A DNA stretch of 64,000 nucleotides. Source: Pseudovirgaria hyperparasitica (Eukaryota). The notes beneath the pieces were generated by a model. That model was not told where the DNA came from. It did no database searches and saw only the letters and a program-made list of their open reading frames with translations. Below, in pieces: positions 1 to 64,000 of this stretch; position 1 is the first letter of the stretch; the number at the start of each line of letters is the position of its first letter. Both the position numbers and the translations under genes were made by a program. Location of the stretch: the NCBI GenBank assembly GCA_010093815.1, contig ML996573.1; one strand, given 5' to 3'.

Positions 1-119
1 GCTCGTCATCTGTTTCGTCTCATCAGGCGCCTGTCACCAACGACAGTGAGCCTACCTTCACTTCAACCTCCAACCTCAACCATCCTCCTGCACAAAACCC
101 ACCCGTTGATAGCCCACAA

Positions 120-2195
120 ATGTCACTCTCCGCCATGTCTGAGCCGTTCATCTCAGCTCGACCAACTCCACAGATGCAACCTGCTGCAGATGACGAGATC
201 ACCAGAGTCTTCGGTGAGCGACTTCCTGACTTGATCTTCTTGTCTCAATGGGAGGGTACAGTTCACGGCGAGATCAAATTCATCCAGCATCCCAACCGTG
301 ACGTATCCGCACACCAGTGGGACATTATCGCGTATCAGTGGGTTAGTATCGGTCAGTTTTCCGCCAACAGGAAAAAGATTGAAGGTCAGTTGAAGGATGA
401 GAGATTGAGAGGTCAGACTGTCAGCTCAAGCATCCCGCCGAATACACTCGCCTATTTCAGAGCTGTCGCGAAGCAACGTGAGGCTGCTGCGTCCAATCCA
501 TCACCTCGGAACAATGACAATGCCAATGCCTCAGCTATCTCCCAGACTCAGCGTGTCAACACTGCCATACCTCAACGCCCCAAGCTCCAAGCAGTGGCTG
601 GTATGAATAGCATGGACCAATTCGGTTCCTTGTCAACAGTCTCTGGCTCTGCCGTGAATCTTCCAACACGCTCTAGCTTGGCCACTGGCAGGAGCCTTCC
701 ATATCGAGATTTAGCAACCTCCGAGGCACCCTCTATCGCTTCGCTCATGTCAGCTTCTACCCTTACTGCTAGAGATAATGGAACTCACGGTATGTCTGAT
801 GATCCTTTCATGTCCGACCGAGACAGAACTTCTAGCTGGGGCAGCACTTACCTTCACACTCAAGAATCTGAGCGTCCAGGAACAATGGATCGCGACTACC
901 AATTCCCGATTCCTCAGAACCATCCACAAGACCGTTCTTACAATCCTCTCAACCACCGCACCCAGGAACAGCCGCTTACCTTCGGTACCCAGACCTATGG
1001 AGACAACCGTGATGGTTTCGGAAACGTTCCAGGTACTCAAGTGGCATTGTGGGATGAGATACGCAGAAATGGTCAGAGGAACAACGCGGGCCAGCATGAC
1101 ACAACGCAGATCAGATCCCTGGCATCTGGAACTGGACTGGACAAGGAGTCGGTCAGAAGACTTTTCCAGTCGTATGATATAGAAGATGAAGCTGTAGACA
1201 TGAGCGCAGCATATCGCGGTCGACCTGTCACCACGATGCAACAAGCACTAGCGGATGCTTCATCGGAATATCAACCGCAGACCAGAGCAGCAATCCCCCA
1301 GATTCCTCGCGCGCTTCAACCTCCCCCTGGCCTGAACGTTGGTCGCTCTCGACTTGCGCCGTATCCAACTCTGCAAGGCGACCCTGATCCCTTCCAGAAC
1401 AGGAAGGAGGAAATTATCAATGGTCAGCCAGATGAGCCACCAAATCCCCAGGTTCTCAATACAATGTCTATGGGAGGCTGCCGCGACTGTGCAGGGCCCT
1501 TTCCAACTCCTCACGCAGAGCACGCAAACAAGAATGAAGAGTGGTGGGGATCTGGACGAGTCGATCAGAACGATGACTTCGTGCTACCATCTCTTGCAAA
1601 TGCTCGTGCTCGCGATCCCGCCCAAGCTGAACAATACGACTATATTGGTACACAGGGAATGCTACGACTCTTCGAGAATCTCGCAGAATATGCCAAAGAA
1701 ACTGATACTGGTGAAAGGTCTTACTTCACACGTAATTGGAGGGTACCGGAGCCTCGTCATATGGACACGAGTGAGGAAGGTAGGAAGAGCTATTTTGCCA
1801 CGGACCTTGCACTGCGGGCGAAACGCATTCGGGAGCAGCAGAGAGTGGTAGAGCTGAGAATGCGCGACGAGCAGATTCGAGCCGGTGTAGGGCCTCCTTC
1901 CCAGAGTCGTTCCACGGAGACGGAAAATCAAGCTCGACCTAATGTAGCCTCTTCTTCCCAGGGTCGTTTCACGGATACGGAGAATGAGTACTTTAAGATG
2001 ATGAGGGAGAGTCACAACTACCCAAACCTGGCCCAGATCACTCAGATCCTGAGAAACAACGAGCTGGCCCAGTCTAGCAATAGCCAGAGTCAATCGAGCA
2101 ACGAACAAAGCTCATCCAGCAGCAACCAGGGTCTATCTGAACAACAGCGCAATCTGTTCAACAAAAGTCACAACGACCTTCAAGGTTGGTTCTGA
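120..2195 (+). CDS. Hypothetical fungal protein, largely disordered (Ser/Gln-rich), 691 aa; start could be the ATG at 135
   Basis: Long uninterrupted ORF. Short ordered-looking segments (WEGTVHGEIKFIQHPNRDVSAHQW near the N-terminus; LRLFENLAEY..YFTRNW near the C-terminus) flank low-complexity sequence. No family recognised. Confidence 0.75.
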   Translation: MSLSAMSEPFISARPTPQMQPAADDEITRVFGERLPDLIFLSQWEGTVHGEIKFIQHPNRDVSAHQWDIIAYQWVSIGQFSANRKKIEGQLKDERLRGQTVSSSIPPNTLAYFRAVAKQREAAASNPSPRNNDNANASAISQTQRVNTAIPQRPKLQAVAGMNSMDQFGSLSTVSGSAVNLPTRSSLATGRSLPYRDLATSEAPSIASLMSASTLTARDNGTHGMSDDPFMSDRDRTSSWGSTYLHTQESERPGTMDRDYQFPIPQNHPQDRSYNPLNHRTQEQPLTFGTQTYGDNRDGFGNVPGTQVALWDEIRRNGQRNNAGQHDTTQIRSLASGTGLDKESVRRLFQSYDIEDEAVDMSAAYRGRPVTTMQQALADASSEYQPQTRAAIPQIPRALQPPPGLNVGRSRLAPYPTLQGDPDPFQNRKEEIINGQPDEPPNPQVLNTMSMGGCRDCAGPFPTPHAEHANKNEEWWGSGRVDQNDDFVLPSLANARARDPAQAEQYDYIGTQGMLRLFENLAEYAKETDTGERSYFTRNWRVPEPRHMDTSEEGRKSYFATDLALRAKRIREQQRVVELRMRDEQIRAGVGPPSQSRSTETENQARPNVASSSQGRFTDTENEYFKMMRESHNYPNLAQITQILRNNELAQSSNSQSQSSNEQSSSSSNQGLSEQQRNLFNKSHNDLQGWF

Positions 2196-2644
2196 AAGTA
2201 GGAGAGACTGTAGAATGTACGGTCAGCGCTGCCGGTTCTTGAAGAGGACATTGATGAGCGGCGAAAACTGGGTTAAGGAAGCAGACAGTGGTCACCACGG
2301 CATCTAATCTTGAGGATCTTCATGATCTTGAGGGAGAGAAGGGCTGTAACTAAAGCACATAAGATAAAAAAACATATGCAAGTGGATGACGAACGTCTCC
2401 GATATTGAATGCAACAAAATCTGCTCCAGGCTCCGTGACTGTGTATTGCAAGATATGACTCAAACTTCACTGCCTCTGCCCCACCATGAAAGACCAAAGG
2501 CCGACCCCGCAAAAACATTATTTCATTTCCTCCGCCATTGACCACGCGACAGGCCCCGAAACCTTGAATCTTTCTTCTGCCGCGCGTCTGATTGCTTTAT
2601 TGCTCTTCCGACTGCTTAACTACTTTTGTGGACGCGCCATCATC

Positions 2645-4338
2645 ATGACCGAACCCGGCCCTGCTACAGAGGGAAATGCGCCCTCAAAGAATGCCCTGAA
2701 GAAGGCTGCGAAGGACGCCGAAAAGGTAATCAAAATCTCAACACTTGGTATCGGAGCTACTCTAATAAACTGTCATAGGCGAAAAAGAAGGAAGCTGCCC
2801 GCCAGCGCGAGCTTGCAGAGCGCCAAAAAAGGGAAGCAGAAGACGCCGCCGATGTCTCTGCAAACGACTATGGTGAATTGCCTCTCATAGGGTCTGCCGA
2901 ATTCAAGCCAACGGGCGAGAAACGAATCAAGCTATCCGAAGTGGCCTCATATGCAGATCAAACTGTGACCCTGCGGTGCTGGGTTGAGAATGCGCGGGTG
3001 CAGAGTGCCAAGCTGGCCTTTCTAAATTTAAGACAAGAGCTGGAGACCGTGCAGGCTGTCGTTGCAGCGAGTGAAAGCCTGAGCAAGCAAATGGTCAAGT
3101 TTGCTGGGAACATCAGCACCGAGAGCTTGTTGGTGGTTACAGGCCTGGTCAAGAAGACCCCCGAACCAGTCAACAGCGCGACAGTCAAGGACTATGAGAT
3201 CCATATCAAGAGAGTTTTCATCGAGGCCAAGGCAGAAGTCCCACTCCCCCTCCAAGTCGAGGATGCCGAAAGACCCCTACCATCTGAAGCTACTGGTGAG
3301 GAGGAAAATGACGAAGAGTCCGGTCACCCGCTGGTGACTCTCAACACACGTCTCAACAACCGAACCATCGACCTGCGTGCCAAGATCAACAACGCCATCT
3401 TCACAATCAAAGGCGGTGTCTGCGCACTCTTCCAAGAGTTTCTGGGCAGCAAGGGGTTCACGCTCATCCACAGTCCCAAGCTTCTGGGAGCACCATCCGA
3501 AGGTGGTGCTAATGTTTTTGAAGTCAAATACTTCGACCGTCAAGCTTATCTCGCACAATCGCCACAATTCTACAAGCAAATGCTCATTGCGTCTCGGTTT
3601 CAGCGTGTGATGGAGATCGGTCCTGTGTTCCGCGCAGAAAATTCGAATACCGCCCGACATTTGACTGAATTCACTGGTCTCGATCTCGAAATGGAGTTCC
3701 AGGAGGACTACCACGAGGTCATGTCTCTCCTCGAAGAACTCATGCTCTTCATTTTCGCCGGTTTACAAACTCGCTATGGCCGCGAGACCGAATTGGTCCG
3801 CTCCCGATACCACGTCGAGCCCTTTGCCCTCCCAGCAGCGGGGTCCGTCCCACGTATTACGTTCGCAGAGGGTATCGCCATGCTCCGCGAGGCTGGAGAA
3901 GAGCTCAATGACTACGATGACTTGTCTACACCACAGGAGAAACTCCTCGGCAAACTTGTGTTGCAGAAATACGGCTCGGACTTCTACACACTCGACCAAT
4001 TCCCACTTGCGATTCGGCCTTTTTACACGATGCCTTCCGCAGCATCACCGAAACTCAGTAACTCGTATGACATGTTCATGCGTGGACAGGAGATTTTGAG
4101 CGGTGCACAGCGTATTCACAGTACGCGACTTCTGCAAGAGAAGATGCGGGCATTTGACCCACCGATCGACCCTGAGGGAGCGGCAGTGAAGGACTATGTC
4201 GATTGCTTCCGGTATGGATGTCCGCCACATGCAGGTGGTGGGTTTGGGTTGGAGCGAATCGTATGTTTCTGGTTGGGACTGCCGAATATTCGCCTGACCA
4301 GTCTATTCCCAAGAGACCCGCAGAGGGTTATGCCCTAG
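2645..4338 (+). CDS. DPS1: Cytosolic aspartyl-tRNA synthetase (class II); exons 2645-2725, 2779-4338
   Basis: N-terminal SKNALKK extension, OB-fold region, AQSPQFYKQ, motif 2 GPVFRAENSNTARHLTEF, GAQRIH, motif 3 HAGGGFGLER and terminal FPRDP. Intron 2726-2778 (GTAATC..CTAAT..TAG) restores the frame. Confidence 0.95.
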
Positions 4339-4713
4339 TCATGTAAACTATTACAATCTCGTGAAGGGAAAGTCATGTCAACGACAGGTGACGACCATGT
4401 TACAAAAACTATACAACAGAAAATAGGAAAGTGAACTGAAGAATCTGAGATACCTACGGTGCTATAGCCCAGCCATTAATATGGTTCTTGATTGTGATCA
4501 TAAGCTGTCGGCCGAGTACGTTGCTCAGCATCAAATGTATAGTTTGGAGTAAACATGTGGCTGAAAGTCCTATTCGGTACTAGCTCCATCTCGCGCCACT
4601 AACGACATCATCACCATTTCGTTCAGATACTTATAAGGTCCTCGGGCATCACACATATTTCTCCAAATTCTCAGCTTCGGCGACGCCCCCTCAGTCAAGC
4701 TGGAGACATCCAA

Positions 4714-5970
4714 ATGGACAATCCCCAGAACTTCACACCGCCCTCATCGCCCACCGGCTCGAAACCCGCAGCCCACCTCCCGAACGAGATCCTCCTCCAA
4801 ATCCTTTCCTACATCCCCACCGATCCCGCCCTCCAACCCACTCTCGCCGCCCTCTGCCTCACAAACACACAATGGCACACCGTCACCATTGCCCGCCTCT
4901 ACGCCCACCCACACATCCGCGGCGCCAACTTCGACCTCTTCACCCGCACCATCGTGCCCTCCATCAACCTGCACATCAAGCGCTCCGACCTCGCCTCCCT
5001 CGTCCACACCCTCGACCTCTCCCACATCGTCCACCACTCCACCAAGAAGACAACCGCCCGCTTGCTCGGCCGCACAAAGGCCAGTCTGCAGGTCTTTGTC
5101 GCGCCGCAGACCGGGTTTGCGCTGAATAGCTACCCTGCTCTGGCGCATTGTGCGCGCTTGCGTGTGCTTGATTTGCGGCTCGTGTGTGAGAGTGTGGATT
5201 TTAGGGATTTGGGGAGGGCGTTGGCTGGGTTGCGGGCCTTGGAGGTGTTGTTTTTTCCGCGGACTGGGGTGCGGGATGGGGCGTATGATGGGGCGGATAT
5301 TCGGTGGCCGGCGTTGAGGGAGCTGCATTTGGCGGGTGGGCTGAGTGGTGTGTTTATGGCGGGATTGCAGGGGAGATGTGGGGGAAATCTAGGAATGAAT
5401 CCGGCTGGGCTACCGACGACGCTGACGAGGTTGAGTGTGACGAATAGTCCCGTCTTAGAATGCGCGAGTTTGGTGCGGTTTCTGGCTGGTGTTGGTGGGC
5501 AGCTGAGGGTGTTCACGACGTGTTCGCTGCCAAGGTTTCGTAGGGGTGATTTGGATGACTTACTGGTGTTTTGTCCGCGGCTGGAGAAGGTCAGCGTAGC
5601 GGCGGAGTTTTGGACGGGACGGGCTGTTGCGAGAGAGGAGTTTCGGGGCTTGCCAGCACATTCGTTGAGTGAGTTGAGGGTTACGAAAAGCGAGGACTCC
5701 GTCCATGAGGATGAGATCACGCCGGTTGATATCGAAGTGGGAATAGAGTACGGGTTCTTGGGCGGCTTGAGACGGGTGGTTGTGAATGTTGCGGTGGGTT
5801 GGGTGAGTGAGAGAAGCTTGTTGGAGGAATGGGAGGACCTGGGATTAGCTGTCGCGGAAAAATGGGATCAAGATAAGCTTGAGAACTGGGATGGGACGAA
5901 GCCAACTTTCGGTATCACGCAGGTTGATAGGAATGCTGAGAACAATAACCGTCCGACACTGGACTGGTGA
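4714..5970 (+). CDS. F-box / RNI-like leucine-rich repeat protein
   Basis: N-terminal HLPNEILLQILSYI F-box-type motif followed by LRR-like repeats (LRVLDL, LEVLFFP, LRELHL, LTRLSV). Confidence 0.8.
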   Translation: MDNPQNFTPPSSPTGSKPAAHLPNEILLQILSYIPTDPALQPTLAALCLTNTQWHTVTIARLYAHPHIRGANFDLFTRTIVPSINLHIKRSDLASLVHTLDLSHIVHHSTKKTTARLLGRTKASLQVFVAPQTGFALNSYPALAHCARLRVLDLRLVCESVDFRDLGRALAGLRALEVLFFPRTGVRDGAYDGADIRWPALRELHLAGGLSGVFMAGLQGRCGGNLGMNPAGLPTTLTRLSVTNSPVLECASLVRFLAGVGGQLRVFTTCSLPRFRRGDLDDLLVFCPRLEKVSVAAEFWTGRAVAREEFRGLPAHSLSELRVTKSEDSVHEDEITPVDIEVGIEYGFLGGLRRVVVNVAVGWVSERSLLEEWEDLGLAVAEKWDQDKLENWDGTKPTFGITQVDRNAENNNRPTLDW

Positions 5971-6080
5971 CATCGATACAATCTCCCTACAAAATGTGCT
6001 TTTATGACCAAGAACGCCCGCAGATGCATTCAACCAGACGCCATCGCAATGCTCGAACACGACCTTACGCTTCCGCGCAA

Positions 6081-6889
6081 TCATTTCAGCGTCCTCGCCA
6101 CCTTCTCAACCATCTTCCCCTGCTCCTCTAACGTCGCAACCTTTTCATCAACTTCCTGCAACAGCCTCCCAACTGCCAACGTAGTCTTCACATCCCCACC
6201 CTGCCCCTCAACCCAGACAACCCCATTCCTCCCCACCGCAATCTCAAACCGCACCCCCTTCTGCGCCAACCTCTCCAACACATCCAACTTGCCCTTACTG
6301 CCCATCAACAACCTCCTCGCCAGCCCCAAGCTAACACGGAACACCATCCCGCCCTTCAACGGGCCCATACCATCTGCCTTCTGCGTCGTCGGCGATATAC
6401 AAGTCAACGTCGGCTCCTGATGCGGCGGATTCGGATGCGCGCTCACAATGCGCGCATACACAAGCGCGCCCGGCAGCATATTCGGCCTGTTCTTCCTGTT
6501 CGCACCCTCGAACTCCAGATTGCCCAGCGTCGCGAGCGGCGTGTGCGGCGTGATGGAGCAGTAGTACCATTCGGCGCTGCCGCGTTGGACGGTGCAGATT
6601 ACGAGGTCGCCGACGGCGGGGATGTACTGTGTTGTGCGTTGTCAGTATCTTGTGAGATATTAGAGGGCTTAGGAATACGTACACGGCCGCTGTTGTTCTC
6701 GACCCATACTGCCGGTTTCCGGTCGTCTGCGATGAGGGCGCCGCCGGTTGTGGGTGTGACTGTGGTGGGCGGGATGTGTCGTAGTCCGGGGCCGATGGTG
6801 AGTGCCTTGCCTGGGTTTTTGGAGGATGAGGGGAGATGGGAGGGCAGGATTGGGTCGCCTGGGAGGACGACGAGGCCTGTGAGAGACAT
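6081..6889 (-). CDS. RRP40: Exosome complex component RRP40; exons 6889-6683, 6626-6081
   Basis: Spliced product contains VVLPGD, GPGL, R|YIPAVGDLVICTV (S1 domain), FEGANRKNRPN, GALVYAR and FEIAVGRNGVVWV (KH-like). Intron 6627-6682 (GTACGT..CTGAC..CAG). Confidence 0.93.
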
Positions 6890-7095
6890 GCTGAGGGTTT
6901 ATGAAGCTTGCTCAGGATCAATTGAAGCTATTTCAAAGTCTCAGTACAACAGTAGAATAATCAAAAGCAATGACGGCGGGGCTCCGAGATTTAGCCGACT
7001 CTTGTCCTGGAATTTTTTGTTTAGCGGGCAGAATATTGTCTCCCGCTTCTATCTCGACCTTTAACATTATTTCCATACGCTCTCAATCGCCCAAG
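6890..7095. promoter_or_regulatory. Putative bidirectional promoter between RRP40 and SSZ1 (206 bp)
   Basis: Divergent start codons at 6889 (-) and 7096 (+). Contains an A/T tract GGAATTTTTTG around 7009-7019. Confidence 0.6.
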
Positions 7096-8870
7096 ATGAG
7101 TGACGACGAATCCCAGTCGCGCGTCGCGATTGGTATTTCTTTTGGAAACTCGTACAGCTCGATTGCTTCAACGAACAATGACGGCAACACAATCGTGATC
7201 GCCAACGAGGACGGAGACAGACAAATCCCTTCTATGCTGTCGTATGTTTCTGGCGAGGAGTTTCACGGTCAGCAAGCCAAGTCACAGCTTGTGCGTAACC
7301 CGACGAATACTGTTGCATACTTCAGGGATTTCATCGGGCAAGAGTGTGTAGAGGACATCCAGCCCCAACACCAATACATTACAGCTGACAATATAGTAGC
7401 TTCAAGTCAATAGATCCCACCCCATGCTCCGGATCAGCACACCCGAAAGCAGGCTCCGACGGAGCGACGTTCAACATCAAGGACACTGAAGAAGATTCTG
7501 AAAACACCCGCACAATCTCAGAAATCACAACGAGACACCTGAAGCGGTTGCAAACTTCTGCCAGCGACTATCTCGGAAAGGGAGTTAACGCTGCTGTCAT
7601 TACTGTGCCCACGAACTTTACAGACAAGCAAAAGGAGGCCCTTACAGCATCTGCCAAGGAGGCTGGAATTGAGGTCCTCCAATACATCCACGAGCCCGTC
7701 TCCGCAGTGCTTGCCTACGATGCCCGACCAGACGCAAAGCTCTCTGATAAGATCGTAGTTGTGGTCGACATTGGTGGTATTCGCACAGATGTTACTGTCA
7801 TTGCCTCGCGCGGCGGTCTGTACAGTATCCTGGCTACTGCCCATGACTATGACGTCTCGGGCGCCCAATTCGACCAGGCACTAATGGACCACTTCGCCAA
7901 GGAGTTTATCAAGAAGCACAAGACCGATCCACGAGAGGACAAGCGTGCGCTCGCGAAACTTAAGCTCGAGTCTGAAGCCGTTAAGAAGGCCCTCTCCATT
8001 GGCACGAACGCAAGCTTCTCCGTCGAGTCTCTTGTGTCTGGTATCGACTTCACGTCCACCATAAACCGTACGCGATTTGAGCTTATCGGTAATAAGTACT
8101 TCGCCTCCATCAGCCGCCTTGCCCTCTCCGCCGTAGAAAAGGCTGGTCTTGACCCCCTCGACGTGTCTGAAATCATCTGCTCCGGCGGCTCTTCGCACAC
8201 GCCCAAAGTCGCCCGCTCTCTGCAATCTGCCTTTCCCGAGGGCATCCCCGTTCTTGCACCCGCAACATCCCCAACCTCACTCAACCCTTCTGAACTTGCA
8301 GTTCGAGGCGCTGCGATCCAAGCTTCTCTCATCTCCGAATTTGAAACCGAGGACATCGACCAGAGCACGCACCCTATGGTCACTGCCGCACCACACCTTG
8401 GCAAGGCAATCGGCATCCTTTCAATTTCAGGCGACGAGTCTAGCGGTGTCTTCCGTCCGCTTGTTGAAGCACATACACCTGTTCCTGTGCGTCGTACGGC
8501 GCAAATTGCCGTCCCTCGCGAGGGTGGCGATGTACTGATCAAGATCTGCGAAGGTGTGAGCCAGATCAAGGTTTCTACGCCTGCACCACAGCCCAAGGCT
8601 GAGAAGAAAGATGATGAGGATGAGGACAGTGACGAAGATGATAGTGAGGACGAGCCGGAAGAGGTGCGTGAGCGCGTTTGGAAGGCAGAAACAGTTCTTT
8701 CTGAGGCTGCATTGAGAGGCGTGAAGAAGGGTGCCAAGGTCGAGGTTCAACTGGACGTTGCAGCAGATCTGAGCGTGAGAGTTACTCTGAGGCAGGTTGG
8801 TGACAAAGGCGGAAAAGGGCTGATAGGAAATATCAAGGGAAGCGCCAAAGAAAATGGACACGCATCGTAA
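7096..8870 (+). CDS. SSZ1: Atypical Hsp70, ribosome-associated complex subunit SSZ1; exons 7096-7343, 7400-8870
   Basis: IGISFGNSYSSIA instead of canonical GIDLGTT, IANEDGDRQIPS, HEPVSAVLAY, VVVDIGG, an acidic stretch and no C-terminal lid, all typical of SSZ1. Intron 7344-7399 ends in tandem TAGTAG acceptors. Confidence 0.92.
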
Positions 8871-9159
8871 GAGGTTGCGTAAGAGACGAGGTATATAATT
8901 CTGGGCTTCGATCAAACGGCTCGAGGGGATGGTTATGGCCGTGGGTGGTACAGACATCGTTACCCCTTTACTTCCAGCTGTCACGATTTCACATTGGTAT
9001 AGATAGACTGCGGGCGTATATCGTATATAGCATATGAATGTATCCTGCAAGACCCATTCCGCCGTTCCAATTAATCCTCAGATATCTAACGCACACTAAC
9101 ATATCCCCTCCCCTTTCCATCCCTCCATCTAAATCAACCACCCAACTAAACCGTCATCA

Positions 9160-9684
9160 TCAAGGATTCTCCCCAACAACCTCCCTCCGCCTCCGCACCC
9201 GCTCACACCGATACATACCCACACTAGGCACGACCGGCAAAAACCCATACTTCGGATACACAAACTTGGCCGCATTCACATGCCCAATCAGACTCACATA
9301 CGCCTCCGGCGCGTGCGCATCCACCCACTCCACCAGCATCTGCATCATGCGCGAGCCCAGCCCGCGGCCCTGATGTGCGGGCAGCACGCACACGTCCACG
9401 ATCTGCAGGAAGAGGCTGCCGTCGCCGATGAGGCGCGCCATGCCGACGACGTTGGACATGGGGTCGTTGGGCGAGGTGCTGGGATCGTGGTGGGTGTCGT
9501 GCGCGAGGATGCAGTGGATGCTTTTTGCGAGGGCGTGGGGGACGGCGGGGAGGGGCGGGGGGGTCATGCCTGTGTCGCGGCGGAGGTCGTGGTATTGTTG
9601 GGGTGTGGGGAGGGAGGGGGTGATGGTGTAGCGGGGGGAGGGGGTGGTGGTCGTGGTGGTTTCGGGGATGGTGGGTTCTGACAT
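9160..9684 (-). CDS. GNAT-family N-acetyltransferase
   Basis: VGMARLIGDG..LQIVDVCVLPAHQGRGLG (motif A, Q/RxxGxG), YVSLI and YPKYGF. Intronless. Confidence 0.88.
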   Translation of the reverse strand: MSEPTIPETTTTTTPSPRYTITPSLPTPQQYHDLRRDTGMTPPPLPAVPHALAKSIHCILAHDTHHDPSTSPNDPMSNVVGMARLIGDGSLFLQIVDVCVLPAHQGRGLGSRMMQMLVEWVDAHAPEAYVSLIGHVNAAKFVYPKYGFLPVVPSVGMYRCERVRRRREVVGENP

Positions 9685-12473
9685 TTTGGTGGGTGGTGTG
9701 GTTGTAGTTGTTGTTGTTGTCGGGGTGGATAGTGTGTGTATATGAGGATGTTCGGAGATGGGTCGGGGTTTGGATGTGGGCTGGGGCTCTAGGTTCTAGG
9801 TGGAATTTGGATGAATTCGGATGGGATTTGGATGGGATTGGATGAAGTATAGAGCCTGATATGGTGTTTGAGATGCGGAGAGTTGGATTGTTCGTCTAGA
9901 TGTGTGATGTTGGGGATTTTATAGAGTGCAGGGCAGACATGATATTTAAATGTGCGCTTTCTTGCGCGTTTGCGGTGCCTCGTTTCGGTCAGCGTGGACA
10001 TCAGGGTAGGACCCTGGATGTCAAGACACACTACTCGTTAGCATTGTGATGAAGGAATGGTGATGTTACATTACACCTTAGAGTGTAGGTTTGCTCGTCA
10101 GATTAGTACCGCTGGACATCATTCACGGTTTATATGTGTCTGCCTTGCCGCCTTGTTGCCTTAATTATCTCGCATCAATCAAATCGATCGTGCTTCGATT
10201 GTGCTTGGACCTGTGGACATGCATGGATATTGATTAATAGCGCAGCTTGGCGCTCTGGGGCTCTTTTTCACTTCTATCCCGAGGTTATGTCTACGCATAC
10301 TCAGCCATCGACTTGCTAGCGATTACTCTTGCAGTTTGCAGTATTGCAGTTGGCGTATATGATAACATCGTCACGTATAATACTTTAGGCGGCAACTGCA
10401 TTGCAGGAGGGGAGACTTTGTCGACAAGACGAAGGAATCCTACCGTAAGTCCTAAGATCTGAACATACTACTCCGCTGGCTATATGAGGTATCGCCGGAT
10501 GCCATTGATAACTTCAGTATGGTTTGTCTCTTCTTCGTCATGGGAAAGTAGGCGATGATCGATAGATGGCATCTTTATATTAATTAGTGTCCGCATAAGA
10601 CTCGAAGTCAAAACTCACAGTGTCTCATCCAACACGCCTCTGCGACAGTGTATCAAACCTACTCTGTGCTGAACATATGCGCTCTATACACGCCGTCATG
10701 AGTGGAGAGCAACCTGCAGAGCTCGCAGTATGCGTAACGGTTTGATATACCGGATATCGCGTGGGTGGAGCAGCCAAGCAGTCTAAATGAAATTGGGCGC
10801 CATCTATACGAACTCAATGAAGCCCCGGAGAAGAGCGCACCAAAAGTCTTTGCTTCCTCCAAAATACAATACTTGTCCAGGTCGCCAATATCGGCTGAGG
10901 CGATGGGATATCAGGTCTGGCTATATGGTAATATTGGCAAATGGTTCGAAGCCATCCTTCGAAGCAGATGTTGTGTAAGTATCATGATATTATTAGAGTA
11001 CATGCGTTTTTGCGAGAGGGTGGCAGGCTTTTTCTTGTTTACGAACTAACTTCCTCGGTCCTCGGTCCTCGCTCTTACAGAATTAATATATTGGATGCAC
11101 AGCTTGTACAAATTGTTGATGATAAGAATCGTTCGACAGGACAGTCGCCTGTCGAAATGTCCACGCTTTTGATAATAACGAGAAACCTCTTTCTTGTTTC
11201 TGATCGCGAGCATAGGCCGAGTATGAGAATGATCTCGGGACAGACTAATTATCAGTCGTATCGATCCAGCTGGCGACATCTGTATGTGTGTCGCGAGATT
11301 GTTCTAACTTTTTGGTCATTTTCACAGCTATCATCAGAAGACGAAGTCGCATAAATTTATCCCCAAAGTCATCCGGAATTGATGTGAAAAGTTTCCCAGG
11401 TTAGATCGTCAGATGACTTAGCCACGCGAGTCAGTCAGTCTTGTCAACTTCCGATTCGAACGTGCGCAATCCCGCACGTTACATCCAGCAGCCTCAGCAA
11501 TCCTGGTTGTGTCCGTGGCCCTCATTAAGCTTGCGGCTGCGGCATCTATACGTGTGGAGATGTCAGTGTCTCTGGTAAGGATTGCATGGTAGATCGCTCC
11601 AGCGCATGATGTCGAGTTCATTGGCGGCTCTCTAGCCTTGCCAGCTATTTTGGTGCCTGTGACAAGCAACCTGTCGCATTCGAAGACTAAACAGCGTCAG
11701 ATTGCACCGCGGAGTCCACGAGAACGCCTTAGAACGGAAGCTGGACGGAATTCGTGTATACGGATGTATGATTTGATCAACATAAATTCGGGAAGAGCTC
11801 GATGCGAAAGGTAGCAGAAGATGCCATTTCGTTGCAACCAATCAGCGCCCCTGAGAAGTTGACATCGGAACGACCACAGGGTCTTTCGCCCCCTCCCTGT
11901 TCACTCCAGACTAGATCCGGAAAGCTGGAATATCACAAGCAGCCGACATGCCTGTCGTTGCGCGCTCCACCCATATCTCCACGCTGGACTGAATCATGAA
12001 CACACTGCTCCGTCCCTCATCGGCAGCAATCCATCGGCATGGACGCCCCTTGTGGCCGTACCTGGGGCTGCTATTTGCTTGACTATCACCGGGACCTGCA
12101 TCCTAAGGTCTCTTAGACAACTTCCTCTTTAGTTCTCGTCCCGAACCGAGCCATCAATCATACTTCGCTGCGTCCACAGCTACACTGAGACCCCTGCGAC
12201 GAGACTCAGCTGTGACCTCAAGGCTAAAGATCAATAAGGCTCTCAGCGAATAAGGTGCACTGATCATCTGGCGTGCTGAACAGTTTCTACTGCTCCTAGA
12301 AATCATGCGGAGTAATGCGATCTGCACCGGCTTCTAGCGCATGATGATCTTCGAAGCTTGTCTCGCAGGCGGATTGGCCTCCTATTACAGTTATGTCGTT
12401 GGTTGTATAAAGTCTTCTTCGGATCCTGGTAGTTTGTTCGCGATGTAGCAGTGGCACCTCATCCTCAGTCAAC

Positions 12474-13538
12474 ATGGTTCTCCAGGCTCTCGTTGTTGTT
12501 TCTGCCATCCTATCGCTCGCGTCAGCTTCTCCAGTCAAGCGAAAAGATGCTATTCCACAGTTTGTTCTGGACTATGCTCCGCTCGTCTATCTCCATTCGC
12601 AAGATCCATACAGACCGTCGGATCTGATGGATACGATCAGAAATACGAAGCCAGAAGTCAACTTCTCTGTGGTCAATTCCGGGCCGCTCGACCTGAACAA
12701 TCTTGATACGCTCAACAACCTGGGTGGAGAGAACGTTTACCTGACATCCAACGAAGATGTCACCAAGAATCCCACATGGTTGAACGGTATCACGCCCAAC
12801 GCAAACGGCGAGACCGAGAACGGCAAGACCAGTGTGATTCTCACCATCGACCGCGGCAACAACCAGCTCGACGCATATTACTTCTACTACTATGCGTTCA
12901 ACTGGGGTGGTCTCGTGCTTGGCCATCTCAACCTGGGGAACCACGTTGGTGACTGGTACGTCCATATTTGACCACAATATGCGCGCGTGCTATACTAATG
13001 CTATCTCAGGGAACACAACATGATCCGCTTCCAAGACGGCAAGCCCACGCAGGTGTGGTACTCGCAGCACGCCTCCGGCCAAGCATTTACCTGGGATGCG
13101 CTCAGCAAAGAGGGTCAACGCATCCTCGCATTCTCTGGCAACGGTTCGCATGCCGTGTACTCTCGCGAAGGTGAATCGGCACATACCATCCCCGGGACTA
13201 GCTTCCCATGGCAAGGCGTCCTGACAGACTACACGGACAAAGGTCCAAAGTGGGATCCCACCAAGGCAGCGTATTTCTACAAATACGATCTTGCCTCGCA
13301 AGTGTTCACACCATACGAATCGTCTTCGCCGGTGGCGTATCTCAACTACAATGGCAGATGGGGCGATCAGGAATATCCTGAAGACGATCCTCGACAATTC
13401 AATCTTTTTGGGAACCCACGATATAGTAGTGGTCCCAATGGGCCGAAATTCAAGAGCCTCGACAGGAAGAAGATCTGCCCAGGGGATCCATGTATCGTCA
13501 TGCCGTTCATTGCGAAGCGGGATTTCGAGGAGCGTTGA
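12474..13538 (+). CDS. Secreted Vps62/TDA6-like protein; exons 12474-12955, 13010-13538
   Basis: Signal peptide plus KR site, YAPLVYLHSQDPYRPSD, spliced NHVGDWEHNMIRF, YSQHASG, GSHAVY and GRWGD. Intron 12956-13009 (GTACGT..CTAAT..CAG). Confidence 0.88.
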
Positions 13539-14232
13539 GCCGGTGCAGCCAGGTTTGCGCACACCTTTTTGTGATGATGGATGATTTCTGGTACATACTA
13601 TTTTAGATTGAGCGTTTGGGCGGCTTTTCATGTGATATTGATGCATCTAAAGATTTACTTTGTATATAGTTCGAAGAGCGAAAAATAACAATGGCAGATA
13701 GAAACTTCTGCATATCTATCCCTTTAGACATAGAATCTGATGTCGAACCAAATTCCCATCTCAAGACGCATCGAGTACTATAGGAGGTCCATATCAATAT
13801 ACAAGGTATCCCATGTGTATATTTATGTGTCCGTGCTCATATTACTTTCCGATCTGGGCTGTGGCAAGGCTACCTGAGATTCAGCAGTCCTCAAGTCCCC
13901 ACTTATGTACATCTAATCGGCCCGGCTCTTGATTAGTAGGCAGATCACTACTATAGGTTGCGCTGTACTATGGTAGCCACGGGGCAGCCTGAAGCCAGGG
14001 CGTCTGGGGTAGTCTTGGGTGGGCGAGGGGCCCCTCAAAGTCGGATCTCAACGCCGACGTCACGTATTAAGCGCGATCCGCGACCGAGAATATTTTATGT
14101 CTCATATAATGAATTCAAGCTAAAGACTCATTCGCACCACATCGGACGCCTCCTTTTTGCATCTACAGTACCTGTGCAGTCGCTTCTCTCCAACATTTGC
14201 AAGGCCGTGGCGTGGATGTGTCTGCGGCAAGC

Positions 14233-16770
14233 ATGACGACCGTGTTGAACCATGCCTCTCCATTCAAACGGAATGTTCAAGTAAGTGGTCTTGTCCTCTC
14301 AAAGACACAAATAGCTTATACATGCACAGCTCACAGACCTTCCGACCGAGCTGATCTCCGCGATTCTCATCTATCTCGATTCTACAGCTCTAAAGAGGCT
14401 AAACCTCACGTCGAAATGGGGCTATCACAATGCGATACCGTTACTGTGGCGGCATGTCGAGCTTGTGGATAAATGTACCGACTACAAAGATGTGGATAAG
14501 CCACAAATGTTCGGAGCAGACTGGGGATTTGAGGATAAACATGACGACACGCCGATAATACAGAAGGTCCTGGTCATACTACAGTCAGTGGCTAGAGATG
14601 AAGTCCTTCAGTAGATCAAAACTAACTGACATGGGTCTATAGTAATCCTTTTATAGCTTCTAGTGTACAAAGTATTACGCATCGATGCCATTTACCTCAT
14701 CCTGGAATATTCAACGAGCTTCCGAACATGTATTTCAAGAGTCGCACCCTCTCATCTGATAGAAGAACTTCCGTCCTATTAGCAGATGCTATTTGTTTGC
14801 TCGATAGGGTACATACCTTGCGAATAGTCTATGGACATTGGAATCTCACGAAGTGCCTCCTGAAAGGTTTTCTGTTCGACAGACCCGCATCGCTAAAGAG
14901 ACTGTGGCTCGAAAATGTTTCACTGGAAGGATTGCCTCTGAACTTGTTGCAGAGCAGTCCAAGAAGCTGCGGCCTCGAGAGTATAAGGCTCCGACGTCTG
15001 CACCTATACGGAGATCGACCACCGTACGAGCAGTCCGCCATGTCGTATATTCTCGTGCGGGGCGCAGGCGAGTCACGAGATATTGCGAATGGTCGTGCAG
15101 GAACATACTCGCATCCAATGGTATATTCTCCCGAGGAAGAAATCCTACCAACAGAAGCTTTAGATGTGGCGCCTCTTGACGTGGCATCTGAATACGACAA
15201 ACGCATATATTATAATCTACCTAGTGCCTTTGCATATCTGGCTAACCGGGGTTACCAACCGGTAAACAACAACTACGAGACACCCTTCGGCAATATAGAT
15301 CCCTGCACCCTCACAACTCTCTTGTTGCACAGTTCGGCAGACACATTGACTTCTCTCACCCTAGATTGGATCCTATGGCCATCTGACAACCGCAGGCAGA
15401 CCTTACCATTCCTCGACAGCTTCAGCCGGCTATATTTTCCAAACCTGAAGGCATTTCAGCTTCGTAATACGGTTCTTACGGAAACGGAATTGCCTAAAGA
15501 TCTGTACCTACTTGATTCAAGCGAAGATGGTTCTTCAATATTCCCAACGTTCATCGAGAAACACAAAAACCTGCGGTGCCTAGCATGGCCAATCGATCGC
15601 TTCTTTGGGGTTTCTATTCGGAGCCCAGAAGATACTGCTCGTCGAGAAAGAATAGTAGCCGAGCTTGCACGCACGCTGGAGGATCTGCGAGTTGACGCAG
15701 AGTTTGGAAGGCGGGAACCATTCACACATAACCCAGTGGGAGACATGGAATTCAATGAACGGACGCGGAGACGAAGGTTCATCGAAGACTTCGCATCCCA
15801 TATGACAAAAGTCAAATCGATTAAGTTGGAAGGCGGTATACCGCGCGATGAGAAGCGCGAAACCATCCGTGCATTAAGTCAGTCACCATTAGAAAAGGTC
15901 ATTGCCATCGGAATCTCGTGCCCGGTAGGCAATACATGGGGAGCTGGTGGACGCCTGCTTCAGGATATCGACGGAGGCGTGGGGATTGGTGATGACACAC
16001 GCGGTCTCCAGGAAGAGTACGACGACATAATTGAGGGATACATGAGTGTAGAGCCTTCTAAGCCCTTCAACGAGCAATTCCATGCGTCATACGGCTGGGG
16101 CCCTGGACCTCCTTTCGTCCACAACATCGCCAGCTACCACGCATCGACAGTCACAGAACTCAAGTTCTGCGGCTATAACGGTGCCCCGATTCTCTACCGC
16201 CCGACACCAATCACTGAGGCGATGTTACACCCCATCCGCTACTTTCATAAACTGAAGTCGCTCGTCTTGTCCATGTGGCTGCTCACATGGCACGAAGATG
16301 AGTTCCGCGACGACTCTATCATCCAGTTCTGGCAAGATCGTAGTTCACCTACCTCTACTGCCCTTGCCCTCCCTCTCAATTTACCCGTTCTCCAGCCACT
16401 AGCTCACCCACCCCCATTCACTCCAGCCGCAAACGCCGCTCTCATAAACCATCGACAGAATGCCGCAGCCACCCACTTCTCGGAACCCCGACCTTCCTGG
16501 TCGCAAACCTTGCAAACAATATATACACCTGAAGCGCTCGCGGCGCAGGTTGCAAGGCAGGTTGGACCCCACATCTCAGAGCAGGCAAAGGCTCAACGGG
16601 AGGGTGTACATGTCCGTGTCAGCTTCTGTCTTGGCTTGCAGATCACGGATATTTTCGAGCTGGATGTCTGGATTGGAGCAGGGGATGAGGTGCTGAGGAC
16701 GCGGGGGCCGAGGACGGAGCAAGATGGGGAGAGGAGAGAGGACAAGCTGTTCGGGCGGAGATGGTTCTGA
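14233..16770 (+). CDS. F-box / RNI-like protein; exons 14233-14280, 14330-14583, 14643-16770
   Basis: Exon 2, missed by the ORF track, encodes F-box-type LTDLPTELISAILIYLD..LLWRHVEL. Introns 14281-14329 (GTAAGT..CAG) and 14584-14642 (GTCAGT..CTAAC..TAG) keep frame into the 680 aa ORF. Confidence 0.82.
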
Positions 16771-17787
16771 ATCGACGGATGCGTTCCCATGCCGTCAATT
16801 TGACGCCGTTGCGCTCGATGAAACGCTTCTGCTGCTTGCTATACCTCTTCGAGTGTGTTACCTTGGTATATAGTAGAACCGGCACTCAGCGCAAGATATC
16901 CGGCTTCCGCATATCAGTCACAGTACCCGCTTGTGCCAAGTCCGCCGTTACAGTACTAGATACCGCTGCGAGCACTTGTACGCTCAGCTGAACACCTCGG
17001 AATTTGGGATCAGAGGGAGGACTTGTAACGATATTTGGCTGCTATAAATCCTGTTGGTGAGCAAGCTCCGAGTATGCGATCAGCAAGATGGACTGTTCCC
17101 TTAGACCCGGCATTGACATCTGCCGGAACACGCTCAGTGAACCCGAGTAGAGGCATTGAGCTCCACCCTAGCTTGTTTCGAAATCTGAAAACCTGATACG
17201 CCCGGTCTTGGGTAGAATCTTGTATCTAATCAGCTTTTGTCCCGACTGTTACAGTCACCATTGTGCAGAATATGACGGAAGAACGAGCGTGCTAGCCTGG
17301 ACATGCATCTCGATAGAAGCTAGAAAGTCGTGTCAGGGCATGGGATAATGTAGAGTGAGCGTATGTACAAAGCAATGCAGATGTCTATCCAGTCAGTATT
17401 TTTGATGGCGAAGAATGAGATGAGATCGCCCTGGCGAGATTCGTTATGTGAGTAAGGAAGTAAGCAGATCAGTGATGTTGGGGTTTGTTTGTTTTGATGA
17501 GTCGTAGTCGTTCTAGCACATGGCCCCTTTCTAGCTTATTTCGATCAGGCCCAGTTCTGGCGTGACTCCTGCAGGTAGCATCTCGAGAGTGCTATCATCA
17601 ATGATAATCATGGAACCTTTGTCGGCCCGTCTTCATGGAGTCATATCTCTTGAGCAAAGTATTTAATCACAAACGGTCATCTTATTGCTATAGTATCAGG
17701 AAAGCATTTCTCCAGTACTAGATAGAACCCCTGATTTCTATCCCCTGGGTATCAGTGACCCTCGTACCTCCCTCCATCCTATCCACC

Positions 17788-18237
17788 TCAAATGCGCAAT
17801 GTCTTCCTAACCCAGCCTCTGACCCTCCCTACAACCTTCTTGACTCGTCCCTTGACCCGTCCGACGTGGCCCGCGAATATTCTAGACTTCGTTCTGGGCG
17901 GTGGAGGTGGAGGTGAAGGCGTAGGTCGTGGTCCGCCCTTGCCGTCATGCGTGTAGGGTCGCGTCCGGTGGTCTGGACCGGGGTGGTCGAGTGGGTAGTT
18001 GTTTGGGTGATCGTTTCGATTTCTGTTCCGTTCGTCGAGATCGTATACTTTGGACTTGTTAGTGTTGATTTAACTAGAGCTTGCGTAGGGGGTTGAAAGG
18101 AGGTTGGTGGGTTTTACCCTCGCTTGTATACGATCTTGTCTTTCTGGTTCTGTCCATGATCTTGATCTTTTTGATTCGTTGTGGGATTGAGATGGATATT
18201 GGCCAAGTTCTGAGTTTTTGTATCTCTCTAACGGCAT
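17788..18237 (-). CDS. Putative small orphan protein (~128 aa), Pro-rich middle and cationic C-terminus; exons 18237-18118, 18054-17788
   Basis: ATG at 18237 and intron 18055-18117 (GTAAAA..ACTAACAAG) give an open frame ending ...PSPPPPPRTKSRIFAGHVGRVKGRVKKVVGRVRGWVRKTLRI*. The acceptor choice is ambiguous. Confidence 0.45.
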
Positions 18238-19712
18238 GTTTGGTATATAAGATGTGAGCGTTGTTTATGGATTGCGTACATCACGAATAGTTTGGCTTGA
18301 CGTATATTTATGTTAACGTCGCAAACGAGCATGGAAAGCTATAATCACATACCTTGTGATGAACAAAATATCTTTTTGGCTGCTTGGAGTTTGTGAGTCT
18401 AGCTGCAAGCTTGGAATTCGACGCCATCTTTTCTGCTTTGACCATGCACATTCGGATCTCTGATTTGACTTTATCAAGATCGCCAGTTTGAACTTTTGTT
18501 CTTAAATGTAAGACGGTAGTAAATAGACTAGATAATGTCTACGCCATCATTTCAAAGCCCCGGTGTCGTGTTTTGATCGAGCTTGGACACCAGCTGTCTC
18601 TTTCTCCATGCAGTAAAACCAGCTGGGTTGAAAGGTCATCCTAGGATTCCTTGCACGCGTTTGTGCTCCTGTTTCGTTGCATAAGCAGTTCAGATCCGTC
18701 ACCTACGTTAAGACTTTGTATGAAGTACATTATGAGAAACAGTAGAGCCACAAAAGCACTCGAATACGTAGAGCCTAGGAAGACCAACCTCTCTCGAAGT
18801 AATACAACGGCGTGCATTATGCTTTGCCCAGGGTATATCTGCAGATGTTATCCACCAATTGATGTAGTCTTTTCTTGAAAAGGATTGCAAATTCGTATAC
18901 ACTGGGATTTCCAGCATCACATACATAAATGATAGGAGCGAAGCATGAAAACTTCCTGCGGCTTTAGCAAAGCCGACATACCTGATGACCTCTTTATCAA
19001 AATGCATAGGCGGGGCGCAAAAGAATCACGCCATCTAGATGCACCTGCCAGACGCAAGGAAACAAAGCTCTAGACGTGAACGTATAACACAACACTAGTC
19101 TTGTCAAAAAGATTCATTGGCTCCGAAGTCTTGGATAACAATTGACAGCCTGTAAAGCATACAAAATACAGGGATCCAGGTTTGCGCGTACGACCCCGGT
19201 CAATGTGGGTCCTACCACTATAAAGCATAGTGCAAACACCGGGGCGTGAATACCCTTGTGGCTCAGCATTTGCTCGGTACGAAGACATGCTTCTTGACAC
19301 CGTGAATTGCAATATGCTTAAAACACCAACATACGGAATATTCTTCCGTGAGAAATAGAAACTCCGGCGAGTGCCCGGCTCTAGTGGCGGTGTGTCCAGT
19401 GTACTGGGAGTGTTAGTGTCATGTGGCTAGGTTCATGTAATATGGACATCGAAGCTCCATTCCCGAGATAAACGAGACTAGGTACATGGGGCCCTGGCCA
19501 CAAATGAAAGATGTTCGCGAGAGGACAAGAATACTACTCGCATTCGCCACATTACCTATCTATCATATGAAATCGCTGTGGCTTATAATGAACTGTTGTC
19601 ATTCTGAGTGCGGAATGAATTTGGATCAATATCTTTCAAAAGTGAGATAGAGGCATAGCTAGCAGAGAAGATCCAGATATCAATTTCTTGGACTCCAAAA
19701 TCACCTACCAGT

Positions 19713-20774
19713 ATGCTCATCCAAGCTCGCCTTGTTTATGCTTTGGCAACTGTGGGACACGTACGGGCAATTCAATACCTTGGCCGGGTCAATCCCAACA
19801 CTAAAGAACTGACTTGGCCTGGCACAGGTGTATCTTTCACCTTTTCTGGAACGACAGCAACCATTAGCATCAGTGCTAGCGGTGCAAACAGTGCCGACCT
19901 CATCGTAGACGGAGCCATAACAACAATACTGAACGTGGCAGGGACTTCTATATCCACAGCGAAGCTTCCCCGAGGAAACCACACAGTCGAGCTCCGTCGA
20001 AGATCAGAGACTCAATACGGCACCATAACCATAGGCAACATCACCACAGACGGGACGTTCAACGCCGACGTGCTCCCAAAACGCAAGATCGAAATCGTCG
20101 GCGACTCCATCAGTGTCGGCTACGGCCTCGATGGCGTGAACCCCTGCACAAACACCGCTGCAGTCGAAGACAACCCAAAGACATTCGGTGCGCTCACAGC
20201 TAAAGCGCTCAATGCATCATACAGCGTCGTCGCATGGAGCGGCAAGGGGCTCACGCGTAACTACATCACGGTCGATCCAGACACAAGCCCTATCATGCCT
20301 CAGTACTGGACTCGCTACGGCGCGAATGACGCAGATAACAGCTATACCTTTCCATCATCCGCGACACCCGATGTCGTCGTGATTAATCTGGGCACCAACG
20401 ACTTCAGCTACATTGCATATGACTCTGCAGGGCAGCCGTATAATGCGCGTGCACTCCTGAATGCAACGGTTTTTGCGTCGGCAATGGTATCTTTCGTACA
20501 GACAGTTCAGAAGAAGTACGTGAAGGCGCATGTTTTCCTGATGACGAGTCCGATGCTCAGTGATGGCTATCCGAGCGCCGCAGAGGCACAGAAAAGTACA
20601 CAGAGGAATGCTCTTGCGGCTGCTACTGCACGGCTAGGGGGTGAGAAGGTCCATCTAGTCGAGTGGGCTACGCAGGGCGCAGATGTAGGGTGTGATTATC
20701 ATCCCAATGCGGCTACACATGCGGCGGGGGCAATGGTGTTGTTACAGGCTGTGAAAGGCGTCATGGGGTGGTAA
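19713..20774 (+). CDS. Secreted SGNH/GDSL hydrolase, carbohydrate esterase family 2-like
   Basis: Signal peptide, CE2-type N-terminal beta domain (YLGRV..TWPGTG), block I IVGDSISVGYG, AWSGKG, block III NLGTND and block V DYHPN. Confidence 0.88.
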   Translation: MLIQARLVYALATVGHVRAIQYLGRVNPNTKELTWPGTGVSFTFSGTTATISISASGANSADLIVDGAITTILNVAGTSISTAKLPRGNHTVELRRRSETQYGTITIGNITTDGTFNADVLPKRKIEIVGDSISVGYGLDGVNPCTNTAAVEDNPKTFGALTAKALNASYSVVAWSGKGLTRNYITVDPDTSPIMPQYWTRYGANDADNSYTFPSSATPDVVVINLGTNDFSYIAYDSAGQPYNARALLNATVFASAMVSFVQTVQKKYVKAHVFLMTSPMLSDGYPSAAEAQKSTQRNALAAATARLGGEKVHLVEWATQGADVGCDYHPNAATHAAGAMVLLQAVKGVMGW

Positions 20775-21532
20775 TAAGGCACCATGAACTGTATATATGA
20801 GTGGACCCCGATACGTGGGATCGAAGACTTGAGTATTGAGGGTAGTATAGCAAAAGGACTCATACGTCTCCTGTGTCTCCAAATAGGACAAAGCGCAAGT
20901 CATTGCACATCTAGTGACCGAGACTTGCACCTCTAACCTCGCTCAGCTTAGTTGTGTACAAAACTTCTTCTAGAATCGTTCGCCATGGCCAAAGTTAAGG
21001 TTGGTATGACGTTCACGATATGAACTCAGCGCCAAGAATCGGATGGTTGTTGACAGGATTATCTGCCAGGATGTAGGGAGCTGTAGTACGTACTGGCTGG
21101 ACCGCTTATAGTGGATTTTCAGACTCATGCCATAGCAGCTCGGTCGTATGGTGCTCAACGTACCGGAGAAATCTGCATAGCCTCCGCAGTAATTATGGCA
21201 ACATATCTCAACCTTACCACGTGGGGTCGTTGGATATAGCACCAAATGTTGCAAGGATGTCCTCTGATATAGAAGACTGCATGGCGAGTGGCTGGGAATG
21301 TACTAAAATGCATCGAGACGCGATTCAAGATGAAGTACCTGTCCATGTTGCAGGCGCATAAGGCTTGTCTCAACCAGAGAAGGTACGCGCTTTAGCCAGT
21401 GCACAACCAAGTCATTTGTGTGACAGGGATCATATGGCATGATTTCATATTCTCACGTGTATTCTTTGAGGCGAGGCTTCGAGAGCGCAACGTTAGAAGA
21501 TGTGAAGGAAGGTCTGTTCGCTGTCCTGGAGG

Positions 21533-23681
21533 TTATGTGAGGCCCATAACGCCTGAGACGGCTGTATCCAGCATCCCATTGAAGTGATGGTCCCCTCCAC
21601 GGAAACTTTTCATTAGACGTCCTATATCTTCGAGGAGTGTTTGAATACAGGGGTTCGTTCTCAGTGAGATTGGACAACCCGGGAATACATCCTCAAATAC
21701 CGATGTACTGGGAGTGTCCATATTTAGATTGGCAGATGATTGAAGAGCCGTCACAAGACCCATTGCAATGTCGTAGATTTTCATCAAGAATCCAAGTCCA
21801 TGTACTTCCATCGCAGCTAGTGAGAGTGATTCGCAGATGTTCAGGGTTGCATGGGCAAGCTGAGCACTGAAATCGTATCGAAGCTCTCGGTGCTCAGAGT
21901 CTTCGCGGATTAGACCATGGGAGAAGCAGAGCAGCCAGAGGCGATTGAGGAGCCAGATTTGAGTAATGGAAATGTCTGCTTGCTGGCTTTCCAAGAGTTG
22001 CGAGAGAGGTACCGGGGTCACTGATGGTGCGTATGATATATTCCCGGTCAAACAGCCCTCACGGACACGGTATTGTGCTCGAAACATCTGCAGCGCCCGA
22101 CGGCGATCGAAAGAATCGCATATTCCATCGGAGCTACGGCAATAGCCATTCCAGCAGTCCATAATAACCTCGTCTATGGCATCGAAGCTATCCATCAAGT
22201 ACAACAGGCCAGTCATGCTCACTGCATCAGCTTTCACATCTTGATCTGGGAAAATGAGCGAAGCAATGTATTCATTAGTCATGGAGACGTCGAATGCTTG
22301 CATGAATCGCGCAGTGATGCCGGGTCGACCACGGAAGCTAATTACGTGATTCTGCTGTAAAGCATAAGCTCGTTCAGTAACAGACAGGACCAGGTATGTC
22401 CGTAGCCATTTTTCTCGCACTTCCGGGGATAGATCTTGATACGACTGTGGCAGATGCAAGCCAAGCGAAAATGCGAGATCTACAGCTTCACGAAGGCGAT
22501 GTCGAGCAGCTTTGTGCTCACCAGAACCAAAGAGGCAAGCGAACATGAAAAAGCTTGTCAGGATCATGTCAACTGTGGGCTCTTCCCCAAAGTTAGCAGC
22601 AACGCGCATCTTGGCACACTCTTGGAGCAGCATTCGAGATTGTACTGATCTCGAAGCTTTCATAGCCTGTTCGTGTATCTGCACAGGCTGTTCCATTGCA
22701 AATGCTGCGAGACTGAGGAGCATAGCACCATATTGAGGATCAGTCCGATGCTTGCGGAGTAGCATCTCACAGTACAAGTTGGGACGGTTAAGAATGGGGA
22801 TCGTAGGGTGTAGACGTTTGAAGTACACATCAATCCAAGGGAGTAGCGTTTGCTCGTTGACAATCGATGGCCACACATCGTCCTTTTGTTGGATTCGAGG
22901 CAAGTCCTCCTGCTGGATAGAACCAAAGGCGTCGTCCATGGTGGCACATGCCGGTGATTCGATGGGTAGGCTAGGGAAAACAATTTCCGTCTCGTGAGAG
23001 GTGTCAGGATTCAATAGTAGTGCGATATCAGAACCGTTTCGCTCTAAGCTTCGAGTATCTGGTTGTAGTACTATATGCTTAGTTAGATTCAGCATCATCT
23101 GTTGGTGGCAGACAGTCGAACAGCACAGTTGTCGTAAGGACCGCCAAGGCTGGGTCAGCAGCTATTCCAGATGCAATGCACGCCAAGTCGAGGAAAAAGA
23201 GATGCTCACATGATCCTCGAGTTGTCGATAGTCCGAGTGGTCTCCCTGCAGTTGACTCTGTCCTCTGATCGTGCAGACCGGGATAAGGAGAGACATTATC
23301 CTGAGGACTAGTGGATGCATGGCTTGCTGGCCAAGATCTAGACTCGTAACTTGATAAACTCATATTGCGCTCCTGGTAGGCTGGATCTAACGATGTCTGA
23401 TCGGATCTAGAGACATTCAAGCCCTGAAGGTCGTTTCCGGGTGCTGATTCGAATACATTATTATCTCCTTGTCCGTGGAGATTCTTTTGATGCCGCTGAA
23501 TCTCAGCAATTCGTTTACCTGCTGGTCCGCGTCTTTTACGCGGATGCTCGTAGCTACAGACCAGTCCTCTGACATCACATGTTGTACATGGCTTCGAGAA
23601 GTTGCATTTAACTTTCCGGATCTTGCATTGATCGCATGCTCGAGCGGTGTTGGCCGTTCTGGCGTCGAGCGTGGTAAACAT
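21533..23681 (-). CDS. Zn(II)2Cys6 transcription factor, maltose/sucrose-regulator type; exons 23681-23210, ~23070-21533
   Basis: ACDQCKIRKVKCNFSKPCTTCDVRGLVC cluster followed by RKRRGP. Fungal middle homology region (YFKRLHPTIPIL; LREAVDLAFSLGLH; LSVTERAYALQ) and AMEVHGLG. Phase-1 intron from GTGAGC at 23209 to TAG at 23071 (or CAG at 23059). Confidence 0.88.
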
Positions 23682-24198
23682 GATGCTTTTTAGTCGGATG
23701 CATCTAAAGCGTCTTTATGCTCACATAGCGAGGCAGAAATACGCGAGCTTGACACGAAGAATAACTGGCGATGTGCACTACGACAGAGATGGAACAAGGA
23801 ATTTGAGCTGAAGAAGCTGTGCTAAGTTTCCACCAAGGTTGTCGCATGACGCTTCAACCTAGTAAGCCTATCTCAGATATACGCCGCGGTGGTAGACGTT
23901 ACGCGTACTATCCAGCACGCCGCACCATAACCTGGCATAGGTGATCCCATAAAGCATTGTAATTAATCCACGATAGCTTCAACGTCGTATAGAGTGTAGC
24001 ACGTGAAACGGCGCTGGGTAGTTTCAGGCAGCTTGGTCGGACGCGAGTCTTGCTCTCACGACGAAGAGAATTTATCAGCACGTGTGGATCATTATATCAC
24101 AGATGAATTTACATTATGAAGTATATTTTTAGACGTTGTGTAAGTACATACTGACCTTGGAACACAATGAGACTATTATCCCATCGGACAGCCTAGAC

Positions 24199-26043
24199 TT
24201 ACGGAAGCCCGATTCCATCCCAAAGATCTAACCGTATCAGTTCACTTGATCCCGACTGTTCATCTGCAAATATTGACAATCCGTACGTCTCATCAGCGCC
24301 ATACAGACGAGTACTGATCGCCGTCCTCTCATTGACAAACACTTCAAGAACTGAGTTGTCCCGCCACGCACGTATCTTTAGAGTCTCGGTGCTCTCCATA
24401 TGCGTATGCGGACTGCGACTCGTGAACAATGTATGAGGAGCTGACTCAGGGGCGCTATTGATTAAGCGAGCAGAGTTCTCGAATGGGAGAGGAGGTCGGG
24501 ATAGTGTTATCATCTCGTCTTGTGGATTGAATGCGATTTCAGTGCAGCGGGTCTCATCCACCGAGTGAGCAATCCTGATACCAATGCGACCAGCTTGCGT
24601 TGCGAGGGCAATTTCCACATATAGCTCCCATTGTCTTGTACTAATACGCGTGTTTGTGAGGAATGAAGTTGACAAAGCCTGATTAGTCAAAGAGGTCTTT
24701 CTCACGTTGGGTCCACGTCTCAAGGCATGCACTAAAGGTTGGTATGGTTGAGTAGCAAGCGTCGAAATGGTGTATGTGCCATTCTTGTCCAGTCTACTTT
24801 CGATTGAGGTGATATCTGCAAGGTCACTGAAGCAACCTCGCACAACATGTTGTATTGTCTGCATATGGAGCTCACGCGGCATGGACAACATTCCGCTCCA
24901 CCCTTGAAGATGGCGGAGATCATCACATAAATCATCTTCCGTGATCCAGGCCCAGACGATTTGCTTCTGTGACTTTGGATCGTAGAACGAGTTTGCTGCA
25001 TAGAGACAACCATGGTCGAGGTGGCCACCAAAATGATACTTCATCTCGACAGGGCTATCGTACGTATTTGCTCCGGGTTCCTGGAGTGACCCGACCATCC
25101 AAAGCTGGCCTCTTGCTGGTCGTGACGGTCCAATGAGATCAGGAGTAGATGTTGATAAACAGCCTTCGGTGCCCATCATGAGCAAATTTATCATGCTACC
25201 ATCCGCACCTTGCAGTGATGTGAAGTTGGTGACTTCCCAGTTCTTGCCGAGATCACCACTCCACATAGACGGTCGAGCATTCAGGCCATAGTTTACTAGA
25301 GGCCCGACATATTCCCATTGCTCTAGATTGGATTCGTCTATGGCGTAAAGGAATGTCGTTGGTGTGACGTCTCGAATACCCCCGGATATTATACCATATA
25401 AAGTACTGGTAGGATTGCGATCCAGGATTTTGCTCATAGCTGCCCAACGGGCAACAAAAGGATCTCTCCAGCCAGTGACATCCAACTCAGGAGGCTCGCT
25501 AGGTAGGATCGGGTTTGCATCAACTTTGGTCCAAGACTTCCCCCCATCAAACGATTTAGCGAGACTGAGCGACTCGCTGCCTCTTTGATGAGAGAGGCTA
25601 TGATGTATCGGAAGCGCACTGACAGATGTGTAGGCATACGTGATACTACCATCTATCGTAGGCATCTGACATCCGGTAAACACTCCTTGATAATCATATG
25701 GAGAGTCAGGAGACAGGGAGGGTTCGGCTTTGACAGTCCAGTGTATCAGATCGTGAGAATGAGCCGATGCCCATGCGATATCTCCCCAATCCGACCCATT
25801 CGGGTTCCATTGGAATGATACGTGGTAGAGACCTGTTCCTGGATCGTAACCAGGTGCACACGGGTCATTCATCCATCCTGATGGTGCTTGTAGGTGGTAA
25901 GATGGCCTCCATCGTTGGAACTGCTGGACCAATGATGGATTTGAGATTTCCTGGGCAGATGTATGACATGATGGCGGTGTCGTAGAGTATGACGGGCAAT
26001 CTGATGGAGTAGACAAGTCAGTCGAGCTCGAAGCAGTCGACAT
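24199..26043 (-). CDS. GH32 beta-fructofuranosidase (invertase), predicted intracellular
   Basis: WMNDPC (nucleophile), VFTG, WRDP, WEV (acid/base) and C-terminal DNSVLEVFVN beta-sandwich. No signal peptide; intronless. Confidence 0.93.
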   Translation of the reverse strand: MSTASSSTDLSTPSDCPSYSTTPPSCHTSAQEISNPSLVQQFQRWRPSYHLQAPSGWMNDPCAPGYDPGTGLYHVSFQWNPNGSDWGDIAWASAHSHDLIHWTVKAEPSLSPDSPYDYQGVFTGCQMPTIDGSITYAYTSVSALPIHHSLSHQRGSESLSLAKSFDGGKSWTKVDANPILPSEPPELDVTGWRDPFVARWAAMSKILDRNPTSTLYGIISGGIRDVTPTTFLYAIDESNLEQWEYVGPLVNYGLNARPSMWSGDLGKNWEVTNFTSLQGADGSMINLLMMGTEGCLSTSTPDLIGPSRPARGQLWMVGSLQEPGANTYDSPVEMKYHFGGHLDHGCLYAANSFYDPKSQKQIVWAWITEDDLCDDLRHLQGWSGMLSMPRELHMQTIQHVVRGCFSDLADITSIESRLDKNGTYTISTLATQPYQPLVHALRRGPNVRKTSLTNQALSTSFLTNTRISTRQWELYVEIALATQAGRIGIRIAHSVDETRCTEIAFNPQDEMITLSRPPLPFENSARLINSAPESAPHTLFTSRSPHTHMESTETLKIRAWRDNSVLEVFVNERTAISTRLYGADETYGLSIFADEQSGSSELIRLDLWDGIGLP

Positions 26044-26520
26044 CTTCGTGAGTTTGATGTGGCTTGATAGTTTCTCGAAAGTCGAGGGTAACTTACTCTG
26101 TTATTGACGCCTCACTGAACTAGTGGATTCACTCCTATGAGCTCTGATGCTCCAAACAGACGGTCTTCGAAATGAAGTCGGGACGGGTTTCGCAGAATAT
26201 TCGGTAGATTTAACCTCATATGGATAAAGCTGGCCGCCACTGGAGGCGGGATTCACCTTTAAGGCTGGTTCAGCACCGAAGAAACGCCGCATCCATCGAC
26301 CCATCCTTCGCCTCCACTTTCTCCAGGTTCTCTCCACATCAAGCTTAATTTGATATGCCGCATTCCTGGGGTATAAGGTTATCATGGATCGCCATCGAGG
26401 AATCATTTCCTCCGGCATCTTCTTCTCCTTCAGATTCCTCTTTCCCGACAGCCTTTCATCACATTTCTCCATTCACTCCTGATATTGGTCATCTGAAGTT
26501 CCAATCATTCATCTCTAGCC
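26044..26520. promoter_or_regulatory. Divergent promoter of GH32 and permease with Zn2Cys6-type and CreA-type motifs
   Basis: CCG-N8-CCG at 26276-26289; inverted repeat CCGCC-N6-GGCGG at 26234-26249; SYGGRG matches at 26240, 26312, 26321, 26332, 26366 and 26410; TATAA at 26372. Confidence 0.6.
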
Positions 26521-28185
26521 ATGGATCATAAAGAACTAAGAACGACGCCCGAATCAGTGGACAAATCGGAAGTTGTCTACATTGAAACTGAGTCAATGTC
26601 CTCGAGCAATTTTGATTCTCAGGACTTATCCATCAAAGATCAGTACCGACGACTTGGCAGAGCCATCAAAGCCGATAGTCGATTCTGTTGGTGGACAGGC
26701 TACTGTCTACTTTTGGTTTTTGGATGGGGCTATGACAATGGTCTATCTGGCGTAGCTATCGCATTTCCGGCATTCCGAGAGAGTTATGGTCATTACTATC
26801 CCGAAGCAACGACTTCTGGAGAAGAGTATGTCATTCCAGCCCTCTGGCAATCTCTCTGGAATGCAGCATCGACTATTGGACAGGTCTTTGGTGGATACGC
26901 AGCAGGCCAATTCGCAGATACATTCGGACGCAAAGCCATTCTGTACCTTGCTGTTTTCCTCTCTTTGGCATCCAGCTTCGCCTTGGTGTTTGCACCGAAT
27001 CTCCCAATTCTCTTCGTGTCGAAGCTGCTTCTTGGCCTTTCCATTGGTCTATCAACCGCAACCCCACCTCTTTACGTGACGGAAAACGCGCCCGCCCATC
27101 TGAGGTCTACTGTGGCGTCACTGACGAACGTCATCATCGTTCTTGGCTTCTTCATGTCGTCGATCACTGGCTTTGGCTCGTCTCATATCCAGGGTGTATG
27201 GTCATACCGCCTGGCCTTCGTTCTAACTTTTCTGATTCCTGGTATCTACCTCATCGGACTGCCATTTTTCCCTGAATCTCCCGTTTGGTATATGAAGAAA
27301 GACCGCGAAGAGGACGCCCGCAAAGCGCTCGTGAAGCTGTATGGTTCAAAAGTCGACATTGAAGGGCGTCTACAAATGATCCGCGACGAGCTGAAGCAGA
27401 ATGAAGCACCAACGGATGGTATCTCTCAGACTAGCTGGAAGGCAATCTTTTCTAGGGAGAACCGTATCCGTACCTTCGTTGCAGTCCTCGGTCTTCAAGT
27501 CCAGAACTTCTCCGGTGGATACTTTGCAAACACGTATCAAACATACTATTTTGGTTTGATTGGGGCCAAGGATCCCTTCCAACTCACAGCCATCTCCTCA
27601 ACCCTCCAGTTTGTGGCCAATTGTGCAGCAGTCGTTGTTGCAGATGTCGTTCCGCGCCGAAAAGGCCTTATCGGAGGTGGCACAATTCTCCTATTCTGGT
27701 CAGTCATCATTGCCGGTACTTCTTTGGCACCAAAAGACAACCATGTCGCAAACGTGGTGAATCTCGCTTTCATGATTACCTGGTCCATGGGATACACTGC
27801 GACAGTTGGATGTTACGGATGGGCGGTTGCCGCCGAGACCTCGTCACAAGCCACGAGACCGAAGACAATCTCATTTGTCCTTGTCTGTCAACAACTCACA
27901 GCGCTTCTACTTTCCAGCGTCTTTCCCTTCTTCATCAATCCTGACCAGCTGAATTGGGGTGGCAAGGTCATGTTCCTTTTTGTAGGCGCTGAGATCTTCA
28001 TCCTTGCTGCACTATTCTGGTTCCAAGGCGAGACCAAAAATCGTACGAATACTGAGATGGATGCACTCTATGCCTCTGGCGTCCCGAAGTGGCGATTCAC
28101 GCAGTATAGAGTAGTTGACAGTCATGTTGAGTTGAAGGAGAAGACCAAGGGGAGTCTGGTTGGCCGGATGCTCCGCAAGGCATAG
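26521..28185 (+). CDS. MFS sugar porter, maltose/alpha-glucoside permease-like
   Basis: About 12 hydrophobic segments, GYDNG, AFRESYG, ADTFGRK, YVTENAPAHLR, PESP, AETSSQATRPKT and INPDQLNWGGK, the last typical of the MAL-permease clade. Intronless. Confidence 0.92.
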   Translation: MDHKELRTTPESVDKSEVVYIETESMSSSNFDSQDLSIKDQYRRLGRAIKADSRFCWWTGYCLLLVFGWGYDNGLSGVAIAFPAFRESYGHYYPEATTSGEEYVIPALWQSLWNAASTIGQVFGGYAAGQFADTFGRKAILYLAVFLSLASSFALVFAPNLPILFVSKLLLGLSIGLSTATPPLYVTENAPAHLRSTVASLTNVIIVLGFFMSSITGFGSSHIQGVWSYRLAFVLTFLIPGIYLIGLPFFPESPVWYMKKDREEDARKALVKLYGSKVDIEGRLQMIRDELKQNEAPTDGISQTSWKAIFSRENRIRTFVAVLGLQVQNFSGGYFANTYQTYYFGLIGAKDPFQLTAISSTLQFVANCAAVVVADVVPRRKGLIGGGTILLFWSVIIAGTSLAPKDNHVANVVNLAFMITWSMGYTATVGCYGWAVAAETSSQATRPKTISFVLVCQQLTALLLSSVFPFFINPDQLNWGGKVMFLFVGAEIFILAALFWFQGETKNRTNTEMDALYASGVPKWRFTQYRVVDSHVELKEKTKGSLVGRMLRKA

Positions 28186-29066
28186 AAGAGTGGTATTTGG
28201 TGTCGGTGTATATTCATATCTTATTCAATCGAAATTGTTACAAAATTTCGGATATCTGTGGTCTCTTCTCAATCCTGTGCAGTATCCATAGGTCAACAAA
28301 CGGCCGGGTGAACGATATATAACAGCGAGCCTACGCACCTGGAAGTCCAATTTGTGGCTCCAATAGGACGACGAGGTACTAGACTTTAGCATTCTTGTCC
28401 TCCTGAATGTGCGGCAAGTTCTATCAACCATAGACCTCCATGTTCTCGGAAAAAAGAAGAGTGGGTTTAACCACTTGCTATCTCATTCGCGAAAGTTTCA
28501 CATATAGAATTATATGCAGCATACAGCACCATGTTCCCTTCAGACACGATGATAATCATAAGTTGGTCCATTCCGATTCTAACGTTCATGCCTTCACACT
28601 AGTGTATAGATAGAACTAGAACGACCGCAATCACGGTGAATCGGCTTATATAGAGCTATCCCGACGGGAGAGCTCGTGAACATCTCATGTCGGACCGAAA
28701 ACGCGCGATATAAGCTTTGTAGCTATGCACGAGATCTGAAATCCAGGAGGGTACAACGTGGAAATCGCCCGATGATTTGAGCGGGGAGCGGGGAAGCACT
28801 AAACTCGGCCCTGCTTTCCCCAAGCTGCCTAGTGAATATGTTCGATCGGAGAAATATTCCCAAATAAGCTTCCATCACGACGTAACATGTATTGCAGAAC
28901 CATCGCCCTCCATCCGGGCAGCTTTTCGGAGAAACGATACTTGAGGGGAATGTTGTTGTTAAAGGCTGCACCGCTGGTAGGGCCATTACCCAGAGTCAAT
29001 ATCACAGTTCTTATTTCGCCGATGCCCCAAGAAGACATTATTCACGATCGACAGAGTCCAATCGAA

Positions 29067-30818
29067 ATGACTTCATCAGCCATCGTAGAAAAAGCATGGT
29101 GGAAAGAAGCTGTCGTCTATCAAATCTACCCAGCCAGCTTCCTCGATAGTAACGACGATGGACTCGGGGACATACCAGGTGTCATCAGTAAAGTTGCATA
29201 TATCAAATCCCTCGGAGTCGATGCGATATGGCTTTCTCCCGTCTATACGTCACCACAGAAGGATATGGGATATGACATATCAGACTATCGGTCGATACAT
29301 GCGCCATATGGAACTGTCGAAGATATGCAGACCCTCATTAATGTCCTGCACGATAACCAGATGAGATTGTTGATGGACCTCGTTGTCAACCACACGAGTG
29401 ATCAGCATGACTGGTTCAAGCAGTCACGCAGTTCCAGAGAGAGTGAGAAACGTGGCTGGTATTTCTGGCGAGATGCGAAGATCGATACAAATGGCAATCG
29501 CAAAGAGCCAAACAACTGGCGATCAATTTTTGGAGGTAGCGCGTGGCATTGGGACGAAACAACCCAGCAATACTACCTTGCCCTATTTCTCCCTTCACAG
29601 CCAGATCTCAACTGGTCAAATCCGGAGATGCGCAGAGCTACATATGATGACATGCGTTTTTGGTTGGACAGGGGCGTTGATGGCTTCAGAATTGACTCAA
29701 TGAACCTCATGTCAAAGCATCCTGATCTCCCAGATGGAAAGGTGGTGAATAATGAGCCTTTTCAAGATGGATCTGAGTTTTTTGCTTCTGGCCCAAAGAT
29801 GCACAACTATATCCGTGAGATGCGCACGGAGGTGTTCGATAACTATGATTGTATGACCGTTGGCGAGCTTGGCTTCACGAAGGATGAGCAATCCGTCAGC
29901 CAATACGTGGCGAAAGATCGCCATGAACTCAATATGGTTTTCACCGGCGATATTGTTGATGTCGACTTTGGCCCCAATGGGAAATACGAGCGCACGATCA
30001 ACAACATTCCGCGAAAGATCCGTGAGATCACTGATCTTTGGCAACAGTCCATGCCCAAGTTCAATGGGTGGAATAGCGTGTACTATTCAAACCACGATAG
30101 TGGTCGACCTCTGACTCGATATGCCTCTGATTCCCCAGAGCATCGAGCAGCAGCTGCGAAGATGCTTGCAATGTACCTCCTATCCCTCGGAGGAACACCT
30201 TTCCTTTTGCAAGGCGATGAAATCGGCATGGCCAATCTTGGCAAAGACTACGGCCCAGATGCATATATAGATGTAGAAGCTAAGAACTACTACATTTCAG
30301 TCCTGAAAAGTCGTGGCGGTAACGAATCAACTATGGACGATGTTTTGAGAGAGATGCAACTCAAGTCGCGAGATCACGGCCGCTTACCTATGCAATGGGA
30401 CAGCTCTGTCAATGCCGGCTTCGCGTCACCAAAAGCACGTCCTTGGATGACTATCAACAAGGATTACACCGAATGGAACGTGGCGAGCCAGATCAATGAT
30501 CCAAACAGTGTATTCTCGTTCTGGAGAACAATGCTGACTCTTCGTAAACAGTACACCGATCTGTTTGTATATGGCTCATACAAGTCAATTCCAGAGTCTG
30601 TGATGGGAGAGGGAGTCATCGGATTTGAGCGTGCAGAACAGGTAGTAGGCGGAAAGAGAGCAGTCGTTTTTGTGAGTTTCTCGGAGCAGAAATATACAAT
30701 ATCGACAGATAAGTACGTGGGCTGGGACGTATTAGTTACGAATCACAGAGCTTCTGTCGACAACTCGTGTATCGAACTTGGACCGTTCGGCGCTCTGTTA
30801 TTGATAGACAGCAAATAG
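29067..30818 (+). CDS. GH13 alpha-glucosidase (maltase/oligo-1,6-glucosidase group), predicted intracellular; start probably 29067 (alternative 29022)
   Basis: WWKEAVVYQIYPASF, DMGYDISDY, DLVVNHTS, QPDLN, DGFRIDS (nucleophile), TVGE (acid/base), NHD and SRDHGRLPMQW. Intronless. Confidence 0.94.
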   Translation: MTSSAIVEKAWWKEAVVYQIYPASFLDSNDDGLGDIPGVISKVAYIKSLGVDAIWLSPVYTSPQKDMGYDISDYRSIHAPYGTVEDMQTLINVLHDNQMRLLMDLVVNHTSDQHDWFKQSRSSRESEKRGWYFWRDAKIDTNGNRKEPNNWRSIFGGSAWHWDETTQQYYLALFLPSQPDLNWSNPEMRRATYDDMRFWLDRGVDGFRIDSMNLMSKHPDLPDGKVVNNEPFQDGSEFFASGPKMHNYIREMRTEVFDNYDCMTVGELGFTKDEQSVSQYVAKDRHELNMVFTGDIVDVDFGPNGKYERTINNIPRKIREITDLWQQSMPKFNGWNSVYYSNHDSGRPLTRYASDSPEHRAAAAKMLAMYLLSLGGTPFLLQGDEIGMANLGKDYGPDAYIDVEAKNYYISVLKSRGGNESTMDDVLREMQLKSRDHGRLPMQWDSSVNAGFASPKARPWMTINKDYTEWNVASQINDPNSVFSFWRTMLTLRKQYTDLFVYGSYKSIPESVMGEGVIGFERAEQVVGGKRAVVFVSFSEQKYTISTDKYVGWDVLVTNHRASVDNSCIELGPFGALLLIDSK

Positions 30819-32051
30819 TAGTTAGTAGATACCAATTAAGCCTACCAACTACCAGGAACAGCAGTCACCTCTACTGTGTTGGCTCATAGGTGGGAAAAGT
30901 GTGATGTTGCCAACTGCTTAATACTCGTTCTTAATGATATAATCATAACAACTGAGCAATAGTCGATTAGCAGGGGATTACCAGATATACTCAACCTCGG
31001 ATTTGACGGCCCGTGACTCGAATCTAGAGTACGGGTGATTGGAGGATACATATACCATCGAGCGATGATCCTCGAAAAGTGACCACACGTTCCACGATTG
31101 CATACGTGGGATGACCCTCAGCTCCCATGCAGAACTTCCTTAGTTCGAGTTTGTCATTGTTACGTTCAGAATTTGCCTTAGCTGTAGGAGACCCTTCACC
31201 TAGTGGGACTCCCTTGTGGTTACTAGCCTCGTAAGACTTGAAAGGGGTGGCATGGACATGAAGAGTGTCGCATGACAGGGTGCCCAGATCAGGGGAAGTC
31301 TTCCCAGAACATCGAGGCCCTATCTCAAAGCTGCGCTGCGATGGCTGCGCAAGTCCTGGGCCCTTGTCTAACGCGACATGGCGTCTCAACCTAGATATGT
31401 GTATGACGATGTTAGATGATGAATTCTTCATTGCCAGAAGATGATAACAAGTAATATATGCACGTGGGGCGGAGGAGCGGCCTTGGCAAAGGGCGGGAAA
31501 GTCCACAAAACTTGGCGCGCCACAGTCAAGTTAAGACACCCATCTCTTCTATCGCATCTTATGCGCATGATAGGTCATTATTGCGCCACTGATGAACATG
31601 GTCACACAAGGTTAGTCGCGATTTAGTCTGTAGCAATAACCATTTTTGCCTCTTCTCGAATCCAGCACTTGAAGTGTATCTAAGAATAACATAGCCACCT
31701 TCGTCCATGGCTACGAATTGCATCACACTCGGCGCCCAGTATTGGGTCGAAACGTTCCAAGGCCAGGCGCAAAAGCTACTTTCTTGTCGTATACACGTGG
31801 GTGATTGCGTTCCGTCTGGAGGATGTGTGCATTTTGTCGCTGACGCCACAGACATTTGACATCGCCTGCCGAGATATCTCTATTACTAGGCTCAGTCGAC
31901 ATGGCTCGACATATATAATGGAGCGGACTTATCTTCCCATGGTTTCTTCTTCTTTTCTGAAGCAATATAAGCGATTTTGTAGTTCTTGCTACGCCTGCCT
32001 CAGCTTACATACATTGCTCCTGAGGGCGAACACAGCACTCCTTTAGCCAAC

Positions 32052-33904
32052 ATGGGTAAGATAGATCTCAAGGTCGTCCGTGAAAGTTGGGGGTTATTCG
32101 ACGCAAAAGAAAAACGAAACATCGCGATCTACATCGTTGGTATCATGCTCTACAAGTTTGGTACGTAATCGTGGCATATATTACTTGTGAGCTACTAATC
32201 CTATTTTGCACAGGTCTCGAAGCATTCAATGGATCTATTACGGCTCTAGCAACAAACCGATATGACCAAGATGCACGCCTTGCTGGGACCACTCCACGAA
32301 CATTTGAGCGTATCGGTCTCTTGCAAGGGTTGAATCAAGCTTTTCAGTGTGTTGGCTCCATCTTGATTGCTCCTCTAATCAAACGTTACCCAACCCGTCT
32401 GGTCCTTTCTGTGGCTATTCTTGTCTTCGGTCTTTTCACTGCGATCTTGCTCATCGTGGATGCCGCCACTGGGGGCAAGATAAAGCCCAATGACTGGGAG
32501 GAGACCCACACAGCTGCAGAGCTGCGCACCGACTTCTCGTACTTTGGGAATTACAATACCGACGGTTAGCAGTGTCTATTGTCTAGGGTTTTCCTAGCAA
32601 ACTATGATGCTAACATTCTGCATAGGTATAATCCCTATTTACTGTGTAACTGGCATAGCGTATGGCATGGTTGAACTGATCCGCCGAGTCATTCCGCGAG
32701 ATATAGTTGGGGGCAATGTTCAGAAGCTGAGACGTATGGACGCGACAGTCCATATCTTTTATGAGGTCGCTGGAACAGCCGGTGCATTTGCAACAGCTCT
32801 TGGCCTCATTCCCGCCCTCGGTTACAACTACAGCTTCCTGATTACTCCTATCTTCTTCACGGCAGCCTCGATCGTCTGGTTCTTCATTTCCAACTATGGC
32901 TTCGTTAAGACTCCCCACCTTCGTGATGCTCAAGGCAACCGGAACTACTTCAAGTCGATCTGGCATAGTATTGTGCTATTTTTCGAGTCGATCTATACTG
33001 GAGGAGTCCTTGTCTTCACGAACCGCAAGTTTATCTGGCTATTGCCAGGATATGCATTTGCCCTGTGAGATATCACTACCTAAAGACTATCATCTGCTTG
33101 CTAACTTCTCCTAGATACGGACATCGATATCTCGAAAACGGCATCGCACCGTTCGTCGCAAGACGCTACCTTGGTGTATCTGCTTGGTCTCAGATCATGG
33201 TTGGCGGCTCCAACTTTGGCGAGCTTCTCGGTGCCCTTTTCGTGTTTCTCTTTACAAACCTTGTCGCGAGACCAATGCCATGGCTCCGTCTTGACGCTTT
33301 GCTGCTACTTATTGTCTGGTACCTTCCATACTATACTCCACCCCAATCTGAGGTCCGCTACGCATGGATTGTAGCTGCTACTTTCATCCCGATCTCGTTT
33401 GGTTGGGCCGCAGGCGATGTATCGCTAGCAGCATACATCCAAGCCTCGCTAGCCCGTACGGAATCGAAGATGAAGAACGTGTCGGCCCTTGGTGCGGTCA
33501 TGGCATTCCTTTACTCAACATACATTGTCATCTACGCAATCGCAAACCCTCTTCTTGGCAGATACCTCGACCGCCAGAGTGCACTACAAGCTGCTGGGCA
33601 GGATGGTGCCATCCAAGATGGTGTCCGCAGTGTTGCTGGCATTCAGTTCACTATCTTGGCTGCTATTGTTATCGCCTCCACCTTTATTCCGAAAGGTGCC
33701 ATCTCGTTCAACCCTAAGATGATCTCTGACGAGCTTCTCGACAGTGATATCGGTGATGACAAAGCTGATTTGAAGGACATAAGCTCCGGCGAAGAGATAC
33801 TGGACTCCGAAAAGGGTGGTCTTGCGCCGGAACCAGATCATGAGAAGAGAACTTCCATCACATTGGGACTTGAAGATGCTGTCAGGCGAACTTCTGTGGC
33901 GTGA
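32052..33904 (+). CDS. MFS-type membrane transporter of unknown substrate; exons 32052-32160, 32214-32564, 32626-33064, 33115-33904
   Basis: Multiple transmembrane segments and motifs YKFGLEAFNG, ELIRRVIPRDIVGG, YGHRYLEN and GWAAGDVSLAAYIQ. Three canonical introns (53, 61 and 50 nt) keep frame. Confidence 0.85.
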
Positions 33905-34211
33905 TTTAGTGGTTGTGCGAAAATTGATAAGGAAGTATTCGCCTTAGTAGAGTAGCTTATTTCAGTAGCTATAGAGCACATTCTGCTATTAGGAATAGGG
34001 AGATTTCTCATGGAGTGCGATTGATAGTACAAATCACGACTGCATCGGAGTCCTAAGGTACGTTTCCCTCTTCATCTTACTACCAGAGCGAAGTGCACGA
34101 GAGGAAAGAACCTCCTCCTATAGTACCAGAGTCTTATATTCATTGTCTTGCCATCACGAAGCTCTCCCAAGTCGTAGACCTCTTACTCGTATTCTCTATA
34201 GACTCCTATGC

Positions 34212-34844
34212 CTATTCTTGAGTTTTCTCGGCCCAACGAACGAAGTATGGCCTCGAGCTATCTTCCGCACGGTTGTCGTGCGGAAGCGGATATATATTTC
34301 CATCACCCTCCACATCCGCAGTAGTCTGCTCCTCCCTAGCTGGTAATCGCTCCCCTTGCTGTCCAAAACCTTCTAAACTCCTTTTCCGCTCTCGCCACCC
34401 TACTCCATTGACAGTCCCGGCCAAAAAAGGCTCTTCCAATTCAGGCTGAGTGTCGTCAGACGGGTCAATGCCCGCTTCCTTCCTGGCATTCCTCCTATCC
34501 GCGTATTCCGCCTTGGTATGCTTTCTAGGAGTTATTAGCTTCAAAGCTCAATGGCTGGTCATAAAAGCTTACTCTTCCTCGCTTACGTCCCAGTCTTTGT
34601 CAAAGTCGACAGCATGGCCAGTGCCCAAAGCTAGGACTTTTATGGTTTGATCTCTGATGTTTGCAGGGCGCGAGTAGCAGCGAAGTACGTGTGTACGCGG
34701 CATCATGCCGTTGGGGATATCTTGGCTACAAAACAGGCAGGTTCTCTGACAGCGGAAGAACAGGACAGCGCCGGTGGATGGCCATGCGTGATGAGGGTGG
34801 CTGGGCACTGAGCATCTTACAGTGGTAGGAGCTGAGGGCGACAT
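34212..34844 (-). CDS. Small orphan protein (~194 aa) with a putative C2HC zinc finger; exons 34844-34573, 34524-34212
   Basis: Intron 34525-34572 (GTAAGC..GCTAAT..TAG) joins ORFs 34569-34844 and 34212-34544 in frame. Contains CLFC-x12-HVLRC. Confidence 0.65.
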
Positions 34845-36119
34845 TGTGATATGGAGATGGGAGAGAAGGTAAGATATGAAGAGATTGGTATGTATGCTTC
34901 GTGTATGACTTGGTTGTAGATAGCTGAGCGTTAGACGAGAAGCTCAAGATCTGGTATTTTAGGTAGCTAGCATGTCACAACTCGGCAACGAGAGCTTAAT
35001 TCCGCTTATTTCTAAGATGTGAAACGAACGCACGGAAATGAACAAGTTTGAACTTTTTGCACTGTTTTGTCACTCGCGTATGACTATGTTGAGAACATCC
35101 CTTGCTATAACCAAACACTTATCCATTTCGAGCACTTTGTAGCCTGTATTCTATGCAACTCTATTATCCCAGCGATTCCTATTGAACTAAGCAATTGAGC
35201 ATCTACTTGAATGGTTCGTAGAGCAGCCCCTTGCCCCTAGTACAATGACTTGATAAGCATGCACTGCTTGCAGGCGGACAGTGAGAATAAGGGGCCAACT
35301 TCGGCAAGATCCAAGGTAGTAATCACTCTGATGATGTGGAAAGAATGACTCTGAAGACTAACGGCCTATCGAATAAGACGGTGCTATAGAGGTAGATCTC
35401 TTGCCCTCTGGTCCACGATCGTGACCTGTAGCCTAATACCGAGCTACAACTCTTCAATGTATAAACACATATACACCAAGTGACAATAACAGTATTCTAA
35501 AAATTTAGCCCGTGCTCTTACGTCAAGGGATGGTCGTATTACATGATTCCGGAGCCGAATACGAGGACCTGTTTGCAGTACCAATACAGTCTACAAGAAA
35601 CATCCAACTCTAGGAGAATGCACCCACAGCGATTGGCGTTAAACATAGGCATGAACCAGCATCCACCCTCTGGCCGCACCTCCGCTGGACTCTTAAGGAC
35701 ATTCGCACCTCCTCTTGAAAGATTGTAACTAGCAGCACGTCACACAGGCGGTAACAAGTTAGATAGTGTTAGATGTCGTTGTCTGCAGCGAACTATCCTA
35801 GAGACATCAGAGTTTAACACTTTAATTGCTATGGCAGACGGGATGATGAGAAGATATGTAAATATTGCATCCAAGCAGTGGTACAAGAGCTAGAACCTGA
35901 TGCTCCTTGAAATAATAATACACGCGGAGCTGTACATACATAAAGGCGTCATGATTTACCATGGAGTCGCAGTTTTTGCAATGGTGGAATAGTTTCTCTA
36001 GCTTCGTAGGTACATGAATTTCTCTTCGTGTCATACGAATCTCTTGACTATAAAGTTTGTAAGCACATAATAGATATCTAGCAAGTGATGACACTGTTGC
36101 CTGGCGACTCATCCATCTG

Positions 36120-37529
36120 ACATGGTGTCACAATCTTGCCGGCCATCTACTGTGAGATCTTCTATCCCACCGCCTTCGTGTCCCACCACCTACACCTTAC
36201 ACCCTTACAATAACATCCATCATCGCCTATAATAACATTCATCCCGTTAGTATCGAACCCTTCCACCTAGCCTTGATACCTGTACGATACCATCCCAAGC
36301 AAATATACGCATCATAAAGTCCAGCCGCGTGCCACGAAATGAGATGAAGCGACGAGACAAGGATAAGAAGCTTTCTTAAGACCAGCATCATGCAGACAGA
36401 GTCTACCCGCCTAGACAACACCATCTCAATGTACAGGCCGCGATGGCCGCCAAGCGTCTTAACATAGAGATCCTATGCTCGAGATGTTAGACGGGCGTGC
36501 CGCTCGCATCAAAGCGCTGCTATTAGATTTGGAAAACATGAGTGCTCACACAGTAGCAGGTGCCTTGTACCAATGCGAGGGGTGCCACCTACCAGCCAGA
36601 CTGGGAGCATGTACACGAGGATGTAGTCCTATCCCCAACGTTCAACGACCCACGAACCGAGGCAGAGTAAAACTCCCTGTCCAACTTTCCGAGCTTCACA
36701 TTGATTCTACTCACAAGTAATACAATTCTATCGAGCGATACTACAAGCATTATGAGATCATAACCGCAGCGAAGCACTTTAACAAGCATGATGACGATGC
36801 CACAGCCACGAAGCTCATGCAATCCGCCGAAACCATCCACCGACGCGAGGAGACGCGCGCAAAGAGGTTGAAGAAAGTGGCTAGCATATAATACTGGCCT
36901 TTATCAGGTCTTGAGTTCGAAGAGTGGTATCGCTTCAAGAGTGGTATTGTTTCAGTGGCAGGAAATTCTCGAGAATACGCCGCTCCCCCTATGCATCGTA
37001 TTCTCTAGAAGTGCCGCCAAAAACCACGGCCTCACACATCGACTCTATCATGACCTGATAGCCACACATCCAAAAGCTTCGGTAGAGATTACAGAGAAGG
37101 CAAAAGGGTGAAGCCACCTCGGAACCTGCTTATGGAGCTACGTACACAACTGGTCCAGGAGGACAGGCATGCCATTGAGTCAGCGGACATGGAAAGAGCA
37201 GAGAGACTAAGAGACATGAAAGACACCGGCGAATACGTGGGCACTCCGAAAGAGCAAGAAGCTACCGGAAGACTCTAGCTGAACTCATTTCGGAGCGCGA
37301 GTTCTGGGATATGACAGACAATACAAAATGATCAAAACGCCTTGGCAACCTCCTCGTGAGACTACTTGTAAATGCGATTAAGCAAAATAAGCATGATATC
37401 GAGTCGAAAGAGCTAGACATTGTAAAGTAGCTCAAGGAGTTTATAAAGGTGGGCGAACGGGTCGACACTAGCAAGGGCAAGGAGTAAGCCATTACTAGTG
37501 ATAATGAAGGAGACGAGGATGTCGATTGA
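36120..37529 (+). pseudogene. Degraded coding sequence of unknown family (boundaries approximate)
   Basis: The frame of ORF 36475-36720 continues with protein-like sequence through isolated stops TAA 36718, TAA 36889, TAG 37006 and TGA 37051. After an apparent frameshift near 37260 it reads ..KTLAELISEREFWDM.. with further stops and ends DNEGDEDVD*. Confidence 0.6.
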
Positions 37530-38086
37530 TAGCAAGAGGACATAATGGATTGATTGAATATATATATCACGAGTCGAATTCAATCGCGAAGTATACCAAC
37601 AGCAACTGCGTCTGAATTAGAGCTTATACCATCAACACTTAATAATTAAGTAAAACGCGTTCAGCATCCACTGATTTCTCAAGCTTTGAATTTCCGAAGC
37701 CATACCTTCGCGTAGCATGCCGTGTCGAAAAACTAGAACTCTCCTGTAACTCTATCCAGCCGTTTGTAGTGGTGACGAGAACCCTCTGTTTGCTGCGTAC
37801 TAGAGCATTGCCAGTTGTCCCAACAACGCAACAGGCTGAATTTCGACAAGTCACTCTCAGCACGTCATAGACACGATGTCAAGATCATCCTGTGCGTCAT
37901 CATGGCTACGGTGTAGGCTCTGTGAAGTTATCACTAGAGGATTTGCCAGCACATAGTGGTAATTGTCAGGTAGACACGATACAGTAATCTGAACTATAAG
38001 AAGACTACATTATCATGGCTAAGGATCTATGCAGAACAGATGTGGGTTACTTCTGGATCTGTGCTTGATAGGATCTTATTCTTACA

Positions 38087-38718
38087 ATGACTCGCAAAAA
38101 TCAAAAGGGGCGCAGAGCCCAATCTACGCGTCCGGCTGATGTACGTATCGAACCTTCTCTCCTATCAACATAACCCCATTAATACATCTTCTCCAGCCCG
38201 ACCCACACAGCCAAAGCCCACGAAGAGGTACCCAATCATTCCAAAACAACAGTAGAAGCAGCAGTAAGTCCCAGCTCATCCATCAACACAAAACAAGCCA
38301 ACTCAAACCCCCCCAAGCTCGCCCACCACAAAGCAACCCTCCACATCCACCTTCCAAACCCCCCTCCCCATCGCGCCCTCGCCAAACATCCCCAATCCCC
38401 TCCCCAAAGCCCACCCAACAAGCAGCAGCACACAAGCCACCCCAACCGCACCGCAAGAAAAAGCACCGCCGCAACCGCAAGAACAAACGCCCGAAACCCA
38501 CCCCCAACTACATCCCCTACTTCACCCACCACGAGCCATACCCGCCAGCCACGATGCACCCGCACTGCACATCTCCCCACATGCGCTACCGCCCCTGCGT
38601 TGAATGTGCCTGGCACTGGATGTTGCAGGACTGCATATATGAAGGGCAAGAGATGGGACTATGGGACGACACGATAGTGCATGGACTTGATCGTGCTATA
38701 TTCCGGATGTCACGGTAG
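38087..38718 (+). CDS. Small orphan protein A (~191 aa): Pro-rich, basic NLS-like patch, C-terminal Cys/His domain; exons 38087-38140, 38197-38718
   Basis: CTTACAATG start and intron 38141-38196 (GTACGT..CTCCAG). Exon 2 is open for 174 codons, ending HRKKKHRRNRKNKRPKP...HPHCTSPHMRYRPCVECAWHWMLQ...AIFRMSR*. Homologous to the convergent neighbour. Confidence 0.75.
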
Positions 38719-39084
38719 TGTTGGGATGGGTTGGAGCTTGGAAACTTCTATATTGGCAATACGATACGTCTGAAATGGGGTTCTGGGCTGGGTAGAATTG
38801 TGATGTGGTGTGTTTGATATGAGGATTCTGTGATGTCTGAGTGAGTGGCATTGACGTGTACTCTACACCGAAGCAGTGCGTATGCATGTCTAATCCGCAC
38901 TAATCTACATACCTCAGGCATGCACGACGAATAAACACACACACTTCTATAATCAGCATAGAATTGTCTAGCGCCCGTGCTATACTCCCTCCTCCTCACC
39001 ACCCACACACATCCCTTCCGCACCCTTTCAAGAACTCACCTAACACCCTCGCCCCTCACAATCAGTATACATGATATCTATATA

Positions 39085-39650
39085 CTACATTCCCCCCTCC
39101 ATCCTCCCCAACGCATCCCTTAACCCCCTCCTAACCGTCTCCGCCTCCACCCCAGTCACAAGCGCCAGATCCACCATCCGCTGCAGCCAGAAAAAGTAAA
39201 GACAGTCGCCGCAATGCAGCGTTCTAAAATGTGCTCTTTCGCAGAGCGGGTGTGCGGGGCCCTGCTAGCATATTTAGCTTCGTATCAATAATGAATGAAT
39301 TCTGATGGGAGGGGAAGGGGTGTGCTTACAGTTACCGATCTACCACGCACATCATTCCCAGTGAGGGACACGGGTGTTGACTGCTGAGAAGCAGACAGAG
39401 TATTGGTGGTGGGCGTTTGTGGAGAGGCTTGGGGTAGGCGGGCGTTGCGTGCCTCGATGGCGGCTTGGAGGGCGTTGTCGTGGGTGATGAGGTCTGCGAA
39501 GGGCATGTAGCGGAGTTCTGAGGGGTTTTGTTAGTGGGTGGAGGTGAGGTTGGGGTTATGGGTAGGGTTTTGCTTACGTTCTGCGGTGAGACGGCGGTCT
39601 GGAGAGGGGGTGCGCCATGCGGCGGTCTTGTTGGGAGAGGAGTTGTTCAT
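39085..39650 (-). CDS. Small orphan protein B (~146 aa) with the same C-terminal Cys/His domain; exons 39650-39578, 39517-39330, 39264-39085
   Basis: Introns 39518-39577 (GTAAGC..ACTAAC..CAG) and 39265-39329 (GTAAGC..TAG, followed by CAG). The 441 nt spliced CDS ends HPLCERAHFRTLHCGDCLYFFWLQRMV...ALGRMEGGM*. Confidence 0.78.
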
Positions 39651-41149
39651 TGTGGTGTTGGTGTGAGGGTTGGGGAAGCTTGGTATGGTAAGAGGTCGAA
39701 GTTGTAGAGAAGTCGAGTTTGTGGTAAGATGAAATGAGGTTCGTTGCTGGTAGGAAGATTTTGGGATAGTTTTGAGTTTAAATAAGTAGTAGGGAGGAGG
39801 CAAGGCAGAGTGCAGAGTAGAATAGTATGGCTGTTTCAATTTCCATTAGGTATTGACAGGTGCTATTTGCCAACACAACAGAGCAATGTTCATTCACGCC
39901 GACGTACGAGCACGGGATCTCTGACCGTTCGCTATTCATCTTCAATACGGACATGGTGCGTCTCTGCTCTGGTGACAACACGGGGACTATTCGACTCCCT
40001 CGTGATCAAGGTATAATAGTATAGCGACTCCCATTGAGTATATCAGCTGTCCTGCCAGCCCTGAATGAACCATCAAACACCATGGCTCAGTCACATAACC
40101 ATGCCAACAAACCACCCATTCATATGCTCACTATCCAATTCATCAGTGAATCACACCAAACAATAAGACCGACAACATCTCAATACCCATCCCCTCTCAC
40201 CGATCATACCCCTTACCTGTCTGTCACAAGGAACTGATCAGATCTCCCAGGCTAGCTCAGCCATTCTTCTGTCATGATTGGATCCCAGCCGTACGACCAA
40301 CCAAAACCCAACTTACTCTTTCACTCGCTCCCTGAAGTCGGAGTGAAGCAGACGTAGAAGAAACCCCGTAGGCGCCATAATGCTAGGCTCTATATCTGTC
40401 CGTCCCTGCGAGAGGCCCGTAGGAACTGCCGAGTTATTGGGTAATATGCCGTACATGTTGCTGTTACGACTCATGGAGTAGCTCAAAGCTTCGACAAAAA
40501 CACGACTATTGTACACCACGAAGTTGGACGCGTCGAATCACACCCGAGCTGCCCTCACCATCATCTCACCGCCAAAACTAATCCATCCTCACAGATACCA
40601 CCGCAACATCATTATCGCACAGGAGTCCTCCTAATGCAGTAAAATATTACACACCTACTAGTAGCCCCTATCTCCACATCTCGTTGGACCAGGTACACAG
40701 CGTCTAGGCTGAGGGCAAGACGCACACACATTCCACCTCACAAGCAAATATGCTCACAGGAATCAAAACTCACACACCCCATCCAAGCTCACAGGCAAAG
40801 ACCACTCACCGCCAATGACAGCGAAGAATCGAGCACCCGAACTATCCTATAAGGAAGTACAGCTCTCCCCGACACCAATCTCAAGCCCTAATCTATATCT
40901 TTAGTCTTAAATCTCAACCGGGGTAAAGCCGCCAGTATCCAGACACTGCAAAGTAAGAAGAAATATCGATACAAGCCATTACTGGAATAGCCTTGTTCGC
41001 AGGAACCCAGCAGGGGTGAGGAGGGGAGGAGTCTTGCAGGACTGATGGCGCTTTGTAGTCATATACATACACATATTGTCAGACAGTTACGTTTCAATAA
41101 AAATCTCCTAATTCCCGTCTGATATCATTTCATTTCGGTCTCTCTGCAC

Positions 41150-41530
41150 GTACATCTTCTCCTCTCACATACATCTTCTCTCTCACCCACACCCCCTCGT
41201 CTCTCTCCCTACATGTCCCATACCATACCATACCATACCATACACACCATCACAAAGGTATACCATACACACCATTCCATACCAAAACAAAACAGAACAG
41301 AACAAAACCAAGAACAAGTCCGACTTTACACTCCTCCCCAACAAAACAGATCGCGATAACATCTCCATGAACTCTTTGCGTCAACTGAAACATCATATTC
41401 CCCTCTCCCCTCTCCCCTCTCCCTTCCCCTTCCAAAAAAACCCCCGAATAACGAGAAAAATATACAACGAAAGAAAAAAAAAGAGTCATCCCTCTCCTCT
41501 CAAACACCCCTCAACCCCCTCTCAATCCCC
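41150..41530. repeat. Low-complexity and microsatellite tract downstream of the giant ORF
   Basis: (CATAC)n at ~41218-41243, CAAAA/CAGAA repeats, and C/T-rich and poly-A runs. Confidence 0.7.
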
Positions 41531-41532
41531 CC

Positions 41533-44500
41533 TCAATCCCCCTCCCACGTCGGCATCCACTCCATCCCCGGATAACTCGCCGCAAACATGACCGGCTCAT
41601 CCTCCTCCTCGCCCTTTGGCACAGCGCTCAGCTCTGCGATGCCTTCTGGTGCGTCGAAGACTTTGCTACTGGCGGCAACAACAGTGCCAGACACACCATT
41701 ACCTGGAGCAGCTGGAGTATGAGCAACAGGTGTAGTACCATCAGCATCAGCATCAGCACCAACACCACCCAGACCACCAGATAGCGCGGGAGAGGAAGTA
41801 TGCGCAGCCAAGCTATCCGCTTGCTGTGCGGTGTGTACGGTGACGCTTGCGTCATTCTCATGCGAATTAGCGGAAGATGTAGTCGTAGGCGAGGAAGTAA
41901 GTGTGTGCACAGGAGGAGGTGGCAGGATCTGTCGTGCCTCGGGGGATGCGCGCGGATTTGTACTCATGTCGACTTGCTGCGCATCTGTGTCCATACGATT
42001 TGTCGTCGGAGGATTGGCAGCAGCAGCAGCAGCATCACGAATATCCGGCACGGCCGGGACGCCGTTCTGCCCTGGGACTATGGCATCAAAGGAGCCGGAC
42101 TCGCGGCTTGGATGTGCGGAATTTGCGGGAGTGGGATCGGTGAGGAATGTTGGGCCGTCTATGTTGTTAGCTACCTCTTCGCGGAGAGGATGGGCTGTGG
42201 GCGGCGGGGGCGGCGGCGCGGATGAAGGGGTGTGTTTGTCGTCGAGCAGAGGTGGCGAGGGAGAATGGTGGTGGTTCGGGGGCAGCGGGAACATTTTGAC
42301 TGATGGGGCGCGTGGGATATGCTCTGTTGACACGGCTGATTGTGGGATTGGGCTGAGTGAGTGTTGGACTTCTCGTGGAAGCACTTCGCGGTAGCCTGGT
42401 AGAGGGGGCTGGTGTGGAGGACGAGAGGGGTGTGGTGAGGGTTGCTGGGCGTGGTGCGAGGGATAGTTTGATTGCCCGTCTGGATGCTGCTGCTGATGCT
42501 GCTGCTGCTGCATGTGTTGCGGGACTTGGTGAGTTGGCTGTTGCTGGTAATGCTCCGGAGACGATGTTTGCCCCTGAAGCAGAGGGTGGCGCGGTGCCGG
42601 GGGAGCATGCATCGTGTTCTGGATCTGGTGGATCGGATGTTGCGGGTGTTGAGCCGGATGCTGAGGCGGCTGCTCGTGCGGAGCCGCGAAGCGGAAACCA
42701 GGCGGCGGCTGTGGTGCTTGATTGTTGTTGGCGAAGAGAAACCCGGGCGGAGGGCCACTGGCTTGAGGATGCATTGGGGGACCTTGCATTTGCTGCGCAG
42801 TCTGCACTGGAGCACCCAGAATCTGGGATGCCTTGGGATGGCTCATCTGCATTCTGTGCTCTTCCTCCTCCTCTACGCCATTCGGTAATGTTATAGCCCA
42901 TGGCCTCTCTTGCTGACCGCCATCTTTCGAGTTTCGCGCGGCCTTGGACTTCTTCGTCTCCCCAAACTTGGCTGCACCTATAGCTGCGCCTACCAAGCCG
43001 CTTCCAAACAGTTTCTTATGAGCCGGCGGTGACGACAAAGGCGACACAAGAGGCGGCGACATCGGTTGCGTCAGTCTGTTATGACGGCCCGGGTCGGGCT
43101 TGACGTGAGCAGCGTATGAATCAGATGAGAACTTCCGGGGTGGCCCTGTGGATGGCCCTCGGAAAGGATCCCGGGGATCGCGGCGCCAGGTCGGGCTTTC
43201 AGTCGACAGAAGTCCCGGTGGTGTAAGAGGCCCATAGGGATTGAGCGGTCGCTGGAAGCCTTGATCGTTGATGTGGCGAAACGACCTGTCATAAGCCGCG
43301 GGCAGTGGCACATCGTCATACTTGGGCTCAGGAGGAGTGATTATCCCTTTATCCATTGGCGAAGGAGTCCTACCATTATGATGCGGCGAAAATGTCTCGA
43401 CAGGCGAGATGCCGGGATGTAGTTGATTCTCATGGATAGGTCCAAGAGTGCTACTAGACTTCACGAAGCTATTCCCTCGAACGGCATTCATCGCCTCGTC
43501 GTCAAGTTCTTCATCTTCCTCGTCGTCCATATCCTCACGTAACAGGTTGCCCTCCCCGTACTTGTCAGATTGACGGGAAGTTCTACCACTCATGCTGTGG
43601 GAGGTATGCGACCTCTCAGGATAAGCCTGCGAAGGCGGGACTTGTCGCACAGCTTGATAGGCAGAGCCGTCATTAGTGGTGTTCCCATTCACCTTGGATT
43701 CTGACTTGAATGCCTTTAGAGCATTAGGTGAATTGTAACTTCCAACGCCGTCCCTTTGCAAGAACTTTTTCATAGAAAATCGATTCTTCTTGTTGCCGCT
43801 GTCGGGATGATTCGATGGAGTCTGGAATGACATTCGGTGTGCAGCCTGTACCGCCGACGAAGAGCTGCCAGCACTGCCATTACTCGGACGCGGTTCGCCA
43901 TGTCCATTCATGGGTGTGATCTCTTGGACAGCAGAAGGCCTGCCGAGCACCTTGAAGACCCCAATAGCCTTGCCCTTGAGCTTAAACCGATCCGCGTCCT
44001 GCGTAAAGAAGGAAAGGCCGTGCGCTCTAGACGGCTCCTTTCCTTTATCCATTCTGTGCCCCTGGGATGCATAGCCCGGCTCCTCGTTCTCTTTCCTAAA
44101 GTTAGGATCTGCCTGCAACTTCAGTTCTAGTGCCTTCTTTGTAGCCTCTCGGTAGCCAGAAAGCTGGTAGGCGACGTGCTCTTGGCTTGGGTCGATTGGC
44201 ACGATCGGAGTGTGTCGTGGTTTTCCTCCTTTCGGCGACGTCGTCGATGGCCCAGGCTGGTAGGCAATATCGGGCTCGATGGGATCGTGTTGTGCTGGTT
44301 CTTCCGCGATTGGAGGGTGTGAAGCACTAGGAGTACGGAAGCCATTCTCCGCGCTATGCTGGCGTTGCGTAGGTTGCCTTTGCACTGGTATATCCTCCTC
44401 TCGAGCGGGCTCCTGAGTTTGGCGAAAGTCATTGTGTTGCGGACCCATCTGCTGATGCACCGCGAGCTGACCAAACGACGACCTTTGCTCCTGCTCGTCT

Positions 44501-47259
44501 GGCTTTAATGTCTTCGGTTCTTGATTCCGATTGATGTTACGTGCCACGAGATCCTCCCTGTCTTGTCGCTCTTTCCTGGTGATTGTGCTTACTCGTTCGA
44601 TTGTCTTGCCCTCGCCATCACGAGGCAGGGTCACAAATGACATGGGACGTGAATCCGCAGAGTCAATCGAGCTTCGCAATTGGCGATCATCCTTGCTAGT
44701 ACGATTAGTCCAAGACGCGAGACTCTGGACCCCTAAACTGTCTTTCGATCTGTGCCGGCCTGTAGTCTTCTGAGTCGTCGCCGAGCTCTGGGACGGAGCA
44801 TGTGATTGCCCGGGTGTTGTCGTCGAGTCGTGGGTGGTTATCGTTGGTGTTCCTTTCGCGTGCGTCTGCCCTTGGTGGATCTGATTTGAAGGAGGCGGCA
44901 CTACTCCGCCATGGTCGCCGTAAAGGTCATCGTCTGACATTAGACTCGCGACGCTCGCGTTGTCTGCATTTTGATTTATCATGAGGTTCTGCTGACTCTT
45001 TAGACCCGGCATTGATGTACCATTCTGTTGCAGAATTGGTTTGTCTCCGGGCTTCATTGTATTTCGGATTGCCGGATGCAATGCCAATGGAACCATCGCA
45101 GCTTCCACGTCACTCTTGTGTCTTTGGATCGAAGATGGCGCCTCGGTATCGTCCCCAATAAGCGTCTCATCATTCTGCGGAGGCGTTGCGAACGATCGTG
45201 TCGGATCAGCACGCTGAGGTGCGCGGGGCGGAGTAGACAGCCGCGGAAGCTCGTCTTTGGCATCATATTTAAACGAGAATGAAGGAGACGGTATCGTTAC
45301 GTCCAAACCCCTAATATTGCTAGTCTGTACCTTCGGTATATGCTGAAAGAACGCGAGTGGCTTGACAGGAATTGGTGTATCTTTAGGCGGAGGAAGTGGA
45401 GGTCGATTCTGCAATCTCGGTGGCTCCGGAGCAGCCACGACGCGTACGGCATACCCTTCGGTGCGGATCGGCTTGGACCCGGACTCAGAAGAACCATTTA
45501 CCACGGCGTTCGACAGCGCTTGAAGTAATGCGCCCTGGCGTCGAGGCGCTTGCGATAGCTGTGCACCGGGAACCGCATCATAGCCATTCAACGGCGAGTC
45601 TCTTCGGACTTCGCGCTTCGTGATCATCGGCGGTCCATTGACAACTGGCGGAGGGGGTGGAGCAAATTCTTGCGCAAGGGACAACGGACTCGGCTTGCGT
45701 GCGTGTTGATCTTCAAATTGAGGTGGGCGATCGAATATTGGCGTCGGGTTCTGCGATGCCTGGACTGTTGGAGTCAAGACAATGTCTCCTGGAAGACTAC
45801 AACTGTCACCGGCGGAGGAATCGTCATCGCTGGCGACCCCGGACTTGCTCGGTTGCTGCGTCGCAAGGGGGATCTGGATATGTGGTGGTTGCGTCGCATT
45901 GCGATCCGTCCTCTGCACGTGCGTGGGCGCATTTGCTTCACCATAATTAGTAGCAGCGCCATTTTCTATATTCACATTGTCGTCCTCAAAAGAGAACCGT
46001 GTCGGGGCTTGAGGAGTTTCATCTTCATCCACTGCCGTCGTGCTTGATCCATCGTGAAGAAAGGTGTCAACCTGCTGGCCGACTGCATCGTCTTCATCTG
46101 GGTCTTGCAGATGTGATTGCCCGCCTAGATTGCTTGCAGTCGCATCGGCAGACGCACCCCGAACAAAGTGCCCTGTCATGTTTCCAGCGTCCGGCGTTGG
46201 CTCATCGTCTTCTTCAGATGAACTATCCACCTCTTCCTCCCGGACGTTCATTTCCTTCTCCAGACCATAGGAATTCTGAAGAGCGATCTGTTCCTGCTCT
46301 CTCTGTCTCTCTGCAAGCAACTGGTCTCGCTCTTGGTTTCTATCCGAGTCAGATATTGGGCTGACTAGAGATGCGCGACGCTGGTCGATGGTGGGAGGTC
46401 TGGTGCCGACTGGGCTTATCTCGCCATCCTTGTTGATCACACGAGCCTGAACACCGGTGCCAATCTCTATCTCGTCGCTCACCGGATCGGAGCCCGAGTC
46501 TATCGAAGACTCGTAGCCATCCACACCATCTTCAATCTCCTTTTTGAATTCCTTCAGTTCGTCGTATATCTCGGGATTCTCGGTGAGCGTTCGATCGGGA
46601 TCCTCCTCAGCGGAGACGTGGTTCGGCTGCTCGTCCGCTGTGGCAGTCATAGTTGCAGGATCGACGCCCTGCACGGCCTGTAGCTGTTCCACACTGACGG
46701 GCAGGCTCGCGTGCCGCATGACACTCCTCAGAATCCTATCCTGAGCACCGTCCGGCAACGGCGGCTCGTCTTCCATGTTCCTCAAGTCGCCCCAAGACCT
46801 CTTATGTATGGACGTCGGCGCGGGAGACGGTAGGACGCCGAGATGTGAATCTACCACGCCATTAGAGTTCGGGGGAGGCGTAGTCGGCGGTTCAGGAAAC
46901 GCAGCGGCGGTGGCAGCAGCAGCAGCGTCAGACGCGTAGGTCGGGTCGACGTACGTCGTCTGGGGCAGGCGACGCGAGCTCCAGGCCTGCGCTCTCGAGA
47001 CGTCTATGCCAGAGCCGCCCAGCCACGAGTGAGGGCGGTGGTGGTGGTGTTCGTTGAACTCGCTATGATCGAGCTCGCTGGCGCGTTCGGTGTTGCGCCG
47101 CAGCAGGAAGATGCTGCTGGGACGCGAGGACGGCTTTGACTTGCGAGCGAACGGGCCTAACGACCAGCTCCGTCTGTGAGATTGCTTTTCCTCGTCATTG
47201 GCGTCGCGCAGGGTTCGCAGGCGGGGGATTGACGCGACCGAGGCGGACCGTGAGTACAT
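41533..47259 (-). CDS. Giant low-complexity (Pro/Ser/Gln-rich) protein, ~1900 aa; frame open upstream to 47550; may be the 3' exon of the upstream gene
   Basis: 6 kb uninterrupted ORF with first ATG at 47259. Short motifs RPMSFVTLPRD, EPKYDDVPLPAAY, QERPWAITLP and C-terminal MFAASYPGMEWMP. Confidence 0.8.
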   Translation of the reverse strand: MYSRSASVASIPRLRTLRDANDEEKQSHRRSWSLGPFARKSKPSSRPSSIFLLRRNTERASELDHSEFNEHHHHRPHSWLGGSGIDVSRAQAWSSRRLPQTTYVDPTYASDAAAAATAAAFPEPPTTPPPNSNGVVDSHLGVLPSPAPTSIHKRSWGDLRNMEDEPPLPDGAQDRILRSVMRHASLPVSVEQLQAVQGVDPATMTATADEQPNHVSAEEDPDRTLTENPEIYDELKEFKKEIEDGVDGYESSIDSGSDPVSDEIEIGTGVQARVINKDGEISPVGTRPPTIDQRRASLVSPISDSDRNQERDQLLAERQREQEQIALQNSYGLEKEMNVREEEVDSSSEEDDEPTPDAGNMTGHFVRGASADATASNLGGQSHLQDPDEDDAVGQQVDTFLHDGSSTTAVDEDETPQAPTRFSFEDDNVNIENGAATNYGEANAPTHVQRTDRNATQPPHIQIPLATQQPSKSGVASDDDSSAGDSCSLPGDIVLTPTVQASQNPTPIFDRPPQFEDQHARKPSPLSLAQEFAPPPPPVVNGPPMITKREVRRDSPLNGYDAVPGAQLSQAPRRQGALLQALSNAVVNGSSESGSKPIRTEGYAVRVVAAPEPPRLQNRPPLPPPKDTPIPVKPLAFFQHIPKVQTSNIRGLDVTIPSPSFSFKYDAKDELPRLSTPPRAPQRADPTRSFATPPQNDETLIGDDTEAPSSIQRHKSDVEAAMVPLALHPAIRNTMKPGDKPILQQNGTSMPGLKSQQNLMINQNADNASVASLMSDDDLYGDHGGVVPPPSNQIHQGQTHAKGTPTITTHDSTTTPGQSHAPSQSSATTQKTTGRHRSKDSLGVQSLASWTNRTSKDDRQLRSSIDSADSRPMSFVTLPRDGEGKTIERVSTITRKERQDREDLVARNINRNQEPKTLKPDEQEQRSSFGQLAVHQQMGPQHNDFRQTQEPAREEDIPVQRQPTQRQHSAENGFRTPSASHPPIAEEPAQHDPIEPDIAYQPGPSTTSPKGGKPRHTPIVPIDPSQEHVAYQLSGYREATKKALELKLQADPNFRKENEEPGYASQGHRMDKGKEPSRAHGLSFFTQDADRFKLKGKAIGVFKVLGRPSAVQEITPMNGHGEPRPSNGSAGSSSSAVQAAHRMSFQTPSNHPDSGNKKNRFSMKKFLQRDGVGSYNSPNALKAFKSESKVNGNTTNDGSAYQAVRQVPPSQAYPERSHTSHSMSGRTSRQSDKYGEGNLLREDMDDEEDEELDDEAMNAVRGNSFVKSSSTLGPIHENQLHPGISPVETFSPHHNGRTPSPMDKGIITPPEPKYDDVPLPAAYDRSFRHINDQGFQRPLNPYGPLTPPGLLSTESPTWRRDPRDPFRGPSTGPPRKFSSDSYAAHVKPDPGRHNRLTQPMSPPLVSPLSSPPAHKKLFGSGLVGAAIGAAKFGETKKSKAARNSKDGGQQERPWAITLPNGVEEEEEHRMQMSHPKASQILGAPVQTAQQMQGPPMHPQASGPPPGFLFANNNQAPQPPPGFRFAAPHEQPPQHPAQHPQHPIHQIQNTMHAPPAPRHPLLQGQTSSPEHYQQQPTHQVPQHMQQQQHQQQHPDGQSNYPSHHAQQPSPHPSRPPHQPPLPGYREVLPREVQHSLSPIPQSAVSTEHIPRAPSVKMFPLPPNHHHSPSPPLLDDKHTPSSAPPPPPPTAHPLREEVANNIDGPTFLTDPTPANSAHPSRESGSFDAIVPGQNGVPAVPDIRDAAAAAANPPTTNRMDTDAQQVDMSTNPRASPEARQILPPPPVHTLTSSPTTTSSANSHENDASVTVHTAQQADSLAAHTSSPALSGGLGGVGADADADGTTPVAHTPAAPGNGVSGTVVAASSKVFDAPEGIAELSAVPKGEEEDEPVMFAASYPGMEWMPTWEGD

Positions 47260-47964
47260 GGACAAATTCGGGGCCCGGGATGAGGAGAATTTGTCAAGAG
47301 TTTGGTATGCGGATCGCGCCGAGGCGTCCTGCGAGTCCACTTCAAGGCATATATGTATGTAAGTAGGGAATGCGGTGTTGGCGTACCAAAGGGAATAAAG
47401 GGAAGAAGTGATAGCAATAATGAACGAGTAATGCGCGATGTAGTGTAGCGGGAGCGAGTCGAGGGTTAATGGTAAATCAGAACTGGAGAGAGATGTCTTG
47501 GAGATGAATGATGGACGGGGCTGAAGTTGGCGAAGGCTTAGACGCTCCACGTTCGAATCTCAGCCAATCGAACAATTCACAACCAGCAAACAATCCCCGG
47601 CCCCGTCTATGGATCCATGCGGCGCGACGGCGACAAACTACTCCACATCTTGTCCTTTAGGCCCTTTAGTGGCGCCAGGGTTACCAAAGAGACGAGGCAT
47701 CCGTGCATAGATGGATATATATATATGTGTGTGTATATATATACATACACCTAAAAACAGTCTTGTCATCATCGCCAATATATGCAGGGGAACATCGTGC
47801 ACCCGCCGATCTGTGTGCTGGCTGTGCTCAATTTATATGTCACAAATCACCCTCATCATTATCACCAGCTTCATCATCAGCCGCCTTGCGCATACGAGAC
47901 AAGTAACAGAGGAACAAGGAGAAACGTCGGAAAGTTGGCATATATGATAGCTGCGGCCATTAAA

Positions 47965-50900
47965 TCAGTCCACCACCTTCTCGCCGCCTCCCTTGAGCCG
48001 GCTCTTCCCCTTCGCAAACAGACCCCTGGCACTTGTCGTTGCCTTTCCGCCAAATATACCCGCAGTCTGTAACAGTTCTTTGCCCTTTGCCTGGACCTTC
48101 GCGCCACCAGAAGGACTAGACGTTCCGGTGTGGGCAGCACTCACAGGTGAGCCTGCAGCCACGGCCGGGCTCGATGGCGAGTTGGTTGATGGCTGGTGTG
48201 AGAATGAGGGCTTGCTGGAGGTAGCAACTTGGTTCATCTTGCTGAAAACACTGAGCGACGGCGCATGTCGGTGCCGTGCTGACGAAGGAACCGCTGCTGG
48301 AACATTCGGTGCCCTGATGGCGATGTTCCTGACGTCTGCATGCTCTGGGCGCGCCGCTAGTGTGATCTCCAGCCAGTTACGCAAGCCAGTATCCATGTCT
48401 GCAAATTGCTTGCGAGTTAAGTCGTACTTTTCGGTGCGCTCATGAGCTGACTTCAGAACGAGTATCTCTCTGAAAGGCGGGATGCGCCCTGGATCAGCGA
48501 CTGCTGCGGCAGACGCAGGCGGCCCAGAAAATGATGGCTGCTGAGCTTCCACAGTCGGCTCGATTGGTTCATCTTGCTGAAGACTGGATACCTTTGACAT
48601 TTCCGCACTTGGTCTACCATACGTCGGCTCCTCAATTGCTTCGGGGTTCTCAGTATTCAAAACATGCAGGCCTCTGTTGACGACGGGTCCGGTGGTGTCA
48701 GGCGTGCTCACATCACTTGCAGCAATGTTAGCCGGAGGTGGCGGAAGTGGTGAATTGGTCGAAGTAGGAATCGGAGCGGCCGGGGATGTCTCTGTAGGCA
48801 ATGCGATCGGGGCAGACCCCGAGGGCTTCGGCGCGGGCTTTTCCCACGAGAAGCGTCGATCTAGATAGCCAGGTCCTGTTGAGGCGTCCAGCTCCACGGC
48901 TTTCTCCACTACGGGAGCTTCCACAGTTGTCTCCGGCGAGGTAGGCTTCGATGTGACATTTCTGAATGGATAAGTGTCAGCGCCTCCTGGCCCTCCCCAG
49001 AAAGAGTCGTACTCGGCTGGAAGAACAGAACTATCTCGAGACAATGCAGCCTCGGGAGCAGCCAGTTTTTGGGCCAACTTGGCGGCTTGGGGGCTCTCGG
49101 AGGCGATGGGACTCAGAGTCTGCACAATCTCTTTCCGTAGACGATCGCTTTCTTCATCGTTCGGCGAGTTATCGGTGCTTAGGCGCGGCACGCTGACAGA
49201 CTGTTCGGCAGTCGATATAGGAGGGAGCATGTCAGGGACAGGTGTAGCTTCACGGCTTTTTAGCGGGGGCACTGGCCGAATCTCATTGGAACTTTCACTC
49301 TGGCTCTCATCGTCAATATCCTTCGGCGGAGGTGTTGGTGCAATCGTGGACTCGGTCAAGTTCGACTCGATGCGTTGAGGTCCCAGTGGTCGACTTTGCA
49401 CCTCACCGATATCTCTACTTTTGGGTGTCTCCTCAGAGCTACCGAAGCCTGCGGCTGCTTTGATAGACTCTCCCATGGCGGCACCTGCTGCAGCTAGTGC
49501 AGACATCGCATCGCTTGGGCTTGTGACGTTGCCCTCCGGTGTTTCAGTCCACTTTGGAGATGTCGCTTCCAAGTCGACAGCATTGGCATCATGTTTGTCT
49601 TCCGGCGCATTCTGAAGTTGCTTTTCCGGCTCGCTCGGGGTGGCTAGACCAGGAGTAGACACATATGATTCCCACTGTCCGGGAAGTTTAGGTCGGAAGC
49701 TTTCTTCGCGAGCAGGTGCTGGCCTTGCATCTGTGGAATGCACTGTTGTGTCTTGTTTGGCGCTCTTGTTCGAAGAGACCGACTGTACCGAGTTTCTTCT
49801 CGATTCAGCATCGAACTTCCCAGCCAAGTCGCGAACACGTCCTTTCGATGGTGACTCTGATCTATCACGCGGTATGGCTGGATTTGGTGCAGTGAACTCT
49901 CTGGTCTGCTCAAGGAACGCAGCCTGGGACTCTTTTTCCTGCCCTGCCAGCTTCGCTACGTCTCTTTCGGGGCTGGTGACGATGGCTTGGGCGATGTCTT
50001 CTTCTCGCATAGTATAATCTTTCGTAGGGCTTGGAATCTCCGACGTCGAAGCACCAACGGGACTAGCAACATCTATTTCTGCCGCAGATGGAAAGCGTAA
50101 ATGGGCTGTTGAAGCAATGACCGGAGAGCGGGCAGGGCTATCGGTGGGAGTTGGTGAGACAAGACTCCGCCGCTTGGGATTTGAGCCACCGGATCCGGTG
50201 CGCGAGTGGGTTGCCTGATCAGGTCGAAGTGGTGCTTGATCCAGTCCATGAAGCGTCGCAGATGCACGCCTTGACGCATTTGGACTTTCCTCTGCGATCA
50301 CAGGTGTCGCCATGTCTTTTGCCTCTGCAACTCTCGCACGACTTGCTGCTGCTGCGGAGCTGGGAACCCGACTCATGATTGGACTGATACCACTCGTACT
50401 GTCTGTGTTGCTGCGCGATACGCTCGACCCAGTCTCTGAAGTCGACCCCGGTTGACGGGACACGGGTGTTGGTGGGACAGAATTGTCATCCTTGCGCGTG
50501 AATGCCTGGTCGACCACACCTTTGATCTCCGACGATGTATTGTTACTAGACGACGCAGGCTGTTTCCGGGAAAGCTGTCTCTGAACAGGTGGGGTAGCCG
50601 GGCCTGGAGAATATCCTGCTTGTGACCAGAAGTCATCGCCAAATGACGTACTGGAGAACTCTGGCAACGCTGGCGAGTTACTAAACCGCTTGGCCGGCGT
50701 AGTTGTTGAAGTCGCTGGTGGAGCCTGGATTTGTGGAGCTCCACTGGTCGCAGGAGGTTGTGCAATGTTTTCGCTCTTCCCTTCGGCGACCGACTCTAGT
50801 GGTCGCGCGCTTCGACTACTATCTTCAGCCGGCCGGCTGCTGAGAGAATCGACACTCGGGCGGCTAGATTCCATTGAAGCACGCTCCTTTTCTCTCGCTT

Positions 50901-51806
50901 CTGCTATCCTCTTGTATATATCTGCAGGGCGGATGAGGTTCGGTGTTCCGCTGGACTCACTGCCTGTACGTTGTTTCAGTGCCGTAGGCGTCGCGTCCAA
51001 TGAACCCAGCAGGTCTGAAGGAGCATCATCTTGGCCAAGACTGCTCTTCCGTGGCGGAAATTTCGAGACTGGCGATTCTCCGGGGCCGACAGAGGGCCGT
51101 GTCTGTAGGGGCTGTGGCATGGCGGATGGGTTGTAATCTTGTCTCCGTTGAGGCTCCATATTCGCCGACGGCGTCTCGGAGATGACGGAGTGGCTCCAGC
51201 TTGCGGCGCTCGATTGGCGACTGGCAGCCGGCTGTGATGGATAGCTTTGTTGCTGGCCACTCCGAGTATACTGCTGCTGAGAAGCAGGACCCGAAGCAGA
51301 AGCCATGGAGGCTGGACTCTGCATCAAGCTCTCTTCGTGGCGCAAGTTGTTTGCAGGTCCGCTGGTATCGATGCGATGTTGAGGGGGATGTGGTCCAGAG
51401 AATGCGCGCCTCTCGTCGCCGGTGTCGAAGGAATTCTTTCGTCCCATTGCCTGCGAGGGGGCAGATCGAGGATCCGTGAAGTTTCTCGCAGCATTCGATG
51501 GCATCTGCTGCTGCTGAGGCACAGGAGGAGGTGCCGCACTAGCACCATACTCGTCCTGCTCGTCATATTCGCCCCAATCGTCACCATCATACGAGAAGGA
51601 CTTTGCTTCCACCCATTTCTTTGTCTTTGCGCGGTTCACATTTGTGGAAAAGGAGGGTGGAGGGCCGCCAGGAGGACCTTGTTGTCGGCGATCACTGAAC
51701 GTATTCGTGTCAGCTATAGCCCTAACTAATAATAACAGTCGTAGAGATGCTGATCAACTTACAGAGGTGAGCGATGATCTTGCGCAAACTGCCATGGACG
51801 CGACAT
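47965..51806 (-). CDS. Large low-complexity fungal protein (~1250 aa); probable exons 51806-51763, 51694-47965
   Basis: 3.7 kb ORF with motifs NVNRAKTKKWVEAKSFSYDGDDWG, IRPADIYKR, SFRPKLPGQWESY, DRLRKEIV, RRFSWE and QFADMDTGLRNWL. Intron 51695-51762 (GTAAGT..GCTGAC..CAG) links an upstream ATG. First exon less certain. Confidence 0.82.
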
Positions 51807-52779
51807 ATTTCTTGTCGCAATGCTCAATAGGACAGGTCGTCAGTATGCAGCTCCGGGCTATTCATAGAATGCAGGCTTAACAATACGACAGCAGTGTGGA
51901 CGGAGGTCTGTCTGACAGACCAGGAGACAACGAACGGACAAAGGATATTAGATATTACGTGTAGGAAGCAGCCGAAGCAGCGTGATGTCGGTGTTGATGC
52001 AAAGGGAGAGAGAGTGAAATGAGTGAAAGATGCTGTGGAGTTGGAAGTTGGAGTGTTAAGCGTCAACCGCTAACCATAAAGCACTGAGTCGAAACAACAG
52101 AGTGACATATGACGCACTGCTTCAAGCCACGAAATGTGCTTTGCTGCTTGGTAACAGGGACTGCAGCTAGAACATGATACACAAAGTCCTCATTCCCATC
52201 ATTAGACTTCTCGATATCCCTCTGATTCGTCTGTTGTGTCTAATTCTGTTGCGCTGACGATACGTGAGAGACGAATGGCTGCGTCGTCACCTCTGTGTGG
52301 CTGTGCGCGTAGAGATTGGATGCGCTCAGGGGTCTTTGCTGAATGCAAAATGGGTCAGAAAGCTTGATGTCTCGACAAGAGTAATCTTGCCGCATAATTA
52401 TGCCAAGATATAACACTGCATGCAGCCACCCCTCTTCTGCTCTTACCACGACTCCTGAACTGTCGTGTATCAGCATCACAACACACTACTGGTCTGCATC
52501 TCACTTCCATCACGAACGCGCAGACGATCGAGTCGTCCAACATCTTTGTTCGCGAGATTTTCGCATTCTACACTTCCTGAACAGACGCTCCTTTTGCCTC
52601 GCCCTTCTCTCCACATTTCCGCAACGGCTGGCCCAGACACAAGAACGCCACGGACCCGTTGAAACTCCGACTCCCAAAACCTCCACCCTCCACCTATCCT
52701 CTCTCCCAACCGCAAACTGTACATATACATATACCATACCCTCACCTCACCCACAACCCACTGTCCACAACCCACAACA

Positions 52780-53927
52780 ATGGCCGTCCACTCGATACAA
52801 GACCGCACCTCCGAATTCCGCTCCATCCTCGCCCACGCCCAGCGCAAGCAAACCACCTCCAAAGTCGTCGGCTCCCAACGCCAATCCCTCCTCACCAACA
52901 ACCAGAAAGCCGCCGCCGGCAACACCACAAATGGCCCACGCCAACGCTCCGAATTTGCCCGCAAGGCCGCCGACATAGGCCGCGGCATCTCCGGCACCAT
53001 GGCCAAACTCGAACGCCTCGCCCAGCTCGCCCGCCGCAAAACCCTCTTCGACGACCGGCCCGTCGAAGTCGAAGAGCTCACCTTCGTCATCAAACAGGAC
53101 CTCGCCGCCCTCACCCAGTCCCTCTCCGCCCTCCGCGACTCCTCGCGCGCCCAGCACCCACAGGCCTGGCAGAAACACACCCACGGCCCCGCCCTCGACC
53201 AAGAAGGCGAACACGGCAAAAACGTAGTCGTAATGCTGAACGGCAAACTCGAGGGCATGACGGACAGTCTGAAGCAAGTCCTCCGCACGCGCATGGAGAA
53301 CGTCATGGCGAGCAAGTCGCGCACAGAAAACTTCGTCTCCTCCATGTCCACGTACTCGCACGGCGCCCTCGATCCCTCCCGCACCGACTCGCCGCTGTAC
53401 CAGACGCCGCAGCGAGGCCGCTCGCCGCGGCCCGGGTCGCACAACACGAGCGCAGCGCAGCAGGATCTCCTCTCGCTTGAGCCGTCGTCGTCGTCCTCTG
53501 CGCTTGCTCGCGCCGGGCCACAGTCGGATGCGCAGCTCATGCTGATGGAAGAAGCACAGGCGCCGAACCAGTATATCCAGCAGCGCGGCGAGGCCATCGA
53601 GATGATCGAGCGCACCATCGGCGAGCTCGGCGGCATGTTCTCGCAGCTCGCGCAGATGGTGTCGGAGCAGGGCGAGCAGATCCAGCGCATCGACGCCGAC
53701 ACCGAGGACGTCGTCGACAACGTCGAGGGTGCGCAGCGCGAGCTGATGAAGTACTGGAACCGCGTCAGTGGGAACCGGTGGTTGGTGGCCAAGATGTTTG
53801 GCGTGCTGATGATATGTAAGTCCTTCCTTGCTGCGTCGTCTTCTTGTCCACCGAATGTTCGGCGATTGGGAAATGGCATGCTAATCTGCCGCCAGTCTTC
53901 CTGCTCTGGGTCTTAATAGCGGGCTGA
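52780..53927 (+). CDS. SED5: Cis-Golgi t-SNARE syntaxin SED5; exons 52780-53815, 53896-53927
   Basis: IQDRTSEF N-peptide, RSEFARKAADIGRGI, KLERLAQLARRKTLFDDRPVE, Qa SNARE motif (IERTIGELGGMFSQLAQMVSEQGEQIQRID). Intron 53816-53895 completes the TM segment MFGVLMIFFLLWVLIAG*. Confidence 0.95.
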
Positions 53928-54416
53928 ATGAATATACGCCCGATCAAACCACGTCTTTTTTTGGGGGGAGGGTTTTTTTTGGGAATCTGCATATCCGGCG
54001 TTCCTTGGGCACGCGCTACCTACCCGATTTGCATGCATGCGTGACAGCAAGCAATCGCGATTTAGACTTTTTTACCCCGTCCTAGCCTACTGTACCTTGA
54101 CTTACCTTACATGCCCACAGTCGTCTCGCCAGTATCTTTCCATTGTACCATGCTATCAGCTATATATTTTTTTTATAATCACGACAGACAGGGTGAAGGA
54201 GGAAAAGGGTGGGAACGGGGGGAGGCAATCCGAGTCTGCGCCATGAGCACAGTATTATCTGTACAACAACAATATACATTTACACTTTTACCAGCGCACT
54301 ATATAACAGCAATGCAATGTTACATGTAGCTCTCGAGAAGCACAGCACTATCAAAGCAATTTTAGAAGAAAGATAAAAACGAGAGCATTAATTTTCATTT
54401 TCAAGTTCAGCCTGGC

Positions 54417-55832
54417 CTAGTAGTTCCTTCCAGTCCGCCGATAGACCAATTGAAAACACATGACCCGACCATATGTGCCCCACAGAACCGTTCCCGACTC
54501 CGTATTCCTACGCGCCACATCATGCGGACGCGACAGAAATATATCCACAAGCGCGAGCCGCGGCGTACACTGGTGATACATACTCTCCAGCCGCTGGACC
54601 AGGGGCCTGAGCAGCTCACACGGTTGATCGATGGCGGTCGTGAGGCGACGAAAGAGCGGTGGAAATAGGGTCAGCGCGAGGAGGGTCTTCGGGAACGTGG
54701 AGGGCAGGACGCGCTTGGTATCTCCTGGGCCTCGGACGAGGACGAGGAGGACGTCAATGGGGACTGCGATGGAGCAGAGTGCGGTGAAGTCTAGCAGCCG
54801 GCCCAGGGGCGTCTGGACAGGTTCGACGCCGGGGGCGCAGAACGATGTGCAGCTGAGGCGGAGGCTGAGCTCGATTAGGGTGTGACGGCAGGATAGGAGG
54901 GCTTCTCTGAGCTTGTAGCCGTGAAACGGCTGGGTGCCGAGGCGCTGGGACGTCCAGCTGAAGACCCGGAGGCGCGGCGTTCGAGTGAGGATCTTCATGA
55001 TGTCTGCGTCCGACACGAGGGGGTTCAGCAGCGTGAGGGCCGTGAGATTTGTCGTGGACGGGAGCCAGAAAGCCTGTACGTCTTTCTGAACGTCCTGCCA
55101 TTTTGTGTTGTGTGCGATGAATGCGTGTTTGAGGTTGCACGCGCCGAGGATAGGGAGGATAATAACACGTCTGGAGTGGTCGGACCGGATGCTGTCTTGC
55201 CACTCGAAGCTCGTCAGCTTCTCGAACCCGGACATCGTCGCTCTTGGGGTCCGGCAGAACACACGCCAAAACACCGCGCTCAGCATGCTTGTAAATACAT
55301 CGCTAGTCAGGCCCGGCCCCGTGTATAGGCTGAGCGTCCTGAGCCCGGACAGTTGCGCCAGTATCAGACTGACCACGCAGGCTACATCGTTGCGAGTCAG
55401 TCTGTTCATCCAGCTTCTCATACTAACACTAGTCTTGTCCGCAAGCCCGTTAACGTTAATAAACTGCCTTGCAAGCTCCATATATTCCCTCCCAAACGCA
55501 GGTCTCCGTTTCGTCATGTACTGCATGATGCCGTCATATCTCTTGAAGTAAAAAACACGAACCATCTCCGCATACCGACGGTTTCGAAGAAGGTTGTAAA
55601 GGAGCTGGTCAAACGGGGGACATGCCCGCCCCGTCGGCTGGCTTGTCCATTTTATGACCTTGTACAAATGCTCTGGTGCGACGTCGTTGAAGATCTGGCA
55701 GCAGCGCATCACTGTGGCCAGGTCCCCTGGAGCGCATTTGCTGAAGATCATGTGTAGTAGCTCGACTGGGAGGCCGGTGGCACTGGTTGGCTTGGTCCAG
55801 CCGGGTCCTGGGAAGAAGCTCTGGGTTGCCAT
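54417..55832 (-). CDS. F-box / RNI-like protein
   Basis: GLPVELLHMIFSKC..LATVMRCCQIFNDVAPEHLY F-box-type motif followed by LRR-like segments (LRTLSL, LTALTL, LRVFSW, LIELSL). Confidence 0.8.
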   Translation of the reverse strand: MATQSFFPGPGWTKPTSATGLPVELLHMIFSKCAPGDLATVMRCCQIFNDVAPEHLYKVIKWTSQPTGRACPPFDQLLYNLLRNRRYAEMVRVFYFKRYDGIMQYMTKRRPAFGREYMELARQFINVNGLADKTSVSMRSWMNRLTRNDVACVVSLILAQLSGLRTLSLYTGPGLTSDVFTSMLSAVFWRVFCRTPRATMSGFEKLTSFEWQDSIRSDHSRRVIILPILGACNLKHAFIAHNTKWQDVQKDVQAFWLPSTTNLTALTLLNPLVSDADIMKILTRTPRLRVFSWTSQRLGTQPFHGYKLREALLSCRHTLIELSLRLSCTSFCAPGVEPVQTPLGRLLDFTALCSIAVPIDVLLVLVRGPGDTKRVLPSTFPKTLLALTLFPPLFRRLTTAIDQPCELLRPLVQRLESMYHQCTPRLALVDIFLSRPHDVARRNTESGTVLWGTYGRVMCFQLVYRRTGRNY

Positions 55833-56827
55833 AGTGCGGGAATGATGAGAGAATGCTGCCAGGGGTCGTCCAGCGACCGTGTATCTACAGTCGGTAGATC
55901 AGTGTAGAGAGAGAGAGATTAATGACGTAGATGGTGTCTTGAGGGTTTTGTGAGAAGAGCGTTGCAGAGCCAGTCCTAGAGAACTCCGCTTCTACCAGCT
56001 GTAGATGATTAGCGCTGCTTCAATCGCTACTTCCAGTCATATATATGTCTTTAGAGAAGCGACGTCCTTCAGACGCTCTGTCCCATTGCCTTGGATCTAG
56101 GTCTCAGTGCCGCTGGTAATAATCATTACCAAGGTAAATAGAAATGTGTCTTCAAGCTTTGGAAGAGAGAGAGAGAAAGATCATCTCGACTAAGAAAAGG
56201 ACTTCATCAGACCTTGATGAGTGTATCTGACATTCTTGACGCCTGTCTCGAAGGCAGTGACAGTTTGAGCCATCATGAGAAGCGTTGTCCAGGTCTAGAG
56301 ACGTAGCATTCACCGACTAGATCTACCATCAGTATCTCTAGAGCATCTCAACAAGATGTCAATAAGGTCCGGCCACTTGGCAGAGCATTTGTATCCGTAG
56401 AGGCAAGCTTTGACTCATTTCACCATCTGTAAGACTGCAATAGTCTGTAGCATAGAACTTGCAGTATCCTGAAGAGCGTATCTCCCTGTACTATGTGCTC
56501 TTGCGAAGAATGATCTCCCTGTTGTAGCAGCCGAGCATGGTTTGTAGATCCAAGGTTCGTTATCAACAACGCTGTGATCGAATGTAGTCTCCAGGTGGGA
56601 CGCTAGGCCGCCAGTAGTTAGATTTCATCAGCCTCAGTTTCAGCCACACCTTCCAATGACGTCAATCTCCAACGAGCTTTCCATGAGTATTCACTGCACA
56701 CCTTGCATGTCCCTATCTCGTCGCGCCATCCTGTTTATGTTTCGCTTCCAAGAAGATATGTTGATGCGTTCAGAGTGCGAATCTGCCTACATGCCCCCCG
56801 CCATCTCAGGTCTCTCTATCATCCACA

Positions 56828-59010
56828 ATGAACGACCCCGGCATGGATGGTCCAGTCGGGCGCGCGGCTGACGACGTCGAGGATAACACACCGGAGAAAG
56901 AGCTCGATACAAGTGCTGGGGGAGAACAGGACTTTCTCGGCCCAAGCAGGTGGTGGTTCGCCTCGACTGCATGTCCCTTGATAGCTGGCACGTTTGGGCC
57001 CATGGCGAGCGCGTTCTCCATCTGTGCTCTGGTGGAGAAATGGAGAGTGTATATACCGGAGGGTCAAACAGAAGCGTCTGGGCAGGCGGTCGAAGATCCA
57101 CATTGGTACGATCGAAGACCTATGCAATCAGCTCCCAGCGTAGTCTCCTGCGGTTTCCTACGCTGGCCAGGCTGACGCTTTGTGTGTAGGCTTATAGCAA
57201 TAAATTCAGTATCTCTCGCTTGCGCCTTGATCGCGAACATGGCTCTCCTTCTGAATATGGCTCGTCGAGTTTCTTTTGCTATTGCGCAACCCGTAACAAT
57301 CGTTGGCTGGCTGGTCGCTTCGGCCCTCCTGATCGCCCTGGTGAGTGTAGCCTCATCGCCCGTGTTTCGAATCGAACCGGCATCAGAGCACGCTCTCACG
57401 CAGGCGTACTACTATGCGATAATGGCAGCCGGCCTTTACTTTGCTGTCGCCATACTCATGATCATAACAGTGGTGGGTGCGTACAGGGAACATTACCCTA
57501 AGATGTTCAGGTTGACTATGGCGCAAAGAACTCTGATGTTGCAAACAATCACATTCATGGTATATCTACTTGTAGGTGCTCTTGTCTTCGCCAAAGTCGA
57601 AGGGTGGGCATATCTAGACGCGGTATACTGGGCGAGCTTTACCCTGCTCACCGTTGGAATCGGTGATTATGCTCCTACCACACATCTGGGCAGAAGTTTA
57701 CTTTTTCCTTTCGCGATTGGAGGCATTGTCACAGTCGGTCTTGTTGTTGGCTCGATAAGATCCCTTGCTCTGGACCGGGGAAAACACAAGTTAAAGGCTA
57801 GGATGACGGAAAAGAAGCGAGAGGCAGTCCTGTCGACTGTCAATCTGGAGAAACGAACTATACGTGTTGGCATATTTAATTCTATAGAGTTCGCTCAGAA
57901 GGGACTGACAGAAGCCCAAAGACGAGAGCAAGAGTTCCTCATCATGCGGAGAGTGCAACACGACGCCCAACGAATGAGGCAGTGGACATCGCTGATTGTA
58001 TCTACGTTGGCAGCATTGACTCTAGCATTGGTCGGAGCAGTTGTATTCTGGCAATCCGAGAAGCCCCAAGGATGGAGTTATTTTCAGGCATTCTATTTTT
58101 CGTATGTTTCTTTGTTGACGATAGGATATGGGTACGTAGAGAAACATGTAGTTGTAGTGTACGACCGAACATCCACTGACATCTTCACAGAGACATTTCC
58201 CCAACTAGCAATTCCGGCAAGGCATTCTTTGTGTTCTGGTCACTATTAGCAGTCCCAACCCTTACTATTCTGATCAGCAACATGGGCGACACAGTTGTAA
58301 AGGTGTTTCGAGATCTGGTCATCTGGATCGGCGCATTCACGGTCTTGCCCGGCGAAAGAGGAACCAAGGAAGCACTCAACGATACGATGTCTCGAGTGAA
58401 GCAATATATGCATCCTAAAAAATCGTATCACGGAATATTCGGCCAGTCAGGCCACGAAAGGGATACAGCACATAGAATCGAGGAAGTCAGTAAGAGAAGG
58501 CTTGCTGCGTGCTTCGAGAAAGAAGAGCTAATGGCTGCGGATGATGCTGGCTCGGAGGGAGAGGACACCGAACGAGATGTGCATTTCTACAATTATGTTC
58601 TCGTGAGCGAAATTCGCAACGTCATGAAAGACGTCAATGCCTCTCCACCAAAAAGGTACAGCTACGGCGAATGGGCTCACTTTCTCAAACTTTTGGGTCA
58701 AGATGAACACAACCCGGAGCACCATAGGACACCTCCAATTGTCGAAGATAAGAATGTAAGACCTGGCCAGAATGAACAGTCCAGACTTGACTTCGGGAAG
58801 GCAGGTTATCGTAATGTTGGTAGTGAGGCGTTGGCTTGGAGCTGGCTGGGAATACGAAGTCCACTGCTAGGCAATCAGAGTGAAGCAGAGTGGGTTCTCG
58901 AGAGGCTAACAGCGACGCTGGAGTTTCATTTGAAATCGCTACAGGCAGGGCGGCAACTAACAGGAACGAAGCATCCTCCTATCCGTAGATCTGACCTCAC
59001 TAAACATTAG
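56828..59010 (+). CDS. TOK1: Two-pore, 8-TM outward-rectifying potassium channel; exons 56828-57105, 57190-58131, 58191-59010
   Basis: WWFASTACPLIAGTFGPMA, QRTLMLQT, pore 1 LLTVGIGD and pore 2 LLTIGYG|D. Introns 57106-57189 and 58132-58190. Confidence 0.93.
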
Positions 59011-59532
59011 TGAAATGATAGTCATGACATATGCACAAACAAAAAACTATTGTCCATCTTTTTGCTCGATCATGATATCAGACATATAATGTTGGTTCGT
59101 TAGTAAAAGGCAGGAGGGGTTACTTTCTGGATTGCTCCTTCCCGTTGTTGTTCACTTTGTGTACTCCGTCTCAAAGCGGTAAGGCTCCAACGCGCACACG
59201 AGCACCGCTGCTCCGAGTCACAACAACTGTCAAGCTGATTTTTCTCACCTTTGACACGTCGCCCTCTTTACCCCCAGATCTTGTGAGCTTCGTTGGTCTC
59301 ATCTTCAGCTTCCACCACACCTCGCTTGCATTCCTTATATACACTCCAAGGTAAGTCAAGCTTCTGCAATCTGTTTCAACTTATCATTAACCTCACTTCT
59401 CAACTATTCAAGTCAACGTACCACCTCAAAGATCTGAAAGTAAATCTTCTTCTCCAATGTTCGCTGCTAAAGACAAATATAGCTTCGCGCCTTTGACCAC
59501 TCCTTGTTCAAGCACTGTTGAGATCTTTCACC

Positions 59533-61581
59533 ATGTCTGAGAACGGTGAGACTTTCGACAATGGCGATGCCTTCGAAACGTCGGCAATGAAGACGGTGAT
59601 CGAGTCTGCGACGATTCCAGCACCTCCTCTCAACGCCGCGGACTCCATGGCCAAGGTCAAGGAGCACGGTTGGGTCGAGCGTACTGCCTACGACTACAAG
59701 AAGTTCAGCGATGATCGCGAAACTCGTGAAGCTGAAGTTGTTGACGAAGCCGGTCAGCCTGCTCTTATTGAGGGCGCGGACTGGCTCTCCAGTGCTATGC
59801 GCTACGAGTGGGATGATGAGTATGGTGATGTCGGCCCGAAGATTCCAAGACTCGAAGAAGAGCTGTTTGGAAAGACGTTCCGTCAGGAGACTGGTAGTTA
59901 TCTCGATGCTTACGACTTGAAGGTCACTGTCGAAGGTGACAATCGCCCCCCACCAATCATCTCGGTATGTGGATGCTCACTCTTGTTTGACGTCAGATTC
60001 TGACATGTACTCTGATAGTTCGAGGATGCGGGCCTTCATCCTGTCATGCTGGAGAACGTCAAGCTTTGTGGTTATAACAAGCCAACTCCAATCCAAGGCT
60101 ATGTTATTCCGGCTGTTCTCACTGGCAACGATGTAGTCGGTTGTGCGCAAACCGGTAAGTCCTGAGTAAACCCTTTACCTTGAATAGCTTCACTCACAGG
60201 ATCTAGGCTCCGGCAAGACCGCCGCATATCTCATCCCTGTTCTTTCCCGCCTCATGGGTAAAGGCCGCAAGCTTGCAGCCCCTCGCCCATTGAAGAAAGA
60301 CTGGACTGATTCAAACAAGGTACGTGCTGAGCCGCTTGCTGTGATTGTCTGCCCGACCCGCGAATTGGCCTGCCAGATCTTCGATGAGGCCCGTCGTCTT
60401 TGCTATCGCACACAGCTTCGTCCCTGCGTCATCTACGGTGGCGTCCCCACTCGTGAGCACATGAATGAGATTCAGCGAGGATGTGATATTCTCATCGCCA
60501 CACCTGGTCGTCTGATGGACTTTATGGATCGTCCGAACGTCCTCTCCATGAACCGCGTCAAGTAGGCAATACCCCAGTAGTGACACCCTTGAGCTGTGGT
60601 TGACAAGCTGTAGGTACACCATCATCGACGAGGCAGACGAACTTCTCCACCCTGACTGGGAGAGAGAGATGAGCTTGATCATGTCCGGCGGAGGTATTTA
60701 CATTTCTGCATGCTTGTACAAGTCTTGTTCGCCATGACTGACTTGGAATCACAGACACCAATGAGGATGCTGATCATCTGTACATGATGTTCTCAGCCAC
60801 ATTCCCAGCAGCAGCGCGCAAGCTTGCTATGACCTTCATGGCTGACGATTACGTGCGTGTGCGGATTGGACGAACAGGGTCCACGCACACCAACATCAAG
60901 CAGGCAATCTGCTACATTGCCAAAGAACATAAGCGCGATGCCCTGTTTGACCTCTTGTTGTCAATGCCTCCGTCCCGAACCTTGATCTTTGTCAACTCCG
61001 TTCGGATGGCCGATATGTTGGATGACTTCTTGTACAACAAGGGTCTTCCTTCGACATCGATGCATAGCGGTCGCACCCAGAAGGAGCGTGAGGATGCTAT
61101 TCGTGCGTTCCGCATGGCGCAAACCCCCATCATGGTTGCCACTGGCGTGTCCGCTCGTGGTTTGGACATCAAGCACGTCATGCATGTCATCAACTTTGAT
61201 CTCCCCTCAGCAGCACATGGAGGAATTCAGGAGTATATCCACCGTATCGGCCGTACGGCGCGCATTGGGAACGAGGGACTCGCTACTTCTTTCTATAACG
61301 AGGACAATGAGGATATCGCCGAAGATCTCTGCAAGGTCATGCTCGAAGCGAAGCAGCCGATCCCTGACTTTTTGGAGGGCCGCATCGACGAGACGGCTTC
61401 GATCCATTGGGATGACAATTCTGACAACGAGGAATTGCCAGGCACTGGTGGAGCTGCTGATGCCGATGAGGTTGTTGACCCCTGGGGAGATGCTCCTGTG
61501 GTCGCGGTTGTAGCACCTGCGGACACTGGTTCCGCCGGCGATGGTGGGTTTACTATTGACGAGAATGCTATTGCTTGGTAG
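59533..61581 (+). CDS. DEAD-box RNA helicase, Ded1/DDX3/Vasa clade; exons 59533-59964, 60019-60154, 60207-60561, 60614-60693, 60755-61581
   Basis: Q motif ([15 protein letters not shown]), AQTGSGKT, PTRELA, TPGRL, DEAD, SAT, ARGLD and HRIGRTAR. Four canonical introns. Probable 5'UTR intron starting GTAAGT at 59351. Confidence 0.92.
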
Positions 61582-61899
61582 ATTGGAATGGTAGGATACG
61601 CATATTGGTTGTCCGACCATAAGCTGTGGCCCTGATTCGGCTGACTAGACGATTTGGTAGCTTCTGTGACTGAATGGTTGGTTGGTCATATTAGACTCGG
61701 TTGGAATGATCACGGATGCTATTTAATCACTAGACTGTGTGAAGCCTCACGATATCGGGACTTGCAAGGAGGACGGCAGGGAAATGTCACGAATGTGGTG
61801 AACCCGCCAGAGAATGAGAAGATTGGGGGGAGTGGCGATTAATCAACGAGCTGTAGCAAAAAGAGAGATTCAAGCTAGAACCTTGCAGTGCTCATTTGT

Positions 61900-64000
61900 G
61901 AAGTAGGGCGTGTATGACTATGCTGTGCGTGTGAGATTGGTGGATGGGTGTGTGCAGACGGTGTAGCAAGTTCCGTGTCCAAGGGGGAGCGAGACGTGGG
62001 AGTCAGGCCGTCAGGCAGGCATGGATCCATTAGTCAAGTAGTCAGGCAGGGCATGGTAAGGCAGGCAGTTATCCAGTGCAGTCAGGCAACCAAAGCGAGA
62101 AGCGACAACAACGAGGCAAGGCAATAAGGCAGGATGGATGTACGTATACATAGCCTAAGCGTCGCCGTTCGTTTAGTATCAAGGGCAACTGCTAACGGAG
62201 TGAATCATGCTGAAATGAAATAAAGGAATTAGGTTAGACCAAGGAACGAGAAGAAGGTATGGAATGTAATACATTCCATCTGTCAATCTGTCAATCTGTC
62301 CAATCTGTCTGATCTGTCGGGCATTAAGCGATGCTTGTATCTGTTTTCTATATTTATTTATCAAGATGGACTGGACTGGAATGGAATGGAATGACGTTAT
62401 TCTCCAGAAATGATGAAAATAAAAAGCTCAGTTTGTGATGGACCTCGGTACGTATGTCAAGATGGTATGAGTATGTTTATGGCATGAAACAGAAGTGCGT
62501 GGGGCTAGGCTAGGCTAGGCGGGCGTGCGTGCGTGCGGGAGCCAAGGGTTTCTATATTTAGATTGCGTTGGGGCACTCTGGTACAGTATGCGAAAAATCA
62601 GTGGCGGGCTTTTTGTTATAGGTATTTCATGTGTATATGTATTTATGTATGTATGTATGTCACTGCGATCGAGCGTTCGGTGGGGTTGTGCTTGTCTGGG
62701 TGTCTGTGGTGGGTAGGTAGGTAGGACGGGAGAGCCAGTCGGGGCGAGTCAGTGTCATGCCATGGATGTGTATTCCACACGCTTGGGCCGAGGAATGGAA
62801 GGATGGAAGAATGGATGGAAGAATGGAAGAGAGAGGAGAGAATGGGAAGGGAGAGTGGGAATGAATGGAAGGGATGCGGTGTGACATGGGGCGAATGGGT
62901 GTGTTGTTTGTTTGTTTGTTGTTGTTGTTGTTGTTCTTCTTTGCTGCGGTGTGTATGTATGCGTGTGGTATGTAGTCAGATATCGTGGAATGCGGCGCAC
63001 GACAGGGGCATGGGGCATGTGCGTGTTTACCAACGAATGGTAAGATGGGATGGGGTGGAGGGAGCGCGGAGGAGGATGAATGGACGGCAGGATCCATGGT
63101 GAGACGGTTAAGACGGCCGCTCGAGCCGTTCCGATGGAATGGCGCTGTGAGAGAGAGTGAGAGAGAGTGAGGTATTACATGTGTACGTACTAATTATGTA
63201 TGCTGTGTGGTGAGCAGGGTCCGCTGGGATGGATGAATGGACGATGGATGGACGATGGATGGAGTGATGGCAAGATGACATGCAGGATCTATTTTTTTTA
63301 TCGCTGTACGGCCTACCTACAGGCAGGTGTACGTATCCCATGTATCCCATACATACGTACATACATACATACATACATGCATCCATACATACAGTACGAG
63401 AATCACGACCGCACGTGGTGGCATGCGGGCTGAGCAATCGGCGCCGCCCCCTCCCTGCTCACCACCCGTTCGCTTTGTTCCGTGCTCGAAGCGGACAAAG
63501 GCGATGGAAATGCGCGGGCGCAAAGAGGAATTTGGAACAGACTGAGAGAGAAAGAGAGAAGGAAAACAAAAAAAAAAAAAAAACCAGGAACGCAGACAGG
63601 GCAGGCATGTGTATCATAGGGGGAGTGTGTAAGGGCAAACAGTGAGAAGCTGGAGAGCTGAAGCAGGGGAGGATACGAGGCGTGGTGTTGTGCAGGGAGG
63701 GGTGTTCATGGATGGATGGGATGGAATGACAGACGGGAGAGTGTGGTGGCACGGCAGGCTTCTGGAAGAGAGAGGTGATTTATTGATGGGATTCGTGGAG
63801 TGTATTTGTCGGTGGAGTGAGTACAGGAGATGGATGGATGGATAGAAGTGAATAGTTGAATAATAATCAATCAACATCAAACATGGATGATGAAACATGG
63901 ATGATGACTCTGATTGTTCGTTGAAACCTGAGGCAGCCAAGAATGACGGAACGACGCCAAGACCGGGACGATTATGTAATACGTCATCTCTGCGCTGTGT
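61900..64000. repeat. Microsatellite-rich non-coding region
   Basis: (CAATCTGT)n ~62284, (GGCTA)n ~62503, (GTAT)n ~62647, (GTTT)/(GTT)n ~62905-62935, (ATAC)n ~63350-63390, (GGAT)n in several places, and a poly-A run ~63568-63582. Confidence 0.75.

Follow-up and report, generated by a model that had tools for sequence, protein, structure and literature searches.

Zinc sites made of one histidine and three cysteines (CHCC type) are known from the zinc-binding anti-sigma (ZAS) proteins, from the ICP27 homology domain and from the C-terminal domain of S. pombe Dcr1; the ZAS site reads H-x3-C-x2-C and is part of the anti-sigma helical domain. The CCHC zinc knuckle (Pfam zf-CCHC) has the form C-x2-C-x4-H-x4-C, and the UstYa-type motif is HxxHC. 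At the level of genes, a locally duplicated pair of fungal orphans with a mis-modelled terminal exon is a familiar kind of thing.

We analysed a pair of small genes, A (plus strand) and B (minus strand), that are direct neighbours and convergent in a window of 64,000 nucleotides, by which we mean the whole stretch of DNA under analysis. Like other orphan genes and local orphan pairs of filamentous fungi, A and B are small hypothetical proteins without relatives, carry low-complexity parts and lie in a gene-poor stretch; unlike them, they share a C-terminal module only, and the likeness becomes visible only once the gene model of B is revised. We put the probability at roughly 0.6 that A and B truly have a C-terminal module in common and that the last exon of B is lacking from its public model. 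What is new here is this one proposed exon and the likeness that results from it, the genes themselves being already annotated. The initial annotation had spoken of a hidden pair, which holds for the third exon of B and hence for the likeness, but not for the loci, both of which are publicly annotated. They match public proteins of Pseudovirgaria hyperparasitica, a dothideomycete and rust hyperparasite, on a 1.58-Mb contig. Haridas et al. (2020, PMC7082219) present the species as a mycoparasite with an annotation from the JGI pipeline. The features of A and of the spacer that separates it from B are as follows.

38087..38140, plus strand: exon 1 of A, 18 codons from the ATG at 38087, equal to the start of KAF2757589.1
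38141..38196, plus strand: intron of A, 56 nucleotides, GTACGT...CAG, whose removal reproduces KAF2757589.1 exactly
38197..38553, plus strand: first part of exon 2 of A, low-complexity sequence rich in Pro, Ser and Gln, with the basic patch HRKKKHRRNRKNKRPK
38554..38718, plus strand: C-terminal module of A, M-HPHC...FRM-SR plus the stop codon TAG at 38716-38718
38719..39084, no strand assigned: 366-bp spacer between A and B, presumed 3' untranslated regions

The spliced product of A has 191 residues and is letter for letter KAF2757589.1 (EJ05DRAFT_501120, annotated as a hypothetical protein). The reading frame that encodes its module spans 38140..38718 (+). In the Pro-rich part (38197-38553) the coding score is high without being frame-specific: all three plus frames are open and score alike, so that the public model of A receives no frame-specific support. 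The whole of the support for the reading frame of A is its length and its likeness to B. The antisense strand of this CA-rich, low-complexity stretch is likewise open, over 140 codons (38236-38658, minus strand).

On the opposite strand, gene B begins at 39650 and is read towards A, the two stop codons (38716-38718 and 39085-39087) being 366 bp apart. In the direction of transcription, its features are the following.

39578..39650, minus strand: exon 1 of B, with the ATG at 39650-39648 and a frame-specific coding score
39518..39577, minus strand: intron 1 of B, 60 nucleotides, GTAAGC...ACTAAC...CAG, whose removal reproduces KAF2757590.1
39330..39517, minus strand: exon 2 of B, a helical segment and a Ser/Thr-rich linker, within KAF2757590.1
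39265..39329, minus strand: proposed intron 2 of B, 65 nucleotides, GTAAGC...GCTAAAT...TAG
39085..39264, minus strand: proposed exon 3 of B, 59 codons, QGPA-HPLC...GRM-EGGM plus the stop codon at 39085-39087

The public protein of B (KAF2757590.1, EJ05DRAFT_501121, annotated as a hypothetical protein) has 101 residues and uses the first intron only. It reads through the first 42 nucleotides of the proposed intron 2 and ends at a stop codon at 39287-39285; as intron 2 is absent from this model, the shared module sits behind the annotated stop. With both introns removed, B encodes 146 residues, and exons 1 and 2 equal KAF2757590.1. The donor of intron 2, GTAAGC, is the same as that of the accepted intron 1, the intron is in phase, and its YAG acceptor lies at the first base of the module frame. 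The junctions proposed initially (38140/38197 in A, 39578/39517 and 39330/39264 in B) all delimit GT..AG introns between open frames. The gene models built on them agree with the public ones for the whole of A and for exons 1 and 2 of B; the signals of intron 2 are good and of a rare kind, but the public model of B does without this intron.

The acceptor of intron 2 is itself a tandem, TAG|CAG| (39262-39267, minus strand), in which the second CAG (39264-39262) follows 3 nucleotides on and is also in frame. Two in-frame acceptors make a B product of either 145 or 146 residues possible, differing by one Gln. A further observation concerns the part of KAF2757590.1 that reads into intron 2: residues 120-130 of A (TPNYIPYFTHH; 38444-38476, plus strand), a short way before the module, bear a faint likeness to the read-through segment TPLPLPSEFIHY of B (39288-39323, minus strand). 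Their order with respect to the module is the same in the two genes. With an E-value of 31 the likeness falls short of significance; a true relationship might point to a formerly coding intron in B or to the loss of an intron from A.

How often would an intron of this quality link a small open frame to the frame upstream of it? We scanned the window for donors of the form GTAAG[TC], GT[AG]AGT or GTA[CT]GT and introns of 45-120 nucleotides, with a YAG no more than 15 nucleotides from the start of the ORF and an in-phase upstream frame that is open for at least 60 codons. Such an in-phase link with a strong donor is present in 6 of the 456 window ORFs of 50-90 aa, a frequency that is somewhat weakened as evidence by the link criteria having been fixed after B was seen. 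Exons 2 and 3 of B are among the six, together with probable true introns of an ion-channel gene and a syntaxin gene. The proposed exon 3 is contained in no protein of the searched collections. A sequencing run of uncertain type, probably DNA, yielded two short contigs at a depth of about 3 (38378-38575 and 39505-39712), the second of which is unspliced across intron 1 of B; such a run is silent on splicing.

The pair lies within a gene-poor stretch (33.9-41.5 kb) in which no other gene-like ORF of at least 90 aa is present, between a membrane-protein-like ORF that ends at 33904 and an ORF of 2008 codons that starts at 47559 on the minus strand. No Rfam family reaches its gathering score within 36000-42000. 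The 2008-codon frame (41533-47559, minus strand) has a high content of Q, P and S and seems to be disordered over most of its length; like the 1262-codon open frame at 47968-51753 (minus strand), it is without a Pfam match at 1e-5. Between 52479 and 53913, a syntaxin-5-like gene is covered on both strands by four open frames that overlap and are about 300-480 codons long, and Pfam domains (Syntaxin-5_N, SNARE) occur in the plus-strand frame 52663-53913 only. F-box-like domains are found in two ORFs at opposite ends of the window (4603-5967, plus strand, and 54420-55898, minus strand). Elsewhere, positions 19659-30815 hold a run of genes for carbohydrate use, which may be a co-regulated sugar-utilisation cluster.

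19659-20771, plus strand: CE2/GDSL esterase
21536-23161, minus strand: Fungal_trans transcription factor
24202-26100, minus strand: GH32 glycosidase
26497-28182, plus strand: MFS sugar transporter
28836-30815, plus strand: alpha-amylase-family enzyme

Aligned by BLASTP, the modules of A and B share 16 of 51 residues (24 of 51 positives) without a gap, at 31.6 bits. The initial annotation had quoted the two peptides, this count, the shared putative Cys and His ligands and the gap of 366 bp correctly, as the sequence and BLASTP confirm, and neither of the two domain frames is in its ORF track (at least 60 aa; ATG, GTG or TTG starts), as it had remarked. Conserved in both modules are H-P-x-C-x3-H-x5-C-x2-C, an L-Q pair and T-x-x-x-G-L-x-x-A-x-x-R-M, and the stop codon follows the shared R-M after two residues in A and after four in B. 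The alignment takes up all of exon 3 of B and runs to the C-terminal end of either frame. Outside the module the two proteins look unrelated, in agreement with what had been claimed of their N-termini: the best match between the public A and B proteins has an E-value of 5.4, and the first introns agree neither in position nor in phase.

At the nucleotide level, 69 of the 153 aligned bases are identical (45%), distributed over the three codon positions as 25, 25 and 19 where about 13 would be expected at each; for the third position alone, the comparison is 19 of 51 against 13.5 expected. Eight of the 16 identical residues are encoded by identical codons, about 7 being expected by a hand estimate, so that nothing points to recent copying or gene conversion. 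A DNA alignment of the two arms shows a likeness essentially confined to the module, and a repeat search over 37500-40300 returned only short low-complexity direct or inverted matches, with no inverted repeat across the two modules.

The modules were folded separately by AlphaFold2 in single-sequence mode. For A (a query of 62 residues) the models contain helices at 16-19, 24-41 and 47-61, the best model having a pLDDT of 68.5 and the other four 43-60, which makes for a shaky fold. For exon 3 of B the helices are at 6-10, 18-37 and 41-57, with a pLDDT of 78.0 for the best of five models (69.7-78.0). When the offset of 5 residues between the queries is applied, the two long helices of A differ in position from those of B by no more than one or two residues, and in both predicted modules the first long helix begins at the C-x2-C. 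Co-folding of the A and B modules with two zinc ions gave a score of 0.01 and a mark of 0.34, a verdict of no support that speaks neither for nor against a heterodimer. A search of the PDB by Foldseek gave no match at an E-value of 0.001 or below for the model of A or that of B, and VIA-align against 48161 chains gave generic helical hairpins only (best Z 4.9).

How does this module compare with the known sites? It resembles the CHCC sites in the type of its ligands, in that one His and three Cys are combined and a C-x2-C opens a helix in a helical context; in contrast to them, its spacing is C-x3-H-x5-C-x2-C, it matches no solved structure, and its own metal site is putative. A ZAS-type site was rejected on the spacing, which is H-x5-C-x2-C instead, and on the lack of any PDB sequence match at an E-value below 8; nor is there an anti-sigma chain among the matches listed in the fold searches, which is by itself a weak test. 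With the CCHC knuckle it has in common a short Cys/His cluster in which four ligands fall within about 15 residues, whereas the order and spacing of the ligands differ and the cluster lies partly in a predicted helical hairpin and is then followed by it; we rejected this assignment as well, given the C-x3-H-x5-C-x2-C spacing and the lack of a Pfam match. The UstYa-type motif fails on its second histidine, the module having H-P-x-C and not H-x-x-H-C. In the literature searched, the motif was not found, written either as CX3HX5CX2C or as C-X3-H-X5-C-X2-C.

No relatives of the module came to light in the collections that we searched. Word-based protein searches with A and B returned self-matches only, and each protein is alone in its own 90%-identity cluster. 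A profile built from the two modules found no relative among 1.84 billion representatives, while A itself was recovered at 2.2e-33; a translated tandem repeat of 860 residues, at 1.1e-5 summed over nine weak stretches, we regard as junk. Pfam, consulted at E-values up to 10, gave nothing for exon 2 or exon 3 of B, and for exon 2 of A we set aside the matches to SOG2 (E 0.47, 10.3 bits, with a cut-off of 26.9) and Ndc1_Nup (E 7.2), which involve the low-complexity part only. The profile search of the PDB was empty too, with a best E-value of 8.4, and of 226 pattern matches in JGI metagenome contigs none was confirmed. In the ESM Atlas, A had no usable feature matches, its structure matches being short helical pieces from mixed families, and the best feature score of B (0.88) fell under the bar of 0.9. 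Among the annotated proteins of P. hyperparasitica no further copies turned up. A and B are orphans in the sense that no homologue was found in the annotated proteins and metagenome contigs searched; unannotated copies or orthologues of the module are possible. By the sequence and fold searches run here, the module belongs to no described family, and on this point the initial annotation was right, the searches of Pfam (E up to 10), PDB profiles and folds having all come back empty. It had also held that a lack of conserved orthologues would speak against gene status; none was found, and by that reasoning the result counts against the genes.

Is the likeness between the two modules above chance? 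For this one pair taken alone, the Smith-Waterman score of 68 was not reached in any of the 20000 shuffles of B or the 20000 shuffles of A, all of which preserved composition (maxima 60 and 55), and Gumbel fits to the shuffle scores give a p of about 1e-6. We also compared by BLASTP, all against all, the 1275 stop-to-stop ORFs of at least 30 aa in the window (88439 residues). A and B form the best non-overlapping pair, with 30.0 bits and an E-value of 0.001 per query, followed by pairs at 27.7, 26.9, 26.6 and 26.2 bits. By score alone the pair is therefore the top of a continuous noise tail, about one such pair being expected per window. The paralogy asserted by the initial annotation would fit the shuffle result, but the match is not significant window-wide by score alone, and no orthologues were found.

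A first alternative, which we consider rather unlikely, starts from this ranking. The 101-residue model of B would be correct, the 59-codon frame would be untranslated 3' sequence, and the match, picked post hoc, would be the best that noise is expected to yield from the roughly one million segment pairs possible in the 64-kb window. Several properties of the alignment are in line with this: the five C/H matches make up over half of the raw score, and at the 35 non-identical positions the hydropathies correlate weakly and not significantly (r 0.23, permutation p 0.09). The non-coding-like composition of both segments, the lack of any homologue and a public B model without intron 2 point the same way. 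The position of the pair can be argued from either side. Three of the other 39 pairs listed also lie within 2 kb of each other, at 24.6-26.9 bits; however, assuming that numbers halve with each further bit, we estimate that neighbour pairs (no more than 2 kb apart) with at least 30 bits occur about 0.07 times per window. Nor would chance readily produce the features that lie outside the score, namely adjacency, the in-phase intron link of B (a strong-donor link seen in 6 of 456 ORFs, true introns included), a shared C-terminal register in which the alignment ends at both stops, and helix registers that agree between separate folds. Because chance would need several independent coincidences of this kind, the balance of probability lies with a shared module.

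Coding potential bears on both the chance reading and on a second alternative. We scored it as codon log-odds of 15 long window ORFs (10216 codons; 11 ORFs with Pfam domains) against their other five frames, which on windows of 57 codons separates coding sequence from random small ORFs with an AUC of 0.89. Exons 1 and 2 of B reach the 86th-90th percentile of true coding windows, in the annotated frame only, and the frame-specific score of exon 2 is above that of 99.6% of small ORFs. Both module segments, by comparison, have log-odds below 99% of 172 true coding windows and, set against 567 random small ORFs, rank at the 16th-17th percentile. These low scores come mostly from an amino-acid make-up rich in C, H, W and M, which would be expected of a real Cys/His domain too. 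The synonymous part of the score is low for exon 3 of B (4th percentile among coding windows and 9th among random ORFs), with an AUC of only 0.68, and uninformative for the module of A. The ESM Atlas 'recognition' value of exon 3 of B is 2419; a value of 2300 is reached by 91 of 100 known-family proteins and by 9 of 100 shuffled ones, and a high value is no proof of a real gene. The initial statement that the pair is kept under selection finds no backing in these figures: in both segments, codon usage and amino-acid make-up resemble those of non-coding DNA.

Under the second alternative, A and B would descend from a common sequence without being two working proteins: an old inverted duplication of which one or both arms are non-coding or decaying. 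Exon 3 of B could then have fallen out of use, and the ORF of A, which lies in the CA-rich stretch, could be spurious or very young. A segment composition that resembles non-coding sequence would suit such a relic, and so would the proline-rich part of A, open and scoring alike in three plus frames, the gene-poor location and the orphan status of both A and B. It is harder to reconcile with the state of the frames, which are intact to the same end and have kept the five C/H positions through 51 codons with no indel despite a nucleotide difference of 55%, a pattern that we infer would be hard to maintain without selection on a protein. The same combination of 51 ungapped codons and 45% nucleotide identity would argue against neutrally drifting DNA in general. 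The splice signals of intron 2 of B are also intact, and we consider a relic distinctly improbable.

We therefore return to the reading with a shared module, in which A and B would be convergent, lineage-restricted genes ending in the same module of about 55 residues, that is, partial paralogues. The module could have spread by local inverted duplication, or by the shuffling of a segment that in B corresponds to a single exon. The public model of B would miss a 65-nucleotide intron and the last exon, and its true product would have 145-146 residues instead of 101. As for the module itself, it would consist of a His/Cys knuckle, H-P-x-C-x3-H-x5-C-x2-C, whose C-x2-C opens the first of two long predicted helices, and of a second helix that carries T-[IV]-x-x-G-L-x-x-A-[IL]-x-R-M. 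The knuckle may hold one zinc ion through C, H, C and C, which would pin the N-terminal turn onto the helical hairpin; the residue pattern, conserved in the two sequences as C, H, C, C with an upstream H and located where a helix begins, makes zinc binding a possibility to which we give somewhat less than even odds. The whole would then serve inside the cell as a small binding module, joined in A to a basic tail rich in proline and in B to a short helical part. That it binds protein or nucleic acid in the nucleus is a guess, as are the nuclear location suggested by the basic patch of A and the heterodimerisation of the two products. A bolder version, in which a zinc-stapled helical-hairpin domain was born in this gene-poor stretch and copied in inverted orientation, giving a newborn family of two members whose products pair through their hairpins as a small nuclear regulator of the rust hyperparasite, strikes us as very improbable.

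If A and B do share this module, the model of EJ05DRAFT_501121 would be corrected by the gain of an intron and a 59-codon exon, and a small and so far unique module of Cys/His cluster plus hairpin would join the domains born within fungal lineages. The finding is a local curiosity, without bearing on a long-standing question. On a modest scale, the pair would nonetheless illustrate the spread of orphan genes through local duplication, and a paralogy that was hidden by a missed terminal exon.
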